In this document: in pieces, positions 1 to 64,000 of the stretch
How the letters are laid out: every line of letters starts with the position of its first letter
How positions within the stretch are numbered: position 1 is the stretch's first letter
The notes under the pieces: generated by a model
What the model saw: the letters and a program-made list of their open reading frames with translations, nothing else
Told to the model about the DNA's origin: nothing
Database searches by the model: none
Translations under genes and position numbers: made by a program
NCBI GenBank assembly: GCA_030765645.1
Contig: JAVCCE010000074.1
Coordinates: forward strand, 41,551 to 105,550
Reading direction: 5' to 3'
Length of the DNA stretch: 64,000 nt
Origin: Candidatus Hinthialibacter antarcticus
GTDB taxonomy: Bacteria; Hinthialibacterota; Hinthialibacteria; Hinthialibacterales; Hinthialibacteraceae

Positions 1-1484
1 TTCAACCCGGCGAAACCGTGCGCCTGCAATATGCAATGTATTTGACGGAATCCAACGACCCGATTGACGCAATCGACGCCTGGACGGCGCTCTATCAACG
101 CAGCGAGTTGCCGCAGCCCATGCAGCCGCCGCGTTCATACGAAGACGCCATCCGCGTCAGCCGCGAAGCCTACATGACCACCTGTTGGGACGAAACAAAA
201 ACCGGCTGGGGTCACTGCGCGGGCTGGGCGGCAAGCCCGTCTGGCGGCATGTTGGCGCTGCTTGATTTCGACCGCTTTCTCACTGGAGACAACGACGCAG
301 CGCTGTCGCAACGCATTGAGACAGTACGCAATCACATTCTAGAAACCCAGGGCGAAGCGGGGCTGGCGAGTCCTGCGGGCTGCCACGTCATGTTCGAGGA
401 GGCGGCGTTTTATTGGGGCGTGGTTGAGCAATCGCTGCCGGGTTGGAAACGCGCGGCGCAACGTCTCGCCAACGCGCAGGACCTCGACGGCAGTTGGGGC
501 TTTGGTCCCAACAAACCCGAACAAAAAGACCTGGGCGAAGCCGGCGAAGTGGTTTCGGGCACCATCGCGCCCAACGCCATGCGCCTGTTGCGCTACGCCC
601 GAATCAGCGGCGACGTAAACGCGGCGTGGACAGGCTTCAAAGCGCTCAAAGCCCTGAACGCCCTCCGCGTTCCTCGCGGGTCGCAAGGGTGGGAATGTCC
701 TCTCGCCGCCGCCGACGTTATGGTGTGCGGGTACGCCGCCCGCGCCAACCTCGACGCCTACCGCATCACCAACCAACGCGCTTATCTCGATGAAGCAGTC
801 TACTGGGCGCGCGCCGGGCTGGCGTTTCATTACCTGTGGGAACTCGACGACCGCCCCTTGCAGCGTTATGCCACCATCCCCATTTTTGGAACCACCTTCT
901 TCACGCATAGCTGGCGCGGCGTTCCGGTGCAATGGTGCGGGCTGGTCTATTCGTATGCGCTGCAAGAACTGGCGCCGTTTGACGACCGCTACGACTGGCG
1001 CATGATCGCCGAAGGCATCATCAACAGTGCGCTTTGGCAGCAACTCACCGACGGCCCCTACGCAGGGACGCTGCCCGACAGTTACGGCGACTATTGCCTC
1101 ACCGCGCGCGGGGCGTACATCAATCCCGAAAACATCATGACCAACCTACACGCGCTGCACGGCAACAGTTTGGATATCGAAACGGCATTCTTTGAAAAAG
1201 CCGCGCCCGACGCGCAACGCGTCAGCGCCAACGCCGCAATCAGCGACCCGAAGCGCGATGGCGGCAAGTTATCGTTTTCGCTTTCATCAACCCCAGGGCG
1301 CACGACGAGCATTCTCATAGCGCCATTGCCACAAAAGCCGGAGTCGATTTATCTCAATGGCGAAGCGCTGCAAATGAAATCGGATTCAGATCAAAGCGGT
1401 TGGTGGTTATACCAGGAAGACGGCAAGCATCTCATCATCACCATCAAACAACAAATGCAGACAGATGTGATTGTGGTTGAGTAA
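1..1484 (+). CDS. Hypothetical protein, 5'-partial. The reading frame is open to the window edge, in frame from position 3.
   Basis: Long ORF with no stop upstream of the listed GTG at 18. Single 'DGSWG' and 'WGFGPN' motifs hint at a repeat/toroid-type fold, but no firm family assignment. Followed by a hairpin terminator. Confidence 0.45.
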   Translation, partial: QPGETVRLQYAMYLTESNDPIDAIDAWTALYQRSELPQPMQPPRSYEDAIRVSREAYMTTCWDETKTGWGHCAGWAASPSGGMLALLDFDRFLTGDNDAALSQRIETVRNHILETQGEAGLASPAGCHVMFEEAAFYWGVVEQSLPGWKRAAQRLANAQDLDGSWGFGPNKPEQKDLGEAGEVVSGTIAPNAMRLLRYARISGDVNAAWTGFKALKALNALRVPRGSQGWECPLAAADVMVCGYAARANLDAYRITNQRAYLDEAVYWARAGLAFHYLWELDDRPLQRYATIPIFGTTFFTHSWRGVPVQWCGLVYSYALQELAPFDDRYDWRMIAEGIINSALWQQLTDGPYAGTLPDSYGDYCLTARGAYINPENIMTNLHALHGNSLDIETAFFEKAAPDAQRVSANAAISDPKRDGGKLSFSLSSTPGRTTSILIAPLPQKPESIYLNGEALQMKSDSDQSGWWLYQEDGKHLIITIKQQMQTDVIVVE

Positions 1485-1488
1485 CAAA

Positions 1489-1535
1489 AAAAATCGCGGC
1501 GAGCGCTCAAATCAGCTCGCCGCGATTGATTGTCT
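1489..1535. terminator. Bidirectional rho-independent terminator between the convergent gene 1 (+) and lptD (-).
   Basis: A-run 1484-1491, then a 13-bp stem AATCGCGGCGAGC (1492-1504) and GCTCGCCGCGATT (1515-1527) with a 10-nt loop, then T-rich 'gattgtctttctg'. Confidence 0.65.
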
Positions 1536-1543
1536 TTCTGCGC

Positions 1544-3889
1544 TTAATACGAAATGAAACTGGGAGCGCCCGGCTCAATGCTTTGCGGGCGGCCCTTTGG
1601 CCCCATCAGCTGAATGCCGATCTGGATGCCGAAGTCATCGCCAAGCGTCGGATGGTTCTCATGCTCCAACTCAATCGTACCGAAGAAGTCATACATATTG
1701 CGCATCAGCCCGATGGTATTGCGGCGGAAGCGCTCTTCATCGAGGTCGAATCGCATTTCATAAAACAGCGCCCATTTGTTGGAGACGTCCCAATTGAGGC
1801 GCACCGAAGCGTCTTGTTGCTCATTCAAATTCAAAAACGGATAGCGGAAGGTGTAGTAGCCAATCGACAACCGTGCACGATCCATGATGTTGAACTGCGA
1901 GAAATAATATTGCGACCGCATTTCTTCGTCGTCGATGTCATAGCGCAGGTTGCCGCCCAGCGTCCACCAGGCAAACGGCATGATGGCAAAGTCATGCAGC
2001 AGGTCAGAAAACCGCTGGTCGTTTTCTTCGGCGATGTCTTCATAGAATAAAAAATTGTCGAAGCGCAGGTTCTCATCGGGGAACACTTCATACGCAAACC
2101 CCACCGATGCGCGTAAGAAATCAGACGTCGCGCCATTGGCGTCTTTGCCCTGGACGCGGGCGCGCAACATCGTTCTCACGCTGTGCATCTCGGCGCGAAA
2201 ATCATCAAGCGGGTCTACATACGGAAAACGCCCGCCCGCCGGGGTGGTTAGTTCTTCCAGGTCGGTATCCGGCAGGTAGTAGCCATATTCAATCGCGGGT
2301 TCAAACAAGACGCGCATTTTTTGATAGCGGTCTAAGAACGGGTCAAATTCCATCGTGCGCCGCGTCGAGAGGTTCATGCCGGTCTGCGCCATCAAGCGCG
2401 ACTCGGAGCCAAAATCAAACCGCTGCAGCGACCCGGTCAGCGGATCGTTTGACAACCGGTGCGCGTCCTCATACATCGTTGCGCGGTAGCCGATCCACGG
2501 CTCCAGCGTGAAGCGTTCGGGCAGGTAGAAGGGATACGTTACTTTGCCGTCGGCGTCATAGCGGGTGAATTTATCGACGAACTCGGTCTGTTGATAGAGC
2601 GTGTATTTATCCAGCGGGAAGGTGATTCCCTGTTCGCGGTTGTAGCGGCCATAGTCAAGCGACATGCTGCCGTACAGCCCGGTGTTGAACAAGTTGGTTG
2701 GATATTGTTCAGCGTGGACTTGGGGCTTGCGTTCAATATACGGCAGCCCGTTTGAATAAAACTCATCCAATCGCAGGGCGCCGGTGATGCGCACGCTCTG
2801 GTCGTCGAAGCGCTTGGTCAGGTTGATGTTTGAGGTCAGGTCGCGTTCCGACTCGCGAACGTCCATCTGGCGCACCCGCTCAGGCGAGCGGTAATCGTCG
2901 CGATATTCAGAGTCGGAAAACTTGTGCCCCTTCACGGTAAGGCGCATGTCGTACGGCAGTTCCTGGGCGTATTCCACCGCCATGTGATAGCGGTCGTCGC
3001 CGTCAAAAATGCGGTCGTTGTCAGGAGCTTCTTGTTTGATGTGGTAGCCGTAGACCTGGCCTTCGGGGCCGTATTCACCGTCAATATCCCATTGGAATTT
3101 CGCGCCCTTACCAATGCCCGCCTCGGTGTGGTAGTCGCCGTAGAGGTCGATCATATATTCGTCGCTGGGGACAATGTTGACTTTGTTGAACGCCACAAAG
3201 CCCAAGCGCGAATAGTGCGCCGCCCAGATGTAATAAGCCACCTTGTTTTCACGCAGCGATTGCGAATAAAACGGCAGGTAGGCCATCGGCATAAACTGGG
3301 TGTAAAACACCATGTCATACAGCCAGTAGCGGGTATTGGGTACGACCACCAGACGGTCAAACTTAAAGTAGTAATAAGGATGGGGCAGATCGTTTCCGGT
3401 CACGCTGCCGTTGAACAGGGTATATTCGCGGATGGTCTCTTTGCCGTCGACGGTTTCGAGCGACCCCGCCTGACGCGGTTTGTATTCAAGCCGCTCGCCT
3501 TTGAAATAAAAACCTTCGTTCAGTTCGGCGTCGAGCACCGTCCACAAGGTGCCAGTATCGTTTCTCAGATCGGCCCACATGCGGTCGCCGCGTAGAATGC
3601 GTCCGTTTTCCCACAATTTCACATCGCCGGTGGCGCTGAGAATTTCGTCAGTGGACTGATATTCGATCACATCGGCGGTGATGGCGGTCTTGCCTTTGGA
3701 GAGCGTCGCTTGTTTGCCTGCGCTGCCCGTAATGATGAGCGAATCGCTGTTGACGACGTACTCGACCTCGCCCTTGATGATTTCAACTGGCGCGTCGGCG
3801 GCGGTCGAGAGAAAATCCTGTGCGGCGGCTGGCAGCGACAACGCAGCCAGACATATAAATAACGTAGAGAACCGAATAGACAAAATCAC
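1544..3889 (-). CDS. lptD: LPS-assembly outer-membrane protein LptD (OstA family).
   Basis: 781 aa. Signal peptide 'LAALSLPAAAQD'. The N-terminal OstA-like region reads 'ITADVIEYQSTDEILSATGDVKLWENGRILRGDRMWADL'. The C-terminus is large, aromatic-rich and beta-barrel-like. Confidence 0.7.
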   Translation of the reverse strand: MILSIRFSTLFICLAALSLPAAAQDFLSTAADAPVEIIKGEVEYVVNSDSLIITGSAGKQATLSKGKTAITADVIEYQSTDEILSATGDVKLWENGRILRGDRMWADLRNDTGTLWTVLDAELNEGFYFKGERLEYKPRQAGSLETVDGKETIREYTLFNGSVTGNDLPHPYYYFKFDRLVVVPNTRYWLYDMVFYTQFMPMAYLPFYSQSLRENKVAYYIWAAHYSRLGFVAFNKVNIVPSDEYMIDLYGDYHTEAGIGKGAKFQWDIDGEYGPEGQVYGYHIKQEAPDNDRIFDGDDRYHMAVEYAQELPYDMRLTVKGHKFSDSEYRDDYRSPERVRQMDVRESERDLTSNINLTKRFDDQSVRITGALRLDEFYSNGLPYIERKPQVHAEQYPTNLFNTGLYGSMSLDYGRYNREQGITFPLDKYTLYQQTEFVDKFTRYDADGKVTYPFYLPERFTLEPWIGYRATMYEDAHRLSNDPLTGSLQRFDFGSESRLMAQTGMNLSTRRTMEFDPFLDRYQKMRVLFEPAIEYGYYLPDTDLEELTTPAGGRFPYVDPLDDFRAEMHSVRTMLRARVQGKDANGATSDFLRASVGFAYEVFPDENLRFDNFLFYEDIAEENDQRFSDLLHDFAIMPFAWWTLGGNLRYDIDDEEMRSQYYFSQFNIMDRARLSIGYYTFRYPFLNLNEQQDASVRLNWDVSNKWALFYEMRFDLDEERFRRNTIGLMRNMYDFFGTIELEHENHPTLGDDFGIQIGIQLMGPKGRPQSIEPGAPSFISY

Positions 3890-4029
3890 TTTCCCTTCAA
3901 ACCCGTAACTCGCAAACGAAACGGGAGATAGGCTTTTCTACCATGCAAGCGCCATGCGGTCAATCGCCGGGCGAATTTTGATTTGATTTTTGGGGGCGTC
4001 TTCACTGGCGCCTGCGTCCACACAAGCGT

Positions 4030-4060
4030 AAAAAAAGCGCCCCTGTAGGCAGGGGCGCTC
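4030..4060 (-). terminator. Rho-independent terminator downstream of the 4098-5324 oxidoreductase gene.
   Basis: On the minus strand, stem GCGCCCCTG/CAGGGGCGC (4038-4059) is followed by a U-run (A-run 4031-4037 on the plus strand). Confidence 0.7.
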
Positions 4061-4097
4061 GCTGGTAATCACACTCAATACAGAATCGAATGGGCTG

Positions 4098-5324
4098 CTA
4101 ATACGTTCCGCTCAAATCGCTGCGCATGTAGGCGCGTTCTTTCTTGTGCCAGGCGACGTTCGCCATGTGCGGCCCGCAAACAGCCGAGTGGCCCACCTCA
4201 ACCGGCGCGTTCGGGTTTTTGCGCGACTTGATGCAATCCAGAAAATTCTGCGTATGCGGCGCGGTGGGGATACTGCCTTCGATTTTCATCGCGGGCTTGG
4301 TGTCGTATGTCATTTGGTAGGGGTTGTCCATGTTCCAAGGTTCTTCATAAACCTCGGCGCCCGAGTCGTTGATATTGATGGTGCCGTCCGTGCCTTGGAA
4401 CTGAATCGTCCAACCGCTTTGGTATTTGTTTGTGTAATTGAGAGTCCAAGACGCCTGGAACGAACCATAGTCATAAATGGCGGTAAAGATGTCGGGGGTC
4501 TCGGCGCCAGTCATGCGATACACGTCGCCGAAACATTCCGCTGACTTGGGCGGATCGCTGTCCATAAACCATTGCACGACGTCCATCAGGTGGGTGCCCT
4601 GGTCGGTGACGTTGCCGCCGGAAAACGGCCAGAAGTAGCGCCACTCGCGGTATTTCATCGGTTCAAACGGCACGTTCTTTTTTGGGTAGCAGAACGCGTC
4701 CCAATCGAGATCATGCGGCAGAGGCGAGTTATCAAGCGGATGCGAAAGCACCCAGTTCCACCAGGCTTTGACCATATATATCTTGCCGATTTTTCCGTCT
4801 GAAATCAGTTTTTTGGCTTTCATCACCGTTTCTGAACTACGGCGTTGCATGCCGATCTGAACAACTTGGTTGGTGGCGCGCACCGCCTGCACGGTGCGGT
4901 AGCCCTCTTCGATAGTGTTAGACATGGGCTTTTCGCAATAGGCGTCTTTGCCCGCTTGCACGGCGTTGATGAGTTGGGTGCAGTGTTGGTGTTCGGGCGT
5001 GGCGATCAAGACGGCGTCGATGTCTTTTCGCTCTAATAGTTTTCTGTAGTCGCGGTAATTTTTGACGCCGTCGTCAAGCATATTCATGGTTTCAGCGGCT
5101 TCGGCGTCATAGATTTCGCTCATGGCGATAAACTTGGCGTCCTGGCGCAGAAAATCGCGCATCACGCTGCGTCCGCGTCCGCCCGCGCCGATGATACCCA
5201 TACTGATTGAGTCATTGGCGCCGATGACGCTGCTGGCGGCGACCATTGGCGCGCACATCGCGGTAATGCTGGCGGCTGAGCCTTCTAAAAACGAACGGCG
5301 GTTTACTTCCGGCTTTTTGTTCAT
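4098..5324 (-). CDS. Gfo/Idh/MocA family NAD(P)-dependent oxidoreductase with twin-arginine (Tat) signal.
   Basis: 'MNKKPEVNRRSFLEGSAA' Tat motif. Rossmann segment 'ISMGIIGAGGRGRSVMRDF' and the family motif 'EKP'. Start moved to the internal Met at 5324 because the ORF-track ATG at 5375 has no RBS and precedes the Tat signal by 17 residues. Confidence 0.8.
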   Translation of the reverse strand: MNKKPEVNRRSFLEGSAASITAMCAPMVAASSVIGANDSISMGIIGAGGRGRSVMRDFLRQDAKFIAMSEIYDAEAAETMNMLDDGVKNYRDYRKLLERKDIDAVLIATPEHQHCTQLINAVQAGKDAYCEKPMSNTIEEGYRTVQAVRATNQVVQIGMQRRSSETVMKAKKLISDGKIGKIYMVKAWWNWVLSHPLDNSPLPHDLDWDAFCYPKKNVPFEPMKYREWRYFWPFSGGNVTDQGTHLMDVVQWFMDSDPPKSAECFGDVYRMTGAETPDIFTAIYDYGSFQASWTLNYTNKYQSGWTIQFQGTDGTININDSGAEVYEEPWNMDNPYQMTYDTKPAMKIEGSIPTAPHTQNFLDCIKSRKNPNAPVEVGHSAVCGPHMANVAWHKKERAYMRSDLSGTY

Positions 5325-5487
5325 CCTAATATTCCTTTCAAATGAATACCCCCGCCGCAAGCAGCGGGGTATCAAATCAAGTATTTATAGTGCTTGTCAG
5401 AATACTATGCGGATTGATCTTTCATAACTGTATCCATCGCTGAGCCCTACGGGCGCGCTTCAGGTACATACTATTTGACAAACGCTT

Positions 5488-5676
5488 TTGAAGCCATCTC
5501 AAAAATACTTGACCTTCGCTGCGTTTGGCATGTGTACAACTTTGCTCGCTTCAGTGCGGGCTTTCAGGCCCTTTTGCACAGGCGCTCCCAGAGTTGCACC
5601 CATGCCTGAGACGACTTGTCAATTTTTGATCGGTCGGAATCCCATTTCGTTATCAGTATTTTTGAGATGGCTTCAA
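5488..5676. mobile_element. MITE-like nonautonomous element bounded by perfect 22-bp terminal inverted repeats (TTGAAGCCATCTCAAAAATACT).
   Basis: 5488-5509 is the exact reverse complement of 5655-5676. The interior carries the 80-nt repeat unit also found at 35344-35423 and 60944-61023. No clean target-site duplication was seen. Confidence 0.45.
5527..5606. repeat. 80-nt structured repeat unit, copy 1 of 3, with imperfect terminal inverted repeats GGCATGTGTACAAC / GTTGCACCCATGCC.
   Basis: Its reverse complement aligns at about 85% identity with 60944-61023, and at lower identity with 35344-35423. The ORF-track 'proteins' 5488-5715 and 60877-61209 share a peptide only because they translate this repeat. 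Confidence 0.6.
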
Positions 5677-5800
5677 GTAATCTTTGCGCCCCAAGGGGCG
5701 AGGAATCAAACCTGATAACCATTCAAAGCAACACGCCTAAACAGAATATGCGTTTGAGTATGGCAAAAAATCAGCGAAGGATCAATGAATCAATGAAATT

Positions 5801-6229
5801 TTATGATTGCGACTGCATTTGCTCCAGCAGCCAGGCGGGCATACGCTGCGGGGCGAGTCGTCCGTTCTTGAGCGCGGTGCAGACCATCTTGGTATAGCCG
5901 CGCGCGATCTCTTCCCGTTCGCCGTCTTTGTTTATGCGCGTGATGGTATAGGTAAAATCCAGGAAGGCTTTTCCGCCCGCTTCGACGCGGGTTTCAATGT
6001 CCAGCGCGTCGCCCAGTTTGGCCGACAACAAATAATCGGCCTCGGCGCGGCGGCAGACAAACAGGCAGTTGCGCTCCTCAAGTTCAGGCAGAGTGAATCC
6101 CGCCGCCTCGACATACAGAGCGCGGGCGTATTCAAACAGGCGCAGGTAGTTGGCGTAATAAACCACTCCGCCCGCGTCGGTGTCGGCGTAAATGACTTTG
6201 TATGGAAAGGTACGCGTGGGAAATGACAT
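5801..6229 (-). CDS. Acyl-CoA thioesterase, hotdog fold (YbgC / 4-hydroxybenzoyl-CoA thioesterase family).
   Basis: 142 aa. 'YKVIYADTDAGGVVYYANYLRLFEYAR' is the characteristic 4HBT N-terminal catalytic motif. Confidence 0.75.
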   Translation of the reverse strand: MSFPTRTFPYKVIYADTDAGGVVYYANYLRLFEYARALYVEAAGFTLPELEERNCLFVCRRAEADYLLSAKLGDALDIETRVEAGGKAFLDFTYTITRINKDGEREEIARGYTKMVCTALKNGRLAPQRMPAWLLEQMQSQS

Positions 6230-6335
6230 AGCCTCGCTCTGACTGTTCGAGATATTGCACTGGCGGGTTAAGAACCCACCTTACGGTTATTGCACTGCTG
6301 CATGTTGCGAGTGTCGTTGCGAGCGAAGCGACGCA

Positions 6336-6356
6336 ACCTGCCTGCGGCAGGCAGGT
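6336..6356. repeat. Palindrome ACCTGCCTGCGGCAGGCAGGT, copy 1 of 3 (others at 35264-35288 and 60839-60857).
   Basis: Perfect hairpin. The same CCTGCCTGC-N-GCAGGCAGG core recurs twice elsewhere, each time embedded in repeat clusters. Confidence 0.6.
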
Positions 6357-6429
6357 CTCGTATTCGACAGAACAGATCGCATCGGTCGTTATACTCCATC
6401 GCGATGACGCGAATGATAGAGAGAGCGAC

Positions 6430-6545
6430 AATATTGTCCCTTCTCCCCCTGGGAGAAGGATAGGATGAGGGTTGAAAAATTTGTGAATCAGAAGCCCTCA
6501 CCCCAACCCTCTCCCAAAGGGAGAGGGAGTCTGGCAGCCCCCGCG
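6430..6545. repeat. Composite structured intergenic element: two similar 9-bp-stem hairpins (CCTTCTCCC-cctg-GGAGAAGG and CCCTCTCCC-aaa-GGGAGAGGG), joined by an inverted pair GAGGGTTG/CAACCCTC.
   Basis: Read directly between the lon stop and the thioesterase start. It could serve as the lon terminator or as a REP-type element. Confidence 0.4.
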
Positions 6546-6610
6546 CTCACGATGACGCGATCCTTAATTCACAAGACAATCGCTGCCATCAAAATCAATA
6601 CTGCAACGCG

Positions 6611-9043
<2,433 letters not shown>

Positions 9044-9099
9044 AGTGACTCATAGGTCGATTCTTTATTAGGATCATGGAATAGGAAATAAGCCGGACG

Positions 9100-10077
9100 T
9101 CAAGCCAATGTCGGCCCCGACAATTGCGCTTCATAAAACACGCCCATTTCACGAAAGCGCTGATAGCGGTGTTCCGCAACCGTTTCCGGGTCCATCGCCG
9201 CAAATTCTTCGAGACGCCGGGAGACCGCCTGCTCGACGTTTTCATAAGCCTCTTGGGGGTTCCGGTGGGCGCCGCCCATCGGTTCCGCAATGATTTCGTC
9301 GATCACGCCCAGGCGTTTTAGGTCATCGGCGACAATGCGCATCGTCCCTGATACTTGCGCCGCTTTGGTTCGGTCTTTGAGAATAATCGCCGCGCAGGCT
9401 TCGGGCGTACACACAGCGTAGTACGCGTTTTCCAACATCATCACGCAGTTGCCCACGCCAATCGCCAACGCCCCGCCGCTGCCTCCTTCGCCTAAAACGA
9501 CGCAAAGAACCGGTACGCGCAGCCCCGCCATCATTTCCAGGTTTTCCGCAATCGCCGAGTGTTGGCCGCGTTCTTCGGCGGCGATACCGGGATAGGCGCC
9601 GGGCGAGTCGATAAAGGTCACAATGGGCAAGCGAAAGCGGTCCGCCATTTCCATAATGCGGCGCGCTTTCTTGAAGCCTTCCGGGTGCGACATCCCAAAA
9701 TTGCGGCGAATATTTTCTTCGGTGTCGCGCCCTTTTTGATGACCAACCACCGCAACCGAACGCCCGCCGATAGAACCCAGCCCCGCGACAATCGCTTCAT
9801 CGTCGCGAAAGGCGCGGTCGCCGTGTAGTTCAACAAAATCGGTCACGAACGATTTGATATAATCCATGGTATAAGGGCGGTTCGGGTGGCGGGCTAATTG
9901 AACCCGCTGCCAGGGCGTCAACTGCGAGAAGATTTCATCAATCATCGTCGCCAATTTTTCGCGCAGCGGTTTAATTTCATGAGAGAGGTCCATATCGCGC
10001 GAAGACGCGTAGACTTCCATCTCTTCAATTTTGGTTTCGAGTTCCCGCAAGGGTTGTTCAAATTCTAAATAGCGCAT
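9100..10077 (-). CDS. accA: Acetyl-CoA carboxylase carboxyltransferase alpha subunit.
   Basis: 'MRYLEFEQPLRELETKIEEM' is the canonical AccA start. 'FIDSPGAYPGIAAEERGQ' is the carboxyltransferase motif. Start set at the internal Met, because the ORF-track start at 10131 adds 18 non-conserved residues. Confidence 0.9.
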   Translation of the reverse strand: MRYLEFEQPLRELETKIEEMEVYASSRDMDLSHEIKPLREKLATMIDEIFSQLTPWQRVQLARHPNRPYTMDYIKSFVTDFVELHGDRAFRDDEAIVAGLGSIGGRSVAVVGHQKGRDTEENIRRNFGMSHPEGFKKARRIMEMADRFRLPIVTFIDSPGAYPGIAAEERGQHSAIAENLEMMAGLRVPVLCVVLGEGGSGGALAIGVGNCVMMLENAYYAVCTPEACAAIILKDRTKAAQVSGTMRIVADDLKRLGVIDEIIAEPMGGAHRNPQEAYENVEQAVSRRLEEFAAMDPETVAEHRYQRFREMGVFYEAQLSGPTLA

Positions 10078-10203
10078 AATCCAATCCCAATGTTGTTCGT
10101 TAGAGCGTTTGACAAAACACCGTGCGATCAAATAGATCGTTTCAGTTTATCCTTAATAATAACGAACAACAATGCGGGTGTGGAACTGCGCGATGCCTCC
10201 CCC

Positions 10204-10382
10204 CTCAAAAAGCAATGTCATTGACTTAAGGGGTGGCAAGCCAAGGCGTCGCGAAGTGAGGGCAGACCTTGATGCAACGAAATCAAAAATATCAGCCCTG
10301 TAGGGGCGCAACGTGTTGCGCCCGAATCCCCCCTTATAAAAGAGGGGCTAAAAGTCTTAAGTCAATGACATTGCCTCAAAAA
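10204..10382. mobile_element. MITE: 163-bp element with perfect 19-bp TIRs (GCAATGTCATTGACTTAAG), flanked by an 8-bp direct target-site duplication CTCAAAAA.
   Basis: TIR-L 10212-10230 and TIR-R 10356-10374. TSD copies lie at 10204-10211 and 10375-10382. The interior holds a REP-like GGGTGGCAAGCCAAGGCGTCGCGAAG (10231-10256) and a GGGCGCAACgtgtTGCGCCC hairpin. It sits in the accA upstream intergenic region. Confidence 0.55.
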
Positions 10383-10449
10383 GGGCGACGCAACCAATAA
10401 GCGATTTTTAAAAATCGACTGTAATTGTGATGAGCGTTTTGAGAAATGT

Positions 10450-10872
10450 TTAAACCGAGCGGCGGCGGTTGCGGGGCGAGTCTTTATTGTTGCGGCCCTC
10501 TAAATAGGTCACCCGGTATTGTTGGCTTTTGGGTTTACGCTTTTCTTTAGGAGGCGGCGGCGGGGTCAGCGTCGTTCCACAATGTTTACAGGTAAACTGG
10601 TTTTCGAGCGGGCGAGAACACTCAGGACAGCGCGAGCGAAACAACACGCAGCGGATACGCCCGTCGCGAATCCACTCTTCAACACGCGAGAAGGGAATCG
10701 TTAGCGACTTTGAAAGCTCTTCGCCAGTCGCTTTCGGATGCAGCAGCAAAAAGTCGAGTGCGCGGTTCAGGTTTTCATATTCAGACTGGACGCAATCCAA
10801 GCAGCGCCCGCTTCCATCTACGGGCAGATATCGTTGGCAGTCCGTGCAATTACCGAATTTCATTTTCTTCAT
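10450..10872 (-). CDS. Zinc-ribbon protein with central wHTH-like segment (YvyF / TIGR03826 'flagellar operon protein'-like architecture).
   Basis: Two CxxC...CxxC pairs (C9/C12/C24/C27 and C83/C86/C96/C99) flank 'HPKATGEELSKSLTIPFSRVEEWIRDGRI'. Pro/Lys-rich tail. Function unknown. Confidence 0.45.
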   Translation of the reverse strand: MKKMKFGNCTDCQRYLPVDGSGRCLDCVQSEYENLNRALDFLLLHPKATGEELSKSLTIPFSRVEEWIRDGRIRCVLFRSRCPECSRPLENQFTCKHCGTTLTPPPPPKEKRKPKSQQYRVTYLEGRNNKDSPRNRRRSV

Positions 10873-11150
10873 CGTCTTTTCCTCTCATTGCCCGGCCCCT
10901 CAAAACTCTTTTCATTACTAATTATAGTAAGCATTCAAGGTAAAATCAACAATCTATTGCACCTACTGATAAAATATTTCACTCTAATCGCTAATTATGC
11001 AATTTATCTTTACACATAAGACGCTGCAAGCGTGACAAAAGCTTCAACCAGAAACAAGGCAAGCATAAACCATGACCCTCATCTCCCTAGAACAAAATTC
11101 TCCTTAACTGTTAAATCAACTCTCTATTTCACAACGACTAGGTTCCCAGA

Positions 11151-11879
11151 ATGACGCCGATCCGCGCTCTCCTTTTTGATCTTGATGAAACCCTCATCAA
11201 AGACCGCGCCAGCACCATCCACTCACTCAACGCGGTCGTCCCAAAGATGCTTGAGCATGTCCCAACGCTGACGCACGACCAAATCCGCGCGGTTTTCGTG
11301 AAAACCAATAACTGGCATTGGGAAAACTTCGACGAATCGCCCATTAGCAAAATGAATGACCCATTAGAAACCCGCTCTTTTTTATGGTCATTGGCGCTAA
11401 AAGAACTGGGCGTCGAAGCCAACGGGCTTGCCAATGAGTTAGGACAAATCTATCAAGACGCGCGCCATGATTCGTTTGAACCCTATGAAGACGTCGCTGA
11501 ATTTCTGCCCGTTTTGCGCGAGCGCTATGCCCTCTATCTCGTCACCAATGGCAACCGCCTGATGCAGCGCCGTAAGTTAGAAACCACCGGCCTCACCGGA
11601 GGCTGGGAGGGCATTTTCATCGCGCAAGAACAGGGCGTCTCAAAGCCCAAGCCGCAATATTTTCAGCGCGTATTAAAAGCGGCGAAGGCTTCGCCTGATG
11701 AATGCCTGATGATCGGCGATAATCTAAACGCCGACATCCAGGGCGGCATCAACGCCGGCATCAAAACCGTCTGGATGAAGCGCCGCGACGATATGCCCGA
11801 ACATCCAGAGGTAAAACCAGACCACACGGTACAAAATTTAAAAGAACTCGTAGAGTTACTCGACAACCAATATGTCTAA
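11151..11879 (+). CDS. HAD-superfamily hydrolase (subfamily IA).
   Basis: 'LLFDLDETLI' motif I (DxD). 'LVTNG' motif II. 'GDNLNADIQGG' motif IV. Confidence 0.75.
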   Translation: MTPIRALLFDLDETLIKDRASTIHSLNAVVPKMLEHVPTLTHDQIRAVFVKTNNWHWENFDESPISKMNDPLETRSFLWSLALKELGVEANGLANELGQIYQDARHDSFEPYEDVAEFLPVLRERYALYLVTNGNRLMQRRKLETTGLTGGWEGIFIAQEQGVSKPKPQYFQRVLKAAKASPDECLMIGDNLNADIQGGINAGIKTVWMKRRDDMPEHPEVKPDHTVQNLKELVELLDNQYV

Positions 11880-12813
11880 CCAGAACCGCTCGTGGGTATT
11901 GGGCATCATCTGCGTAATCGGCGCCCAGTTTCTGTTCGGCACCACCTTCGCATTCAACAAATGGGTGATGAACCACAACATCGACCCCATCGCGCTGGGC
12001 TTTGCCCGCGCGTCGCTGGCTTCGGTTTTCATGGCGCCCTTCTTCTGGAGCGCCCGCAACACCACCCGCTGGACGCCCAAAGACTGGCGCCGGGTGGTCT
12101 TCATCGGCCTCGGCTTAAACGCCGTCGCCATTATTTGTGAATATATGGGAACCAACTTCACCAGCGCCTCCAACGCGACCCTGATTATCGCGACCGAATC
12201 GGTCTTTTCGGTGTTTCTCGCCGTGATCATTCTCAAAGAGACGCTTCACAAACAGACGGTAGTCGGCGGCGTGATCGCTCTGGCAGGCGTTGCGCTGGTG
12301 ATGTTTCGCGACATTATGCACTTTGAAGTCCACGGCGGCGCGGGCCTCTTCGGCGACGCTCTGGTGGTCGCTTCCGTTGTTTGTTGGGGTTTATTCACCA
12401 TCCTCAGCAAGAAGTTACTCAACCACTCCAACCCGATTTACACGCTGTTTTTCATTAACATATTCGCTTCGATTTCTTTGGGGATTGTCAGTGGAACACA
12501 AGGCACGCTGGCCCCCATGCTTGAAATGGACGCTTACACTTGGGCGGCGGTATTATATTTGGGGTTAATTTGCTCCGGAGGCGGTTTCTTGCTCTATTTC
12601 ACCGCGCTTAAACTTTTGCCCGCCTCAATCGTTGTTCTTACTCTGACGCTGATTCCGGTTTTTGGCGTCGTGTTTTCTATTGGATTGCTTGGCGAAGTAT
12701 TGACCCTGCCGCAAATAATCGGCGGAACATCCATCATCTGCGGGGTGACCTATGCTATGTGGCCAAGGGAAGCGCAGAAAGTCGTTAGCGAAGACGCACT
12801 GATCGGGCCGTAA
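11872..12813 (+). CDS. DMT-superfamily (EamA-like) transporter with 10 predicted TM segments.
   Basis: Two EamA-like halves with hydrophobic helices throughout. Overlaps the HAD gene stop by 8 nt, so the two are likely an operon. Confidence 0.7.
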   Translation: MSNQNRSWVLGIICVIGAQFLFGTTFAFNKWVMNHNIDPIALGFARASLASVFMAPFFWSARNTTRWTPKDWRRVVFIGLGLNAVAIICEYMGTNFTSASNATLIIATESVFSVFLAVIILKETLHKQTVVGGVIALAGVALVMFRDIMHFEVHGGAGLFGDALVVASVVCWGLFTILSKKLLNHSNPIYTLFFINIFASISLGIVSGTQGTLAPMLEMDAYTWAAVLYLGLICSGGGFLLYFTALKLLPASIVVLTLTLIPVFGVVFSIGLLGEVLTLPQIIGGTSIICGVTYAMWPREAQKVVSEDALIGP

Positions 12814-12877
12814 CCGGCTATGCACCTAAGCCGTTGAAACCATTTGGTTTCCATAAAACCTAAAGGAGATGGTTCAA

Positions 12878-14032
12878 ATGAAATGTAAATCGTTAACTGG
12901 ATTGGCTTTCGCTGTTCTGTTTGCCTGCGCCGCAACCATTGCCGCGCCGCAAGAGATGTTCAATGGAAAAGATTTAACCGGCTGGACGCCCATCGGCGGC
13001 GGCAAATGGACAGCCGAAAAAGGCGAAATCGTCGGCAAAACCGGCGACGGCGCCTATGGCTGGCTGTTGAGCGATAAAGACTACGCCAATTTTATTCTTG
13101 AATTCGACGTCAAAACCGAGGCCAAAGGCAACTCCGGCCTGCAAATCCGCTCGCATGTCGTCGAAGGCCAAATGCACGGCTACCAGGTTGAAATTGACCC
13201 GACGGTCGGGATGCACAGCGGCGGCATCTATGACGAGCATGGACGCGGCTGGCTGGCGCAACCCACCGCCGATGGCGAAAAAGCCTGGAACCCGGACGGC
13301 TGGAACCATTATCGCGTCGAAGCCATCGACGAAACCATGAAGGTGTTTATCAACGGCAAACAGATCGTCGAAGTCAAAGACGACAACGCCCGCAGCGGCG
13401 TCATCGCCCTGCAAGTGCATAGCGGCGACAACCCGCCCGTGCATGTGCGTTTCAAGAACGTCAAAATCGACGACAAAGGCCTCGGCGAAGGCTGGACGCC
13501 GCTGTTTGACGGCAAAACTCTAAACGGTTGGGAAAACATCGGCATCGAAGAATGGTCCGTGGTTGACGGCGCCATCCTGGGCATGGCGGTCACCGACGCC
13601 TATGGATACCTCGCCACCGAGAAAACCTTCAAGGACGTTGAAGTGTCGGTCTACTACCTCGCCGAAAGCAGCGGCAACAGCGGGCTGTTTTATCACTCCA
13701 CCTTCAAGGGCGTTGACGTGTCCGGCGTTCAGGCGGAGATCGACCCCAACCCCGGCAATCACACCGGCGGCCTCTACGAAAGCGCGGGCCGCGGCTGGTT
13801 GGTGCAACCCAATGAACTCGCCGAAAAGGTCATCAAACCCATCGGAAAATGGAACCACCTGCTTCTCAAGGTCAAAGGCAAACACGTTCAAACCTGGACG
13901 AATGGCCTGAAATCCGTCGATTACATCAATGAGACGCCCAAGTATTTTGACGGCGTGGTTGCGTTGCAGCTGCACAGCGGCGGCGCGGCGGGCGTACGTT
14001 TCAAGGGATTGCAATACCGCATCCCAGAGTAA
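12878..14032 (+). CDS. Secreted protein with two tandem DUF1080 (3-keto-disaccharide-hydrolase-like jellyroll) domains.
   Basis: Signal peptide. Two internal repeats share 'FNGKDL(N)GW..G...W...GEI.G..........L.....Y.NF.L..........NSG(L)'. Start set at the second ATG, 9 nt after AAGGAG, because the first ATG at 12869 abuts the SD with no spacer. Confidence 0.65.
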   Translation: MKCKSLTGLAFAVLFACAATIAAPQEMFNGKDLTGWTPIGGGKWTAEKGEIVGKTGDGAYGWLLSDKDYANFILEFDVKTEAKGNSGLQIRSHVVEGQMHGYQVEIDPTVGMHSGGIYDEHGRGWLAQPTADGEKAWNPDGWNHYRVEAIDETMKVFINGKQIVEVKDDNARSGVIALQVHSGDNPPVHVRFKNVKIDDKGLGEGWTPLFDGKTLNGWENIGIEEWSVVDGAILGMAVTDAYGYLATEKTFKDVEVSVYYLAESSGNSGLFYHSTFKGVDVSGVQAEIDPNPGNHTGGLYESAGRGWLVQPNELAEKVIKPIGKWNHLLLKVKGKHVQTWTNGLKSVDYINETPKYFDGVVALQLHSGGAAGVRFKGLQYRIPE

Positions 14033-14083
14033 ACCCAAATGACGAAATTTTGGCTCCCTATACCTCGTAGGGAGCGGCGCTCG

Positions 14084-14120
14084 AAAAGCGGCAATCAGTC
14101 TGATTGCCGCTTTTTTTTGT
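14084..14120 (+). terminator. Rho-independent terminator after the DUF1080 gene.
   Basis: Stem AGCGGCAATCA-gtc-TGATTGCCGCT (14087-14111) followed by TTTTTTTT. Confidence 0.7.
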
Positions 14121-14331
14121 GGATGCGCTGTTGCGAAAAAAAGTAACCATCTCAAAAACAATGATGACGAAAAGGGCTACGACGAATTAGAGCGTTTGAC
14201 AAAAGACTGTGCGTTAAGCGCGCCCGTAGATCTCAGCGATAGATACAGTTATGAAAACTCAATCCTCACTTCCATTCGGTTATCAGATTTGGTAGGGTGA
14301 ATGGATACTGATTCAAGCCAAAGGACCAATT

Positions 14332-15672
14332 ATGAAACGTAGAACATTTATCCAATCCGCTTCCGCTTTTGCTGTGGCGCCGTTCGCCATCGGCCAGGCA
14401 GGGCAAGCAGCCAATAGTAAACTCAACGTCGCCTTCATCGGCTCGGGCGGTCGCGCGGGAACCCACGTCGGCTTCTGCGCCAACAACGAAAACATCGTCG
14501 CCTTCTGTGACGTAGACGACGACCGCGCCGGGGACAATTACCGCAAAGCGCCCGACGCCAAACGCTTCAAAGACTTTCGCGTGATGCTCGACAAGATGGC
14601 CAAAGAGATCGACGCGGTGGTGATCTCGACGCCCGATCATACTCACTTCGCCGCGACATATTCCGCCATGGCGAACGGCAAACACGTCATGACCGAGAAG
14701 CCGCTGACTCACGATATCTGGCAGGCGCGCACCCTGCAAAAAGCAGGACATTACTTTAAGGTCGTGACCCAGATGGGCAACCAGGGCCACGCCACCGACG
14801 GCATCCGCAAGATTAAAGAATGGTATGACGCGGGCGTGACCGGCAAGGTGCACACCGTGTTGTCATCATTCGGCGGCCCGTCATTCGGCCCTGATAAATA
14901 CTTTAATATTCCAGAACAATTCCCGCCCGCCAAACAGCCGATTCCAGACCATGTCGATTGGCAACTGTGGCGCGGCCCGGTAGCGGAAAATATTGAATAC
15001 AACAGCATATACGTTCCAAAGCAATGGCGCGGCTTCTTCCACTTCGGCAACGCCCAACTGGGCGACTGGGCGTGTCACACGCTCGACGCGCCCTTCTGGG
15101 CGCTCGACCTCGGCGCGCCAACCAGTGTTGAAGTTCTCAAACGGGAGATGATCGCGAAAGATTTTGTGCCGAGACAATCGTTGTTGAAATTCACCTTCCC
15201 GGCGAACAACAAACGCGGCCCGGTGGTTCTTTACTGGGGCGACGGCGGTCTCAAAGGCCCCGTCAAATCAGAGTGGAACCTCAAAGACAACATCGGCTCG
15301 ATGTGTATGGTCGGTGAGAAAAGCGCCATCACAACGGGCGGACGCCCCAATGACCCGCGACTGGTCAACGACGACCAGTGGGACGATTTCCAGAAGAACA
15401 TGCCGGCTGAAACCATCCGCCGGATCAAAGGCGGCCATGTCAAAGAATGGGTAGACGCCATCAAAGGCGACGGCCCCACCCCCGGCTCAAACTTTGATTA
15501 TGCGTCTGGTTTGACCGAGATGACGCTGTTGGGCGTACTGGCGCAGCGCTCTGGCAAAAACATTGAGTGGGACGCGAAGAACATGCGCGTCACCAACCAC
15601 CCCGAACTCAGTTCGTATGTCCGAGAACCGGTTCGCAAAGGCTGGGAATGCGGCGACGAAGTCTGGACGTAA
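14332..15672 (+). CDS. Gfo/Idh/MocA family oxidoreductase with Tat signal (paralog 2).
   Basis: 'MKRRTFIQSASAFAVAPFAIGQA' Tat signal. 'VAFIGSGGRAGTH' Rossmann motif. 'EKPLTH' family motif. Good SD: AAAGGA-6nt-ATG. Confidence 0.8.
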   Translation: MKRRTFIQSASAFAVAPFAIGQAGQAANSKLNVAFIGSGGRAGTHVGFCANNENIVAFCDVDDDRAGDNYRKAPDAKRFKDFRVMLDKMAKEIDAVVISTPDHTHFAATYSAMANGKHVMTEKPLTHDIWQARTLQKAGHYFKVVTQMGNQGHATDGIRKIKEWYDAGVTGKVHTVLSSFGGPSFGPDKYFNIPEQFPPAKQPIPDHVDWQLWRGPVAENIEYNSIYVPKQWRGFFHFGNAQLGDWACHTLDAPFWALDLGAPTSVEVLKREMIAKDFVPRQSLLKFTFPANNKRGPVVLYWGDGGLKGPVKSEWNLKDNIGSMCMVGEKSAITTGGRPNDPRLVNDDQWDDFQKNMPAETIRRIKGGHVKEWVDAIKGDGPTPGSNFDYASGLTEMTLLGVLAQRSGKNIEWDAKNMRVTNHPELSSYVREPVRKGWECGDEVWT

Positions 15673-15751
15673 TGTCAGCGCTGTATATCAAGAAAATTTT
15701 AATCCCTCTGGGTGAATTGCCCAGGGGGATTTTTCCAAACAGGAGGCCGTC

Positions 15752-16225
15752 ATGACGCAGCAGGACGCTACTGTTGAGATCGTTGAAAAATCCGTCGAAG
15801 AGCAGATTATCGCCGGGCTGCGCTACACCGGAAAATACGAAGATTGCGGACAGTATTTCGGGCAGCTGTTCCGCAAGGTCGGCTGGGGCGCGGCGGGCAA
15901 ACCGTTCTGTCTGTATTACGACTGCGAATATAAAGCAGACGGCGCCCAGGTCGAAGTCTGCGTCCCGCTCAAGCAAGAGAAGCCAATCGAAGGGCTGGAC
16001 GTTCGCGTGTTACCGGGAGGCCGCTGCGTGAGTTTGATGCACAAAGGGCCTTACTCGGAACTCAAGCGTTCGTATGAAAAAATCGTGGCGTATTTCAAAG
16101 AGAAAGAACTTACGGTATCTAAGCTATGCCCGTCGCGCGAAATTTACCACAAAGGCCCCGGCATGATCTTTCGCGGCAATCCAAAAAACTACCTCACCGA
16201 AATCCAATTTATGATTGAGGAATAA
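15752..16225 (+). CDS. GyrI-like / AraC-effector-binding-domain small-molecule-binding protein.
   Basis: 157 aa. 'GLRYTGKYEDCGQYFGQL' and 'LPGGRCVSLMHKGPYSEL' match the GyrI-like fold pattern. No DNA-binding domain. Confidence 0.5.
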   Translation: MTQQDATVEIVEKSVEEQIIAGLRYTGKYEDCGQYFGQLFRKVGWGAAGKPFCLYYDCEYKADGAQVEVCVPLKQEKPIEGLDVRVLPGGRCVSLMHKGPYSELKRSYEKIVAYFKEKELTVSKLCPSREIYHKGPGMIFRGNPKNYLTEIQFMIEE

Positions 16226-16233
16226 GACAAGAA

Positions 16234-16983
16234 ATGAAATTGAAAACAAACCAGGGGATTATAATTTCGATATTGGTCTTATTATTCAATTTGCCTTGTT
16301 GCAAAGATCTTTATGGCAGAGAACAACTCGCAATTGCCGACAAAGGCTCCTATCTTGCTGATATCATCAGCACCTTAAAAACAGAATGGCCTACGAACCG
16401 CACAGTGAATATCATCGCGCATGGACATAGCGTACCTGCGGGATATTTCAAAACGCCAATCGTGAATACTTTCAACGCTTATCCCCATCTGATTCACAAA
16501 GCGTTAAAAGCAGAATACCCCTACAGCGTCATCAATGTCATCGTATCCGCCATCGGCGGCGAGAATTCCCTGAGCGGAGCAAAACGATTTAAAGAAGATG
16601 TATTGTCGTTAAAACCTGATGTTATTTTGATCGACTACGCATTAAACGACCGGGGAATCGGCCTTGAAAGTGCAGAAATCGCTTGGCGGGAGATGATCGA
16701 AAAATCTTTATCGAGCGGAGCCAAAGTCATTTTACTCACACCAACGGGCGATACGTCTGCCGGGATGGATGATCCCGACGATCTATTAAACCAACATGCC
16801 AAGCAAATTCGAAACCTGGCGCACGAATATCAGGTTGGCCTAGTCGACAGCCTCCAGTTATTCAAACAATACATACAACAAGGCGGCAAACTGGAAGACC
16901 TGATGTCGCAAGTCAATCACCCAAACCTACAAGGCCATCAACTGGTCGCGAATGAATTAGCGAGTTGGTTTAAAGCAGAATAA
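16234..16983 (+). CDS. SGNH/GDSL-family hydrolase, secreted.
   Basis: N-terminal signal. 'IIAHGHSVPAG' block I (Ser replaced by the Gly-His-Ser context). 'DYALNDRG' block III. 'DHPN' near the C-terminus resembles block V. Confidence 0.6.
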   Translation: MKLKTNQGIIISILVLLFNLPCCKDLYGREQLAIADKGSYLADIISTLKTEWPTNRTVNIIAHGHSVPAGYFKTPIVNTFNAYPHLIHKALKAEYPYSVINVIVSAIGGENSLSGAKRFKEDVLSLKPDVILIDYALNDRGIGLESAEIAWREMIEKSLSSGAKVILLTPTGDTSAGMDDPDDLLNQHAKQIRNLAHEYQVGLVDSLQLFKQYIQQGGKLEDLMSQVNHPNLQGHQLVANELASWFKAE

Positions 16984-16987
16984 TTGA

Positions 16988-17050
16988 GGTCGGGCGGCAA
17001 GCCAAGACGGCGCGAAGTTCGCCTCGGCGAACAGCCCTTGCCACCCGACC
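16988..17050. repeat. REP-type long hairpin GGTCGGGCGGCAAG...CTTGCCACCCGACC between convergent genes.
   Basis: 14-bp arms with one mismatch. The interior 'CCAAGaCGGCGCGAAG' matches REP motif 1 (GGCAAGCCAAGGCGTCGCGAAG) seen at 10231, 18301 and 19226. It likely also acts as a terminator. Confidence 0.6.
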
Positions 17051-17056
17051 ACAAAA

Positions 17057-17722
17057 TTAATTGTTAAAACAAAATTGGCAGCGAATAAAAATGTCGCCCC
17101 GGCTGTTCAACCCATTGGTGGCGTCAAACGGCAGCCCGCGCGTCTGGTTGCCTTGCGACGAAACCGAGTCGCCTAATATCCCGTCGGGGCCGGCGCCAAC
17201 CACTGCGTATTCACCATCTTTCAGCGGAGTGATTGTTGAAGACGATTGCTCGCGGTGCTGTAAAGCGTAAAACATCATGTCGCCCCCAGGAATCTGCGGG
17301 TCTTCATCAACATACACATACGTATCGAGGATGCTCTCAAACCCGCGTTGGTCTAATTCGCCGCGCCGGTCTAAAAACGGGTCTAACGGCACCGTCGACA
17401 TATACGCAATCGGCGACGTCAACACCGCTAAAATGAGTTTTGCCGAACGCTGCCCCGCGACGGCGGCGCCCACGTTGTTGAATTGTTCTTCTAAGATTTG
17501 CTTGCCTTCTGCGGTCTCGTAATCCCACACGTCAATCGGTAAGTAGCCCGAGTCGAGTTCTAACATTTGGACTGAAGTATAGACGCTGCGCAGGTCAGAC
17601 ATATTACGCGATAGTTTTGCCTTTACTTGCGCATTCAAAAAATTGGGCACAGCAATCGCGGCGAGAATACCAATAATCGCGACAACAATTAATAATTCGA
17701 TCAGCGTGAATCCACGTTTCAT
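17057..17722 (-). CDS. Prepilin-type N-terminal cleavage/methylation domain protein (type II secretion pseudopilin / type IV pilin-like).
   Basis: 'MKRGFTLIELLIVVAIIGILAAIAVPNF' is a canonical class-III signal (G-F-T-L-I-E). The gene lies in an AT-rich islet. Confidence 0.7.
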   Translation of the reverse strand: MKRGFTLIELLIVVAIIGILAAIAVPNFLNAQVKAKLSRNMSDLRSVYTSVQMLELDSGYLPIDVWDYETAEGKQILEEQFNNVGAAVAGQRSAKLILAVLTSPIAYMSTVPLDPFLDRRGELDQRGFESILDTYVYVDEDPQIPGGDMMFYALQHREQSSSTITPLKDGEYAVVGAGPDGILGDSVSSQGNQTRGLPFDATNGLNSRGDIFIRCQFCFNN

Positions 17723-17781
17723 TTGATTTGTCCTGTCTGTTTTTTAGATTGGATAATGCGCGTTGATGAGCCAAGCGCAGA

Positions 17782-18213
17782 TCAAATCAATAGACAGGTT
17801 GTAGCAACACACGTTTGGAGGGTGGTATTTTGAAAATAGGATTGCGTATCGTTGAAACGAAATGATTGATAGCGAACAAGGATACGAAATTTGATTTGAG
17901 AATACGCATCCTTCGGATGGGGCTGTGCGTTAATACTTTGGTTCGAACTTGTTAAAACAATATCTGGAACCGGGCGGGCGTGAGCGATGTCAAATGAACA
18001 CTCACACAAACGATCGCTATCGCTTGTGTCTATGAATCTTCCCGCGTCGTTCAATTCAACCAGGGCTGACGCGTTGCCTCTTTCAACCTCACAACATGTT
18101 TCTTCATTAACATCACACAGACACAGATGTTCACTCGCTTCGCCAAGATGCCCAAAAACCAGCGAAAGTATACAGAGAGCGCAGGTCAGTGTGTTTAAAA
18201 ACCGTCGATTCAT
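17782..18213 (-). CDS. Hypothetical secreted Cys-rich protein.
   Basis: Signal-peptide-like N-terminus and 10 Cys. No recognisable RBS. AT-rich islet. Weak call. Confidence 0.3.
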   Translation of the reverse strand: MNRRFLNTLTCALCILSLVFGHLGEASEHLCLCDVNEETCCEVERGNASALVELNDAGRFIDTSDSDRLCECSFDIAHARPVPDIVLTSSNQSINAQPHPKDAYSQIKFRILVRYQSFRFNDTQSYFQNTTLQTCVATTCLLI

Positions 18214-18290
18214 ACTTGAAAGTATATTGTTTCCATCAACTTAAATCAACAGCTTTCGTTGCCGGGAGAGAGACGAGCGCGCAGATACGG

Positions 18291-18388
18291 CTGAACCTAG
18301 TGGCGAACCAAGGCGGCGCGCAACGGCGATAACTCTTGAGATAGGGTGGCAAGGGCAAGAACGAGCAGAGCGAGTTCAGCCCTTGAGG
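18291..18388. repeat. REP array immediately 3' of the RAYT gene.
   Basis: Contains motif 1 (TGGCGAACCAAGGCGGCGCGCAACGG) and motif 2 (GGGTGGCAAGGGCAAGAACGAGCAGAGCGAGTTCAGCCCTTGAGG). 18322-18386 is identical to 19250-19314. Confidence 0.7.
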
Positions 18389-18389
18389 G

Positions 18390-18947
18390 TTAGGCTTCCC
18401 AGTATTCCCACCAGCGATCAACTCGAAAGACTTTGTCATCATCTATTTCATAATTTCTAAAACTTGAATGAGGCCATTGACCGGGAGAATTGACAAGCCT
18501 TCGTACAACAGGGTTCTGATGGCAGTATGTAAGTTTCTCAATTAGTTTTTCTTGTGTGAATATATTAAAATCATAGAAACGCTCTTGCCACAATTTATTT
18601 TCTTCAACGCCCTTTTCTCGAAACGCTTTTAATACATTGATCGAAACATACCATTTTAACGCGCCTACAATTTTCGAAATTGGTTGCTCTTGTTTGGCAG
18701 CAAGTAAAAAATGCGCATGTTCAGGCATAATGACATACCCAAAAACAAAAAACTCTTTTTTATTGCGAATATGATCTATGGAATGAAGAACGATTTTGCG
18801 AATTTCAAATGAGTCAAAAAACGGTTTTCTTTGACAGCATGATGTAGTTACAAAATGAACGTGCCCTTTTTCGTTAATGCGAACAGGATGAACCTTGTTC
18901 TTGAAATCAGGATTCAGTAATGACGAATCGTGTTTTTTTAAATTCAT
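18390..18947 (-). CDS. REP-associated tyrosine transposase (RAYT, TnpA-REP; IS200/IS605 Y1 HuH family).
   Basis: 185 aa. 'GHVHFVTT' is the Y1 N-terminal motif. 'MPEHAHFLL' is the HuH motif. 'LTYCHQNPVVRRL' holds the catalytic Tyr upstream of NPV. Lower GC than surroundings, with REP arrays on both sides. Confidence 0.8.
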   Translation of the reverse strand: MNLKKHDSSLLNPDFKNKVHPVRINEKGHVHFVTTSCCQRKPFFDSFEIRKIVLHSIDHIRNKKEFFVFGYVIMPEHAHFLLAAKQEQPISKIVGALKWYVSINVLKAFREKGVEENKLWQERFYDFNIFTQEKLIEKLTYCHQNPVVRRLVNSPGQWPHSSFRNYEIDDDKVFRVDRWWEYWEA

Positions 18948-18975
18948 TTTAGACTTAAAATACGATGAAAGATTG

Positions 18976-19012
18976 CTTCAAGGGCTGGCCTTCGGCCTTG
19001 CCCTTGCCACCC
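18976..19012. repeat. REP (reverse orientation) immediately 5' of the RAYT gene: CTTCAAGGGCTGGCCTTCGGCCTTGCCCTTGCCACCC.
   Basis: Reverse complement of the motif-2 ends (GGGTGGCAAGGGCAAG...GCCCTTGAAG) with a different central loop. Confidence 0.65.
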
Positions 19013-19220
19013 AACATCCCTGAAAAAGAAAAACCCACCGAAGTAAGCGTGCAAAGCAGAGGCCCGGCGGGTGTACTAACTATAATATTACAAACATACA
19101 CGCAAATGTCCACGGTTATTACCATACACTTTAGGAAAACATATTTAAAACGTGCGAATTAAACACAGTGTAAACAAATATCAAGTATTTGAATAGCATA
19201 AAAATGCCAAAGAATAAGAT

Positions 19221-19316
19221 GAGCCGGGTGGCGAGCCAAGGCGTCGCGAAGCGGCGATAACTCTTGAGATAGGGTGGCAAGGGCAAGAACGAGCAGAGCG
19301 AGTTCAGCCCTTGAGG
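19221..19316. repeat. REP array (motif 1 plus motif 2), a near-duplicate of 18301-18388.
   Basis: GAGCCGGGTGGCGAGCCAAGGCGTCGCGAAGCGGCGATAACTCTTGAGATAGGGTGGCAAGGGCAAGAACGAGCAGAGCGAGTTCAGCCCTTGAGG. Confidence 0.7.
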
Positions 19317-19415
19317 TAATTTGCATTGAATTTGACATAGAGAAAACAAGTAAAAACAAAACCGGGGAAAAGCAATTCGCTCTCCCCCGGTTGGTTTTCG
19401 TATGCCTTTTTCCCG

Positions 19416-20678
19416 TTAGGGCATTGGGGTGGAAGGGATCGGCGCGGGCGGCATCTTGGCGTCGAAACCAATCGGGTTCGGGAAGATGTCGTGTTCCATA
19501 TTCCAGGCTTCTTCCCATTTCAGGTTCTTACCGGTATACGCTGCTTCGCGTCCCAGAATCGCGGTCATAGTGGTTTCGCAAATCTGCACCGCCTGGTTCC
19601 AGTAGGGGCCGTCTCCGCGAATGGAATCTTGCAGGTCTTTGTGCTCCTGCACATAGGCGTTCATGCCGCGTTCGCCCATATCCGCGCAATTGCTGATGCC
19701 GTTGCGGAACTTTTTGTTGGTTCCGAACACGCGCTCAGACACTTCGTTGGCCGATTTGTTCAAGTGACGGCAAAAGCTGAAAACGTGAACGCCATTGGGA
19801 TACTCAAAGTCACAGGAGAAGTTGTCCCAGATGTTGCCGTATTTTTCGATTTTGGGCTTCCAGCTGCGTCCACCGCTGGCGACGACGGAGATGGGATGCG
19901 AACCAAGCACCCAGTTCATTACGTCGAGATTGTGGATGTGTTGTTCGACGATGTTGTCGCCGCAGATCCAGCAGAAGTTATACCAGTTATACAGTTGGTA
20001 TTCGAGGTCGCCCTGGCCATCGCGGCGGTCGCGCGCGTGGGGCAGTCCGCCGTTCCAGTAGGCGCGTCCGGCGACGATTTCGCCCAAGGCGCCGTCTTGC
20101 AGCATCTTGACGGTTTCGACATATTCTTTTTGGTGACGGCGTTGGTTGCCGGTCACGATGTGTAATTTCAGACTTTCGGATTTTTTCGCGGCGGCGTGAA
20201 AGCGGCGAATGCCGTTGAAGTCGGTCGCGACCGGTTTTTCACAGAAGCAGTTAAGTTTGGCGTCAACAACGGCTTCGAAGTGTTCGGGACGGAACCCGGG
20301 AGGCGTCGCCAGAATCACATAGTCAGGCTTCATGGCGATGACTTTTTTGTAGGCGTCGAGGCCCCAGAAGGTGGTCTCGTCGTTGACTTTAATGCTTTCT
20401 TTGATATTTTCGTTGCTGCGCAAGCGTTGTACGCATCCCTTGGCGGTTTCTTCACGAAAATCAGCGACCGCTACCAGTTCGATGCTGTCGCCGCCCGCTT
20501 GGATGGCGTTTTCAGCCGCTTGGGTGCCGCGTCCGCCCGCGCCGATCACGGCGATGGTCAGTTTGTCTGCCGCCTGGGCTTTATTGGCAGCGGCAATTGT
20601 GCTGATCGCTGCGGCGCCCAAGGCTGATTTTCTGCCGAATTCACGGCGGGTCATGTCTGTTTTTTTTGATTCACTCAT
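19416..20678 (-). CDS. Gfo/Idh/MocA family oxidoreductase with Tat signal (paralog 3).
   Basis: 'MSESKKTDMTRREFGRKSALGAAAISTIAAANKAQA' Tat signal. 'IAVIGAGGRGTQ'. 'EKPVATD'. Start set at the ATG preceded by AAGGAG with a 7-nt spacer. The ORF-track start at 20783 lacks an RBS. Confidence 0.8.
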   Translation of the reverse strand: MSESKKTDMTRREFGRKSALGAAAISTIAAANKAQAADKLTIAVIGAGGRGTQAAENAIQAGGDSIELVAVADFREETAKGCVQRLRSNENIKESIKVNDETTFWGLDAYKKVIAMKPDYVILATPPGFRPEHFEAVVDAKLNCFCEKPVATDFNGIRRFHAAAKKSESLKLHIVTGNQRRHQKEYVETVKMLQDGALGEIVAGRAYWNGGLPHARDRRDGQGDLEYQLYNWYNFCWICGDNIVEQHIHNLDVMNWVLGSHPISVVASGGRSWKPKIEKYGNIWDNFSCDFEYPNGVHVFSFCRHLNKSANEVSERVFGTNKKFRNGISNCADMGERGMNAYVQEHKDLQDSIRGDGPYWNQAVQICETTMTAILGREAAYTGKNLKWEEAWNMEHDIFPNPIGFDAKMPPAPIPSTPMP

Positions 20679-21040
20679 GTCCAAACTCCTTCTTTGAGGC
20701 ATTCGCGTTGTAGTATTGGTTTCGGTCATTTTCCACCAACGGGCGACGCCCTTGGCCCCTTTGACCGAATGGATGGGCCGCAACGAGTTCGCGGTCTCCC
20801 CGATTCATTCAAACCGTTGCGCGCCAAATCAACGCGCATGGTCATTCAAATTATCACAGGGCGCGGACGAATTAAAGGCAATCAGCCCGGAGATAAACTC
20901 TTTTTTGTCGATCTGCTCTTCGACGCCAACACACGGAATTACCGCTTGACACAGTTAAAGGCGCGTCCATAGTATCCCAAAGCGTTTGATCTTACGCCGC
21001 GACCTGGAATCTACCTCTTTGACGAAGGCTGGAACACGCA

Positions 21041-21529
21041 TTGATGAGCGAGAGAATCATTCGGCGGGCGACGAAAGAAGACTTGCCTTTCGTGGTCGGT
21101 TTATGGAAAGAGATGATGAACCATCATCTCTCGGTCGACCCAAGGTTTGAGTTAGGGCCTGACAACGAAGGCGCCTATCTGGAATATTTATATTCCATCA
21201 TTGATAACTATGACTACGCGCTGTTCGTCGCCGAGCATGACGCCCGCATCGTCGGCTACACCATTGGGATGATTCTCGCCAACCCGCAAGTCTTTGCGTT
21301 GGGCCGATACGGTTTCATTGCCGAGATGAGTGTCAGCGCCGACTTACAGCGGCAAGGCGCCGGGCGCGAACTCTGGGAGCGGGTGCGGCATTGGTTTAAA
21401 CGGCGCGGCGTCAAAGTCATTCAACTCAACGTCTCGCCGCGCAACATAAAGGGATACGACTTTTGGAAACAGCTTGGATGCGATGAGTTTTTGCATATCC
21501 TATGGCACGACATCCCCAAAGACGCATAA
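21041..21529 (+). CDS. GNAT-family N-acetyltransferase.
   Basis: 'IAEMSVSADLQRQGAGRELWERV' is the acetyl-CoA-binding motif A (Q/RxxGxG/A). Confidence 0.7.
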   Translation: MMSERIIRRATKEDLPFVVGLWKEMMNHHLSVDPRFELGPDNEGAYLEYLYSIIDNYDYALFVAEHDARIVGYTIGMILANPQVFALGRYGFIAEMSVSADLQRQGAGRELWERVRHWFKRRGVKVIQLNVSPRNIKGYDFWKQLGCDEFLHILWHDIPKDA

Positions 21530-21598
21530 CGGAACCACAAAACATGCAACCTCGCGGCGCGTGATGCGCTGTGATGAATTCGGGAGTAATCAGTCCGT

Positions 21599-22495
21599 AT
21601 GACCTCGCCAACACAAACCGCCTTGGCCTTACTTGAAATTGCGCGCCCGAAGCAATGGGTAAAAAACGCCTTCGTCTTCGCGGCGTTAATTTTTTCGCAG
21701 AATATTTTTGATGCGGGCGCCGTGCTCAACGCGACCGCCGCGTTTGCGCTGTTTTGTCTTTACTCTTCGTGCGTCTATATGATGAACGACATCGCCGACA
21801 TTGAGCGAGACCGCCAGCATCCCAAAAAACGCAATCGCCCCCTGCCCTCAGGACGCCTACGCATCCCCACGGTCATCGTCGCCGCCGTGTCGCTCTTTTG
21901 CGCGGCGTCGGTTGGCTCGGCGCTTCTATCCTCCCATTTTCTCTATGTCGGGCTGGTGTATTTCGCCGCAAACATCGTCTATTCATTTATCTGCCGCTCT
22001 ATCGTCATTCTCGACGGCATGATTATCGCACTCGGTTTCTTGCTGCGGCTGTACGCGGGCGCCATCGTGATTGGCGCGGAGGTTTCAGATTGGTTGTATT
22101 TGTGCGGCCTGTTTGTTTCATTATTTCTGGCTTTCTGCAAGCGCCGCCAGGAACTTATTTTATTGGGCGAAGAAAGCGCCGGCGACCACCGCGCCATTCT
22201 CAAAGAATATTCCACCCAGTTTCTCGACCAGATCATCTCCATCGTCACCGCATCCACCGCCGTCACCTACTCGCTCTATTGTCTCGACAAGTCACAAACG
22301 GCCGACAACCATCACGACGGTTTAATGCTGACCATCCCCTTTGTTCTTTATGGCCTTTTGCGCTATCTATACTTGGTCTATCAGAAAGACGAGGGCGGAA
22401 ACCCCAGCGAATTATTGTTGTCGGACAAGCCAATTTTGATCAATGGCGTCCTATGGCTCGGCGTCGTTTATTGGGCTTTATATATCCGTGTTTAG
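21599..22495 (+). CDS. UbiA-family polyprenyl-phosphate phosphoribosyltransferase-like (decaprenyl-phosphate 5-phosphoribosyltransferase / DPPR-synthase-like).
   Basis: 'KQWVKNAFVFAALIFS' and 'NDIADIERDRQHPKKRNRPLPSG' resemble the DPPR-synthase (Rv3806c-type) variant of the UbiA Asp-rich motif, rather than UbiA or MenA proper. 8-9 TM helices. Confidence 0.65.
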   Translation: MTSPTQTALALLEIARPKQWVKNAFVFAALIFSQNIFDAGAVLNATAAFALFCLYSSCVYMMNDIADIERDRQHPKKRNRPLPSGRLRIPTVIVAAVSLFCAASVGSALLSSHFLYVGLVYFAANIVYSFICRSIVILDGMIIALGFLLRLYAGAIVIGAEVSDWLYLCGLFVSLFLAFCKRRQELILLGEESAGDHRAILKEYSTQFLDQIISIVTASTAVTYSLYCLDKSQTADNHHDGLMLTIPFVLYGLLRYLYLVYQKDEGGNPSELLLSDKPILINGVLWLGVVYWALYIRV

Positions 22496-22697
22496 CACCG
22501 CAAACAAAAATCTTGTGTTAGACAAAAAAACAGATAGCCTAAAAGTAGAAAATCAGCTATTGACTAGATTCAATCCGCGTGTAATTTACGCGCAAGAACA
22601 CTCGCCGAATGAAACGGCGGGAAGCACAGGAAATCATTAGATGATCTCACCCTACAGACGACCCTACCGTAGGCTGGGAGATCAGAGGAGAGCGGCC

Positions 22698-23129
22698 ATG
22701 CAGACAGTCCATCCGCGGTTGAGGAACGCAGTGGTTCCAGTTCAATTCTTCGTCGCAACAAAACTTACAGAAAGCGCAGTCGCCATTTGGTCGGTTGACC
22801 CAAGCGGTCAGGTACAGCCCGCCTTGCTGGCGATTAACTATGAAAGCGATGAATCGCTTTCCTCTCCTGACGACGTGATCTTCTCGGATTGGGACAATGA
22901 AGATGACGACTATGACTACGACGATGGTTTAGATGACGACCTCGATGACGATGACGACGATGATCTGGACGACGACGACGACGACGATGATGACGATGAT
23001 GATGATGATGACTTAGATGACGACCTCGATGATGATGACGACGACGAAGAGGACGAAGATGAAGAGGACGGCTTCGATGACGACATTGACGATATCGAGA
23101 TTGGCGCCGATGACGAAGATGAATTTTAG
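22698..23129 (+). CDS. Extremely acidic Asp-rich (poly-D) low-complexity protein, 143 aa.
   Basis: GAGGAG SD with a 7-nt spacer before the ATG at 22698. The C-terminal 95 aa is about 70% Asp/Glu ('DDDLDDDDDDDLDDDDDDDDDDDDDDD'). GAT/GAC codons alternate. A strong terminator follows directly. Confidence 0.5.
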   Translation: MQTVHPRLRNAVVPVQFFVATKLTESAVAIWSVDPSGQVQPALLAINYESDESLSSPDDVIFSDWDNEDDDYDYDDGLDDDLDDDDDDDLDDDDDDDDDDDDDDDLDDDLDDDDDDEEDEDEEDGFDDDIDDIEIGADDEDEF

Positions 23130-23137
23130 CGATTACG

Positions 23138-23183
23138 CGTAAGGGCATAGCGAGGCTGCGCCCTTACGTTATGTTTCGTTATT
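23138..23183. terminator. Bidirectional rho-independent terminator between the poly-D gene (+) and the FAD oxidoreductase (-).
   Basis: 9-bp stem CGTAAGGGC (23138-23146) / GCCCTTACG (23160-23168), then T-rich 'TTATGTTTCGTTATT'. Confidence 0.55.
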
Positions 23184-23204
23184 GGAATTGATGATTTGCC
23201 GTAC

Positions 23205-24533
23205 TTATGCGGTCAGCGCTTCGAGTTCCCCAAGATGCACCAGCAACTCTTCCGCCATTTTGATGCTGTAATTCATGCCGCGATCTTCGGGATAAATCTG
23301 CGCCATGGTGCAAAGATACAGGCCCTGCAAGGGCGTATCAAACGAGGGGCGCCGCTTCGAGTAATGCAGCCCAATCACCGGCTGAGTAAACTCGGCCTTT
23401 GAAATCGTCGCGCACTGGATCCACTCGCGCTGAAACGCCGGAAACATTTTCTCTAATCCCTGAATGAAGATTTCCTGCACGTCAGGCAGTTTCATGCTGA
23501 AGTAGGGGTGGTCGGCGTTCAAATAGCGCGATAAATAAATGGGGACCAGCCCGTCATATCCCGGGTCGTTAAACAAGCGCGTGTGTTCAATCACCGCGAC
23601 GAACGGCGCGTCAGGATGGGTCACGTTCAGCCAGTAATAGGGCGAGATCGAACGATCAAGCCCCATCGCCATGGTGACGTTGGCCTGATAGGGAACCTGG
23701 TCAACATCGCGGCGGTAATCGTCCGGCAGTTCCGGCGCCATTTCGAGAAAACTGGGGATGCTGGGCGTCACAATCACACGGTCAAAAGTTTCCTCGCCGG
23801 AACGAGTACGAACCACCAAGCCGTCCGGCGTTTTTTCGATGCGCTTGACGATCTCACGAAAGCGAAACTCGCCGCCCCAGCCTTCGATTTTTTTGCCCAT
23901 GCCTTCATAAATCTGCGCCCAGCCGTCTTTCATATAACCCAGGCTTTCGCCGCCGGTTTCTGAGCGGGTGCCGCCGCGCAATTTGATCTTGCCCCAAAAC
24001 CACACAGCAGACACTTCGCGATAGCGGTCGCCGAATTTTGAGCGCAACAGCGGTTCCCACAAAATGCGGTAGGCAGGCTCGCCCATTTCGCGAATGATAA
24101 AATCTTCCGCCGTGATCGACTCGAGTTCTTCAAACGACTCGCGGCGCCGCATCCGCAACACTGCGAGACCGACGCGGATACGCGACAAAAACGGCAGCGG
24201 CTTAAACAGCAAAAGGTCTTTGGGTTTGGTGAATGGATATAACTTGCCCGCGTGTTCAAAGCCGACCGACGAGTCGCACCAATGCAATTTGTCCGTCAGC
24301 CCTAAACGCCCGGCGTAAGCCTGCACGTGGGTATCGCTGGTGAAGATGTGGTGATAAAAACGGTCAAGCGAGGTCTTGCCAAACGGGATATCCGCCGCCA
24401 GCCCGCCCAGGCCGTTCCATTTTTCATACACAGCGACGGAATGACCGTTCTGGGCCAAATGCCAGGCGAGCGTACATCCAGCGGCGCCGCCGCCGACGAT
24501 GGCGTATTTAAGCGGCTTACTTGGCTTTGTCAT
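23205..24533 (-). CDS. NAD(P)/FAD-dependent oxidoreductase (amine-oxidase / protoporphyrinogen-oxidase-like Rossmann family).
   Basis: 'KYAIVGGGAAGCTLAWHLAQNGHSVAVYEK' is a GxGxxG dinucleotide-binding motif followed by an acidic residue. 442 aa. Overlaps the cimA stop by 17 nt, so they are likely co-transcribed. Confidence 0.6.
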   Translation of the reverse strand: MTKPSKPLKYAIVGGGAAGCTLAWHLAQNGHSVAVYEKWNGLGGLAADIPFGKTSLDRFYHHIFTSDTHVQAYAGRLGLTDKLHWCDSSVGFEHAGKLYPFTKPKDLLLFKPLPFLSRIRVGLAVLRMRRRESFEELESITAEDFIIREMGEPAYRILWEPLLRSKFGDRYREVSAVWFWGKIKLRGGTRSETGGESLGYMKDGWAQIYEGMGKKIEGWGGEFRFREIVKRIEKTPDGLVVRTRSGEETFDRVIVTPSIPSFLEMAPELPDDYRRDVDQVPYQANVTMAMGLDRSISPYYWLNVTHPDAPFVAVIEHTRLFNDPGYDGLVPIYLSRYLNADHPYFSMKLPDVQEIFIQGLEKMFPAFQREWIQCATISKAEFTQPVIGLHYSKRRPSFDTPLQGLYLCTMAQIYPEDRGMNYSIKMAEELLVHLGELEALTA

Positions 24534-26091
24534 CTAATAACAACTTATATTCAATGCTGTCGACCAGCGCTTCCCAGGAGGCTTCGATAATGTTCTCCGA
24601 CACGCCGATGGTGATCCAATCCGACACGCCGTCGGTTGATTCGATCATAACCCGCGTCTTGGCGGCGGTGCTGCGTCCCGTGTCGATGATGCGCACCTTA
24701 AAGTCGGTGAGGCGCACCTCGCTCAGCTGTGGGTATTTTTCTAACAGCGCCTTGCGCAGCGCATTGTCGAGCGCATTGACGGGGCCGTCGCCTTCGCCCG
24801 CCATAAAGAACGAATCGCCGTCGACCGTCAGCCGCACCGTCGCTTCCGACCATAAGTCGCCTGATGAATGTTGGTCGACCAGCACCCGGTACGCCACCAT
24901 ATCGAAGTGTGAGTTATACTCGCCCAGTTCTTTACGGATCAGCAACTCAAGCGAGGCTTCGGCGGCTTCAAAAAAGTAGCCTTCGTTTTCGAGCGATTTA
25001 ACTTTCGTCAGAACATTCTTGGCCACCGGCGACGATTTATCGACTTCGATGCCCATGTTTTTCAGCATGTGAAAAATATTCGACTGCCCCGAGAGTTCCG
25101 ACACCAAAATGCGCTGGCGGTTGCCGACCATGGCGGGGTCGATGTGTTCGTAGGTTTTCGAGTCGCGCTGCACCGCGCTGACGTGGATGCCGCCCTTGTG
25201 GGCGAAGGCGCTCATGCCAACGAAAGGCTGGTTGTGCTTGAGCGGTACGTTGGCCAGCTCACTGATGAACATCGACAGCCCGGCAATGGTTTGCATTTGT
25301 TCAGGCTCGATGACGTCATAGCCCATTTTATACATCAGGTTGGGCAACACGCTGGAGAGATCGGCGTTGCCGCAGCGCTCGCCGAAGCCGTTGAAGGTGC
25401 CCTGCACGTGCGTACAACCCGCTTTGATCGCCGCCAGTGAATTGGCGATCCCGCAGCCCGCGTCATTATGGGCGTGAATGCCCAACGCGCCGTCGAGTTC
25501 ATTGCGCATCTTTGTAACGATCTCAGTGATCTCATGCGGCATGGTCCCGCCGTTGGTGTCGCAAAACGCCAAGACGTCGGCGCCCGCTTCACACGCGGCC
25601 TTCACGGTCTGCAACGCATAGTCGGGATTGTTCTTATAGCCGTCAAAAAAATGTTCGGCGTCATAAATCACGATGCGCCCGTTCTCTTTGAGAAAACGGA
25701 CCGTGTCGCGAATCATGTCGAGATTGTCTTCCAATTTAATGCGCAGCGCATTGGTGACGTGTAGGTCCCAGGTTTTGCCGAAGATCGACACCGCTGCGGT
25801 TTCCGCTTCGATCAACGCGCAGACGTTGGGGTCTTCTTCGACCTTGTTGCGCGCATGGCGGGTGCTGCCGAAAGCGCATAACTTGGCGTGTTTGAATTGA
25901 ACGTCTTTGGCCCGTTGAAAAAACCCGATGTCTTTCGGGTTAGACCCCGGCCAACCGCCTTCGATAAAATCAATGCCAAAATCGTCCAGGCGCTGCGCGA
26001 TGCGCAGTTTGTCTTCTAAGGACAGATTTACGCCTTCGCCCTGCGTACCATCACGCAAGGTTGTATCAAACGTCTCAATTTTCCCCGCCAA
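24517..26091 (-). CDS. cimA: (R)-citramalate synthase / 2-isopropylmalate-synthase family (CimA-type, about 524 aa).
   Basis: 'ETFDTTLRDGTQGEGVNLSLEDKLRIAQRLDDFGIDFIEGGWPGSNP' and 'HAHNDAGCGIANSLAAI' are HMGL-like DRE-TIM barrel motifs. Length and the C-terminal LeuA-dimer region fit CimA. Confidence 0.75.
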   Translation of the reverse strand: MAGKIETFDTTLRDGTQGEGVNLSLEDKLRIAQRLDDFGIDFIEGGWPGSNPKDIGFFQRAKDVQFKHAKLCAFGSTRHARNKVEEDPNVCALIEAETAAVSIFGKTWDLHVTNALRIKLEDNLDMIRDTVRFLKENGRIVIYDAEHFFDGYKNNPDYALQTVKAACEAGADVLAFCDTNGGTMPHEITEIVTKMRNELDGALGIHAHNDAGCGIANSLAAIKAGCTHVQGTFNGFGERCGNADLSSVLPNLMYKMGYDVIEPEQMQTIAGLSMFISELANVPLKHNQPFVGMSAFAHKGGIHVSAVQRDSKTYEHIDPAMVGNRQRILVSELSGQSNIFHMLKNMGIEVDKSSPVAKNVLTKVKSLENEGYFFEAAEASLELLIRKELGEYNSHFDMVAYRVLVDQHSSGDLWSEATVRLTVDGDSFFMAGEGDGPVNALDNALRKALLEKYPQLSEVRLTDFKVRIIDTGRSTAAKTRVMIESTDGVSDWITIGVSENIIEASWEALVDSIEYKLLLDDKAK

Positions 26092-26175
26092 GATGACTCA
26101 CCTCATACTTACAAAATAGCCGTAGACACGGTGAGCCATTATTGTACCGCTGTCGCGCTGGAATCAAACCGCCGC

Positions 26176-29100
26176 TTAATGTAAGAACCAATCCGGCGTT
26201 TTGGCTTCGGCTTTGACAGTCAGCGCATTCTCCAGGCGCAGCGTTCGTCCGTTGCCCGCGCTGAGGGTCAATGTGTAGACGCCCGGCTGCAAGTCGGCAG
26301 GCAGTACGCCCTCGACCCGGTTGCAATCCAGTTGAAACACATCTTCCATCGGGACCGAATCAAACCAGGCGCGATAGCCGTCGCCGTAGGTAAAGCCCTC
26401 GCCGTCAATCGAGAGAAAGAACGGCCCGGTTTCGGTATCCAGGTCAATTTCATCTGGAACAATTGAAACCACCTGCGCGGGCGCAAACGAGGCCTCGTCC
26501 AGCCAGTCTAAACTGTTTCTCAATATTTGTTGGCCGGATTCGTCGGGCGCGGCCTCAAGCGGAAACGCCAGAAAGACGGCGCGGTAATTGCAGCCCTCAA
26601 TCGTCACGCCCACGCTGCGGCTGCTGGAACCGTTTGATGTGAAAGCCGTCTCAGCCGTCCCGCGACTGCCGATGGGGCGCACCATGTCAACGAAATCTTC
26701 GAGGCCGTTGGAATAGTTCATTGAGAACGACGCCACGCCTTCGCCGACGGGGTTGCCCGAGACGCCTGCAATGGTGCTGGCGCCCTGGTCATGCACCGCC
26801 ATGCGAACCCCGTAGGCTTCCGCCGCGAGAGTCGAATCGTCTTTCTGGTCGAAGTAATCCTGCCCCGAATGCAACAACGCCCCGCCCTCGCCGAGATAGC
26901 GCTGTAATTCGGTTTCAAATAAATGCTGCGGGTTCCAGGCGATGACAAACGCGTCAGAACTGGGGTCTCCGACGGCGTTGAAACTTTTGCCGGATTGCAC
27001 CCAAACCACGGCGTCAAACCCGTGCATATAATTCGCCGTTGGATAATCGTCTTTTCCATCGACGTCCCAATGCACATAGGTGCGCTCAATCGCGTCAAGC
27101 CAACCCATGTAGGTTTCTTCAAATGATTCACCGTTGTCGTCGTCCACCAACAACACGCTCTGCGGCCCCGGCGCCGGGACGGTGCGCATCCAGCAGGCGA
27201 TGCTGTAATTCAATCCGGTGGTGAGATTGCTGAGTTGCAGGCGCTGCTCGAGGTCCGTCAACCCACTGGGGCTAGACGCGCTCGCGGTCGCCTTGATTTC
27301 GATCTTTTCGCCAGGCGGCAACGTAAACGAATCGTCGGACAGTTCAACCGACAATGCATTATTAAACCGCACCGGGGTGATGACGTATTCACACTCTTGC
27401 GCAGAGGCATTCACGATGCGCAGATAACGCTCCACGCTGCCGCTATCGCTCAGGGTCAATCGTCCGAACCCTAATTTGGGCGGCAGCACGATGGTATCCA
27501 CTTCGCCAGCGGCGAACGCATCCACCCGGCCCGCGCCAGTTTCCATCGCGTTCGCTTCACGCGAGCCGTTGCTGTTTTTGGCGGTATTCGCCGTGGAGAT
27601 CACAATGGCCGACTTCACCCAATCGGGCGGCCAGTTGGGGTGTAACTGGCGCACCAACGCCGCCAACCCCGCCACGCGGGGCGACGCCTGGCTGGTACCG
27701 TCCACCCAACGAAATCCGCCCGCCGTAAATTGGCTTCCCGGGAAATCCTGGTCATTCTGAGTGGCGCCGAAACTGCCCGCGCCAATCGCGCTCACGTCCG
27801 GCTTGAAACTATATTCCGCCGACGGCCCCAATGATGAAAAAGTCGCCATGCGGTTCGAGGTGAACGGCTGGTCTGAAACCGGGCCGCCGATCACTTCAAT
27901 GGTCGCCTTGTCGCCGTTCGACAGCGCCTCTTTAATCGCCAGGCCAAAATCACGACCGACCAACACAACCGGAACCGATAAATTTTCGGAGTCGGGGATA
28001 ATCAATTCTGAATCCGGCCGGTCGTTTTGATAGAACAAAACCCCGCGCCCGCCGATGGCCTGCACCCGCGCCGCTTTGTCCACAAACTGACACTCGCCGC
28101 GCTGTACCAACACCCAGTCAGATGCGGACGCGCCTGCGGGAAAATCGTTGCACGCGCGACCGTCTAAGTCGCCGCCAAACGCGCCGCCGTCAAGCGTGTC
28201 GGCGTCAACCACAGAAAACGCGCCAATGATCGGCTCGGTATAAAAGCCCGACGATGCGCTCGCGTCAGACGGCGAACCGAAATTCGCCTGTTCTTCGGTG
28301 ATGACCGGTTCGCCGTTCACCCAAAGGCTGACCCGCAGCGCGTATTGATCAATGGTTCCATTGGCGCGGTGCGAATTGGTAATCGCGCCTACTGTGATGG
28401 CTTCCTCTACTTGCGCGGGCGCGCCGATGGTGAATGCGCGGCCTTCATTCTGCGCGGCAATCACAGCAACCGCGCCCGCCGCGACGGCATTGCGCACCGC
28501 GTCTAACTCAGCCGAATGATGAGGTTCATCAAACGCTGAAAAACCGAAACTCATGTTTAAAACGTCAGCCCCGTCGCTGACCGCCGCTTCGATGGCGGCG
28601 ATGATCTGCTCGCTGCTGGCGCCGTCGGTGGTGAAAATTTTGTAGTTGCCCAAGTAGGCGCGCGGCGCAACGCCGGAGAGAAACCCCAGCGGAGACTTTA
28701 CGTCCAGATTCGCAGCGGAGATCGAGGCCACGTTCGAGCCATGTCCATCGCGATCAAACAGGGTGGTGTCGCCTTGCTGACCAAAACCGGGCGGAAACAC
28801 CCGCGCGGCAATAATCTTTTTATTGGTGAAATCGGCATTGCCTTTCGGAAACCCCTCAGGATACTCATACCCATCGCCTTCAAACGCGGGGTGGGTTGCG
28901 TCAACGCCCGAATCAATAATGGCGATAAATACGCCTTCGCCTGCGTTGTCTCCAAATTCAAATTTTTCGTAGGCTTCGGGCAAACGCATCAACTGGCCGC
29001 TTTGGGTCAGGGTCGGTTTGTAGGTTTTGACGCGGGAGATGTACTTTACGTCGGGGTGTTCGCGCAATTCACCCAGCGCCTCGGCATTCATGCGAACGCT

Positions 29101-29400
29101 GAACGCGTTGATTAAGTCGGTAAATTGTGCGCCGAGCTCGGCCTGAGGATCAACCTGGCGGCATTGTTCAAACAGGCCCGATTGTTGAGCGAGCAGCTGT
29201 TGTTTGTAGGTCGTCGCCGGGACCGGCGTCCGGCTCTGTCGCGAACGGTTATTATTCTGTGAACCGCCCGCAAGCAAAGCCGGCGCTGACTTTAACACAA
29301 CAATGGAATGCAATGATTGACCGCCGGAGTAAGGCAGCGACCATACGCTGAGCGTCCCCAAAAAAAGACACAGGGACAGCCCCAATACAAAAACTTTCAT
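26176..29400 (-). CDS. Secreted subtilisin-family (S8) serine peptidase, multidomain, 1074 aa.
   Basis: Signal peptide. 'VFIAIIDSGVD' holds the Asp. 'HGSNVASI' holds the His. 'GTSQASPRVAGLAAL' holds the Ser. An inserted PA-like domain and long C-terminal beta-rich regions. SD GGAG with a 6-nt spacer before the ATG. Confidence 0.85.
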   Translation of the reverse strand: MKVFVLGLSLCLFLGTLSVWSLPYSGGQSLHSIVVLKSAPALLAGGSQNNNRSRQSRTPVPATTYKQQLLAQQSGLFEQCRQVDPQAELGAQFTDLINAFSVRMNAEALGELREHPDVKYISRVKTYKPTLTQSGQLMRLPEAYEKFEFGDNAGEGVFIAIIDSGVDATHPAFEGDGYEYPEGFPKGNADFTNKKIIAARVFPPGFGQQGDTTLFDRDGHGSNVASISAANLDVKSPLGFLSGVAPRAYLGNYKIFTTDGASSEQIIAAIEAAVSDGADVLNMSFGFSAFDEPHHSAELDAVRNAVAAGAVAVIAAQNEGRAFTIGAPAQVEEAITVGAITNSHRANGTIDQYALRVSLWVNGEPVITEEQANFGSPSDASASSGFYTEPIIGAFSVVDADTLDGGAFGGDLDGRACNDFPAGASASDWVLVQRGECQFVDKAARVQAIGGRGVLFYQNDRPDSELIIPDSENLSVPVVLVGRDFGLAIKEALSNGDKATIEVIGGPVSDQPFTSNRMATFSSLGPSAEYSFKPDVSAIGAGSFGATQNDQDFPGSQFTAGGFRWVDGTSQASPRVAGLAALVRQLHPNWPPDWVKSAIVISTANTAKNSNGSREANAMETGAGRVDAFAAGEVDTIVLPPKLGFGRLTLSDSGSVERYLRIVNASAQECEYVITPVRFNNALSVELSDDSFTLPPGEKIEIKATASASSPSGLTDLEQRLQLSNLTTGLNYSIACWMRTVPAPGPQSVLLVDDDNGESFEETYMGWLDAIERTYVHWDVDGKDDYPTANYMHGFDAVVWVQSGKSFNAVGDPSSDAFVIAWNPQHLFETELQRYLGEGGALLHSGQDYFDQKDDSTLAAEAYGVRMAVHDQGASTIAGVSGNPVGEGVASFSMNYSNGLEDFVDMVRPIGSRGTAETAFTSNGSSSRSVGVTIEGCNYRAVFLAFPLEAAPDESGQQILRNSLDWLDEASFAPAQVVSIVPDEIDLDTETGPFFLSIDGEGFTYGDGYRAWFDSVPMEDVFQLDCNRVEGVLPADLQPGVYTLTLSAGNGRTLRLENALTVKAEAKTPDWFLH

Positions 29401-29462
29401 TCACATCTCCAATCGTTCAAGGTTCTGTAGCGATTGTTAAACGATGTTCGGTCAGCGCGCCC

Positions 29463-29520
29463 GAAGGGCTTCGCGATAGATCAATTGACGAAAACTCAAT
29501 CCGAACACAAATCTGACAAC
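29463..29520. repeat. 58-bp dispersed repeat, copy 1 of 2 (the other at 60865-60920, about 80% identity).
   Basis: GCGATAGATcaattgacgAAAACTCAATCCGaACACaaaTCTGaCAACCACTATAAAA read against GCGATAGATaccgttacggAAACTCAATCCGcACAgtatTCTGgCAACCACTATAAAA. Confidence 0.55.
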
Positions 29521-29553
29521 CACTATAAAAAAGAACCCGACCGACGCGAGAGG

Positions 29554-30771
29554 TTAGTCATTCACCAAATCAAATTCTTCACATAAGGCGCGGACGGCAA
29601 GTTCGGTATAATTTTCGTCGATGACGCACGAGATTTTTATCTCCGACGTACTAATCATCAAAATATTGATGCCTTTCGCCGCCAGTATATTGAACATGCG
29701 CGACGCCACGCCAGCGTGAGCTTTCATGCCGACGCCGACGACCGAAATTTTTGCAATCTTATCGCCATAGGTGATTTCTTTGGCGTTAATGACCTCCCGC
29801 AACTCGGCTTCGTTCTTTTTAATATACGGCAAATCGGTACGCTCTACCGTAAAGGATATATCAGCGCGACCATTTTCGCCCACATTTTGAACGATCATAT
29901 CGACGTTTATATTGAGTTGGGTGAGGTGAGAGAACAATTTAGCCGCCATCCCCGGCTCATCGGCGATGCCCGAGAAGGTCACTTTGGCTTCTTTGGTGTT
30001 ATGTATAACTGCGCTAACGACGACATTTTCCATGGTATGAACCTCCTGGGTAATCATGGTTCCGGGCTTATCTTCAAAACTCGAAAGCACTTGAAGGGGG
30101 ACGTTATATTTCGCGGCGAACTGCACCGACCGCGTGTGAAGAACCTTGGCGCCGGTTGACGCCATTTCCAACATTTCTTCGTAGGACAATTCGTTAATTT
30201 TTTTCACATTTGGAACAATGCGCGGATCGGTGGCGTAGACGCCGTCTACGTCGGTGTAGATGTCGCAGCGTTCTGCATTAAGCACCGCCGCCAGCGCAAC
30301 CGCCGTAGTGTCAGACCCGCCGCGACCCAGCGTGGTGATTTCCCACTCGCCGGTCACGCCCTGAAACCCGGCGACGACTACGATCTTGCCCGCGTCGAGT
30401 TCCTTACGGATTTTGGCGTCGTCAATGCTTAAGAGTTTGGCTTTGCTGTGGATTTCGTCCGTGCGCATATTAATCTGCGGCGCCAGAAACGAAATCGCAG
30501 GCTTGCCCAATTTTTCGCAAGCCATCGCCATCAGCGCGATAGACGCCTGCTCGCCCGACGCCGCCAGCATATCGCGCTCGCGCGGCGACCCGGCGGGATC
30601 AATCTCATTGGCGAGGTTTAACAGACGGTCGGTCTCGCCCGCCATCGCGGAAACCGCCACAACCACCTGATGGCCCCGCTCCATTTCACGCACCGCCCGA
30701 CTGGCGGCGTTTAAGATTTTGGCGGTGTCGCCCACTGACGTCCCGCCAAACTTTTGCACGATGATCGACAT
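29554..30771 (-). CDS. lysC: Aspartate kinase.
   Basis: 'IVQKFGGTSVGD' kinase N-terminus. 'GRGGSDTTAVALAA'. Two C-terminal ACT domains. 405 aa. Confidence 0.9.
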   Translation of the reverse strand: MSIIVQKFGGTSVGDTAKILNAASRAVREMERGHQVVVAVSAMAGETDRLLNLANEIDPAGSPRERDMLAASGEQASIALMAMACEKLGKPAISFLAPQINMRTDEIHSKAKLLSIDDAKIRKELDAGKIVVVAGFQGVTGEWEITTLGRGGSDTTAVALAAVLNAERCDIYTDVDGVYATDPRIVPNVKKINELSYEEMLEMASTGAKVLHTRSVQFAAKYNVPLQVLSSFEDKPGTMITQEVHTMENVVVSAVIHNTKEAKVTFSGIADEPGMAAKLFSHLTQLNINVDMIVQNVGENGRADISFTVERTDLPYIKKNEAELREVINAKEITYGDKIAKISVVGVGMKAHAGVASRMFNILAAKGINILMISTSEIKISCVIDENYTELAVRALCEEFDLVND

Positions 30772-30821
30772 GCTGGGTTCCTCTATTCTATGAGATCGGT
30801 AAATAGTGAATTCCCATTCGA

Positions 30822-32054
30822 TTATGCCTGAATCGAATAGGTCTTAATGGTTTCATCTTCGATATTGATTTTTTCCGCCAGCGCATCCAGAAGCCGAAAT
30901 CCGCGCAGGACCTTCTGGCTGCGTTGATTGACCGCCCACTCCGAATATCCGCCTTCGCCCTTCACTTCAGGAGAGCGGCTGTCATACAGCAAAAACGGCA
31001 CGGGGTCGTCATTGTGAGTACGGATCGAGATCGGCGTGGGGTGGTCGGGCAACAACAGCACACGAAAATCTTCGCCGCGCCCGCGCAGTCCATCAATCAG
31101 AATGCGCAACATGCGCTGGTCAAAATCATGGACGCTTTGGGTTTTCATTTTCAAGTCGCCCGCATGGCCCATCTCGTCGGTGCTTTCAACATGGACGATC
31201 ACGAAATCGTCTTTCTGCAAGACTTCCAACGCGGCTTCGGCTTTGCCTTCATAATTGGTGTCGGGCAATCCAGTCGCGCCCTCGACGTATTTAATTTCCA
31301 GCCCGGCGAGAAAGCCGATGCCGCGAATCAAATCAACAGCGGTGATGACGCCGCCGCGTAAGCCGATGCGTTCTGAATACGGTTGCAGACTCGGCGCAGG
31401 GCCTTGGCCCCACAGCCAAATCTGGGTCGCAGCAGGCTTGCCCGCAGCCAGCCGCGCTTGATTGACGGGATGCCCATCAAACACCGCGATGGATTTCTCC
31501 ATCAAGCCGCGTACGAAATCCTGCGAGCCGCCCTGGGGAAGATAAAGCGCAATATCTTTATCGAGAATATCGTGCGGCGGGGTGCATTTGACCTCGCCGT
31601 TTGACGCCGCCGTCTGCATGATATGGCGATATTGAACGCCAGGATGAAACAGGACGCCATCAGCAGACAGCGCCTCGTTGAGGCTCTTGACTAACGCCTC
31701 CGCCTCTTCGGTGGAGATATGCCCGGCGGTGAATTCTTTCATCTTGCCGTCGGCAATGGTGACCAGGTTGCAGCGATAGGCGAAATCGTCGCCCAGTTCG
31801 ATGCCCAGGCTGGCAGCTTCGAGCGGCGCGCGTCCCGAATAGATTTCAGCGGGGTTGTAGCCGAAGATCGACAGACACGCCACGTCGCTGCCGGGGTGCA
31901 TCCCGTCCGGGGTGTTCTGCGCCCAGCCCACTTGTCCGCAGTTGGCGAGTTCGTCCATCAGCGGAGAGTCGGCGGCGGCCAGCGGCGTTTGCCGGTTGGG
32001 AAAATCGCTAACCGTATCTGACGCGCCGTCGGGAATCGCAATGATATATTTCAT
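30822..32054 (-). CDS. Cofactor-independent phosphoglycerate-mutase-like protein (ApgM / alkaline-phosphatase superfamily); probable non-canonical homoserine kinase given its hom-X-lysC operon context.
   Basis: 'MKYIIAIPDGASD' metal-binding N-terminus. 'HVESTDEMGHAGD' and 'LLPDHPTP' alkaline-phosphatase-core motifs. Sits between hom and lysC on one strand. Confidence 0.65.
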   Translation of the reverse strand: MKYIIAIPDGASDTVSDFPNRQTPLAAADSPLMDELANCGQVGWAQNTPDGMHPGSDVACLSIFGYNPAEIYSGRAPLEAASLGIELGDDFAYRCNLVTIADGKMKEFTAGHISTEEAEALVKSLNEALSADGVLFHPGVQYRHIMQTAASNGEVKCTPPHDILDKDIALYLPQGGSQDFVRGLMEKSIAVFDGHPVNQARLAAGKPAATQIWLWGQGPAPSLQPYSERIGLRGGVITAVDLIRGIGFLAGLEIKYVEGATGLPDTNYEGKAEAALEVLQKDDFVIVHVESTDEMGHAGDLKMKTQSVHDFDQRMLRILIDGLRGRGEDFRVLLLPDHPTPISIRTHNDDPVPFLLYDSRSPEVKGEGGYSEWAVNQRSQKVLRGFRLLDALAEKINIEDETIKTYSIQA

Positions 32055-32084
32055 TTGGATCCAATCTCCAAAATCGGGTTCGGT

Positions 32085-33386
32085 TTACGCCTTCACGTCG
32101 TTCAGGTCGGCGATGCGAATCACCGTCGGCGGTGCGAGCACCACATCAAGCGCGTCGATTTTTTTCAGCGCCTGCATGATGTCTCCTTCTTTGGCGTGGT
32201 GGGTCATGATGACCACCGGACATTGCTGCGCATTCGCAGACTCGAGTTGCAAGACCGACAGTATGCTGATGCCGCGCTCCGCCAGTTCATTGGCGATTTT
32301 TGCGAAGACGCCGGGTTTTTCTTTCACCAGAAAGCGCAGGTAATATTCTGACGCCACTTCGCTCATGGCGCGTAACGGCTTGGCGGGCGTATAAAAGTTT
32401 GAGTAATCCACCGGACGCCGCGCCTGCGCATCCAGCGCGCATTGAATCACGTCGCTGATGACGGCGTGCCCAGTCGGCTTGTCGCCCGCGCCGCGCCCAT
32501 ATTCGACGGTCATGCCAAGCCCGTCTGCGTACGTACAAACCGCGTTGAACACGCCTTTGACCGACGCCAAGAGATGCGACTCAGGGATAAACGTCGGGTG
32601 CACCCGCACATCGACCTCGCCGCCCAAGTCTTTGGCGACCGCCAGCAGTTTCAGGCAATAGCCCAACTTGCGGCCATACTCGATATCTTCAACGGTGATG
32701 TTGCCGATGCCCTGCGTGTAAACATCGCTCAGTTTGACTTCGGTGCCAAAACAGATCGACGCCAGCAGCGTGATTTTATGCGCCGCGTCATTGCCTTCCA
32801 CGTCGTAGGTAGGGTCGAGTTCGGCGTAACCGAGTTCTTGCGCTTCTTTGAGCACCACATCGAAAGGCCGGTTGGCTTCTTCCATAGTGGTGAGAATGTA
32901 ATTACTGGTTCCATTGATAATGGCGTAGATTTCATCAATCTTGGCCGACGCCAGGCCGCCGTACAGCGACTGAATAATGGGAATGCCGCCGCCCACCGCG
33001 CCTTCGAAATAGATTTTGCGCTGATTGTCTTCGGCGAGTTTAAACAGTTCGGCGCCGTGCGTCGCCAGCAGCGCCTTGTTGGCGGTGACCACGTCTTTCT
33101 TATTGTTTAACGCGCCGATGACGAATTCTTTGGCAATGGTATCGCCGCCGATGAGTTCGACGACGCAGTCAACCTCGGGGTCGTTGATAATTTCCCAGCC
33201 ATCGGTGGTGGTTTTGACCTTTGACAAATCAACGCCGCGGTCGGTGGTCAGATCGAGGTCTGCCGCCGCATATAACACAACATCCGTCCCTGCGCGTTTT
33301 GTGATTTGATCGGCGTTTTGCAGCAACGTCTTGGCCGAACCCGCACCGACGGTTCCAAGTCCAATCAATCCAACCCGATATGCCAT
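32085..33386 (-). CDS. hom: Homoserine dehydrogenase with C-terminal ACT domain.
   Basis: 'YRVGLIGLGTVGAG' Rossmann motif. 'ANKALLA' catalytic region. C-terminal ACT ('QCPVVIMTHHAKEGDIMQALKKIDAL'). Confidence 0.9.
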   Translation of the reverse strand: MAYRVGLIGLGTVGAGSAKTLLQNADQITKRAGTDVVLYAAADLDLTTDRGVDLSKVKTTTDGWEIINDPEVDCVVELIGGDTIAKEFVIGALNNKKDVVTANKALLATHGAELFKLAEDNQRKIYFEGAVGGGIPIIQSLYGGLASAKIDEIYAIINGTSNYILTTMEEANRPFDVVLKEAQELGYAELDPTYDVEGNDAAHKITLLASICFGTEVKLSDVYTQGIGNITVEDIEYGRKLGYCLKLLAVAKDLGGEVDVRVHPTFIPESHLLASVKGVFNAVCTYADGLGMTVEYGRGAGDKPTGHAVISDVIQCALDAQARRPVDYSNFYTPAKPLRAMSEVASEYYLRFLVKEKPGVFAKIANELAERGISILSVLQLESANAQQCPVVIMTHHAKEGDIMQALKKIDALDVVLAPPTVIRIADLNDVKA

Positions 33387-33590
33387 AATTCACCTTTTGA
33401 TTTCGAGAGAGTGACAGCTAGTTTATCTTGGGGGGGCTAATCATTGAAGGAGAAGCGAATTACATAAAAAAATCTAAAGATATTCTGTTTGAACCGAAGC
33501 AAGTAGAGTTGCGCCCATGCCAAGAGCGACAACATGCTAGCCTTATTGAGATTCTTTCCAGGAGAAATAGCGGTAAAACCGCGCCGTCGG

Positions 33591-33619
33591 TTGACAGCGC
33601 CACGGCTGGATTTATGATA
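33591..33619 (+). promoter_or_regulatory. Sigma70-like promoter for tRNA-Cys.
   Basis: TTGACA (33591-33596), then 16 nt, then TATGAT (33613-33618). The tRNA starts about 25 nt downstream. Confidence 0.4.
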
Positions 33620-33643
33620 ATTGGCTCATCTGTTTGACATATC

Positions 33644-33714
33644 GGCGGCTTAGCCAAGTGGTAAGGCAGAGGACTGCAAATTCTCTATCCCCGGTTCGAA
33701 TCCGGGAGCCGCCT
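33644..33714 (+). tRNA. tRNA-Cys (anticodon GCA).
   Basis: Acceptor stem GGCGGCT/AGCCGCC, D-arm 'TAGCCAAGTGGTAAGGC', anticodon stem GAGGA/TTCTC with loop CTGCAAA, T-arm CCGGGTTCGAATCCCGG, discriminator T. CCA is not encoded. Confidence 0.85.
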
Positions 33715-33763
33715 TTTCTCCTATCTGCACCAGATAGAGCCTACAACGATAGCGCGTATTCGA

Positions 33764-35080
33764 CTATGTGATATCCTCTTCCTCATCACCTTCCTCCACG
33801 TCATCTAGTGCGGTAGGAAAATTAATCAATTTTGATGCTTCTGAATTTGGTAATTGCTCAACCGTGCGCAAAGCTCTCTCCATTGCCCGTCTCCTCACAT
33901 CAGTCCTTTCAACAGTTTTGGTTGCAGTATTTAACTGTTTTTTTATCTTTTCCAATACATCGCCAAACTTACCAAATTCTGTCTTAACCGCACCCAATAC
34001 CCTCCAAACCTCTACCGCCTGTTGTTCAATGGCTAACGTCTGAAATCCCATGCGAAGGCTGCTCAGGAGCGCCGCCAAAGTAGTGGGGCCTGCAATGACA
34101 ACCCGGTATCGATTCTGAAGATCTGCAACAACGTCTGGCTGCCGAAGAATCTCTGCGTATAAACCCTCCGTCGCTAGAAACATAATTCCAAAGTCAGTTG
34201 TGTAAGGCGGATTAACATACTTATCATGGATGTCTTTTGCGGCGACTCGAACTGCCTTCGCCAAGCCGTCTACCGCCGACTGGACAGAATCTAGATCGGC
34301 TGTGTCTGCTGCTTCTTGGAGACGATTATAGTCTTCCTGTGGAAATTTCGAATCAATCGGAAGCCAAATACAAGCCTCGGGATCATCTTTAGGCCCTGGC
34401 AATCGAACGGCAAACTCAACCCGCTCTTGTGAATTCTCCTTAACCTGGACATTCTTTGCGAATTGTTCTGGATTAAGAATCTGCTCTAAGATCGCTCCAA
34501 GTTGGACCTCGGCCCACGTTCCGCGCGCTTTCACATTGGTCAGAACCCTCTTTAAGTCTCCAACGCCCGTGGCTAATTTTTGCATCTCCCCTAAACCAGT
34601 ATGCACAGCCTCAAGTCTTTCACTCACCTGTTTGAATGACTCACCAAGCCGTTTTTCTAAAGTTGCGTGTAACTTCTCATCCACGGTCTTGCGCATCTGT
34701 TCGAGTTTTTTTTCATTATTTTCCTGAAGCTCTTTGACTCGGGAATCAAATGTCGTCCGAATCCGTTCCAATGTTGCATGATTGGATTCGGTTAATTCCT
34801 TCAGCTGTTTCGTCATCGAATCAAGTCGCTCTTTTTGGACTTTTCCTAGACTGTCCAATGTTCTTGATAGCATATCGTTCGTTGACTTAAGCCCAGCCGA
34901 TACTTCTTCTCGTAATTCTTTACCCGAGTTTCTTGATTCTTCTCGCCCGAGTCGAAGTTCTTCGCGCACTTCTTTCCCAACTTCTTTCAGACCTTTTGGC
35001 CCTCTAGCGATCAATACAATTACAGCGATCAAAGTTAACGCGGCGATGATTAGGGTCAGCAGCAGCAGGTCTTCATTCAT
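33764..35080 (-). CDS. rmuC: DNA recombination protein RmuC.
   Basis: N-terminal TM helix, a long coiled-coil with many 'EL..E' heptads, and a C-terminal RmuC nuclease-like region ('GIMFLATEGLYAEILRQPDV', 'RVVIAGPTTLAALLSSL'). Confidence 0.8.
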   Translation of the reverse strand: MNEDLLLLTLIIAALTLIAVIVLIARGPKGLKEVGKEVREELRLGREESRNSGKELREEVSAGLKSTNDMLSRTLDSLGKVQKERLDSMTKQLKELTESNHATLERIRTTFDSRVKELQENNEKKLEQMRKTVDEKLHATLEKRLGESFKQVSERLEAVHTGLGEMQKLATGVGDLKRVLTNVKARGTWAEVQLGAILEQILNPEQFAKNVQVKENSQERVEFAVRLPGPKDDPEACIWLPIDSKFPQEDYNRLQEAADTADLDSVQSAVDGLAKAVRVAAKDIHDKYVNPPYTTDFGIMFLATEGLYAEILRQPDVVADLQNRYRVVIAGPTTLAALLSSLRMGFQTLAIEQQAVEVWRVLGAVKTEFGKFGDVLEKIKKQLNTATKTVERTDVRRRAMERALRTVEQLPNSEASKLINFPTALDDVEEGDEEEDIT

Positions 35081-35252
35081 TGTTTTTCACCGATTTAGTC
35101 GTTGGGGAATTTCGTATTAATGAAGAAAACAGGAATAAAAAACAGTATTTCACCAAATATTTTTCAAACTTCAGTCCCCCATTTTAAACCCCACCCATAG
35201 ATGTCTCATATCGTAAAAATAAAGTCAAGCACTTTTTTTGAAAAACAGATTT

Positions 35253-35316
35253 CTTCAAGGGCTGAACCTGCCTGCGGCAAGCAGGTTCGCTACGCTCATT
35301 CTTGCCCTTACCACCC
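35253..35316. repeat. REP (motif-2 ends, reverse orientation) with the CCTGCCTGCGGCAAGCAGG palindrome inserted in its loop.
   Basis: CTTCAAGGGCTGAACctgcctgcggcaagcaggttcgctacgctcATTCTTGCCCTTACCACCC. Its ends match 18976-19012 and the reverse complement of 18345-18388. Confidence 0.6.
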
Positions 35317-35343
35317 CGCCATTGATACGAGTTTACAGTCCTG

Positions 35344-35423
35344 GCGTGGGGGCGCCTCTGTGAGCGCCTGTGCAGAAGGGCATGAAAACCCGCACCGAAG
35401 CGAAAAGAGACGTACCCACGCCA
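35344..35423. repeat. 80-nt structured repeat unit, copy 2 of 3 (terminal IR GGCGTGGG / CCCACGCC).
   Basis: The core 'GGGGCGCCTCTGTGAGCGCCTGTGCAGAAGGGCATGAAAACCCGCACCGAAGCGA' aligns with 60957-61005 and the reverse complement of 5545-5593. Confidence 0.55.
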
Positions 35424-35452
35424 GTGCCGATTGTTTGCCCTTATACATCACA

Positions 35453-35497
35453 CAATCAACCGCCGTCTTGTTTCCAAGGCGGCGGTTGATTGTTTTA
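35453..35497. terminator. 13-bp-stem hairpin (CAATCAACCGCCG / CGGCGGTTGATTG) downstream of argF. The T-run is on the plus-strand side only.
   Basis: Read directly. It may terminate the arg operon (minus strand) as a U-tract-less hairpin, or act bidirectionally. Confidence 0.35.
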
Positions 35498-35511
35498 TAT
35501 GAATTGGATTT

Positions 35512-36447
35512 TTACGCTGATTGATCGAAGAGGTATTTCATCAACGCTTTTTGGGTGTGCAGGCGGTTTTCAGCTTGCTCAAAGACGACTGAGCGGTCGG
35601 ATTCTAACACACCGTCGGTAATCTCTTCGCCGCGATGCGCGGGCAGGCAGTGCATCACCACCGCATGATTCGGCGCCTGGCTCAGCAAGCCCTCGTTCAC
35701 CTGATAACCCTGAAACACGCGCTTGCGCTCGTCGGTTTCTTTTTCCTGCCCCATGCTAGTCCACACGTCGGTGTAAATCGCGTCAGCGCTCTTCACTGCC
35801 TTGACCGGGTCGAGTTCAAAGGTGATCGCCCCGCCCCAATCGTGCGACATTTCGCGCCCCTGCCAGGTCATCGACGGGTCTGGCTCATAACCGCTGGGCG
35901 TACACACCGTCAAATGGAAGCCGAGCAGCCCGGCGATGAGAATCAGCGAATTGCATACGTTGTTGCCATCGCCGATGAAGGTCAGGTTGAAACCTTCCAG
36001 ATCGCCGCGCTCGCGCAGGCAGTCCCAAACGGTAAACAGGTCGGCAATCGCCTGACACGGGTGGCCTTCGTCTGACAGCGCGTTAATGACTGGAATGTCC
36101 GCATACTTGGCAAGGTCCATAATCGACTGCTGCGAAAACACGCGCGCGACCACCAAATCGACCCAGCGCGCCAGGTTGCGGGCCACATCTTTGACCGGCT
36201 CGCGCTTGCCCAGGTTGATATCCTGGTTGGTCAAATACACGGAATAGCCGCCCAACTGTTGAATGCCTGCCTCGAAAGTGACCTTGGTGCGCAACGATTG
36301 CTTTTCGTTAATCATCGCCATGGTCTTGCCTTCGAGCGCTTTAGAAAATGCGCGCGGATCGGCTTTCATTTCAGCGGACAGTTGAAAGATCGCGAGTAAA
36401 TCTTCGCGGTTTAGGTCGGTAATGAGTCTCAGGTCGCGTTTTTTCAT
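35512..36447 (-). CDS. argF: Ornithine carbamoyltransferase.
   Basis: 'STRTR'-equivalent 'SLRTKVTFE' carbamoyl-phosphate site. 'HCLPAHRGEE' ornithine-binding HCLP motif. Start at 'MKKRDL', adjacent to the argD stop. Confidence 0.9.
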   Translation of the reverse strand: MKKRDLRLITDLNREDLLAIFQLSAEMKADPRAFSKALEGKTMAMINEKQSLRTKVTFEAGIQQLGGYSVYLTNQDINLGKREPVKDVARNLARWVDLVVARVFSQQSIMDLAKYADIPVINALSDEGHPCQAIADLFTVWDCLRERGDLEGFNLTFIGDGNNVCNSLILIAGLLGFHLTVCTPSGYEPDPSMTWQGREMSHDWGGAITFELDPVKAVKSADAIYTDVWTSMGQEKETDERKRVFQGYQVNEGLLSQAPNHAVVMHCLPAHRGEEITDGVLESDRSVVFEQAENRLHTQKALMKYLFDQSA

Positions 36448-37655
36448 GAGTGGTTCTCCAAAGATACAGTCAGGCAATCATCCAGCGCAGGCAATACGCC
36501 GAGTAACAAATCTTCATTCACAATTAACGGCGGCAGAAAACGCAGCACGTTCGGTCCCGCCGAACCAGCCAGGTAGCCCCGCTCACGCAGTTTTGACAGC
36601 AAGCCAGCAACGGGGCCGGTCATTTCAACGCCGATCATCAGCCCGCGCCCTCGCACCTCTTTGATGCAAGCATGTTTTGTCTTCATCAAGTTCAATTGGG
36701 CGCGAAACATCTCGCCCAGCCGTTTGCTGCGTTCAGCGAGATTGTCGTCGATGATGGTCAAAAACGCCGCCACCCCCGCCGCAGCCGCCAAGGGATTGCC
36801 GCCGAAGGTCGAAGCATGGGTCCCCGGCGTAAGCAATTCCGCCGCGTGGTCTTTCATCAACAACGCGCCCATCGGGACGCCGCCCGCCAGGCTCTTCGCC
36901 AATGCGATCAGGTCCGGCTCGACGCCGAATTCTTCGCTGGCGAACAAATGGCCCGCGCGCCCCAGGCCGCACTGCACTTCATCAAAGATCAACAACGCGC
37001 CAGTTTTGTCGCATAAGCGACGCGCCTCTTGCGCAAACTCAACGCTGACCGGATGGATGCCGCCCTCGCCCTGCACGGGTTCAAACAACACCGCGCAGGT
37101 GGAAGCGTCCACCGCGTTCGTTAACGCCTCGACGTCGTTGATGGGAACATGAACGAAGCCTTCCAACAAAGGCTCGAAGCCCTGGTGATATTTTTCTTGT
37201 CCGGTCGCGGCCAACGCGCCCATCGTGCGACCATGAAACGAATTTTGCAGCGCAACGATTTTGTGTTTGCCTTCGCCATGTTTTTCTTTTGAATATCGGC
37301 GGGAAAGTTTAATGCCCGCTTCGACGGCTTCGGCGCCGCTGTTGCAGAAAAACGCCTTGTCCGCGCCGCTGTGTTCAACCAGCAAACGCGCCAATTCGAT
37401 TTGTGGTTCGATTAGATAGAGATTGGAAACGTGCAGCAAGGTTTCAGCCTGCTTTTGAATCGCAGCAACCACCCTCGGGTGGCAATGGCCCAGGTTGTTC
37501 ACGCCCAAACCCGAAAGCAAGTCTGTATATCGCCGCCCCGTGTTGTCCCACACTTGTGCGCCTTCGCCGCGCACCAGACACAAATCACGGTGACCATAAT
37601 TGTTGCTCAATACAGCCGCAGCGGCATCCGCCGCCGATAGAGACGCCGTCGTCAT
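36444..37655 (-). CDS. argD: Acetylornithine aminotransferase (class-III PLP aminotransferase).
   Basis: 'LSGLGVNNLGHCHPRVV' and 'FDEVQCGLGRAGHLFA' contain the PLP-Lys region. Sits within the arg operon. Confidence 0.85.
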   Translation of the reverse strand: MTTASLSAADAAAAVLSNNYGHRDLCLVRGEGAQVWDNTGRRYTDLLSGLGVNNLGHCHPRVVAAIQKQAETLLHVSNLYLIEPQIELARLLVEHSGADKAFFCNSGAEAVEAGIKLSRRYSKEKHGEGKHKIVALQNSFHGRTMGALAATGQEKYHQGFEPLLEGFVHVPINDVEALTNAVDASTCAVLFEPVQGEGGIHPVSVEFAQEARRLCDKTGALLIFDEVQCGLGRAGHLFASEEFGVEPDLIALAKSLAGGVPMGALLMKDHAAELLTPGTHASTFGGNPLAAAAGVAAFLTIIDDNLAERSKRLGEMFRAQLNLMKTKHACIKEVRGRGLMIGVEMTGPVAGLLSKLRERGYLAGSAGPNVLRFLPPLIVNEDLLLGVLPALDDCLTVSLENHS

Positions 37656-37676
37656 GGCGTCGCCCTCCCTTCGGTT

Positions 37677-38570
37677 CTAAGCAGGATCGGGATACACCTG
37701 CGTTCCTACGCCGGTGTCGGTAAACAATTCAACCAGGACGGAGTGTGGGACCCGCCCGTCGATAATGTGCGTTTTCTTCACGCCGCCGCCGATAGCCGTC
37801 AAACAAGCCGTCAACTTGGGAATCATCCCGCCCTGGGCGTTTCCTTCGGCGATCATTTGTTGCGCTTCGGTCGCAGACAACGACGAAACAAAACTGGCGG
37901 GGTCGTCTTTATCTTTGAGGACTCCGCGCATGTCTGTCAACATGACGAGGCGTTCGGCCTTTAACGCGCGGGCAATTTCTCCCGCCGCAATGTCGGCGTT
38001 AATGTTGTACGCATGGCCGTCGTCGCCCATCCCTACGGACGAAATAACGGGAATGAACCCGTCGGTCTCAAGCGTATTGAGAATGCGCGGATCGACGTTG
38101 GCCACATCGCCGACATAACCGATGTCGAGTTCTTGCGACGGGTCTTCGCTATTGCGGTGCATTTTTTTCTTGGCGCGAATCAAGCGGCCGTCTTTGCCCG
38201 ACAAGCCGACGGCGCGCCCGCCTTCGAGATTGATACGCGCGACAATGTCTTTGCCGACCGCGCCAGTCAACACCATTTCGGCGATATCAACGGTTTCTTT
38301 ATCGGTGATGCGCAGCCCGTCGATGAACTCCGTCTCTTTTCCGAGACGCTTCATCAATGCGGTCACTTGCGGGCCGCCGCCGTGCACGACGATGGGGCGC
38401 ATCCCCACGTAGTCGAGCAACACCACGTCGCGGCAAAACTCCTGCTTGAGCGTTTCGTTGGTCATGGCCGCGCCGCCATACTTAATCACCACGGTCTTGG
38501 CGTAGAACTTCCTGATGTATGGAAGCGCTTCAATCAGATGCTGGGAAAAAAGTTCACGGTTGTCAGTCAC
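37677..38570 (-). CDS. argB: Acetylglutamate kinase.
   Basis: 'VIKYGGAAM' and 'VVHGGGPQV' amino-acid-kinase motifs. 297 aa. Confidence 0.9.
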   Translation of the reverse strand: MTDNRELFSQHLIEALPYIRKFYAKTVVIKYGGAAMTNETLKQEFCRDVVLLDYVGMRPIVVHGGGPQVTALMKRLGKETEFIDGLRITDKETVDIAEMVLTGAVGKDIVARINLEGGRAVGLSGKDGRLIRAKKKMHRNSEDPSQELDIGYVGDVANVDPRILNTLETDGFIPVISSVGMGDDGHAYNINADIAAGEIARALKAERLVMLTDMRGVLKDKDDPASFVSSLSATEAQQMIAEGNAQGGMIPKLTACLTAIGGGVKKTHIIDGRVPHSVLVELFTDTGVGTQVYPDPA

Positions 38571-38583
38571 GATTGTCGTCCCG

Positions 38584-39465
38584 CTAGTAGATCAATTTAT
38601 TTAATGGATATTCGATGATACCAACCGCCCCGGCGTGTTTGAGACATGGGATAATCTCGCGCACGGTTCGCTCGTCCGCAATAATCTCAATCGCGCTCCA
38701 GCCTTTTTCATACAAATTTGAAACGGTCGGATTGGTGATGCCTTTCGGCAAGGCCTTCATCACGGCTTCCAAATCAGCTTCTTTGACATTCATTTTGATG
38801 CCGACCTTGTCGTTGGCGTTGATGGCGCCTTCAAGCATCATCGCCATGCGGTCAAGTTTGTCGCGCTTCCACTTATCTTTGAACGCGGTTTTATTGGCAA
38901 TCAAGTTGGTCTGCGACTCAAACAGCGTGTCAACAATGCGCAGATTATTGGCGCGCAATGACGAGCCGGTTTCGGTCACGTCAACAATGGCGTCGACCAG
39001 ATCAGGACACTTCACCTCAGTGGCGCCCCATGAAAACTCGACGGTCGCATTCACGCCGTTCTCGGCGAGATAGCGCTTGGTGGCGTTGACCAGTTCGGTG
39101 GCGATGCGTTTGCCTTCGAGGTCTTTCACGCTATGAATGTCAGACTTCTCCGGCGCCGCCAACACCCAGCGCACCGGACGCGGCGTCGATTTGGAATAAC
39201 AAAGCGTGATAACCGATTCTACCTCCGAGTCGTTTTCGCGCACCCAGTCCTGCCCGGTGATGCCCGCGTCGAGCACGCCGTCTTCAACATAGCGCGACAT
39301 CTCTTGCGCGCGCAGCAGCACAATCGAAAGTTCCTGGTCGTCGCAGCTGGGGTAATACGAACGGTCGCGCACTTTGATTTTGTAGCCAGCGCGTCCAAAC
39401 AGGTCAAAGGTCGATTCTTGCAGGCTGCCCTTGGGCAAGCCCAGTTTCAATACATTTTCGCTCAT
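38584..39465 (-). CDS. hisG: ATP phosphoribosyltransferase, long form.
   Basis: 'KLGLPKGSL' N-terminus. '[18 protein letters not shown]' PRPP-binding signature. C-terminal regulatory domain. 293 aa. Confidence 0.9.
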
Positions 39466-39486
39466 GGTGTTTTCCTAAATTTATCT

Positions 39487-40611
39487 CTATTCAACAATCG
39501 TCAACGAGGAGCCCAAGCGGACGATTTTATACAGTTCTTCCACGTCTTCGTTATACATGCGAATGCAGCCGGCGCTTTTACGAAAACCGATGGTGTCAGG
39601 CTCGTTGGTGCCATGGACGCCCAGGCTGCTGCCGATGCCCATCCAGCGCGTACCCAGCGCATTATCAGGATCGCCCGGGTCTACGATGCCGCCGGTCGGT
39701 TTATACCAGCGCGGGTTTTCCTGTTTGGTCTCAATGGTGTACTTGCCCGCAGGCGTTTTATAACTCTGTTCGCCAATACCCACTGGATACCATTTGATGA
39801 ACTTCCCGCTTTCGGTCAACAGGTTCAAGCGGCATGATTCTTTTTCGACCACAATGCGAAACGGTTCTTTGGGAACCTTCAATCGCTTGCCGATGCGCAG
39901 CGAACCGCGCAGGCGGTTGGCTTCGTTCACATACCAGGCGGTGGTTCCGTACAGGCTGCCGATTTTAATGGGCGAGTCGCCCTTCTCGACCGTGTACAGC
40001 TGCGAAAATTCATCTAACGTCGGCGACCACAGCGTGGCCGAATTCATTTCGGTCAAACGGTCTTTCGCAGCGGCGATGACGCTTTGCGGCGCGTCCATCT
40101 CTAATAGTTCATAGAGATATTCGCGCTCTTTATCAACATTGCCTTCTTTGGCGTATGACGTAGCGATTCCAACCAGCGCTTCGCCGCGCAAGACCGGGTC
40201 GGTCGCGGACGCCACTTCACTAAAGATCGCCCGCGCCTCGGCGGGTTTTTCTTCCAGCAACGCGCTTGCCTGACGCTGTCGCGCCGTGAGGAAGTATTCG
40301 CTTTCGGAATACTCCGAGACAAGACGGTTCCAAATTTCGAGCGCTTCTTTGTGTCCGCCTTTTTCGTAGGCGAGCGCCAATTGATAGAGTGCGCGGGCCG
40401 CGCCGGGAAAGCGGTCTCCCGCCTGCACGACCGGCAGCAACGCCGGGATCGCCGTCTTCACGTCGCCCGACTCGATCAGCGATTCCGCCAGGTGCAACTG
40501 GTTCCAGCGGCCTTCTTCGACCCGCTTGTTATAGAGCAAAAAGCCCGCCGTACCGAGCGAACCCAAAAATACGAGAACCAATAAATAAATGAAAAATGTC
40601 CGGTTCAACAT
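39487..40611 (-). CDS. L,D-transpeptidase (YkuD domain) with N-terminal TM, TPR repeats and a LysM domain.
   Basis: C-terminal 'GTRWMGIGSSLGVHGTNEPDTIGFRKSAGCIRM' is the YkuD catalytic His...Cys motif. 'YTVEKGDSPIKIGSLYG' is LysM. TPR-like 'ALYQLALAYEKGG'. Confidence 0.7.
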   Translation of the reverse strand: MLNRTFFIYLLVLVFLGSLGTAGFLLYNKRVEEGRWNQLHLAESLIESGDVKTAIPALLPVVQAGDRFPGAARALYQLALAYEKGGHKEALEIWNRLVSEYSESEYFLTARQRQASALLEEKPAEARAIFSEVASATDPVLRGEALVGIATSYAKEGNVDKEREYLYELLEMDAPQSVIAAAKDRLTEMNSATLWSPTLDEFSQLYTVEKGDSPIKIGSLYGTTAWYVNEANRLRGSLRIGKRLKVPKEPFRIVVEKESCRLNLLTESGKFIKWYPVGIGEQSYKTPAGKYTIETKQENPRWYKPTGGIVDPGDPDNALGTRWMGIGSSLGVHGTNEPDTIGFRKSAGCIRMYNEDVEELYKIVRLGSSLTIVE

Positions 40612-40714
40612 GTCTCAACCTCCAAGTCCACAAACAAAACGACCAAACCGCCAACCTCATTGGCGCGTAAGACGACCTCATACGAAAACACGTATTGTAA
40701 CCCGCTTTTTCCAA

Positions 40715-40760
40715 AACCCCTGAAAAAAAGCGAAACCCGCCTCTCCACAACAAGGCGGGC
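40715..40760 (-). terminator. Rho-independent terminator after secDF.
   Basis: Minus-strand hairpin CCCGCC-ttgttgtggaga-GGCGGG (40736-40759), followed by a U-rich tract (plus-strand A-run 40717-40735). Confidence 0.5.
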
Positions 40761-40794
40761 GTTCGCCGAACATTCAAGCGGATGAGCCGTTGTC

Positions 40795-43422
40795 TTACGC
40801 AGCAGAACCCAAACGGTTGGGGTCAATCGCCTCGCCGTCGTCTTTGACTTTCTTCGGTTCATGCTTGCCCATCATCAACAGGATGGGGCTGGCAACAAAG
40901 ATTGACGAGTATGTACCCACCACAACGCCGATCAATAGCGTAAAGGCGAAGTCGTGAATGACCGGCCCGCCGACAATGTGCAGCGTTCCGATGACCAATA
41001 ATGTGGTGACCGACGTCAACACCGTACGCGACAAGGTCTGGTTGATGCTGTGATTGACGACGTCAGAGAAACTCTGTAAACCCGATGTGTAATTTTCGCG
41101 AATGCGGTCAAACACAACGATGGTATCGTTCAATGAATACCCAAGCACCGTCAGCAGCGCGGCAATGATGGGCAAGTTAAACTCCGTACCGGTTAACGCC
41201 AACATGGATAGCGTAAACAAAATATCGTGGAACAACGCCGCCACCGCCGCCACCGCAAACCGGAACTCAAACCGGGCGGTGATATACAGCAGGATGCCTA
41301 CGCTGGCGAACAGGATGCAATACAAACCTTTGAGCAACAGCTCGCCGCCGACCTTGGCGCCGACCGTGTCTGCTTGCAGGGTTTCAAACCCCCGGCCCGG
41401 GAACACCTCGCGAATCTTGGCGTCGAGTTCGTCTGAACTTTGCACCACGGCGTTTTCGCCGCCGCGAACCCGGATCAGCATTTGTTTGCCTTCGCCGCCT
41501 AGAACTTCCTGAATGACCGCGTCCGCAACGCCGATTTGCGCCATGCCGCCGCGCACTTCGTCCGCCGTGATGACGTCGTCAAACGCCAAAATTACTTCGC
41601 TGCCGCCGGCAAAATCGATGCCCTGGTAATTCTGCCAATTGGCGGCGAGAAAAATAAATCCAGCAAGGCCAATTGCCAAAGACGTCATCATAAAGACTTT
41701 GCCTTGCTTGAGGAGATTGTAGTTGGCGTTTTCAAAGAACCGGATATTGCCGATCGACAACGTCTCGGCGCCGCGCCCGGCGATAATATCAAACACCAGA
41801 CGGGTCACGAAAACGGCGGTAAACATCGAAATGATGATACCCAGCGACAATGTCACTGCGAAACCTTTAATGGGGCCGGTTCCAAATTGGAACAGAACCA
41901 ACGCCGTAATCAACGTCGTTAAGTTGGCGTCGAAAATGGTCATAAACGCGCGACCGTAGGCTTTGTCTAAGACAAGAGGCAGGTTTTTGGCGCGCTTGCT
42001 TTTCATTTCTTCGCGCATACGTTCAAAGATAAGAACGTTGGCGTCGACCGCCATACCGATAAGCAATACCAGACCGGCGATACCGGGCAGGGTCAGCGTC
42101 GCGTTAAAGAACGCCATGCCCGCCATCAGAAGTATCAGGTTCATTACGACCGCCAAGTTGGCGACCATACCGACAAACAGGTAGTACGCCGCCATAAAGA
42201 CCAACACAATGGAGCCGCCGATCATGCCCGCATAGATGCCTTTTTCAATCGAGTCTTGACCCAGTGACGGGCCAACCACGCGGCTTTGTTCAACGTGCAT
42301 CGGGGCTGGCAAGGCGCCTGCGCGAAGCACAACCGCGATGTGGCGCGCTTCCATGATATCGCCGATGCCTTCGATGACGGCGCTGCCGCCGCGAATTTCG
42401 CTGCGAATCACCGGCGCAGTAAACACGCGGTCATTCAACACAACCGCGAGGTATTTGCCTTTGTTGTCGCGGGTGGTGCGGTGAAACATCTTGCCGCCGT
42501 CGCTGTTAAAATTCAGAGACACGCGCGGTTGATTGGTGGTCGGATCCATCGTCGGGAACGCGTCATCCAATTCCGAGCCGGACACTTCAACCTTTTTCTT
42601 TACCAGATAGAGATAGCGGTGAGCGAAATCAAAATAGGGAGGGTAAGGCTCTTCTTCATTGCCCCACACAAACATCAGGTCGCGGTCGATCATGGCGTTG
42701 ACCGTCGAGCGCTGTAAAATCGTATTCACCAACTCGAAATTTTCCGGCGTCTGTACTGCAACCGCCGCTACCGAGCGCATCGGCATTTGCGCAGCCAACA
42801 GGCTCTGGAAATCTTCCGGCGCAGCAGCGTCAATATCGGAAATAATGCGTACCAGGTCCGGTTGCTCCGCGACGATATGGAAACTTAATTTTGAATCAGC
42901 GCTTACCAGCTTTTTCACGGCGTCGGGATCGCTAAAACCAGGCATTTCCAACACGATGCGGTTCGGCGCTTGTTTGATGATGGCCGCTTCGGCGACGCCG
43001 AAGGCGTCAACGCGGCTTTCAATCGCGGCGGCGGCGCTGTCAAGCACAATTTCTTTCGCATACGCGATATCCGAATCGCTTTTGCCCTGGGCGCGCAATT
43101 CCGCTTCGTATTCTTCGATATCCACTTCGATAACCAAGTGAACGCCGCCCTGCAAATCAAGACCGAGTTGCAGGCTGTTATCTTTCATCTCACGCAACGC
43201 GCGCTTCTTCGCCATGAGTTCATTTTGCAGCTCAACAGCATTTCCCTGGCCGGATTCAATCTTCTTTTCGATCTCTATGATTTCTGCCGAGCTGCCGGAG
43301 GTGCGCAGCAAGGGGTCAATCGAATAGAATTCGTAGGTAGGCAATAGCAGCCAGAGGGAAATCAATAAAACAAAAACAGTGATGGCGATTCGCCAGACGG
43401 GGACCCTCTGCATTTTACTCAA
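40795..43422 (-). CDS. secDF: Fused protein-export membrane protein SecD/SecF.
   Basis: 875 aa. SecD periplasmic domain 'LGLDLQGGVHLVIEVD'. Two sets of 6 TM helices. C-terminal SecF-type 'ILFASVGILLYITARFEFRFAVAAVAALFHDILFTL'. Confidence 0.9.
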   Translation of the reverse strand: MSKMQRVPVWRIAITVFVLLISLWLLLPTYEFYSIDPLLRTSGSSAEIIEIEKKIESGQGNAVELQNELMAKKRALREMKDNSLQLGLDLQGGVHLVIEVDIEEYEAELRAQGKSDSDIAYAKEIVLDSAAAAIESRVDAFGVAEAAIIKQAPNRIVLEMPGFSDPDAVKKLVSADSKLSFHIVAEQPDLVRIISDIDAAAPEDFQSLLAAQMPMRSVAAVAVQTPENFELVNTILQRSTVNAMIDRDLMFVWGNEEEPYPPYFDFAHRYLYLVKKKVEVSGSELDDAFPTMDPTTNQPRVSLNFNSDGGKMFHRTTRDNKGKYLAVVLNDRVFTAPVIRSEIRGGSAVIEGIGDIMEARHIAVVLRAGALPAPMHVEQSRVVGPSLGQDSIEKGIYAGMIGGSIVLVFMAAYYLFVGMVANLAVVMNLILLMAGMAFFNATLTLPGIAGLVLLIGMAVDANVLIFERMREEMKSKRAKNLPLVLDKAYGRAFMTIFDANLTTLITALVLFQFGTGPIKGFAVTLSLGIIISMFTAVFVTRLVFDIIAGRGAETLSIGNIRFFENANYNLLKQGKVFMMTSLAIGLAGFIFLAANWQNYQGIDFAGGSEVILAFDDVITADEVRGGMAQIGVADAVIQEVLGGEGKQMLIRVRGGENAVVQSSDELDAKIREVFPGRGFETLQADTVGAKVGGELLLKGLYCILFASVGILLYITARFEFRFAVAAVAALFHDILFTLSMLALTGTEFNLPIIAALLTVLGYSLNDTIVVFDRIRENYTSGLQSFSDVVNHSINQTLSRTVLTSVTTLLVIGTLHIVGGPVIHDFAFTLLIGVVVGTYSSIFVASPILLMMGKHEPKKVKDDGEAIDPNRLGSAA

Positions 43423-43560
43423 ACTCCTTTAGGACGTTAGGAACGAAAAATAGGGCGTTCAAGACCGTTTCCAGGGAACGCACGAAAGTGTACCTTACCC
43501 TTAGCCAGATACACAGTCAACGCTCGTAAATCAGTACCAAGTTGTGATTAGGATTTCCCG

Positions 43561-45528
43561 GTGAACGAATACAAACGTCGTCATTTCAACGATTTCCCAA
43601 CGCGTTTGGTCACGCGCTTTTGGCTGCCAGCGGCGCTTTTTCTCTTCGTGTTCGCTGCGGCGCGAATCACCCCGCCCGACCTCGCGTTTTATTACGCCTA
43701 TGGGCATTCCATGCTATATGACATCGATTTTTACTTCGCGCCCCAATTCGCCGCCTTTCCCTTCGCCAACCACGAACTCTACCTGTCGGCCCACGGCCTG
43801 CCCGCCAACGACTGGCCGATGGGCGCTGGCGTCCTCTGGGCGCCCTTCATGTTGTTCGCATCCATTTTGCGGATCGGACTCAACCTTTTCGGCTTTTCAA
43901 TCGAACCCGGCGGATATGCGTGGTTCGATCAATGGGTCATTACGTTTAGCGCCTCTTGGCTTTTTGGCGCAGGAACCCTATACGCCTCTTATCGCTTGGC
44001 GCGTTCCCACAAAATCAGCCATGCGAATGCGGTCTGGGCTTGCGCGCTGATGGCGGCGGGCAGTTCGCTCACCTATCATCTGTACGTCAATTCCGCCGAC
44101 TCACACCCGCCCTCAGCGTTCTTCATCGTCCTGAGTTTGTTGGCGTGGCAGTCATACAAACAGACCCCGCGCCTCGCCTTCGCCCTGTTTGCCGGGGCCG
44201 CGTTGGGAATCGCCGGGCTGGTGCGCCCCCACAATCTGTTATGGGGACTCACGCCGCTTCTCGATTGGGCCATCAACCCCGGCGATCAAAAACGCGTTAC
44301 CGTCCGGCCCGCTCATATCGCCGTCTTCATCCTAGCGACGCTTGCCGCGTTTCTGCCCCAACTGATGGCTTGGAAGGCGCTCTACGGCTCCTGGTTCGCC
44401 CTGCCGCGTTCTGGCGACGTGCTCTGGCTTCACCCGCACCTCTATGAGATGTTGTTTTCTGACTTCCACGGCATGATCTCCTGGTCGCCGCTGTTCGGCT
44501 TGGGCATCGCGGGCTTGCTCACTCAACGCCGCGCCCTGCCTTATTTGCTGCCGATGCTGCTGACCATCTACATTTATTCCTGCAACATCGCCTGGTGGGC
44601 GGGCGGCTCGTTCGGCAACCGCCGCATGGTGAGTTGTGCGCCGATCTTCATTTTAGGATTAGCCTGGCTCTTACAAGCAACGCCCAAAGCGTGGTTCAAA
44701 GGCTTCGCCATTCTCTGCGCCGTCTGGACGTGGCTGTTGTTGGTTGCAGAAATGGGCGGCGCGATTCAGCTCGACCACTATCAATCGTGGAGGGAGATAC
44801 TGGCCGTTATCCCGCAGGGAGTTCCGCCCGGTCTCAGCGCCCATTTCACCCGTATTGATTGGGGCGAACACGCCCTGTTGAGATTCATCGGCGCAGTCAG
44901 CGTCTGCGCGGCGATGCTTGTTCTCCTATGGCTGCATTGCCGGTTTGCGACGATCAAACGGACCGCTTACGTTTTCACGGCGGGACTCCTGCTTCTCTGC
45001 GCCTGGTCTGGCGCCGCCCTGCTGCGAACCCCGAACGCAATCAACCCAAACGAACTCACGGATTACATCCCCCGCGACCGCTTCACCTGGGTGGTGTATT
45101 TTGAAAAAGGCTTTTATGAAATGCAAACCCGCCAATACACCGACGGCCTCGAAAGCATGTTGGCGGCGGCCATCACCGAACCCAGCCACCCGCAACCCTG
45201 GATGTACATCGGCGCCAATCTGGAGTTCCACCAGATGCATGAGTTGGCCTATCTTTATTTTAAACAAGCGATGAGTTACGGCTCGCGCACATCGACGTTT
45301 TTCACCTTTTATCTCAACTCAATCAACCGTCAGTTGCGAACAGCGCCCACCGCTTTGCTATACAATGAACGCGGCGTAGTCTTGACCTTGATGAAACAAT
45401 ATGACCAGGCCGTCGCTGACTTTGAACGCGCACTTAAAATGGACCCGGACTATAATCCTGCCATAGAGAATCTAGACACCGTCAACAAACGCGCCGCCGG
45501 ACAATCGGCCCCGATGCGCTGGGAATAA
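43561..45528 (+). CDS. Polytopic membrane protein, GT-C-fold glycosyltransferase-like, with C-terminal TPR repeats.
   Basis: More than 10 predicted TM helices. 'AYGHSMLYDIDFYF' extracytoplasmic loop near the first TM. C-terminal 'YDQAVADFERALKMDPDY' TPR. GTG start with an AGGAT RBS. Immediately upstream of lpxB. Confidence 0.45.
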   Translation: MNEYKRRHFNDFPTRLVTRFWLPAALFLFVFAAARITPPDLAFYYAYGHSMLYDIDFYFAPQFAAFPFANHELYLSAHGLPANDWPMGAGVLWAPFMLFASILRIGLNLFGFSIEPGGYAWFDQWVITFSASWLFGAGTLYASYRLARSHKISHANAVWACALMAAGSSLTYHLYVNSADSHPPSAFFIVLSLLAWQSYKQTPRLAFALFAGAALGIAGLVRPHNLLWGLTPLLDWAINPGDQKRVTVRPAHIAVFILATLAAFLPQLMAWKALYGSWFALPRSGDVLWLHPHLYEMLFSDFHGMISWSPLFGLGIAGLLTQRRALPYLLPMLLTIYIYSCNIAWWAGGSFGNRRMVSCAPIFILGLAWLLQATPKAWFKGFAILCAVWTWLLLVAEMGGAIQLDHYQSWREILAVIPQGVPPGLSAHFTRIDWGEHALLRFIGAVSVCAAMLVLLWLHCRFATIKRTAYVFTAGLLLLCAWSGAALLRTPNAINPNELTDYIPRDRFTWVVYFEKGFYEMQTRQYTDGLESMLAAAITEPSHPQPWMYIGANLEFHQMHELAYLYFKQAMSYGSRTSTFFTFYLNSINRQLRTAPTALLYNERGVVLTLMKQYDQAVADFERALKMDPDYNPAIENLDTVNKRAAGQSAPMRWE

Positions 45529-45535
45529 AAACAAT

Positions 45536-46663
45536 ATGGACCAACGGCCTTTAAACCTGTTCATCTCCGTCGGCGAAGAGTCTGCTGACCATCACGGGGC
45601 GCATGTCGTTGAAGCGCTTCGTCAAATGCAGCCTGACATCAAGTGGTTCGGCTTTGGCGGCAAAGCGCTTAAGCAACAAGGCGTCGACATCCTCTACCCG
45701 TTGCCCGACTTGGCGTTGATTGGTTTTGTTGAGGTCATCAAACGCCTGCCGACCCTGTTTCATGTACGCGCCATTGCAGAAAAATCCTGGGACGAGCGCA
45801 AACCCGACGCCGTCATTCTGATCGACTACCCCGGCTTTCACCTGCACCTCGCCAAGCGGGCGCAGGAACGCGGCATTCCCGTGTTTTATTACATCGCCCC
45901 CCAGGCCTGGGCCTGGCGCGAGAAGCGGGTCGAAACCATGCGCGAAACCATCAAGCGCCTGTTTGTGATTTTTCCTTTTGAGGAACACTTTTTTCAATCG
46001 CGCGGCGTCGATGCGCAGTTTGTCGGTCACCCGTTGCTTGACCGCATCCCGCCGACCCCGGCGCAAGATCGGGCGCCGCTCGAACGCCCCGTGGTCGGGC
46101 TTCTGCCCGGCAGCCGCAAGAACGAACTCAAGCGCTTGCTGCCGACCTTACTCAGCGCGGCGAAACGGTTGCGAAAACAAAAACCCGAGACGCAGTTTTT
46201 CTTACCGCTCGCTGAAACGCTACCGGAATCTTTTTTGCAGAATTTTGATCTTCCCGATTGGTTAGAGGTAGGACGCGACCCCGATTATGCGCGGCGCAAA
46301 CAACTGACCTTCGCCTGGACGGCGTCGGGCACGGCAACCATGGAAAACGCGCTGCTGGGCCTGCCGATGGCGGTGGTCTACCGCAGCGGCGCCGTCAACG
46401 CATTTCTGGCGAGGCGGCTCATCCGCGTGCCGTATATTGGTATGGTGAATTTGATTGCGCAAAAAGGCATCTGCCCGGAGTTCATCCAGGAACAATGCCA
46501 CCCCGAACAACTCGCCCGCCATGCAGAAGAGTTTCTCAGCGACGCGCAACGCTATCAGGAAATGATTGACGACCTCAACGCCCTGCGCCAAAAACTCGGC
46601 GGCGAAAACGCAGCGCAACGCGCGGCGCAAGCCATTCACGCCGCCATTCTTGAGACGCTCTAG
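45536..46663 (+). CDS. lpxB: Lipid-A-disaccharide synthase.
   Basis: 'LFISVGEESADHHGA' N-terminus. 'LLPGSRKNE' conserved GT19 motif. 375 aa. Confidence 0.9.
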   Translation: MDQRPLNLFISVGEESADHHGAHVVEALRQMQPDIKWFGFGGKALKQQGVDILYPLPDLALIGFVEVIKRLPTLFHVRAIAEKSWDERKPDAVILIDYPGFHLHLAKRAQERGIPVFYYIAPQAWAWREKRVETMRETIKRLFVIFPFEEHFFQSRGVDAQFVGHPLLDRIPPTPAQDRAPLERPVVGLLPGSRKNELKRLLPTLLSAAKRLRKQKPETQFFLPLAETLPESFLQNFDLPDWLEVGRDPDYARRKQLTFAWTASGTATMENALLGLPMAVVYRSGAVNAFLARRLIRVPYIGMVNLIAQKGICPEFIQEQCHPEQLARHAEEFLSDAQRYQEMIDDLNALRQKLGGENAAQRAAQAIHAAILETL

Positions 46664-47925
46664 ACCGAAGCAGAAGGACGCTCAGTCGCGACCAAGCCGT
46701 ACAAATCCTTGAGCAAGTAGTACACAAACATCAACAGAAACGAAATCATACCCGTCGCGAGAACAATCAAACTGCGGCGCGGATACACCTTTTTGGGGTC
46801 AGGAATCGCATAATACGCGACTTTCAAATCTTGACGCTCTGAGGCGACGGTGGTTCCCGCCCAGTCAAAATTTTTCTCGATGCCAGCCACCACTTCAAGC
46901 GCCTGGCTCCAGTAGCGCTTTGATTCGGTCTCTTCGACATCAAGCCGAAAGAACTGCTCTTGTTGTTCGATGACCAACGCTTCCAGCCGCGCGATTTCTT
47001 TTTTCATTGATTCAAACTTGGCTTTCATCGCGGGCAGGTCAATCGTGAGTTTTATATATTCCGACCGTAATTGATAATAAATACCATTGATCGTTTCTTC
47101 AATGTAGCCCATGCCGGTCAGATCTTCGATTGACTGATTTGGCTTGGCCTCTTCAAGTTGATTTAATACCGTATTGTTACTGAAAATGCTGCGTTTCACT
47201 TGCAAGATTTTCTCAGGCGCATCGGTGGCGGAAAAGACTTTTTCAAAATATTCCTGCCGCGTCTCGAGTTCGCGGATGGAGTGGACCAGCGTGTCATGTT
47301 GTTGCCGAAGCGTGGCCAGAATAGTGTTATTGGTATCCAACTCGTTTTGTAGCAACGGCAGTTTATTTTTAACCAGCAAGTCGCGATAGTCGATTTGGTA
47401 ACGCATCGTCTGCTCTTGAATGGGAGTGAGTTCTTGTTGAATAAAACGGCGGCTGTTGTCTTTTTCTTCCATAATAATCTCATTGTTCAGTTGCAGTGCG
47501 CGGTTGGCGAGTTGGTTGGCGACGAGTGCGGCGAATTCGGGGTCTTCAAGTTCAACGCTTAGTTGAATCCGGGAAGACTTCTCGTTACTTCGAATTGCCA
47601 CGCGCCCAGCCAGCGCATTGATATGTTTAAGCCCAAACGGCTCTTCGCTCAAGCGGAATTCATCTATCACGTCCTGCAAAACCGTATCCGCCAGAAAGAG
47701 TTCCGAGTAAGTGTCCATCGTCATGCCCGGAAACATCATCGCCCGCTCGCCGATCTTCGAGTTCATCACCACCAGATCAACTTCGGCGCGGTAGCGGTTA
47801 TGGATCGTGTAAGAAAACGCGGCGGCCAATACCATGCACACCAGCGAAATAATCGCCATCATTCGGCCCCGGCGCCAGATCACCTCAAGGATCGATGCGA
47901 GTTGAATTTCGTGCTCCACGCTCAT
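46660..47925 (-). CDS. Polysaccharide co-polymerase / chain-length-determinant-like protein (Wzz/GumC/ExoP N-terminal type).
   Basis: N-terminal TM, then a long periplasmic coiled coil, then a C-terminal TM ('IVLATGMISFLLMFVYYLL'). Topology and length fit PCP family 1. The call rests on architecture only. Confidence 0.5.
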   Translation of the reverse strand: MSVEHEIQLASILEVIWRRGRMMAIISLVCMVLAAAFSYTIHNRYRAEVDLVVMNSKIGERAMMFPGMTMDTYSELFLADTVLQDVIDEFRLSEEPFGLKHINALAGRVAIRSNEKSSRIQLSVELEDPEFAALVANQLANRALQLNNEIIMEEKDNSRRFIQQELTPIQEQTMRYQIDYRDLLVKNKLPLLQNELDTNNTILATLRQQHDTLVHSIRELETRQEYFEKVFSATDAPEKILQVKRSIFSNNTVLNQLEEAKPNQSIEDLTGMGYIEETINGIYYQLRSEYIKLTIDLPAMKAKFESMKKEIARLEALVIEQQEQFFRLDVEETESKRYWSQALEVVAGIEKNFDWAGTTVASERQDLKVAYYAIPDPKKVYPRRSLIVLATGMISFLLMFVYYLLKDLYGLVATERPSASV

Positions 47926-47954
47926 TTCGGTTCCTTTCTGAAAAACGCCGACGA

Positions 47955-49121
47955 CTACTGCGGACGTGAACTGCTAAATGAAGGCGGAGACGGAATCGCC
48001 AACACCGGAGCAGGCGTAACGCTCGCGGGGTTAGGCAATTGTTGGCGAAGCGCTTCTTGATGAATTTTAACCTGATAGGTGTCGCGCAATGATTCGCGCC
48101 AGGCTTCGAGCCGCTCCTGCATCATCATTTGCGGAAGCAGGGCTTGCACCGGCGGCGCTTCAAACGGTTGGACGCCGACCGACTGTTTCTCTTTCACCAA
48201 AAAGAAACCATAGCCATTCACGCAAGCGACCACGGGCGACAGTTCGCCTTCAGGCGTCTTGAGAACCTCCGCCACAAATTCCGCGCCGTAGGCGTTATCA
48301 ATTCCTTCTGCGTGATACAGGATGCAGTAGCCGTAGTTATACGAGCCGTCAGGCGTGTCAGAATATTGATACGCATATTGCTGCATCACTTTTCGCTTGC
48401 CAGTAAAATCGGTCGCTGACGCAATCAACGCCTGCACTTGGGCGTGAAGGTCTAAGGTTTTTTCTTTGGCTTCTTCAAGCGTCTGGTCGTCTTTGGCTTC
48501 AATCACCACGCGGTTAATCATTGACCGCGCGGGCGGCGTAAACTTGTCGATCTGCGATTCATAATACGCTTTCAATACGTCCGGCGTGAGCGAATCGCGG
48601 ATGCGTTGTTTTTGATCTTCCATACAAACGCGCCCCAGCTGAATGTTGCCTAAAATGCCAACCAGTTGGTCTTCGGTCTGGTTGGCTTCCTGGATGTGTT
48701 TTTGATATTCTTCTTCGGTCTCAAATTGCCCTTTGAATTCACGCAGCAACACTTCTTTTTCCGCGTCGGTCAAACCAAGGTCGCGCACGCGCGCTTCTTC
48801 GATCAACAAATAATTATCGAGAAGCATGTTCACCATCGACTCGCGCTTTTGCGCAATCACGTCTTCCCACTCGATATTTTCTTGCAGCCGATAGGTCGCC
48901 ATCATTTGTTCGGGGTGAACAATATTGTCGATGTCAGACAAATAAATCGTCCCGCCGCTCCACTCAGCGACCGCGAGATCATTGGCCCGGGTTCCGTTTT
49001 TCTGGGGCGAATCCGGCGCGGCGGCCGCGGGAGATTTCTCATTGGTTGGGGAGCCGGGACCGCACGATATCAATCCGATTGAAATGAATAAGGATAAAAC
49101 CGCAACACAAAATGCTCTCAT
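47955..49121 (-). CDS. Lipoprotein peptidyl-prolyl cis-trans isomerase (SurA-like N-region plus PpiC/parvulin domain).
   Basis: Lipobox 'LISC'. Parvulin-type C-terminal region 'SPVVACVNGYGFFLVKEK'. SurA-like chaperone helical N-region. Confidence 0.55.
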   Translation of the reverse strand: MRAFCVAVLSLFISIGLISCGPGSPTNEKSPAAAAPDSPQKNGTRANDLAVAEWSGGTIYLSDIDNIVHPEQMMATYRLQENIEWEDVIAQKRESMVNMLLDNYLLIEEARVRDLGLTDAEKEVLLREFKGQFETEEEYQKHIQEANQTEDQLVGILGNIQLGRVCMEDQKQRIRDSLTPDVLKAYYESQIDKFTPPARSMINRVVIEAKDDQTLEEAKEKTLDLHAQVQALIASATDFTGKRKVMQQYAYQYSDTPDGSYNYGYCILYHAEGIDNAYGAEFVAEVLKTPEGELSPVVACVNGYGFFLVKEKQSVGVQPFEAPPVQALLPQMMMQERLEAWRESLRDTYQVKIHQEALRQQLPNPASVTPAPVLAIPSPPSFSSSRPQ

Positions 49122-49161
49122 ACTGATGACGCACCTGCCCTTACAATCAAAGTGTCAAAAC

Positions 49162-50079
49162 TCAATTTGAATCCTCATCACTGAGGATGCGCTTCGCAGG
49201 CCCCACGTCGTTCGCCTGTAGATAGGTTTCGTAGTCGGGCATGGGTTCTGATGGATGAAACTGTTGCCAGTATTTTCTAAAATTGACTTTTTGCTCGTCC
49301 AAAGTGCTATTGGTCGCCGTTTTTCCATACATCATTTGTTCGCGCTGAAAAACGCGCCCATGTTTTTCCTGATAGTCTTGCATGGCTTTTTGTTGTTGCT
49401 GCGCCGTAATTTTCGTCGGCATCTGATAGCCGGGCAGCGGCTCATAATTCTGGCTGAGCGCTTTAAATTTATCGCCAAACCGTTTGAGGTAATATTCGTA
49501 AGCCTCGACTTGTTCGTCACGGGTCAAGGCGCGGGGATTCTTCCTCACGTCATCGAAAAATTCGGGCTTCTTCGCCAAACGCAGCGCAAAAGCGGCCTCG
49601 CCCATGTGCAGCGTCACTTGGTCTTCCGACACTTGATGGACAGTGATTCCCGTTTCTAACGTCTGGCCTTCAAAGACGATAAAATATTCGCTGGTGCGCG
49701 TCTTTTGAATGGTGCCGTTTTTCTTTTGGCCCAACTGTGAAAAGTTGACGTAGATCCAATCATTCACCAGCGACAACAAGCGCGCTTTATCATTGATTTC
49801 GTCTGACGGTGGAACATAAGGCTCAGCCGCCATCGTCGTCGGCGGCGTGAAGAGATCATCCTGAAGGATAACCGCCGCGTCCTTCAATTCGGGAAACAAC
49901 TCAAGGATGGAGTCGCTGCCTCGCCCGCCGGGCGCGAGCGGACGCGGTTGTTCAGCCAAGGCAATCCGCGGCGCCTCCACCGTGGACGTCACTGGCGCCG
50001 TAGGTTTAAAAACGGTAATCGCCACGACCGCAGCGACTAAAACACAAGAAAAAACAACCAGAACGATGCGCATTGGCAC
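49162..50079 (-). CDS. Hypothetical membrane-anchored/secreted protein.
   Basis: N-terminal hydrophobic anchor 'IVLVVFSCVLVAAVVAITVF'. Gln-rich C-terminal half. Same strand as the giant protein and the PPIase. Confidence 0.4.
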   Translation of the reverse strand: MPMRIVLVVFSCVLVAAVVAITVFKPTAPVTSTVEAPRIALAEQPRPLAPGGRGSDSILELFPELKDAAVILQDDLFTPPTTMAAEPYVPPSDEINDKARLLSLVNDWIYVNFSQLGQKKNGTIQKTRTSEYFIVFEGQTLETGITVHQVSEDQVTLHMGEAAFALRLAKKPEFFDDVRKNPRALTRDEQVEAYEYYLKRFGDKFKALSQNYEPLPGYQMPTKITAQQQQKAMQDYQEKHGRVFQREQMMYGKTATNSTLDEQKVNFRKYWQQFHPSEPMPDYETYLQANDVGPAKRILSDEDSN

Positions 50080-50293
50080 TCTCCATCTGAACTTAAATAT
50101 TGTTCAGTTACGCGAAAGGTAGTGTATCACGGGCGCCGCTGCAAACAACAGATTCAGCGTACATCCCCCAGATTGGCCTCCGCATTTTTATTCGCGCGGC
50201 CTCAACTCACCATACAATCACGATTTCAGCCAAAAAAAGTAACGGCGCCTCGAAACCGAGGCGCCGTGAAAATGCGTCATCAAACGGAGCGGC

Positions 50294-53200
50294 TTAGAAA
50301 TTACCCGGCAAGATGAAGTCGTCCTGATAACGATATTCAAACAACCCAAGCGCAAAGTCTAACGCTTCCGTGTCAAACTGGACATCATCAGGAATCTGAA
50401 TAAAGCCGTAGTGTTTTCCGTCACGGGTAATGACAAAGTATGACCGCCCCGGAATATAAGTCGCCTCGTGGCCGATGAAATCAACTTCGCCTGTATCAAA
50501 CGGATTGGCCAGCACCATTGAATGCGTCAGAGAATTCACGATCGTTTCAGGATCCAGCGAATAAATATCGATTCCCTCGGGAAGCATCATAATTGCGCTG
50601 CGCGGATCAGGCGTAATAAACGTACCATCACCCATAACGAGGTCCGCATCCGCAGAGAAGACGGCGAATACAGGGCCGCGCTGATCAAACGAGAAGCCCC
50701 ACGGTTGTTCGACTTCAAGATCGGTAATTTCTGAAAGCACGGTTTCATCGAGTCCGTCGAAGAAGTCAAAATCACCGTCATTTTCAGCGAGAACAATTCT
50801 CGAACTCATGCTGCTCATACGAAACTGACCGTCAGCCGATTTCTTATAAATGATCTCAACGCGGTTTAAGCCGAGAGTGCTCAAAAACGTACCAGGATAC
50901 CAGGCGATTTCGAGAACGGGCTGCGTACGCGAACGGCGCAAGAACTGCTCACGGTGAATGAACAACAATGCGTATTGTTCAAACTGGTTCAGTTCAGGCA
51001 CTTCAATAAACATCGGCTTATCAACACCAGCGTTCTTAGGCGCATAGGTCGCAATCAATTTGTTCCCTGAGAGCCGCGTCAGTTCATTGTAGATTGAAAA
51101 TTCGGGATCTTCGCTGCCTGAAGTTTCTTCAAACATACGACCGAAGTTTTTGATTAAATAGACGTCAATCAACCAGGCGCGCCCATCAAGAACTTCACGA
51201 ATCCGCAACGTCTGGCCTTCCGCCGGGCGGTTGTCGACAAAGAACATTCTCGCGACGGTTTCGCCAGCAACGGCGCTATCTGTAATATCTACCGCCTGAT
51301 ACTCACAAATTGGCAGGTAGTATGACATATCGAGTAGCAGGTTGGCGCGAATCGTATCGCCTTCGTTCAACAGCGTGAAAGAGTTTTCGATCCCTTTCGA
51401 TTGCGTAATCGAAATTACTTCGGTGAGATCGAAAAACGAGTTGAGCGATTTTTTTAATCCATTAACATCGGCGCCCTGCTTATCTAAATAGCCCGGGGCC
51501 GCATGAGAAACGATCCGCTTGGCGTCTTCAGAATTAAGCGCGTCGATGATGTCATACGTGGTTGCAATAACCGATTGGAGATTGACGTTTCCGGTTTCGA
51601 CATCAACCACGGCGTCGTCATCCAGGCCCGGTGTATCCGCAAAGACAAACGCGTCGGAGGGAATCTCTGACCTTGGAATTTCATTTACGCCAAAGTAGTG
51701 AATTTCACCGCTGCCTTCAACCAGAATGTAACGGTCAGTAACGCCGGGGAAGACTTTGACCTGGCGGACTGTGCCCGGGTCAATCACTTCGCTTGGCAAT
51801 TGCGGTTGGAAAACGGCTGAGCGCAAGTTCGTTCCCGAACCGGCCCCAGTCACGCGGATGCCGCCGTCTTTGTTTACAATCACAACATTGGTTGCGGTGT
51901 TTTCTTTGACAACCAATTCGATGTCGGTGTAGAAGTTAACGTCTTCCTTCAAGTCGCTCCACACAATGTTGTTGACATTGTTGGCAAGCGTCAGAACGCC
52001 GTTGCCGGTCAGGAAGTACATATCATCGGCGCGCGGCGTGAGTTCCATGTCGCGATAGATATCCAACCCGACTGCGGGCGGACGCAACGCCGTGTTGGCC
52101 TTGCTGCCTAAGAAGAGCATATCGCCATCGCCGTCGAGAACGTAAATTGCGCCATTGGCGTAATCGACCTCAACGTCGCGGACGTTTTCAAGCGCGATCT
52201 GGGCCGCTGTCGGCGCAACAATCAACTGAGCGCCTTCAACCGAATTTTTGAGGAACGCCGTGTTTTCGCTCTTGAACGCCAACGTGCCATTGGCCTGCAG
52301 CAGCGGCAAAAATACGCCCACATCGCCAGCAGCCAAAACCCCACCGCTGCGTTGTACGCCTATCATGCCGGTAAAGGATGAATTGGGTTCAATGTCGACA
52401 ACGATGTCGGTTGTGGTCAAATCACCTAACGATGGTAAATCGCCAAGGCTGAAGGTGCGGCCATCGCTTAGTGCTTTGACCATATCAATCTTGTTCGGCA
52501 ATTCGCCATCAACAGAAATCAAGCCCGTCGATGGATCGTTGCCGCCAGAATCAACCGTGCGCGCCAGTGTGATAATGGGGCCGTCAGCGTAGGTATAAAC
52601 CAGCGGGTTTACGCCATCGTCTACGCGGGCGTAGATGTAATACTCTTGGGTCGGGTCAAAGTCAGGAATTTGGTCTAGCAGTCTCAAAGTAAACGAATTG
52701 GCCAACCCGACTTGCGGACGGACTAACGAACCGCCGATAAATGTTCCATCAAACCCGATGCCGTTATCATCGACAAACAAAGCGACTTGCGGCGAATCGT
52801 CAGGGTCTTGAACAACATACGAAATCTGATAGGTAAAGTCTGAGGTCGCGATGTTCGCCCCTGATGTTGGCGACTGGAACGTGATGCGAGGAGAAACATT
52901 TTGGCTTTGAACAACAATTTCCCCTGTCGTTAATTGTGACTTACTGATTCCACGGAACGGTTCCGTTTCAATATAGTCCGTGTTTAAGAACGAGTGATAC
53001 GCAATTCCGCCTTCAGGCGAATCAACATTAATGAAAGAACCATCATCGGTATCGAAGAACGAATACTGGGCGCCCAATTCACCTGAACGCATACGGACGC
53101 GGAACGAGTCGCCGACTTTAGCGAGCTGCGACATGCGCAACGTCACAAAGAAGTCGTTGCCAGCGAGAGGCCCGAAGTTTTCATCAGGAATCTGAATCTG

Positions 53201-56200
53201 ATACATATAGGATGTATCGTAATCGCCGGTCTCATGCCAGTTTGAAATTCCAATCGCGCTATAGGGGTGTTGGAAGGCCACTTCAACCGGATCGGGAACA
53301 TCGGGATATTCCGCTGCTTCGCCCGAGTCAGCCGCTTCGGCGTCAGCGTCAGCCACTTCCTGGTTGTAGTTATCAATGTTTTCAAGCGCACTTTCAACAG
53401 CGTCGCCAAAGGTATCGAAGAAGTCGTCTAAATAGTCGCCTATCGTATTGTTGTCGCCCAAGAATGTGTAATGACCAAACTGGGTATAAATTGGCACGTC
53501 CGGCTGGTCTGGACCGATTGGGTCGTTCGCATTTTCAGCAAACTCGGCCTCAACGCCAACCACCATCGGAACCTGGCCCACTTTTACGAAGCCGTATTGA
53601 CTTGGGAACCGCAAGGCGGATGCGAGTGAAAGCAAGAACGACCGGCGAATATCGCCGTCAGGATCGCGTACCCACGGGATATTGTCTTCATCAAGATCGC
53701 CAAACGTCAGCATCCAAAATTCTTCGCCGTCGGGGGTGACCACTTTCAGGTCTTCGGAATATAACCCTTCTGCGTTGATGGAAGGATACAAATCAATCAA
53801 GCCCATACGCGGATCAAGCGTCGGGAACATGCCCTGGTTATAGCGCGGCGAGCCAAAGTCCGGCGCCGGATCGCCTCTAAACGGACGCGAACCACGGAAC
53901 GGGTAGATTAAACTGCGGATGGTTTGGTAGAGCGAGAAGTTCAAAACGCGGAAGTCTAACTCTGCAAACCATGAGCCTTCGCCAACGCGCAACGGTAAAA
54001 TCTGGCCGTCAACTCTATCAAAAGGCGTATCCGCCGGCTCGATGGAAGTGATATATTCTTCAAATTTGGCCAGGTTATTGGGCGGAAATACATACGCCGC
54101 TTGCGCAAACCCTCCGGTTGAGCCGAACTGGTCTCGAGTAAAGGGCATGTAACGGTCATTGGCGTCAAACACGCCGTTCTCGCCTGCCGGAGTTAAATCA
54201 CCTAAATCTTCATCGATCAGACCATCGCCGTCGTCGTCCTGCAAGTTGTAAAGTTCTTCGTCAAACAGGCCGTCGCCGTCGTTATCCCGGTTATCGCCTG
54301 TCGGTGTATCGTCATCCTGATAAATAGCAATTGAGTGAGACGTTGCAATAAACGGCCCGGTTTGCGTGACGCCCAATTCAAGAGGAATCACAGAGAACAA
54401 CGCGGCAAGCGCAGTGAGCGTGGTGCCCGGCAAGAAGTCAACTTGCATTTCTCCAAGAACAGTGCTCTCAGTAAAGAACGCATCCAGCAGATCAAAACTG
54501 ACGCCTTCGCCGTTCAGCAACAAGGTCGGGTTCTGACCAAAGTCAATCGCGTCGATGCCGACAACGGCTTTGGGCGGCGACGACAAGGTGCGATCAAAAA
54601 TAACATTGTTATTGCTTGCATTTACGCCTTCGCCCGGCTGGGTGAGGTCTTGAAACGAAAAACGGGGACGTGGACGCCCAATCAGCGGGGTGGTTGAACT
54701 CGTGTTGGGACGCCCCATACCCACGCTGGATACCGACTCAAATTCGCTTTCATCTGTCGCGCCCGCAGCATATGACGCAAGGCCCGAACCGACGATGACA
54801 TCTGTCGGCTGAATGAATGGAATAATTGAATCGAGGCTGCGGACTTTATCGCTCGTTTTAACGGCCAAGTACATTTCAGGGCCGCCGTTGGCGCCAGCGC
54901 GCGTGTTCGGAGAGCGCAAGTCGCCGACCGCATTGTTACGCGAAACAGGCATTGTGATGGTAAAGCCTTGGAGCAATGGGAAATTATAAAGATCAAGCAA
55001 ATTGGATTTTTCGTTGCCCGACAACGAGGTCAAATAACGCACTTGACCTTCGGTCAGCCCTAAAAACGGGCGGGAGATGTTAATCAACTGGTCAAACATC
55101 ATGCAATCGGGGTCTTGGAAGCACTCTAACGAACCCAATGGCGGGCGAATGATCCCGTCCGCGATTGATTCGTCGCTAATGCTCGAAATCAGATCGGCAG
55201 GTAATCCAGCCAATGCGCTAGACAAATCGGAGTCGCTAAACAACCAGGGAATGACGCGTTTCGCTGCCGTGCCGCCCACGCTGCCTGGAATCATACGCTC
55301 AAGCACTTTTTGAAGCGCCGGATTGGCCGCAACGTCATCAGCGGTGATATCAAACGGGCTAATTTCTAATTGTGACGGATCAAGCGCAATGACGCGATCA
55401 ACGCCATTATCAAATTTGCCCGCCTGACCGCCGATTTCACGATACAAGAAGATGCCGCCGGCTGCGCGTTCAAGCGGTTTCAAGAAAATATCCTGGTTGG
55501 TGGTGTGAGTCGGTTCGAGGCCTGATGAACCAAACGGACGCGGGCCGTAAGGAACATAGCTCAATACATGCGAATTTAAATTGTCATTTCCCGTAAAGAA
55601 CGCCTCGCGCGGGATGCCCGCAAAATTCAGCGGCATGGTCTTGGGATACGAAATGGGCTCTTCGCCCCCGACGTTGCGCTCTTCCATCCAAATCATGCCC
55701 GGGTTTTCAGGGTCTTCCGGGAAATTATAGAAGAACGGGTTATAGAAGTACGTCGGACGAAGAACGCTCGCAAATGATTGACCGCCAAAGTTTATGCCGG
55801 TTCCAATCGCGCTAATTAAGTGGGCGACGGACGCAAGGTTTAAACCGACGAAATTCACTTTCACTTCTTTAATGAAATAATCTTCATCCGGCCGACCGAC
55901 AAAATCAAAGCCAAGCAAAGTACGCGCTTCTGACTTCGCGTCGATACGGAACGAGTTGTCGGTGTCTTTAATTAAGTTGACGATTTGAACGATGTCGCCC
56001 TGGAATATCTGGCGCTCTGCAAAGAGCGGGTTCAAGCCGACAAACGCGTCGTCAGGAAACGGCGTTTCATAGAGCGTATTTTTGGGCAGCGGGTTCCTGC
56101 GGTCGCGAATCTTGATACTGTTCGCTGGAATCATTGCCTCGAAGCGGTCGCCCTGGCGCCAGTTTAATGTCGTTTGTACGACAATATGGAAATCGGGGTG

Positions 56201-56737
56201 ACTGTCTTGGATCAGGGGAACCCGCGAAGATGACGACCCCGACACGGGTTTAAATGTTATGAAAAACCGACGCGAATTGGTCGGGTCTACCTGCACTGTC
56301 GGTATATCAATCAAGTTGACGGGAATATCGCTGCTCGGATCATTCGCAAAATAACTAAAACTATCGGGCTGGGCCGAACTCTCTTGATAAAGCGCAACGC
56401 CGCTTGAGAGCGCCGAAGCCGACAATGGCAAGAAGTCTTCTGCGATATCGAGACCCGCATTGCCATCGGTTAAATCCTCAATGACAATGGTCAGTTCTTC
56501 GATCTCTTGCAATCTTGGAATAGGAATCTGGCTTCCTTCGTTCCCAATTGCGGATAACGGAAAACTGAGAACCGCTGTTCGCACAGAAAGCGGCGAGATG
56601 CCCAACGGAATGATCACGTCCTCATCGTCTTGAGCGAATGAAGGCAACGCAAACGACGCTGCCACAACGATAAGCGCGAGTCCCCAAACAAGTCCGGCGG
56701 GGAAAATACGGGAGTTTTTCTTCATCTGGCTGCTCAT
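50294..56737 (-). CDS. Giant secreted protein (2147 aa) with thrombospondin-type-3-like Ca-binding Asp repeats. Function unknown.
   Basis: SD AAAGAGG with a 7-nt spacer before ATG (MSSQMKKNSRIF...), then the signal peptide 'LVWGLALIVVAASFALPSFA'. 'DDDTPTGDNRDNDGDGLFDEE...DDDGDGLIDEDLGD' follows the DxDxDGxxDxxD pattern. Long beta-rich regions. Confidence 0.7.
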   Translation of the reverse strand: MSSQMKKNSRIFPAGLVWGLALIVVAASFALPSFAQDDEDVIIPLGISPLSVRTAVLSFPLSAIGNEGSQIPIPRLQEIEELTIVIEDLTDGNAGLDIAEDFLPLSASALSSGVALYQESSAQPDSFSYFANDPSSDIPVNLIDIPTVQVDPTNSRRFFITFKPVSGSSSSRVPLIQDSHPDFHIVVQTTLNWRQGDRFEAMIPANSIKIRDRRNPLPKNTLYETPFPDDAFVGLNPLFAERQIFQGDIVQIVNLIKDTDNSFRIDAKSEARTLLGFDFVGRPDEDYFIKEVKVNFVGLNLASVAHLISAIGTGINFGGQSFASVLRPTYFYNPFFYNFPEDPENPGMIWMEERNVGGEEPISYPKTMPLNFAGIPREAFFTGNDNLNSHVLSYVPYGPRPFGSSGLEPTHTTNQDIFLKPLERAAGGIFLYREIGGQAGKFDNGVDRVIALDPSQLEISPFDITADDVAANPALQKVLERMIPGSVGGTAAKRVIPWLFSDSDLSSALAGLPADLISSISDESIADGIIRPPLGSLECFQDPDCMMFDQLINISRPFLGLTEGQVRYLTSLSGNEKSNLLDLYNFPLLQGFTITMPVSRNNAVGDLRSPNTRAGANGGPEMYLAVKTSDKVRSLDSIIPFIQPTDVIVGSGLASYAAGATDESEFESVSSVGMGRPNTSSTTPLIGRPRPRFSFQDLTQPGEGVNASNNNVIFDRTLSSPPKAVVGIDAIDFGQNPTLLLNGEGVSFDLLDAFFTESTVLGEMQVDFLPGTTLTALAALFSVIPLELGVTQTGPFIATSHSIAIYQDDDTPTGDNRDNDGDGLFDEELYNLQDDDGDGLIDEDLGDLTPAGENGVFDANDRYMPFTRDQFGSTGGFAQAAYVFPPNNLAKFEEYITSIEPADTPFDRVDGQILPLRVGEGSWFAELDFRVLNFSLYQTIRSLIYPFRGSRPFRGDPAPDFGSPRYNQGMFPTLDPRMGLIDLYPSINAEGLYSEDLKVVTPDGEEFWMLTFGDLDEDNIPWVRDPDGDIRRSFLLSLASALRFPSQYGFVKVGQVPMVVGVEAEFAENANDPIGPDQPDVPIYTQFGHYTFLGDNNTIGDYLDDFFDTFGDAVESALENIDNYNQEVADADAEAADSGEAAEYPDVPDPVEVAFQHPYSAIGISNWHETGDYDTSYMYQIQIPDENFGPLAGNDFFVTLRMSQLAKVGDSFRVRMRSGELGAQYSFFDTDDGSFINVDSPEGGIAYHSFLNTDYIETEPFRGISKSQLTTGEIVVQSQNVSPRITFQSPTSGANIATSDFTYQISYVVQDPDDSPQVALFVDDNGIGFDGTFIGGSLVRPQVGLANSFTLRLLDQIPDFDPTQEYYIYARVDDGVNPLVYTYADGPIITLARTVDSGGNDPSTGLISVDGELPNKIDMVKALSDGRTFSLGDLPSLGDLTTTDIVVDIEPNSSFTGMIGVQRSGGVLAAGDVGVFLPLLQANGTLAFKSENTAFLKNSVEGAQLIVAPTAAQIALENVRDVEVDYANGAIYVLDGDGDMLFLGSKANTALRPPAVGLDIYRDMELTPRADDMYFLTGNGVLTLANNVNNIVWSDLKEDVNFYTDIELVVKENTATNVVIVNKDGGIRVTGAGSGTNLRSAVFQPQLPSEVIDPGTVRQVKVFPGVTDRYILVEGSGEIHYFGVNEIPRSEIPSDAFVFADTPGLDDDAVVDVETGNVNLQSVIATTYDIIDALNSEDAKRIVSHAAPGYLDKQGADVNGLKKSLNSFFDLTEVISITQSKGIENSFTLLNEGDTIRANLLLDMSYYLPICEYQAVDITDSAVAGETVARMFFVDNRPAEGQTLRIREVLDGRAWLIDVYLIKNFGRMFEETSGSEDPEFSIYNELTRLSGNKLIATYAPKNAGVDKPMFIEVPELNQFEQYALLFIHREQFLRRSRTQPVLEIAWYPGTFLSTLGLNRVEIIYKKSADGQFRMSSMSSRIVLAENDGDFDFFDGLDETVLSEITDLEVEQPWGFSFDQRGPVFAVFSADADLVMGDGTFITPDPRSAIMMLPEGIDIYSLDPETIVNSLTHSMVLANPFDTGEVDFIGHEATYIPGRSYFVITRDGKHYGFIQIPDDVQFDTEALDFALGLFEYRYQDDFILPGNF

Positions 56738-57316
56738 GGAAAAACCTCTTTGTAGTTGGATCACTGACTCTTCTACCCTTTGATCGCCCTGGGAAAACTT
56801 GCGCGGAGTCTCGTCGCAAATTGCCCATAAAAAGCGCCCTATATACAGACACCTAACGGCCCACAGGGCGCAAACCGTCCCTCAGGCTCCAGCCCGATCT
56901 TTCTAACTATCCAAGATACAGACAGTTATTCATACCGGTTCAATTGTATATGCTGCCGTAACTATATAATGCGGCTATAAATAGTGTCAAGTTGAGCGGA
57001 TTCATCTCCACCACTTCCAACGGTGCAAAATCGTCAAATTCATAACAGCCAAAAATCACAAAAATCCATCAAAATTCTCGTTATAGCCGCATCAGGATGA
57101 TACCCGACGTTTTAAGTCAACTCTATTCGAGTCACCTTGCGATAGTAACACATTTTTTTTTCTCTGCCCAAAACCCCTATTTTTCGGGAAAAAACAAGTT
57201 TTTTTTGACTTTCTCACGAAAACGAATTGACGAAACCATAACAGGCTTTAAGATTATACCAACGATAATTTTTGATTCGGTCAAACTGGCCTTGTTTTAT
57301 GCCAACGGAGGGTAAC

Positions 57317-58951
57317 GTGGACGAAATTCGTCCCCCAAAATCCACACGATTTATTTTTGTTACAGGGGGCGTCTGCTCTTCGCTCGGCAAGGGCGTGGCG
57401 TGCGCCTCGATGGGCTGCTTGCTTGAAGCGCGCGGTCACACCGTCGCGCTGCAGAAGTATGACCCATATATTAATGTTGATCCGGGCACCATGAGCCCCT
57501 ACCAACACGGCGAGGTCTATGTCACCGACGACGGCGCCGAAACCGACCTCGACCTCGGTTATTACGAACGCTTCACCTCATGCACCATCACCCGTAAGTC
57601 AAGCATTTCTACTGGACAGATCTATGACGCCGTCATCAAACGCGAACGCCGCGGCGGCTATCTAGGCAAAACCGTCCAGCTAATTCCACACATTACCGAT
57701 GAGATCAAACGCCGCATCTATGATGTAGCCGACCAACAAAAGCCCGACTTCCAAATCTGTGAAATCGGCGGCACCGTCGGCGACATCGAAGGCTACCCGT
57801 TTCTCGAAGCCATTCGACAGGTCGAGTGGGAACTCGGGCGCGAACGCGTCTTATTTGTCCACTTGACTCTCGTACCAGTCATTTCTGTGGCGGGCGAAGT
57901 CAAAACCAAGCCCACTCAACACAGCGTCAACAAGCTTCGCGAAATCGGCATCCAGCCCGCGATTTTGCTATGTCGTACGTCGGTTGCGCTCAACCGCGAG
58001 ATGAAAGACAAGATCGCGCTGTTCTGCAATATCCCGTCTCATGCGGTGGTCAGCGCCCGCGATATCCAATCAACCATTTATGAAATCCCCATTGCTTACC
58101 GCGACGAGGGGCTTGATAAATTGGTCGTCGATTACTTTAAAGTCGGCAATGGGCCGCCCGAACTGCGCGAATGGAAGCGCATTGTTTCCTGCATCAAAAA
58201 CCCGCGCAAAGGCCCGGTGACAATCGCCGTCGTTGGAAAATACATCCGGCTGCAAGACGCTTACCGCTCCATCTATGACGCACTCATCCACGGCGGCGTC
58301 GCCAATAACGCCCGGGTCAACATCCTGCCGGTTCATGCGGAAGAGATCGAGAAAAAAGGCGCGCATGAGCTCCTCAAGGACGCCGATGCGATTTTAGTCC
58401 CATGGGGATTCGGAAAACGCGGTACGCTGGGCAAAGTGCAAACCATTGAATACGCCCGCAAGAACAACGTCCCCTTCTTTGGCATCTGCCTGGGGATGCA
58501 ATGCAGCGTGGTGGAGTTTGGCCGCAACCAACTGAAAATGGACAACGCTTCCAGCACGGAATTTGAACCGGACACCGATTTCCCTGTCATCAGTTTGATG
58601 GATGAACAACGCCGCGTTGTCGACAAAGGCGGCACCATGCGGCTGGGCGCTTACCCCTGCGTCCTGAAAAAAGGCACCAAAGCCCGCGCGGCCTATGGCG
58701 AAGATGAAATTTCAGAACGCCATCGCCACCGCTGGGAATTCAACAATGATTTCCGCGAAGCCTACGAAAAAGCGGGCTTCATCATTAGCGGTTCGTCGCC
58801 GGACGGACACCTGGTTGAAATCGTGGAGTTGAAAGACCACCCCTGGTTTGTCGGTTGCCAGTTCCACCCCGAGCTGAAATCACGTCCGCGAACGCCTCAC
58901 CCATTATTTAAGGCGTTTATCAAAGCCGCGCTCAAAAAACAAGAAGCCTAA
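57317..58951 (+). CDS. pyrG: CTP synthase.
   Basis: GTG start 4 nt after GGAGGG gives 'VDEIRPPKSTRFIFVTGGVCSSLGKG' (compare E. coli 'MTTNYIFVTGGVVSSLGKG'). The C-terminal GATase domain reads 'GICLGMQ'. Confidence 0.9.
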   Translation: MDEIRPPKSTRFIFVTGGVCSSLGKGVACASMGCLLEARGHTVALQKYDPYINVDPGTMSPYQHGEVYVTDDGAETDLDLGYYERFTSCTITRKSSISTGQIYDAVIKRERRGGYLGKTVQLIPHITDEIKRRIYDVADQQKPDFQICEIGGTVGDIEGYPFLEAIRQVEWELGRERVLFVHLTLVPVISVAGEVKTKPTQHSVNKLREIGIQPAILLCRTSVALNREMKDKIALFCNIPSHAVVSARDIQSTIYEIPIAYRDEGLDKLVVDYFKVGNGPPELREWKRIVSCIKNPRKGPVTIAVVGKYIRLQDAYRSIYDALIHGGVANNARVNILPVHAEEIEKKGAHELLKDADAILVPWGFGKRGTLGKVQTIEYARKNNVPFFGICLGMQCSVVEFGRNQLKMDNASSTEFEPDTDFPVISLMDEQRRVVDKGGTMRLGAYPCVLKKGTKARAAYGEDEISERHRHRWEFNNDFREAYEKAGFIISGSSPDGHLVEIVELKDHPWFVGCQFHPELKSRPRTPHPLFKAFIKAALKKQEA

Positions 58952-58974
58952 CCCGACCTCGGATGAATGATGCG

Positions 58975-59330
58975 TTTCAAGTAGGGTGGCGTTGAGCGCA
59001 GCGAAACCCACCAATAGAAGCGTATCGAAAAAGCGCATCGAAAACCAAAGGTGGGATTCATTGCATTCATCCCACCCTACGGGGGCTGCTTAGATTGATC
59101 CCCCCAGGTGATTATGAAACCAATCCCGTCGCGGTGAATGCCCCCCTTGAAAAAAGGGGGGTGGCGCTGAAAGCGCCGGGGGGATTCGGGCGCAACACGT
59201 TTTCTTTTCATGCGGCTCACCAGGAGGTTCGCCCTCCCCAGATCATTCAATATATTGGTGGGTTATTATCTACCGCTAATGATGATTGAAACATTGCATG
59301 GTGGGCTGTTCGCGCGAGCCCACCCTACCA
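58975..59330. repeat. Cluster of GGTGGG...CCCACCCTAC hairpins downstream of pyrG (58975-59005, 59071-59102, 59299-59330).
   Basis: GGTGGGATtcattgcattcATCCCACCCTAC and GGTGGGCTgttcgcgcgAGCCCACCCTACC are paralogous hairpins. The first, 'GGGTGGCgttgagcgcaGCGAA', resembles REP motif 1. Confidence 0.45.
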
Positions 59331-59341
59331 GGCTCATTCAA

Positions 59342-59452
59342 TTCAACCAAACAAATAACCGTTCAATTCTTCCCAAATGGTAAGTTTGGGAGGGCGAGGC
59401 TCCCGCCGAGCCGCGAACAACCAAACAAATAACCGTTCAATTTTTCCCAATT
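59342..59452 (+). promoter_or_regulatory. Two 37-bp direct repeats (CAACCAAACAAATAACCGTTCAATT(c/t)TTCCCAA) about 74 bp apart, upstream of speH-speE. The second overlaps a candidate promoter (TTCAAT-16nt-CATAAT).
   Basis: 59342-59378 and 59416-59452 are 35/37 identical. Whether they are operator sites is unknown. Confidence 0.35.
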
Positions 59453-59502
59453 TGAGTCATAATGAGCGTTTGCTACACGACTCGTTGAAGGAAACAGACC
59501 GA

Positions 59503-60741
59503 ATGACCGAACCCACTGCCTATCCCTCAGGCACAGACCTGCGTCTTCTTCTACAAAATTGCCAATGCGGCGACGATTTAATGCGAAAACCGGGCGCCGC
59601 ATCGCCGCTGGTGCGAAAGGCCATTCAGTCGGTCGGCTTTCAGGATTTAACCGAAGCCAATTACGCCTTTGACGAAGGCGGCTATACCCTGGCGATTGTT
59701 CTCGCCGAGTCGCATCTCGTGATTCACACCTGGCCTGAATTTGACAATTTAGTTTTGGTCGATATCAGCGTTTGCAACTACCTGCGGCCCAACCGCGAAC
59801 GCACGCTGCAATTGGGTGAAGAGGTCTGTCGGGTGTTTCAGCCCAAACAACATCTCGTCGAAGAAAGCAGCATGGCGCCGCGCCTGCAAGACAAACTCAT
59901 CGCCGGCCACGGCTACTATGTCGAGATCGACAAACTGGTCGACTCGCGCAAGAGCGAATTTCAATCTATCACGGTGGCGGACACCCCGGTGTTTGGACGT
60001 TCTTTGGTGATCGACGGCGTGTTGCAGGTCAGCGAAGCCGACAGCGCGTTTTATCATGAGCCGCTAGTGCATGTACCGCTGCTGGCGCACCCCAACCCGC
60101 AATCCGTCATGATCTGCGGCGGGGGCGACGGCGTCGCCGCCAAAGATGCGCTGCTGCATCCTTCGGTCGAGCGCTGCGTGATTGTGGATATCGACCCCGA
60201 AGTGGTTGAGGTCTCGCGCCAGACGCTGCAAACGCTTCACCAGGGCGCGCTCGACGACCCGCGCGTGGAAATTCGCATTCAGAACGCCAAAGAACACCTC
60301 GCCCATCTTGATAGAAAATACGACGTGATCTTAATTGACAGCACTGATCCGGTCGGCTGCGGCGAGGCGTTATTTACCCAAGACTTTTACCAGAACCTGT
60401 CGCGCTGTCTGGCGGACGACGGCTGGCTGAGCCTGCATGTAGGTTCGCCTTATATTATAGAAGCAGAGTCGGCCCGCGCGGCGGCCAAAGTCTATCAGGC
60501 CTTCCATCGCGCCGACCCGTATTTGCAATACGTCCCCAGTTACGCATCGGTGATGGGTTTTATGCTGTGCCAGAACCGCGACGAGCGGCTGCCCGGCCCC
60601 GGCGCCATTCAAGAACGCATCGAAGAACGCGGCCTCGACAAACTCGAGCTGCTTACGCCGGAAACCTACGCCGCGATGTTTGCCATCCCGCCCAAATTGC
60701 GCCATGTGTTCCCTCATGTCGCGTCGCGGGTTTTCGCGTAA
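59503..60741 (+). CDS. Fused S-adenosylmethionine decarboxylase (SpeH-type proenzyme) and spermidine synthase (aminopropyltransferase).
   Basis: N-terminal 'LAIVLAESHLVIHTWPE' is the SpeH self-cleavage ES/HTWPE motif. C-terminal 'VMICGGGDGVAAKDAL', 'VIVDIDPEVVEV' and 'ILIDSTDP' are spermidine-synthase motifs. SD AAGGAA with a 9-nt spacer before the ATG at 59503. Confidence 0.8.
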   Translation: MTEPTAYPSGTDLRLLLQNCQCGDDLMRKPGAASPLVRKAIQSVGFQDLTEANYAFDEGGYTLAIVLAESHLVIHTWPEFDNLVLVDISVCNYLRPNRERTLQLGEEVCRVFQPKQHLVEESSMAPRLQDKLIAGHGYYVEIDKLVDSRKSEFQSITVADTPVFGRSLVIDGVLQVSEADSAFYHEPLVHVPLLAHPNPQSVMICGGGDGVAAKDALLHPSVERCVIVDIDPEVVEVSRQTLQTLHQGALDDPRVEIRIQNAKEHLAHLDRKYDVILIDSTDPVGCGEALFTQDFYQNLSRCLADDGWLSLHVGSPYIIEAESARAAAKVYQAFHRADPYLQYVPSYASVMGFMLCQNRDERLPGPGAIQERIEERGLDKLELLTPETYAAMFAIPPKLRHVFPHVASRVFA

Positions 60742-60838
60742 TTTCAACGCCTACTTACCAGTGACGAAACGCAACCAGCGGGCTATTGTATGCGACTAGA
60801 ACGTTTGTCAAAAATATGTGCATAAAGCGCGCCCGCAG

Positions 60839-61023
60839 CCTGCCTGCTGCAGGCAGGGGCTCAGCGATAGATACCGTTACGGAAACTCAATCCGCACAGT
60901 ATTCTGGCAACCACTATAAAATAACCATCTCGAAACCAATTTCGGCATGAGTGCAACTGTGGGAGCGCCTGTGTAACAGGGCCTGGAAGCCCGCACCGAA
61001 GCGAGCAGATTTGTACACATGCC
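60839..61023. repeat. Composite repeat cluster: palindrome CCTGCCTGCTGCAGGCAGG (60839-60857), the 58-bp repeat (60865-60920) and the 80-nt unit copy 3 (60944-61023, inverted relative to copy 1).
   Basis: Each sub-element has paralogs elsewhere in the window, at 6336/35264, 29463, and 5527/35344. Confidence 0.55.
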
Positions 61024-61268
61024 TTTCGCAGCGAATGAGCAAGTAGCATTTAGCATTGAGATGGCGTCTTGGGTTCGCGTAATACAGTCTGCCTGCGCAT
61101 TCAGTCGCAGGGGATTGGGTGGAGCAGCTTTCGGAGTCAGCGGCAATAAGCCGCGACGGAGACAAGCGGAATCCAACCCCGAGATTGAATGCGTCGCACA
61201 AGAACGCACGATTCTATAAAATTACTTTTTTACGGCATTTTCTGAAGGAGCGGGGAGTTATGCCAGAC

Positions 61269-64000
61269 ATTCATGAAGAGCGCATTGCGCCAATCTCGAT
61301 GCGCGTAGCCTTGATCGTCGCGGCGATTGCTTTGTTCGGCGCATTTTTACGCCTCTATCAACTCGATTACATGGCGTTTCACCATGACGAGTCGATCCAC
61401 GCCTATTACGCCCATCAGCTCTATCAGGGCAACATGACCGCCTACAAATACGACCCCACCTATCACGGGCCGTTTTTATATCACTACGGCGCCCTGTTTT
61501 TCATGTTGTTCGGCGACAGCGACATCGCCGCCCGGCTGCCCTTTGTTTCGTTCGGCCTGCTGATGATGTACTTCGTCTGGCGGCTGCGGCCCTGGACCGG
61601 GACCTACGGCGCCTTGTTCTCGATGGCGCTGGTGGCAATCTCGCCGACCATGTCGTATTTCTCCCGCTTCGCCCGCAACGATATATATATAGCGACCGCC
61701 GCGCTGGGGGTATTGCTGTTCGCGTTGGAATTTCTACGCGACCGTAAACATTCACAGCTGGTTTGGATGACCTTCTGGCTGGCTTTAATGTATTGCATCA
61801 AAGAAAACTCGTACATGACGGGCTTCATTCTGGGCTCGTTTGTCACCTTTTACGCAGTCTATTACGTCCTCAGCGCGGGCAGTCTCTTACGAAAAGACGC
61901 GCTGGCCTCGATTTTTGTCGAGCGCTCTCCCTTTGTGAAAATTACCGCGCTGTATGCGCTATTCTCATGCGGCGCATTTAGTTTGGTCTATTTCGTCACC
62001 CGCGCGTTTGGCGCCGGGGCCTATCCCAAAAACCCCAACCGCTCGCTCGACTTGTCGCACATGTACAACCTGCGCACCGCCTGGAGCGAATATATCTCCG
62101 AACACGCTTGGGTGCAGCCGTTTTGGCTCTTCCTGTTCGGCGGATTGACGATCACGCTGCTATTGGCGTTGGCTTGGACGCGCAGCCGTTTCGAGACGGT
62201 GGATTCCTCAGAGCCTCTGCTTTCGCGCATCGCCAAAAACAACCTCGGCGTCTTGACGGCGGTGTTGGTTGCGCTGGCGACCTATGCGTTTCTGTTCACC
62301 ACCATGGGGTATAACTCCAACGGGATGAAAGCCGGCGTGATTGACTACCTGCTCTACTGGATGGGGCAGCAGGACAACCCGCGCATCGCCGGAGCGCCGA
62401 CCTATTTTCTGCCGCGCCTGTTTATTTATGAAATCTCCGCTCTCTTGATTGGAACCATCGCCTATTTGACCTACACCCTGCGCGGCTTCGGCCTGTTGGG
62501 TTGCGTGAGTTTTCAATTTGCGATGGCCGCCGTGGTGTATACCTACAGCCGCGTCATTCTCTATCACGGTTCCAGTTTAATCACCACGCTCCTGGTCGCG
62601 GCCATTTTGTTGATTCTGGCAGGCTTGGCGTTTGTCGGCTCGTTCTTCTTTAATCCATTCAAATCCAACGACCAAAGTTCGGGTACGCAAGACGCCCCCG
62701 CGCTCGCGCCGGACGGCGTACGTACCCTGTTTATCTATTGGACGCTGACCTCGGTGATGATCTACGCCATGCTGCACGAAAAGGTGCCTTGGCTGCTCAC
62801 CCACCAGGCGTTTCCGTTGTTGCTGCTGGCGGGCGTCTTTTTGGGCGACGTGTTTTCGCGGCTGAAACCGGGCGTGTGGCGCCATGCGTTTCTTATCGTC
62901 GTGGTGGTGTTGTTCGCCTATCAAGCCCGAACCTCGATCCTGCTGAACTTTTATAACCCCGACAGCCCGCGCGAACTGATGGTCTATACCCAAAGCGACC
63001 ATAACGTAAAACAACTGGTCGACGAAATGGCGCACGCCGCGTTCCTGCTGGGGCCTGACTACCGCCCGACCAATACCAAAGCGCGTCCCAAGAAACCCAT
63101 TGCAGTGATTCACGACGACCCGGCATCGTGGCCCTATAGCTGGTACTTGCGCAACTACAATTTTCTCACCATCAGCGCACAACAGATGCCGCCCTCAAAC
63201 GCTGAGGACGTTCCCTTCGCCATTCTAAACCCCGGCATCCAAGACCGCATGGCGGCTTGGACCAAAGGCAAATACATCAAACAACAAATGCCGCACCGCG
63301 TCTGGTGGCCGATGGGACAAAAGGAACTGCCCTTCGAATATTACCGCAACCGCAACCGTCCCTTAGACGAAGCCTTTGACGCGCTATGGCGCTATATGTT
63401 GCGCCGCGAAATGTGGAACGAAAACGACCCGTTGCTAAAGCCCGGTTCGTCGGACGTCGTCGTCTACCGCCGCCATCCATTGAAAGACCCCGAGGTCCCG
63501 CCCGAGCTGCCCAAGGGATACGACAAACAACCGCGTCCGCTCGAAGTGACCGCGCAGGTCGGCCGCTTTGGCGCAGGCCCCGGCGAGTTTAACGAACCGC
63601 GCGGCGTCGCTTTGTCTCCTGATGAGAAAACACTTTACGTTGTTGATGCGCGCAACGGGCGGGTGCAGGTGTTCAACGCCGAAAATGATTTGACCTATGT
63701 CGCGACCTATGGCGAGCCGGGAACCGGCGATGGACAGTTCAGCACACAGGGATTCTCTCAATATGACCACGGCCCCAGCGGCGGTATTGCCGTCGCCCCC
63801 GATGGAACCATCTACATCACCGACACCTGGCGATTCGAAGACAAAACAGAACAGATTTTCGGACGCATCGTGCGCTTTACCAAAGACGGCGATCCGCTCC
63901 CCAGCCTGACGCCGCCCGACGGGCCCTTCTTCTTCCCGCGTGGTTTGGCGGTCGATTCGCTGGGCGTACTCTATGTCGCCGACACTGGGGCGAACCGCAT
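61269..64000 (+). CDS. Polytopic membrane GT-C-fold glycosyltransferase-like protein (ArnT/PMT-like) fused to C-terminal NHL repeats; 3'-partial, running off the window.
   Basis: AAGGAG with a 9-nt spacer before ATG. 'FHHDESIHAYYAHQLYQG' is the extracytoplasmic DE motif typical of GT39/GT83 right after TM1. About 12 TM helices. C-terminal 'GEFNEPRGVALSPDEKTLYVVDARNGRVQVF' and 'GDGQF' are NHL repeats. Absent from the ORF track only because no stop lies inside the window. Confidence 0.7.
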   Translation, partial: MHEERIAPISMRVALIVAAIALFGAFLRLYQLDYMAFHHDESIHAYYAHQLYQGNMTAYKYDPTYHGPFLYHYGALFFMLFGDSDIAARLPFVSFGLLMMYFVWRLRPWTGTYGALFSMALVAISPTMSYFSRFARNDIYIATAALGVLLFALEFLRDRKHSQLVWMTFWLALMYCIKENSYMTGFILGSFVTFYAVYYVLSAGSLLRKDALASIFVERSPFVKITALYALFSCGAFSLVYFVTRAFGAGAYPKNPNRSLDLSHMYNLRTAWSEYISEHAWVQPFWLFLFGGLTITLLLALAWTRSRFETVDSSEPLLSRIAKNNLGVLTAVLVALATYAFLFTTMGYNSNGMKAGVIDYLLYWMGQQDNPRIAGAPTYFLPRLFIYEISALLIGTIAYLTYTLRGFGLLGCVSFQFAMAAVVYTYSRVILYHGSSLITTLLVAAILLILAGLAFVGSFFFNPFKSNDQSSGTQDAPALAPDGVRTLFIYWTLTSVMIYAMLHEKVPWLLTHQAFPLLLLAGVFLGDVFSRLKPGVWRHAFLIVVVVLFAYQARTSILLNFYNPDSPRELMVYTQSDHNVKQLVDEMAHAAFLLGPDYRPTNTKARPKKPIAVIHDDPASWPYSWYLRNYNFLTISAQQMPPSNAEDVPFAILNPGIQDRMAAWTKGKYIKQQMPHRVWWPMGQKELPFEYYRNRNRPLDEAFDALWRYMLRREMWNENDPLLKPGSSDVVVYRRHPLKDPEVPPELPKGYDKQPRPLEVTAQVGRFGAGPGEFNEPRGVALSPDEKTLYVVDARNGRVQVFNAENDLTYVATYGEPGTGDGQFSTQGFSQYDHGPSGGIAVAPDGTIYITDTWRFEDKTEQIFGRIVRFTKDGDPLPSLTPPDGPFFFPRGLAVDSLGVLYVADTGANR

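What the first reader, a model, noticed from the sequence alone, without database searches (positions are those of the whole stretch)
22698..23129. Stand-alone poly-aspartate protein with a proper RBS and terminator, next to a UbiA-family prenyltransferase
143 aa with a structured-looking N-terminal about 45 aa ('MQTVHPRLRNAVVPVQFFVATKLTESAVAIWSVDPSGQVQPALLAINYESDES') followed by about 95 residues that are about 70% Asp/Glu. Its own GAGGAG SD and a 9-bp-stem terminator directly after the stop argue it is expressed. Such polyanionic tails occur in DNA mimics, Ca2+/metal sequestration and biomineralisation proteins, and chaperone-like 'entropic bristles'. It lies downstream of a DPPR-synthase-like UbiA enzyme and is convergent with an FAD oxidoreductase. 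The antisense His/Arg-rich ORF (22834-23148) is the mirror image and lacks any start signal.
Basis: partly seen in the sequence, partly recalled or inferred. Interest (0 to 1): 0.5.

Follow-up and report, generated by a model that had tools for sequence, protein, structure and literature searches.

The report
Conserved orphan poly-aspartate protein gene
This is a real, selectively maintained gene for a small protein that is half aspartate; it has its own strongly conserved promoter and occurs only in relatives within the uncultivated phylum Hinthialibacterota, matches no known family, and its function remains an inference.

Summary
Window 22698-23129 (+) encodes a 143-aa protein with 57 Asp and 12 Glu. 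Its last 77 residues are 78% D/E with no K/R/H and include a run of 15 Asp.

The window is from Candidatus Hinthialibacter antarcticus (phylum Hinthialibacterota, formerly OLB16).

It is a real gene:
- Thirteen lineages carry an ortholog directly downstream of the same GNAT and UbiA genes.
- dN/dS is 0.13. Asp codons flip freely between GAT and GAC while the residue is kept.
- The indel against the nearest ortholog is in frame.
- The Shine-Dalgarno site is conserved.
- A sigma-70-like promoter (ATCAGCTATTGACT-N12-CGTGTAATKTAC) is more conserved than the protein.

The architecture is conserved: a roughly 50-aa three-stranded beta domain, a W-D motif, an aromatic-acidic patch, a polyanionic tail with hydrophobic residues every 3-4 positions, and a C-terminal acidic run ending in Phe.

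No Pfam, NCBIfam, PHROG, PDB or fold match exists.

Best inference (confidence about 0.35): an abundant cytoplasmic polyanion that binds or chaperones basic, nucleic-acid-binding proteins by electrostatic mimicry.

Rivals are a divalent-cation buffer and an accessory of the GNAT-UbiA envelope module.

The antisense His/Arg ORF is a by-product of composition.

The parts
22552..22589 (+). Conserved promoter block ATCAGCTATTGACT-N12-CGTGTAATTTAC. The -35 is TTGACT at 22560-22565 and the -10 is TAATTT at 22582-22587, with a 16-nt spacer and A/T-rich DNA upstream.
   Evidence: The same block, with the same spacing, lies 90-140 nt upstream of the start codon in 11 of the 12 lineages extracted, more weakly in L014. 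It is unique in the window, with 0 matches expected by chance. Its function as a promoter is inferred from the consensus, not measured.
22594..22697 (+). Predicted 5' untranslated leader of about 100 nt. It has a 5' hairpin (CGCCG...CGGCG, 22603-22619) and a long-range stem (GATCTC/GAGATC) next to the ribosome-binding site.
   Evidence: Highly conserved between the window, L001 and L009. RNAalifold gives a consensus structure but only one compensatory pair from three close sequences. No Rfam family matches. The start site is inferred.
22685..22690 (+). Shine-Dalgarno sequence GAGGAG, 7 nt before the ATG.
   Evidence: Read directly. GGAG-type sites sit at the same distance in every ortholog. 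The upstream in-frame ATG at 22641 is not conserved; L001 has no ATG there.
22698..23129 (+). Coding sequence of the 143-aa poly-aspartate protein, stop codon included.
   Evidence: ORF listing. Syntenic orthologs in 13 lineages. dN/dS is 0.13 against L001, and the 27-nt indel is in frame.
22698..22841 (+). N-terminal domain, residues 1-48: a predicted three-stranded antiparallel beta meander.
   Evidence: Two AlphaFold2 runs agree on strands 16-21, 27/28-33 and 39-41/46, with pLDDT 60-82 there. The hydrophobic strand pattern and Gly37 are conserved in the family alignment. No fold or sequence match was found.
22878..22919 (+). Junction motif, residues 61-74: IFSDWD NEDDD YDYD. It comprises a hydrophobic stretch, the near-invariant W65-D66, and an alternating aromatic/Asp patch.
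   Evidence: W65 and D66 are conserved in at least 90% of 12 aligned members. The Y/F-D-Y/F-D patch recurs across lineages.
22896..23126 (+). Polyanionic tail, residues 67-143: 51 Asp, 9 Glu, no K/R/H, and 12 hydrophobic residues.
   Evidence: Composition and spacing statistics. Predicted disordered. pN is 0.09-0.10 with saturated synonymous sites.
23073..23126 (+). C-terminal motif, residues 126-143: FDDDIDDIEIGADDEDEF. Periodic hydrophobics are followed by an acidic run ending in Phe.
   Evidence: In the last 16 codons, six synonymous and no non-synonymous changes separate the window from L001, apart from the final F/I. Ten of 12 complete family members end in [DE] runs plus Phe; the others end in I or in DDD, and L111 ends in L.
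23137..23183 (+). Terminator-like hairpin (23137-23169) with a U-rich tail (23170-23183), between the convergent genes.
   Evidence: Fold energy z = -3.0. Comparable hairpins follow the stop in L009, L015 and L016, but not in every lineage.
21041..22495 (+). Upstream conserved partners: GNAT acetyltransferase (21041-21529) and UbiA-family decaprenyl-phosphate phosphoribosyltransferase-like enzyme (21599-22495).
   Evidence: Pfam PF00583 and PF01040. The NCBI name for the identical UbiA protein is given. GNAT-UbiA-polyD order holds in all 13 lineages, including two whose downstream genes differ.
22834..23148 (-). Antisense His/Arg-rich ORF. It is judged not to be a gene.
   Evidence: Synonymous GAT/GAC changes in the sense frame become His/Arg changes in this frame (read). 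An ATG-started antisense ORF of this size occurs only in the window. Its start lies inside the terminator hairpin.

Best explanation
Shown: window 22698-23129 is a monocistronic, protein-coding gene of Candidatus Hinthialibacter antarcticus. It founds an orphan family found here only in relatives whose UbiA is at least 55% identical, most simply the phylum Hinthialibacterota (formerly OLB16). Each member has four parts: a small N-terminal beta-sheet domain; a W-D plus aromatic/acidic junction; a roughly 60-77-residue tail that is 68-79% Asp/Glu with essentially no basic residues; and a C-terminal acidic run that usually ends in Phe.

Inferred: the gene is transcribed from its own strong sigma-70-type promoter, and the product is an abundant cytoplasmic polyanion. 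The disordered tail imitates the charge of nucleic acid or another polyanion. It would wrap basic surfaces of one or more nucleic-acid-binding proteins, such as nucleoid proteins, ribosomal proteins or polymerases. The regularly spaced Leu/Phe/Tyr/Ile residues and the terminal Phe would insert into hydrophobic pockets and supply specificity. The beta domain would oligomerise the protein or tether it to a second partner. The net effect would be a decoy or chaperone that holds basic proteins off nucleic acid or keeps them soluble.

Confidence differs by layer. The gene and family claims are about 0.95. The mechanism is about 0.35, which is the figure entered below.
For: - **Real gene.** The ORF, Shine-Dalgarno site and hairpin are confirmed. 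Orthologs lie in the same position in 13 lineages whose UbiA neighbour is 55-92% identical. dN/dS is 0.13 overall, and tail pN is about 0.09 with saturated synonymous sites. The 27-nt indel is in frame.
- **Own promoter.** TTGAC[AT]-N16-TA[AC][TC][GT]T with flanking conserved bases is found in the 12 lineages extracted and is unique in the window.
- **Organism.** The neighbouring proteins are identical to MDP8246206.1, MDP8246208.1 and MDP8246209.1 of Ca. Hinthialibacter antarcticus.
- **Partner binding rather than ion binding alone.** 51% of gaps between successive hydrophobic residues in the tails are 3 or 4, against 24% in shuffles (0 of 5000 shuffles reach this).
- **Position-conserved motifs.** W-D, Y/F-D-Y/F-D, a central L-F, and a terminal [DE]n-F are conserved.
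- **Constrained tail length.** It was 59-77 residues in the eight tails measured.
- **Selection is for charge.** The Asp:Glu ratio ranges from 51:9 to 23:21, so Asp chemistry itself is not what is kept.
- **Location.** No signal peptide or membrane segment is evident in the sequence, which points to the cytoplasm.
- **Precedents for the mechanism.** SPO1 Gp44 has a folded 55-aa N-domain plus a 57% D/E disordered region with no basic residues; that region mimics ssDNA and binds RNA polymerase (PMC8208478). Prothymosin-alpha binds histone H1 while both stay disordered (PMC7661507). The SSB C-terminal acidic tip ending in Phe docks onto many partners (PMC10143822).
Against: - No partner has been identified. 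The 64-kb window holds no convincing very basic protein gene other than the antisense artefact.
- The hydrophobic periodicity has another possible cause. Bulky residues in the ribosomal exit tunnel counteract the ribosome destabilisation that acidic runs cause (10.1101/2021.02.02.429294), so they may be there only to make the tail translatable.
- Strict linkage to GNAT-UbiA hints at a role in that pathway rather than with nucleic-acid-binding proteins.
- The structure models are of low confidence (mean pLDDT 58-60).
- No expression data were available.
Confidence: 0.35

Rival explanations
1. Divalent-cation buffer or store. The tail, with a net charge of about -41 to -60, binds Mg2+, Ca2+ or polyamines with low affinity and high capacity, as calsequestrin and Asp-rich mineralisation proteins do. 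A refinement: completing translation of an acidic run depends on Mg2+, so synthesis of the buffer would itself rise with Mg2+ and give a simple feedback.
For: The tail is 68-79% Asp/Glu with no basic residues. The promoter looks strong, which suits a stoichiometric buffer. In E. coli, acidic runs abort translation more often at low Mg2+.
Against: Position-conserved hydrophobic and aromatic motifs, the terminal Phe, the conserved N-terminal domain and the constrained tail length are not needed for ion binding. There is no signal peptide, so the protein sits where free Ca2+ is low. No cation transporter is linked. The feedback idea is extrapolated from E. coli.
Confidence: 0.2
2. Accessory subunit or regulator of the GNAT-UbiA module. 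The protein would act with the decaprenyl-phosphate phosphoribosyltransferase-like enzyme and the acetyltransferase in making a polyprenyl-phosphate-linked sugar for the envelope. One possibility is that it docks onto the basic cytoplasmic loop of UbiA (HPKKRNRPLPSGR) or mimics the polyanionic substrate PRPP.
For: GNAT-UbiA-polyD order is kept in all 13 lineages, including L009 and L111 where the genes downstream are different. UbiA homologs at or below 54% identity from other phyla have neither the GNAT arrangement nor an acidic ORF.
Against: The gene has its own promoter 130-200 nt after UbiA, so it is not translationally coupled. In most lineages the whole block, including unrelated genes such as citramalate synthase and an S8 peptidase, is syntenic, so linkage may only reflect shared descent within one phylum. 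The many UbiA homologs elsewhere work without such a partner.
Confidence: 0.15
3. Exported acidic protein. It would leave the cell by a route that uses a C-terminal signal and act outside as a Ca2+-binding or mineral-nucleating matrix.
For: Poly-Asp proteins control mineralisation in animals. The C-terminus is conserved.
Against: There is no N-terminal signal peptide. No type I secretion genes are adjacent in any locus. There are no RTX-type repeats.
Confidence: 0.05
4. Not a functional protein. The ORF would be a by-product of a GAT/GAC microsatellite, or the real gene would be the antisense His/Arg ORF.
For: The antisense of poly-Asp codons has no stop codons, so long open frames arise on both strands. 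One public assembly (GCA_016125385.1) leaves the region uncalled.
Against: Purifying selection acts in the + frame. The non-repetitive N-terminal domain, SD and promoter are conserved across 13 lineages. The repeat is impure: 68-70% matches at period 3 or 6. The antisense ATG ORF is not conserved.
Confidence: 0.02

Closest known systems
Bacillus phage SPO1 Gp44 (disordered DNA-mimic inhibitor of RNA polymerase; PMC8208478)
   Same: Both have a small folded N-terminal domain of about 50 residues, followed by a disordered region made mostly of Asp/Glu with no Lys, Arg or His. Both are toxic or active through electrostatic imitation of nucleic acid.
   Different: There is no sequence or fold similarity: tblastn against phages and the fold searches found nothing. 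The Gp44 N-domain is helical and binds DNA, whereas this one is predicted all-beta. Gp44 is 57% D/E over 67 residues, this tail 78% over 77. Gp44 is a phage takeover protein, while this is a chromosomal gene conserved across the Hinthialibacterota lineages sampled.
Prothymosin-alpha and other eukaryotic polyanionic histone chaperones (PMC7661507)
   Same: A roughly 110-140-residue protein dominated by Asp/Glu that stays disordered. It would bind very basic partners by charge. In histone chaperones, aromatic residues embedded in acidic runs give specificity.
   Different: Those proteins are eukaryotic and nuclear, and not homologous. Prothymosin has no folded domain and no regular hydrophobic spacing. 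No histone-like partner is known in Hinthialibacterota.
C-terminal acidic tip of bacterial SSB (DDDIPF) (PMC10143822, PMC4872115)
   Same: An acidic run ends in a C-terminal Phe at the end of a disordered tail. This is a proven docking motif for many DNA-metabolism enzymes.
   Different: The Ile-Pro before the Phe is absent. There is no OB-fold domain. The acidic region is ten times longer. Three of 13 members end in I, L or D.
Calsequestrin and Asp-rich biomineralisation proteins
   Same: Long poly-Asp stretches with high negative charge density.
   Different: Those proteins are secreted or luminal and work by binding Ca2+. This protein has no signal peptide, tolerates wholesale Asp-to-Glu exchange, and carries conserved hydrophobic motifs.
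MgtL-type acidic leader peptides acting through intrinsic ribosome destabilisation (10.1101/2021.02.02.429294)
   Same: Runs of acidic residues that are hazardous for the bacterial ribosome to translate.
   Different: Those are very short leader ORFs in front of a regulated gene, with the acidic residues at the N-terminus. Here the acidic run starts after more than 60 residues, the ORF is 143 codons, and a terminator with a convergent gene follows.

Membership tests
Any curated protein family (Pfam-A, NCBIfam, PHROGs) or solved structure | Significant profile or sequence match | tested here: not met
   Pfam gave 0 families for the window protein and for the N-terminal domains of 8 members, even at E <= 10. 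Across 12 full-length members, the only hits were single sub-threshold ones: NOA36 at E 0.11 and AtcA at E 0.073. A PDB profile search gave 0 hits at E <= 10.
Any known fold | Structural match of the predicted N-terminal domain | tested here: inconclusive
DNA-mimic proteins (functional class) | Strongly acidic surface or chain with few or no basic residues | tested here: met
   The tail is 68-79% D/E. There are no K/R/H in the eight tails counted and one Lys in P0142.
DNA-mimic proteins (functional class) | Binds the DNA-binding site of a target protein and competes with DNA | not testable with these tools
   Needs biochemistry. No candidate target was found in the window.
SSB C-terminal tip-like docking motif | Disordered tail ending in acidic residues plus a C-terminal Phe | tested here: met
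   Ten of 13 members end in [DE]2-5 followed by F, with one V intervening in L014. The window ends DDEDEF.
SSB C-terminal tip-like docking motif | Consensus D-D-D-I-P-F attached to an OB-fold ssDNA-binding domain | tested here: not met
   No Ile-Pro precedes the Phe. No SSB/OB-fold Pfam match was found.
Calsequestrin-like or biomineralisation Asp-rich proteins | Secretory or luminal targeting (signal peptide) and a specific requirement for Asp | tested here: not met
   No signal-peptide-like N-terminus is visible in the sequences; the first hydrophobic stretch is predicted to be a beta strand. No dedicated signal-peptide predictor was run. Asp:Glu ranges from 51:9 to 23:21 between members.
Acidic leader peptide acting by ribosome destabilisation (MgtL type) | Short ORF with an N-terminal acidic/Pro motif upstream of a co-oriented regulated gene | tested here: not met
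   The ORF has 143 codons and the acidic run begins after residue 66. It is followed by a hairpin and a convergent gene.
Type II antitoxin with a beta N-domain and acidic tail (MazE/AbrB-like) | Adjacent co-transcribed toxin gene and an AbrB/SpoVT-type domain | tested here: not met
   The neighbours are UbiA and a convergent oxidoreductase in all loci. No AbrB/MazE Pfam match was found.
New Hinthialibacterota polyanionic protein family (defined here) | Beta N-domain, then W-D junction, then a tail of at least 59 residues and at least 68% D/E with periodic hydrophobics, encoded after GNAT-UbiA behind the ATCAGCTATTGACT promoter | tested here: met
   The window protein shows every feature.

The most novel reading that the evidence does not exclude
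Bacteria of a PVC-related candidate phylum make an abundant, dedicated polyanionic disordered chaperone. It would be a bacterial counterpart of prothymosin-alpha or nucleoplasmin, governing a histone-like or other very basic nucleoid or ribosomal protein. Because a run of more than 50 acidic residues is intrinsically hard to translate, its output could be gated by ribosome stability and Mg2+. That would make the gene both a sensor and an effector of cellular polycation/polyanion balance.
Probability: 0.12. Interest if true: 0.75.

Novelty: new variant of a known kind. Interest (0 to 1): 0.5.

Why it matters
Three reasons.

First, it is a clean example of a low-complexity ORF that at least one public assembly leaves uncalled (L011) but that is demonstrably under purifying selection. 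This argues against discarding such ORFs automatically.

Second, work in E. coli shows that runs of acidic residues destabilise the translating ribosome. A conserved bacterial gene with 15 consecutive Asp, and 60 acidic residues among its last 77, is a natural test of how far a ribosome can be pushed. It may also show which sequence features rescue translation: a long bulky N-terminal segment and periodic bulky residues.

Third, if the tail is an electrostatic decoy or chaperone, it would extend a mechanism known from phage takeover proteins and eukaryotic histone chaperones to the housekeeping biology of an uncultivated phylum.

The very conserved promoter also gives a first handle on strong promoters in Hinthialibacterota.

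Tried and rejected
- **Word-indexed search of 5.8 billion proteins.** With the N-terminal 77 aa it found only one cluster, P0001. With an 8-sequence N-terminal alignment it scored nothing, not even known members. I cannot explain that result; it may be the tool's filtering.
- **Full HMMER scan of 1.84 billion representatives.** With a two-sequence profile it found only P0001, plus four weak multi-stretch hits that I regard as spurious.
- **UbiA-alignment scan of GTDB genomes.** It therefore served as a negative control and did not identify the taxon.
- **Hand-made degenerate DNA pattern.** It recovered one more member, L101, plus nine unrelated proteins that merely share a WDDEDDEYDFD-like patch.
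- **Rfam on the locus.** It gave only sub-threshold C/D-box noise caused by GATGA repeats.
- **Fold searches and family libraries.** They found nothing, and afdb50 was unavailable.
- **Exact-sequence look-ups.** Both possible start versions of the window protein, and the antisense ORFs, were absent from the collection. I could not establish how the public annotation treats this gene. The accession gap between MDP8246206 and MDP8246208 suggests something is annotated there.
- **Ideas considered and rejected.** A riboswitch or sRNA in the conserved upstream block: the motif has promoter geometry and no Rfam hit. A toxin-antitoxin pair: there is no toxin gene. A leader-peptide attenuator: there is no downstream cistron. 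A phage or plasmid origin: tblastn found nothing.
Full report
**1. The observation**

Window 22698-23129 (+) is an ATG-to-TAG ORF of 143 codons. It has 57 Asp and 12 Glu codons.

The 77 residues after the W65-D66 pair hold 51 Asp, 9 Glu, 12 hydrophobic residues and no Lys, Arg or His. The longest Asp run is 15.

GAGGAG lies at 22685-22690, 7 nt upstream of the ATG.

After the stop codon there is a hairpin at 23137-23169, a 10-bp stem with a 4-bp inner stem, followed by a U-rich stretch. The 74-nt region folds at -26.8 kcal/mol, z = -3.0 against dinucleotide shuffles. The consensus terminator scan missed it because the stem is interrupted.

Upstream is a UbiA-family gene (PF01040, 21599-22495). 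Downstream and convergent is an amine-oxidase-type FAD oxidoreductase at 23205-24533.

No other ORF in the 64-kb window reaches 55% D/E in any 40-residue stretch.

**2. Source organism**

The neighbouring UbiA, oxidoreductase and citramalate synthase proteins are identical to MDP8246206.1, MDP8246208.1 and MDP8246209.1 of Candidatus Hinthialibacter antarcticus. This is the type MAG of the candidate phylum Hinthialibacterota, formerly OLB16 and once placed in Omnitrophota. It came from Ace Lake, Antarctica (PMC9324843).

**3. Is it a gene?**

A direct search found one homolog, P0001: 134 aa, 74% identical over the full length. It sits in the same position in a related genome.

I then followed the upstream UbiA protein through its homologs and read the DNA downstream of each. 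This revealed an acidic ORF in every lineage whose UbiA is 55-92% identical to the window's:

| Locus |
|---|
| L009, L010 |
| L011 (left uncalled in assembly GCA_016125385.1) |
| L013 (partial) |
| L014, L015, L016 |
| L107, L108, L109 |
| L111 |

A degenerate DNA pattern recovered one more, L101, again after GNAT-UbiA. That makes 13 lineages.

In contrast, none of 80 loci around more distant UbiA homologs (at or below 54% identity, other phyla) has such an ORF. Nor does L110, at 53%.

Selection analysis by Nei-Gojobori on codon alignments gave:
- dN/dS = 0.13 for the window against L001. The neighbouring genes give 0.04-0.07.
- In the N-terminal domain, dN/dS is 0.13-0.37.
- In the tail, the non-synonymous proportion is only 0.09-0.10 while synonymous sites are saturated. 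GAT and GAC interchange freely and the residue stays Asp.

The one indel between the window and L001 is 27 nt, which is in frame.

In the antisense His/Arg frame the same GAT/GAC changes become His/Arg replacements. An ATG-started antisense ORF of 100 aa or more exists only in the window.

The nucleotide repeat is impure: 68-70% matches at period 3 or 6.

The ORF is therefore translated in the + frame and kept by selection on the protein. The upstream in-frame ATG at 22641 is not conserved, while the SD site before 22698 is, so 22698 is the start.

**4. Its own promoter**

The intergenic DNA upstream is more conserved than the coding sequence.

Extracting this region from 12 lineages shows a shared block, ATCAGCTATTGACT-N12-CGTGTAAT(G/T)TAC, in 11 of them, more weakly in L014. 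This is a -35 TTGAC(T/A), a 16-nt spacer and a -10 TAAT(G/T)T, with variants TACCTT and TATCGT. It lies 90-140 nt before the ATG and has A/T-rich DNA upstream. L111 keeps the TTGACT but differs in the rest.

In the window the block is at 22552-22589 and is unique: 0 matches are expected by chance with up to 3 mismatches.

That it is a promoter is inferred from geometry. Its conservation across proteins that are only 30-40% identical suggests strong or specially controlled expression.

The roughly 100-nt leader has a 5' hairpin and a long-range stem next to the SD. With three close sequences there is almost no covariation, so this stays open. Rfam has nothing.

**5. Anatomy of the family**

- **(i) N-terminal domain.** Residues 1 to about 50 have three hydrophobic segments. 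Two AlphaFold2 runs predict a beta meander: strands 16-21, 27/28-33 and 39-41/46. Local pLDDT is 60-82 and the mean is 58-60.
- **(ii) Junction.** A short linker leads to a hydrophobic-x-x-W-D junction. W65 and D66 are at least 90% conserved.
- **(iii) Aromatic/acidic patch.** An alternating patch follows (YDYD, YDFDY, YEYEY).
- **(iv) Acidic tail.** The tail is 59-77 residues, 68-79% D/E, with a central L-F in most lineages and hydrophobic residues at regular intervals. Of the gaps between successive hydrophobic residues, 51% are 3 or 4, against 24% in shuffled tails; 37% are exactly 4, against 11%. None of 5000 shuffles reaches either value.
- **(v) C-terminus.** It is an acidic run ending in Phe in 10 of 13 members. 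The others end in I, L or DDD.

The Asp:Glu ratio varies from 51:9 to 23:21, so charge is what is conserved, not Asp itself.

No signal peptide or membrane segment is apparent.

**6. Comparison with known families**

| Search | Result |
|---|---|
| Pfam, NCBIfam, PHROGs | no match |
| PDB sequence profile | no match |
| Foldseek on PDB and viral models | no match |
| tblastn on phages and plasmids | no match |
| Full HMMER scan of 1.84 billion representatives, two-sequence profile | only P0001 |

This is an orphan family. On present evidence it is confined to the relatives sampled here, most simply Hinthialibacterota.

**7. Mechanism**

What is shown:
- The gene is a real protein-coding gene under purifying selection.
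- The sequence has no signal peptide or membrane segment.
- The protein is extremely polyanionic, with a small beta domain and position-conserved hydrophobic motifs.
- It is genetically linked to GNAT-UbiA.

What is inferred is the function, together with the promoter, independent transcription and cytoplasmic location on which it rests.

I favour, at about 0.35, an electrostatic decoy or chaperone for basic nucleic-acid-binding proteins. Conserved, regularly spaced hydrophobic and aromatic residues, a constrained tail length and a terminal Phe are the hallmarks of disordered regions that grip protein partners. They are superfluous for ion binding.

Working precedents exist:
- SPO1 Gp44 has a folded 55-aa N-domain plus a 57% D/E region with no basic residues. 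That region mimics ssDNA and binds RNA polymerase (PMC8208478).
- Prothymosin-alpha binds histone H1 while both stay disordered (PMC7661507).
- The SSB acidic tip ending in Phe docks onto many partners (PMC10143822).

The main weakness is that the hydrophobic periodicity could have a different cause. In E. coli, acidic runs destabilise the translating ribosome, and this is counteracted by a long preceding nascent chain and by bulky residues in the tunnel (10.1101/2021.02.02.429294). The family's layout fits that rule: more than 60 mostly bulky residues come first, followed by bulky residues sprinkled through the tail.

The rivals are a cation buffer, possibly gated by the same Mg2+-dependent translation effect (0.20), and an accessory of the GNAT-UbiA envelope module (0.15). 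The second is supported by linkage that survives rearrangement of the downstream genes in L009 and L111. Export and artefact are unlikely.

**8. Verdict**

By sequence it is a new protein family. By probable mode of action it is a new variant of a known kind: polyanionic disordered proteins and nucleic-acid mimics.

Interest is moderate (0.5). It is an unusually well-supported orphan with extreme composition, relevant to the limits of bacterial translation and to the biology of an uncultivated phylum, but it has no experimental handle yet.

Noticed in passing
window 22552-22589; L001 7856-7893; L009, L011, L013-L016, L101, L107-L109: The promoter-like block ATCAGCTATTGACT-N12-CGTGTAATKTAC is better conserved across the lineages than the protein it precedes. 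Conserved bases extend beyond the -35 and -10 hexamers, which could mean a regulator site or a phylum-specific strong-promoter consensus.
   Followed up: partly
window 22594-22697: The 5' leader has a conserved hairpin (22603-22619; the loop changes and the stem is kept in L001) and a GATCTC/GAGATC long-range stem abutting the Shine-Dalgarno site. This may be translational control. Covariation from three close sequences is too thin to judge.
   Followed up: partly
L011 3908-4762 (GCA_016125385.1, WGLV01000029.1): The public gene calls leave an 856-nt gap where the poly-acidic ortholog lies. Genes of this family can evidently be missed by automatic annotation.
   Followed up: yes
L009 6522-9491 and L111 4629-6159: In two lineages the genes downstream of the polyD gene are different: a 989-aa protein in one, and a CDP-alcohol phosphatidyltransferase plus an FlgM-like gene in the other. 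GNAT-UbiA-polyD stays intact in both.
   Followed up: partly
L103 1397-1909, L105 640-1152, L106 1840-2373: An unrelated family of about 170 aa, starting MKLTEKMSYLQGL and carrying CxxC pairs, has a very similar embedded patch (DWDDDDEDFDFDDDDD). It was picked up only by the DNA pattern search. The patch may be a convergent short motif.
   Followed up: no
window 24517-24533: The FAD oxidoreductase gene (23205-24533, -) and the citramalate synthase gene (24517-26091, -) overlap by 17 nt, which suggests one operon on the minus strand. The same pair is adjacent in most related loci.
   Followed up: no
window 50297-56737 (-) and 26176-29400 (-): Two very large predicted secreted proteins lie in the window: one of 2147 aa with a signal-peptide-like start, and a 1074-aa S8 peptidase with a PA domain. 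Both fit the polymer-degrading lifestyle proposed for this organism.
   Followed up: no
The profile search with the 8-sequence N-terminal alignment returned no hit at E <= 1 among 1083 candidates, although P0001 is in that database and had scored 1e-27 with a single sequence. This is unexplained tool behaviour, so the absence of hits there should not be read as absence of relatives.
   Followed up: no

Follow-up and report, generated by a model that had tools for sequence, protein, structure and literature searches.

What ties the gene for a giant secreted protein to the three genes that follow it in Candidatus Hinthialibacter antarcticus, and what might such a set of genes do at the cell envelope? 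The window (the whole 64,000-nucleotide stretch that was analysed) belongs to a MAG of this bacterium and carries the four genes as co-directional ORFs, all on the minus strand, where a sequence-only reading of the same DNA had placed them (Table 1). That reading described an operon-like array with short gaps and saw in it a dedicated surface-protein or S-layer/adhesin assembly module. Its 2147-aa translation of the giant gene is plausible: AAGAGG lies upstream of the ATG, and a good Shine-Dalgarno sequence precedes the gene. The gaps that separate the p305, PPIase-like and Wzz-like genes are indeed short, at 40 and 29 bp, but ~215 bp with a strong intrinsic terminator inside separate the giant gene from the gene for p305.

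Table 1. Genes, domains and transcription signals of the module, in window coordinates
Feature	Position	Strand	Details
Near-consensus sigma-70-type promoter of giant gene	56961..56990	-	TTGACA 56990-56985, 18-nt spacer, TATAGT 56966-56961
5' leader of giant gene, ~215 nt	56738..56954	-	Ends inferred from promoter position
Giant orphan secreted protein gene	ORF 50294-56764, CDS 50294..56737	-	2147 aa from ATG 56737
Sec-type signal peptide, aa 1-35	56633..56737	-	...ALPSFA/QDD cleavage; hydrophobic segment aa 9-36
N-terminal beta-sandwich module, aa ~46-301	55835..56602	-	pLDDT 60-87; unnamed extracellular domain family
Two adjacent Ca2+-loop-like motifs, aa 818-845	54203..54286	-	DNDGDGLFDEEL and DDDGDGLIDEDL; regex count
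Ig-like beta-sandwich, aa ~1281-1390	52568..52897	-	AF2 C-half model, pLDDT ~70-80, all-beta
NHL/WD40-like beta-propeller, aa ~1440-1690	51668..52420	-	
NTF2-like alpha+beta domain, aa ~1720-1865	51143..51580	-	
C-terminal beta-rich domains	50297..51070	-	pLDDT 70-92; end in tail [FL]DYRYEDxF[VI]LPxxF-COOH
Intrinsic terminator of giant gene	50232..50267	-	11-bp GC-rich stem 50267-50242, dG -24.6, then T-run
Probable extended -10 element for helper genes	50121..50129	-	TGATACACT; TGnTAnnnT motif
p305 (~310-aa) gene	49162..50073	-	303 aa from ATG 50073 (likelier); 305 aa from GTG, ORF to 50079
SurA/Cj1289-like lipoprotein (PPIase-like) gene	47955..49121	-	388 aa
PCP (Wzz)-like gene	46660..47925	-	421 aa

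The giant, p305 and PPIase-like genes are contiguous in 8/8 orthologous loci, and the Wzz-like gene comes next in six of the eight; in L003 and L008 it is not beside the module. This linkage spans at least three different flanking contexts. In clade A the neighbours include lpxB or kdsB, secDF and an L,D-transpeptidase gene; L002 has kdsB in place of lpxB and still has the Wzz-like gene, and in L003 and L008, where the flanks are glycosyltransferase genes, the first three genes are still together. Furthermore, a deep clade B (L005, L013, L014, L015) contains homologues of all four gene kinds in the same order within unrelated flanks that lack pyrG and lpxB. Identities there are 21-34% overall and 24-34% for the giant, and the homology of the helpers is significant (the Wzz-like homologue is 21% identical over its full length, E 3e-12). 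The conserved linkage of the giant with its helpers therefore shows that this is a real, lineage-specific, co-inherited cell-envelope module, and the dedicated unit proposed earlier survives the synteny check.

The sequence-only reading had also named a scenario against itself, in which the PPIase and Wzz genes belong to an lpxB/LPS neighbourhood and stand beside the giant gene by chance. lpxB does run towards the Wzz-like gene and overlaps it by 4 nt, the helpers probably have a promoter of their own, and the Wzz-like gene is missing beside the module in two loci. However, the helpers stay by the giant gene next to kdsB, between glycosyltransferase genes and, as significant homologues, in clade B. 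Because the linkage persists with kdsB in L002 and in the unrelated flanks of clade B, I reject this scenario, which synteny largely refutes and which is now barely credible.

The region upstream of the giant gene, said earlier to be AT-rich and to hold its promoter, has a reduced GC content (0.45) and does contain a near-consensus promoter. TTGACA-N18-TATAGT is the sole 11/12 match within 46400-57500 and sits in a conserved block, AACTTGACACT...CATTATATAKTTACG; the form TTGACA-N18-TATA[GT]T is found 220-330 nt 5' of the giant start codon in 9/9 loci. The leader is accordingly 220-330 nt long in all nine, and its sequence is not kept between distant loci. An Rfam search gave no match to it, and it folds no better than shuffled sequence (z = -0.49). 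At the other end of the gene, a hairpin equivalent to the terminator (dG -18 to -27) with its T-run lies 54-63 nt past the stop codon in 9/9 loci, and compensatory changes in 5/12 pairs of the stem provide covariation. In clade B, a terminator after the giant gene is not evident in 3/4 loci, which I count against the main reading set out below.

A single TGnTAnnnT occurs 41-145 nt upstream of the p305 gene in 8/9 loci, and in a shuffling control all regions carried this motif in 0/2000 shuffles. The helper genes thus probably have their own internal promoter. The sequence signals indicate two adjacent transcription units, the giant gene alone and then the three helpers, and the conserved terminator together with the probable internal promoter argues against the operon-like array as one operon. 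The giant gene is insulated in the way that is usual for structural proteins of the envelope or surface made in very large amounts, which suggests that its product is abundant. Codon usage, however, is less biased in the four module genes than in their neighbours (ENC 46-51 vs ~42), so very high expression is unsupported, and this too weighs against the main reading.

The mature giant has a mass of ~231 kDa, a pI of 4.17, 3 Cys, 9.3% Asp and 2% Lys. The signal peptide claimed earlier is borne out by an N-terminal hydrophobic segment, the sole TM-like segment in the protein. Searches of Pfam, NCBIfam and PDB sequences gave no match to the giant and detected neither a catalytic nor a carbohydrate-binding domain, in agreement with the earlier statement that it has no recognisable enzymatic domain. 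Judged by sequence, it is an orphan family confined to Hinthialibacterota, a candidate phylum, and its close relatives; a search of 1.84e9 proteins at E<=1e-30 gave only 27 representatives. Fifteen full-length homologues are 43-80% identical and nearly indel-free, their length is almost constant (2125-2167 aa) and conservation is even along the protein; the gene is apparently single-copy and non-repetitive.

The description of the giant as a TSP3-repeat protein has to be abandoned. The strict pattern DxDxDGxxDxxD has zero matches in it, a regex finds only two adjacent, relaxed DxDxDGxxDE loops, and the Pfam model PF02412 (TSP_3) does not match at E<=0.1. The residues of the two loops are nonetheless invariant in clade A and P0016.

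Structure prediction, which the sequence-only reading had looked to for beta-helix, cadherin or Ig-like folds, found an Ig-like domain and, beyond it, an NHL propeller, an NTF2-like domain and a beta-rich C-terminus, with gaps in the C-half model at aa ~1150-1290 and ~1400-1480. The C-terminal tail is kept in clade A and related in clade B, and both clades conserve the final Phe. In the N-half, aa ~46-301 is the only confidently modelled part. Foldseek found no significant match to this module, which recurs, at times as tandem copies, in secreted proteases of the S8 and M10 families as well as in PPC, FG-GAP and VWA proteins. Since aa ~300-1280, half of the giant, gave no usable model, an enzymatic or membrane-embedded region may lie there, a further point against the main reading. 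The signal peptide without any other TM segment, the low pI, the Ca-loop pair, the N-terminal module shared with proteases and the NHL, NTF2-like and Ig-like domains together point to an extracytoplasmic protein.

Could the giant instead be an outer-membrane beta-barrel or translocon of very large size that has a PPIase as its partner? SprA of the T9SS is ~2400 aa long and co-purifies with a peptidyl-prolyl isomerase, and the size of the giant, its conserved C-terminal Phe, its SurA-like partner and its unmodelled N-half would fit such an analogy. However, the better-modelled parts of the C-terminal 1000 aa form soluble Ig-like, propeller, NTF2-like and beta-rich domains, neither Pfam nor NCBIfam gives a SprA family match, the tail is without the alternating pattern of an outer-membrane beta-signal and the protein is extremely acidic. 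I thus consider a SprA-like barrel very unlikely.

The three helpers are all predicted to be membrane-anchored and periplasm-facing. p305 appears to be a bitopic inner-membrane protein, in which an N-terminal TM helix is followed by a Pro-rich linker, a small beta domain and a helical C-terminal region in which the repeat [ST]xEEQxxAxxYYxRYGxxF occurs three times. A TM anchor, Pro-rich linker, small beta domain and C-terminal domain are also the layout of GspC, and the beta domain of p305 weakly matches HofP, the E. coli PilP homologue, in 7/11 family members, below the gathering cutoff (Pfam, 22.5 bits against a cutoff of 24 and E 1e-4 for the window protein; T2SSB, 14.7 bits). Unlike GspC, p305 has a triple helical repeat at its C-terminus instead of a PDZ domain or coiled coil, and a secretin partner is absent from the flanks examined. 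A PDB sequence search with p305 recovered no PilP or GspC structure, and in every locus the surrounding ~10 kb are free of secretin and other T2SS core genes; both results count against the main reading. GspE/F and PilMNO genes are likewise absent from every flank examined. The p305 family comprises only 11 clusters, and every member with context examined adjoins a giant homologue.

The 388-aa helper had been called a parvulin-type PPIase, and of this the fold stands (Pfam scores Rotamase_2 at 35.1 bits, above its cutoff of 27, and several orthologues give a lower-scoring hit or none). Its best PDB match is 3RGC (Cj1289; E 5e-4), with a profile that covers both the chaperone and parvulin regions; SurA_N_3 is weak in the window protein (E 0.04) and unmarked in L002, and Cj1289-like_C is also weak. 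Catalysis is the doubtful part: when the orthologues are aligned by MAFFT to Par10 of E. coli and human Pin1 as references, the positions of Pin1 H59, C113 and H157 are occupied by R/E/W, T/G/A/D and G/A in 9/9 orthologues. A caveat to residue-based inactivity is that Cj1289, which is reported to be active (PMC5368265), has Glu and not His at the second-His position (HMM alignment). The chaperones PpiD and SurA (in its P1 domain) offer known examples of parvulin domains that are inactive, and SurA-type chaperones serve outer-membrane proteins (PMC5368265). The earlier assignment as a lipoprotein holds, with lipobox Cys20 invariant in nine orthologues. Its helical N-terminal region, parvulin domain and lipoprotein signal mark this protein as a probable lipoprotein chaperone of the SurA/Cj1289 type whose parvulin domain is degenerate. 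SurA, PEB4, Cj1289 (SalC), PrsA and PpiD share the order of an N-terminal helical chaperone region and then one parvulin-like domain. Unlike the SurA/PEB4/Cj1289 family, the 388-aa protein is lipid-anchored and very divergent and has lost the canonical catalytic residues; unlike general chaperones, its gene is genetically dedicated to one neighbour.

The 421-aa helper matches Wzz (PF02706) at 31.3 bits against a cutoff of 25.5, as the proposed Wzz-like co-polymerase should, and PF02706 also matches the homologues in L009, L013 and L014; matches to the NCBIfam CpsC, EpsF and XrtA-type chain-length determinants are weak and far under their cutoffs. It is a predicted two-TM PCP (Wzz)-like inner-membrane protein. 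As in other PCP/Wzz proteins, the Wzz domain is N-terminal, two TM helices (19-43 and 383-406) enclose a long, Q/E/L-rich and predicted helical periplasmic region, and a Pro/Arg-rich motif, KKVYPRRSLIV, conserved in an alignment of the Wzz-like homologues, precedes TM2. Unlike them, it has no Wzx, Wzy, Wza, BY-kinase partner or polysaccharide cluster consistently adjacent, and its gene is tied to a protein gene across deep divergence. Wzx/Wzy-, ABC- or Wza-type genes were not found in the 6-10 kb flanks of the window module and 12 related loci, and glycosyltransferase genes near the module are scattered (only L003, L008 and L013).

Taken together, the best reading, which I hold tentatively and at somewhat less than an even chance, is a two-unit envelope module in which an abundant secreted or surface structural protein has a dedicated set for periplasmic handling, export and anchoring. 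The first unit, the giant gene alone, insulated by its promoter, long leader, Shine-Dalgarno sequence and terminator, would supply a Sec-exported, very acidic, Cys-poor, putatively Ca2+-binding, multidomain and beta-rich protein. The SurA/Cj1289-like lipoprotein would keep the giant soluble and aid its folding after exit from SecYEG, and p305, with its GspC/PilP-like layout, would pass it to a channel in the outer membrane, probably a secretin, whose gene would lie elsewhere. The PCP/Wzz-like oligomer might be a scaffold for periplasmic assembly or might set the length of a surface glycan, which the giant would bind via its N-terminal module and Ca2+ loops.

Gram-negative S-layer genes offer a parallel to this structural-protein reading, as they too have export or anchoring neighbours: Caulobacter rsaA stands with rsaDE and O-antigen genes, and Aeromonas vapA/ahsA with the secretin-like spsD. 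As at those loci, a single acidic, Cys-poor secreted protein with its own terminator is followed by putative export and anchoring genes, strong expression and Ca2+ dependence being presumed here, and anchoring on a glycan of defined length would give the Wzz-like protein a role. The signal peptide, low pI, few Cys and strong conserved promoter and terminator of the giant would suit an S-layer protein; a codon-bias signal is absent. However, the giant resembles no known S-layer protein in sequence or fold, greatly exceeds typical ones in both size and conservation, and carries a Sec signal peptide, whereas RsaA is exported via a type I signal. S-layer proteins usually diverge fast, whereas the giant is 45-57% identical, and nearly indel-free, between genomes in which lpxB is just 62-67% identical. 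It thus looks more like a machine component, which counts against the main reading.

This conservation favours a somewhat unlikely alternative, namely that the giant stays off the cell surface and serves as a structural or machine part in the periplasm or in association with the outer membrane, forming with its helpers a stable trans-envelope complex (e.g. an outer-membrane tether or an export/assembly apparatus). PCP proteins are known to assemble into oligomeric cages in the periplasm. The anchored, periplasm-facing helpers, the invariant length and even conservation of the giant, the Phe tail common to both clades and the envelope-biogenesis genes beside the module in clade A would all suit such a complex. 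Nevertheless, the N-terminal module is common to secreted proteases, the strength of the promoter and terminator that insulate the giant gene suggests that its product far outnumbers the helpers, and the module has other neighbours in L003, L008 and clade B. Quite unlikely, on my estimate, is a more specific possibility, that a PCP/Wzz-fold oligomer, a GspC/PilP-like adaptor and a catalytically dead SurA-like lipoprotein were recruited into a new dedicated pathway for one 231-kDa novel-fold protein, as the major surface coat or trans-envelope scaffold of Hinthialibacterota. If this were true, a PCP-family protein would act on a protein and not on a polysaccharide.

A further alternative makes the giant a secreted protein for attachment to particles, polysaccharide or prey, one that adheres or that binds and possibly degrades a substrate, exported in a T2SS-like manner with a dedicated PPIase-type chaperone, as a small analogue of the giants of Omnitrophota. 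Pseudopilin-like genes are numerous in related PVC-type genomes, and therefore the one that adjoins the module in L003 and L008, like the prepilin peptidase gene nearby in L013 a point in favour of this alternative, may be there by chance. The Ig-like domain, NHL propeller and NTF2-like domain of the giant, along with the module that it shares with extracellular proteases, would also suit a binding protein, and polymer degradation and attachment to detritus are predicted for Candidatus Hinthialibacter antarcticus (PMC9324843). The lack of any detected catalytic or carbohydrate-binding domain argues against it, as does an apparently single-copy, length-invariant, non-repetitive protein unlike typical adhesins, and I regard this alternative as unlikely.

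Its published support lies in Omnitrophota, a related PVC-type candidate phylum in which giant genes stand beside T2SS-like loci with a conserved Rotamase_2 PPIase (West-Roberts et al., 2023 preprint, bioRxiv 10.1101/2023.11.21.568195). That preprint qualifies the earlier claim that a module of this kind is not described as such. Compared by gene content, both systems link a very large secreted protein, a Rotamase_2-type PPIase and type II/IV secretion-like parts. The Omnitrophota giants, however, reach 10,000-85,000 aa, and the adjoining clusters hold >10 genes, including gspD, gspE and gspF (bioRxiv 10.1101/2023.11.21.568195), whereas the giant described here has a constant length and other domain content, with secretin and ATPase genes not nearby, and its helpers are a PilP/GspC-like protein, a PPIase-like lipoprotein and a PCP-like protein only.

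Hinthialibacterota (OLB16) is not known to have a cultured member or a described cell envelope. The window belongs to a MAG of Candidatus Hinthialibacter antarcticus, the type of this candidate phylum, which was once classed in Omnitrophota (PMC9324843). All four minus-strand ORFs claimed by the sequence-only reading were located where it had placed them: a gene for a giant secreted protein (100% identical to NCBI protein P9L94_19240) and three genes that I call helpers, encoding p305 (a TM-anchored protein), a PPIase-like protein and a Wzz-like protein. Pfam agrees with the Rotamase_2 label for the third gene (35.1 bits) and the Wzz label for the fourth (31.3 bits). The "TSP3-repeat" label for the giant does not stand: it contains only two neighbouring DxDxDGxxDE loops (aa 818-845), zero matches to DxDxDGxxDxxD and no TSP_3 match.

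Features of the giant-gene module and of the remaining window
Feature	Position in window	Strand	Details
Giant gene	50294-56764	-	best start ATG 56737, AAGAGG ahead of it; 2147 aa
p305 gene	49162-50079	-	best start ATG 50073; 303 aa
PPIase-like gene	47955-49121	-	ORF, 388 aa
Wzz-like gene	46660-47925	-	ORF, 421 aa
Module flanks			lpxB convergent, 4-nt overlap; pyrG divergent
Giant promoter	56990-56961	-	TTGACA-N18-TATAGT
Terminator after giant stop	50267-50242		11-bp GC-rich hairpin + T-run, dG -24.6
Extended -10 motif	50129-50121	-	probable, helper genes
RmuC-family gene	33764-35080	-
tRNA-Cys	33644-33714
IS200-type Y1 transposase ORF	18390-18947	-	PF01797
Large ORF	18-1484	+	488 aa, no Pfam match at E<=1e-5
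Large ORF	1544-3889	-	781 aa, no Pfam match at E<=1e-5
Decarboxylase-synthase ORF	59377-60741	+	454 aa, with S-adenosylmethionine decarboxylase and spermidine synthase domains apparently fused

Across the contexts of eight giant orthologues (43-57% identical), the order giant gene, ~310-aa gene, ~385-aa PPIase-like gene was found in every locus, and the Wzz-like gene came next in line in six. L002 has kdsB in place of lpxB as its downstream neighbour, and L003 and L008, whose contexts contain no pyrG, lpxB or Wzz-like gene, are flanked by glycosyltransferases and a pseudopilin-like gene. A p305 profile found only 11 clusters in 5.8e9 proteins, the distant ones leading to a second, deeply divergent clade (clade B: L005, L013, L014 and L015), in which two successive p305-like genes come after a 2254-2420-aa giant, with a gene of 342-385 aa and then a Wzz-like gene behind them. 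Compared with the window's proteins, the clade B giant has 24-34% identity in three collinear blocks, the p305-like protein matches at E 1e-6, the 342-385-aa gene product shows 28% identity (E 5e-8) to the PPIase-like protein in the latter's C-terminal part, and the Wzz-like protein is 21% identical over its full length (E 3e-12). Because linkage persists over such evolutionary distance and in four or more distinct genomic settings, there is strong evidence that the giant and its helpers form a functionally coupled module, as had been claimed, and the linkage itself is solid. For the same reason, adjacency of the helpers to LPS genes by chance is rejected as hardly credible, and with it the case, raised by the sequence-only reading, that synteny is not conserved and the PPIase and Wzz genes are tied to the lpxB/LPS neighbourhood.

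Several other genes recur around these loci. In the two loci without a Wzz-like gene, the PPIase-like gene is directly followed by a convergent gene of ~370 aa whose product has a T2SSG pseudopilin domain (L003 18805-19917, L008 16821-17942). In L013 (1-2855) and L015 (1-2307), p305 is tandemly duplicated, and the giant comes directly after a conserved gene of 183-185 aa and one for a very large protein with FG-GAP repeats; L013 further carries a prepilin peptidase (A24), placed two genes past the Wzz-like gene. Beyond pyrG, on the giant's upstream side, L001, L002, L004, L006, L007 and L009 carry 2-3 conserved ~180-220-aa genes with no Pfam match, usually followed by efp; in the window an AdoMetDC/spermidine synthase gene takes that place instead.

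The module had been described as an operon-like array, a view that survives for the helper genes, separated by gaps of 40 and 29 bp, and not for the array as a whole, since terminator, giant promoter and helper promoter signals indicate two transcription units. A hairpin equivalent to the terminator stands 54-63 nt past the giant stop codon in 9/9 loci, with compensatory changes at 5/12 stem pairs. Among sigma-70 matches in the scanned 11 kb, the giant promoter alone reaches 11/12, and the element recurs in all nine loci, inside a conserved block 220-330 nt upstream of the start codon. Between terminator and p305, eight of the nine loci have exactly one TGnTAnnnT extended -10, the probable helper promoter. 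Taken together, these signals describe a giant gene that is monocistronic and insulated, with the helper operon after it. The giant gene's leader is long, and the idea that it contains a structured regulatory RNA was rejected: the leader has no match in Rfam, folds no better than shuffled sequence (z = -0.49) and is not conserved in sequence between distant loci. The module's signals suggest strong transcription; codon bias of the four genes gives no support for high expression. Module genes (46660-56737) have GC3 of 0.57-0.60 and ENC of 46-51, against 0.61-0.72 and 39-48 in nearly all neighbours, a weaker codon bias and lower GC3 although the module is ancient in the lineage.

The mature giant is a 231-kDa protein of pI 4.17; Asp makes up 9.3% of its residues and Lys 2%, and it has 3 Cys. 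Apart from the signal peptide, the protein has no TM segment. Neither the single sequence nor a 15-sequence profile matched anything in Pfam, NCBIfam or the PDB. An exhaustive HMMER search of 1.84e9 representative proteins with a profile of the N-terminal half gave 27 proteins at E<=1e-30, namely clade A (the window-type orthologues), a few intermediates and clade B; beyond these, matches had only the Ca-loop motif or the N-terminal module in common. A second giant profile search, of 5.8e9 proteins, brought in no further members. At its C-terminus the giant has a conserved tail, [FL]DYRYEDxF[VI]LPxxF, and clade B has a related one. Internal repeats have marginal support, with a BLAST hint of three copies of the motif PDFxVVxxTSxxLxxGDxF. 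An AF2 model of the N-terminal half (9-sequence alignment, pLDDT 41) covered only the N-terminal module and not aa ~300-1280, and Foldseek found no match to it at E<0.01.

Single or tandem copies of that N-terminal module (aa ~46-301) are also present in S8 and M10 proteases that are secreted and in PPC, FG-GAP and VWA proteins; the module defines an unnamed extracellular domain family. Carriers among the N-half HMMER matches are P0058, P0060, P0062, P0063, P0068, P0078 and P0083; some have it in tandem repeats, and fusions with S8 or M10 proteases occur. The family is marked by the motifs SG[VL]A[LI][YF]xD, PDF[HYF]VV[IV]RTS..L..GD.F.V.IP and GI[DN]AVG. The window's own S8 protease lacks it. 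The module, shared with secreted proteases, may represent a new family of domains for surface anchoring or targeting.

Among the helpers, p305 begins with a TM helix, continues with a Pro-rich linker and a small beta domain, and ends in a triple helical repeat; in 7 of 11 family members the beta domain gives sub-threshold HofP (PilP-like) matches. Its parts come in the same order as those of GspC, a resemblance and not a demonstration of membership. The PPIase-like protein is a lipoprotein with an invariant Cys, and its closest solved relative is the SurA-like chaperone Cj1289 (PDB 3RGC). When nine orthologues were aligned with Par10 and Pin1 (these two sequences entered by hand), the positions of Pin1 H59, C113 and H157 held R/E/W, T/G/A/D and G/A in 9/9. 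Because other residues occupy these positions throughout, the protein probably acts as a chaperone and not as a canonical isomerase, for which PpiD and SurA P1 are precedents; Cj1289 is likewise atypical, yet reported active (PMC5368265). The Wzz-like protein shows the features typical of PCPs (PF02706, two TM helices, a Pro/Arg motif ahead of TM2), and the flanks of all loci examined contain no polysaccharide polymerisation or export partner for it. PEP-CTERM/exosortase sorting of the giant was considered because of EpsF and XrtA-type PCP matches of this protein and was rejected, the giant having no C-terminal TM and no PEP motif; the tie of that system to PCP is in any case a loose association (Haft, 2006).

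Linkage, transcription signals, topologies and folds are observed features of the module; beyond them, the best-supported reading, a tentative one, is that the giant is a secreted protein with a major structural part in the envelope or at the surface, and that the helpers serve its handling, export and anchoring. Sec would export the giant, the lipoprotein chaperone would hold and fold it, and p305 might hand it to an outer-membrane channel encoded elsewhere, while the PCP-like oligomer would serve as a scaffold for export or set the length of an anchoring glycan. The giant's length is nearly constant (2125-2167 aa), its conservation is even from end to end, and its identity between genomes is 45-57%, against 79-86% for pyrG and 62-67% for lpxB. 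This unusual conservation favours the main rival, a periplasmic or trans-envelope machine component, which I consider rather unlikely. An SprA-like outer-membrane translocon seems very improbable. Given its lineage-wide conservation, the signals that suggest strong transcription and a 231-kDa protein without detectable relatives beyond ~27 clusters, the module is a promising candidate for the chief envelope structure specific to the Hinthialibacterota lineage. Cryo-ET could target it, cell sorting might use it as an antigen or marker, and it would allow a test of whether proteins of the PCP-fold and GspC/PilP-like kinds can take part in protein export.

Large secreted proteins that come with periplasmic helpers of their own are a known kind of arrangement; the giant itself is truly uncharacterised. 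The closest published precedent is in Omnitrophota, where giant genes are reported next to T2SS-like clusters that include a conserved Rotamase_2 PPIase (West-Roberts et al., bioRxiv 10.1101/2023.11.21.568195). By analogy the giant could be a secreted adhesin or binding protein, which is unlikely, and a chaperone-assisted secreted adhesin alone would be a modest extension of that report. In contrast to the Omnitrophota loci, the Hinthialibacter module is much smaller, lacks a secretion core, adds PCP-like and GspC/PilP-like proteins, and has a constant-length orphan protein as its substrate.

Elsewhere in the window, codon usage is very atypical in the RmuC-family gene (GC3 0.43, ENC 57); this gene adjoins the window's only tRNA gene and may be a horizontally acquired insertion.
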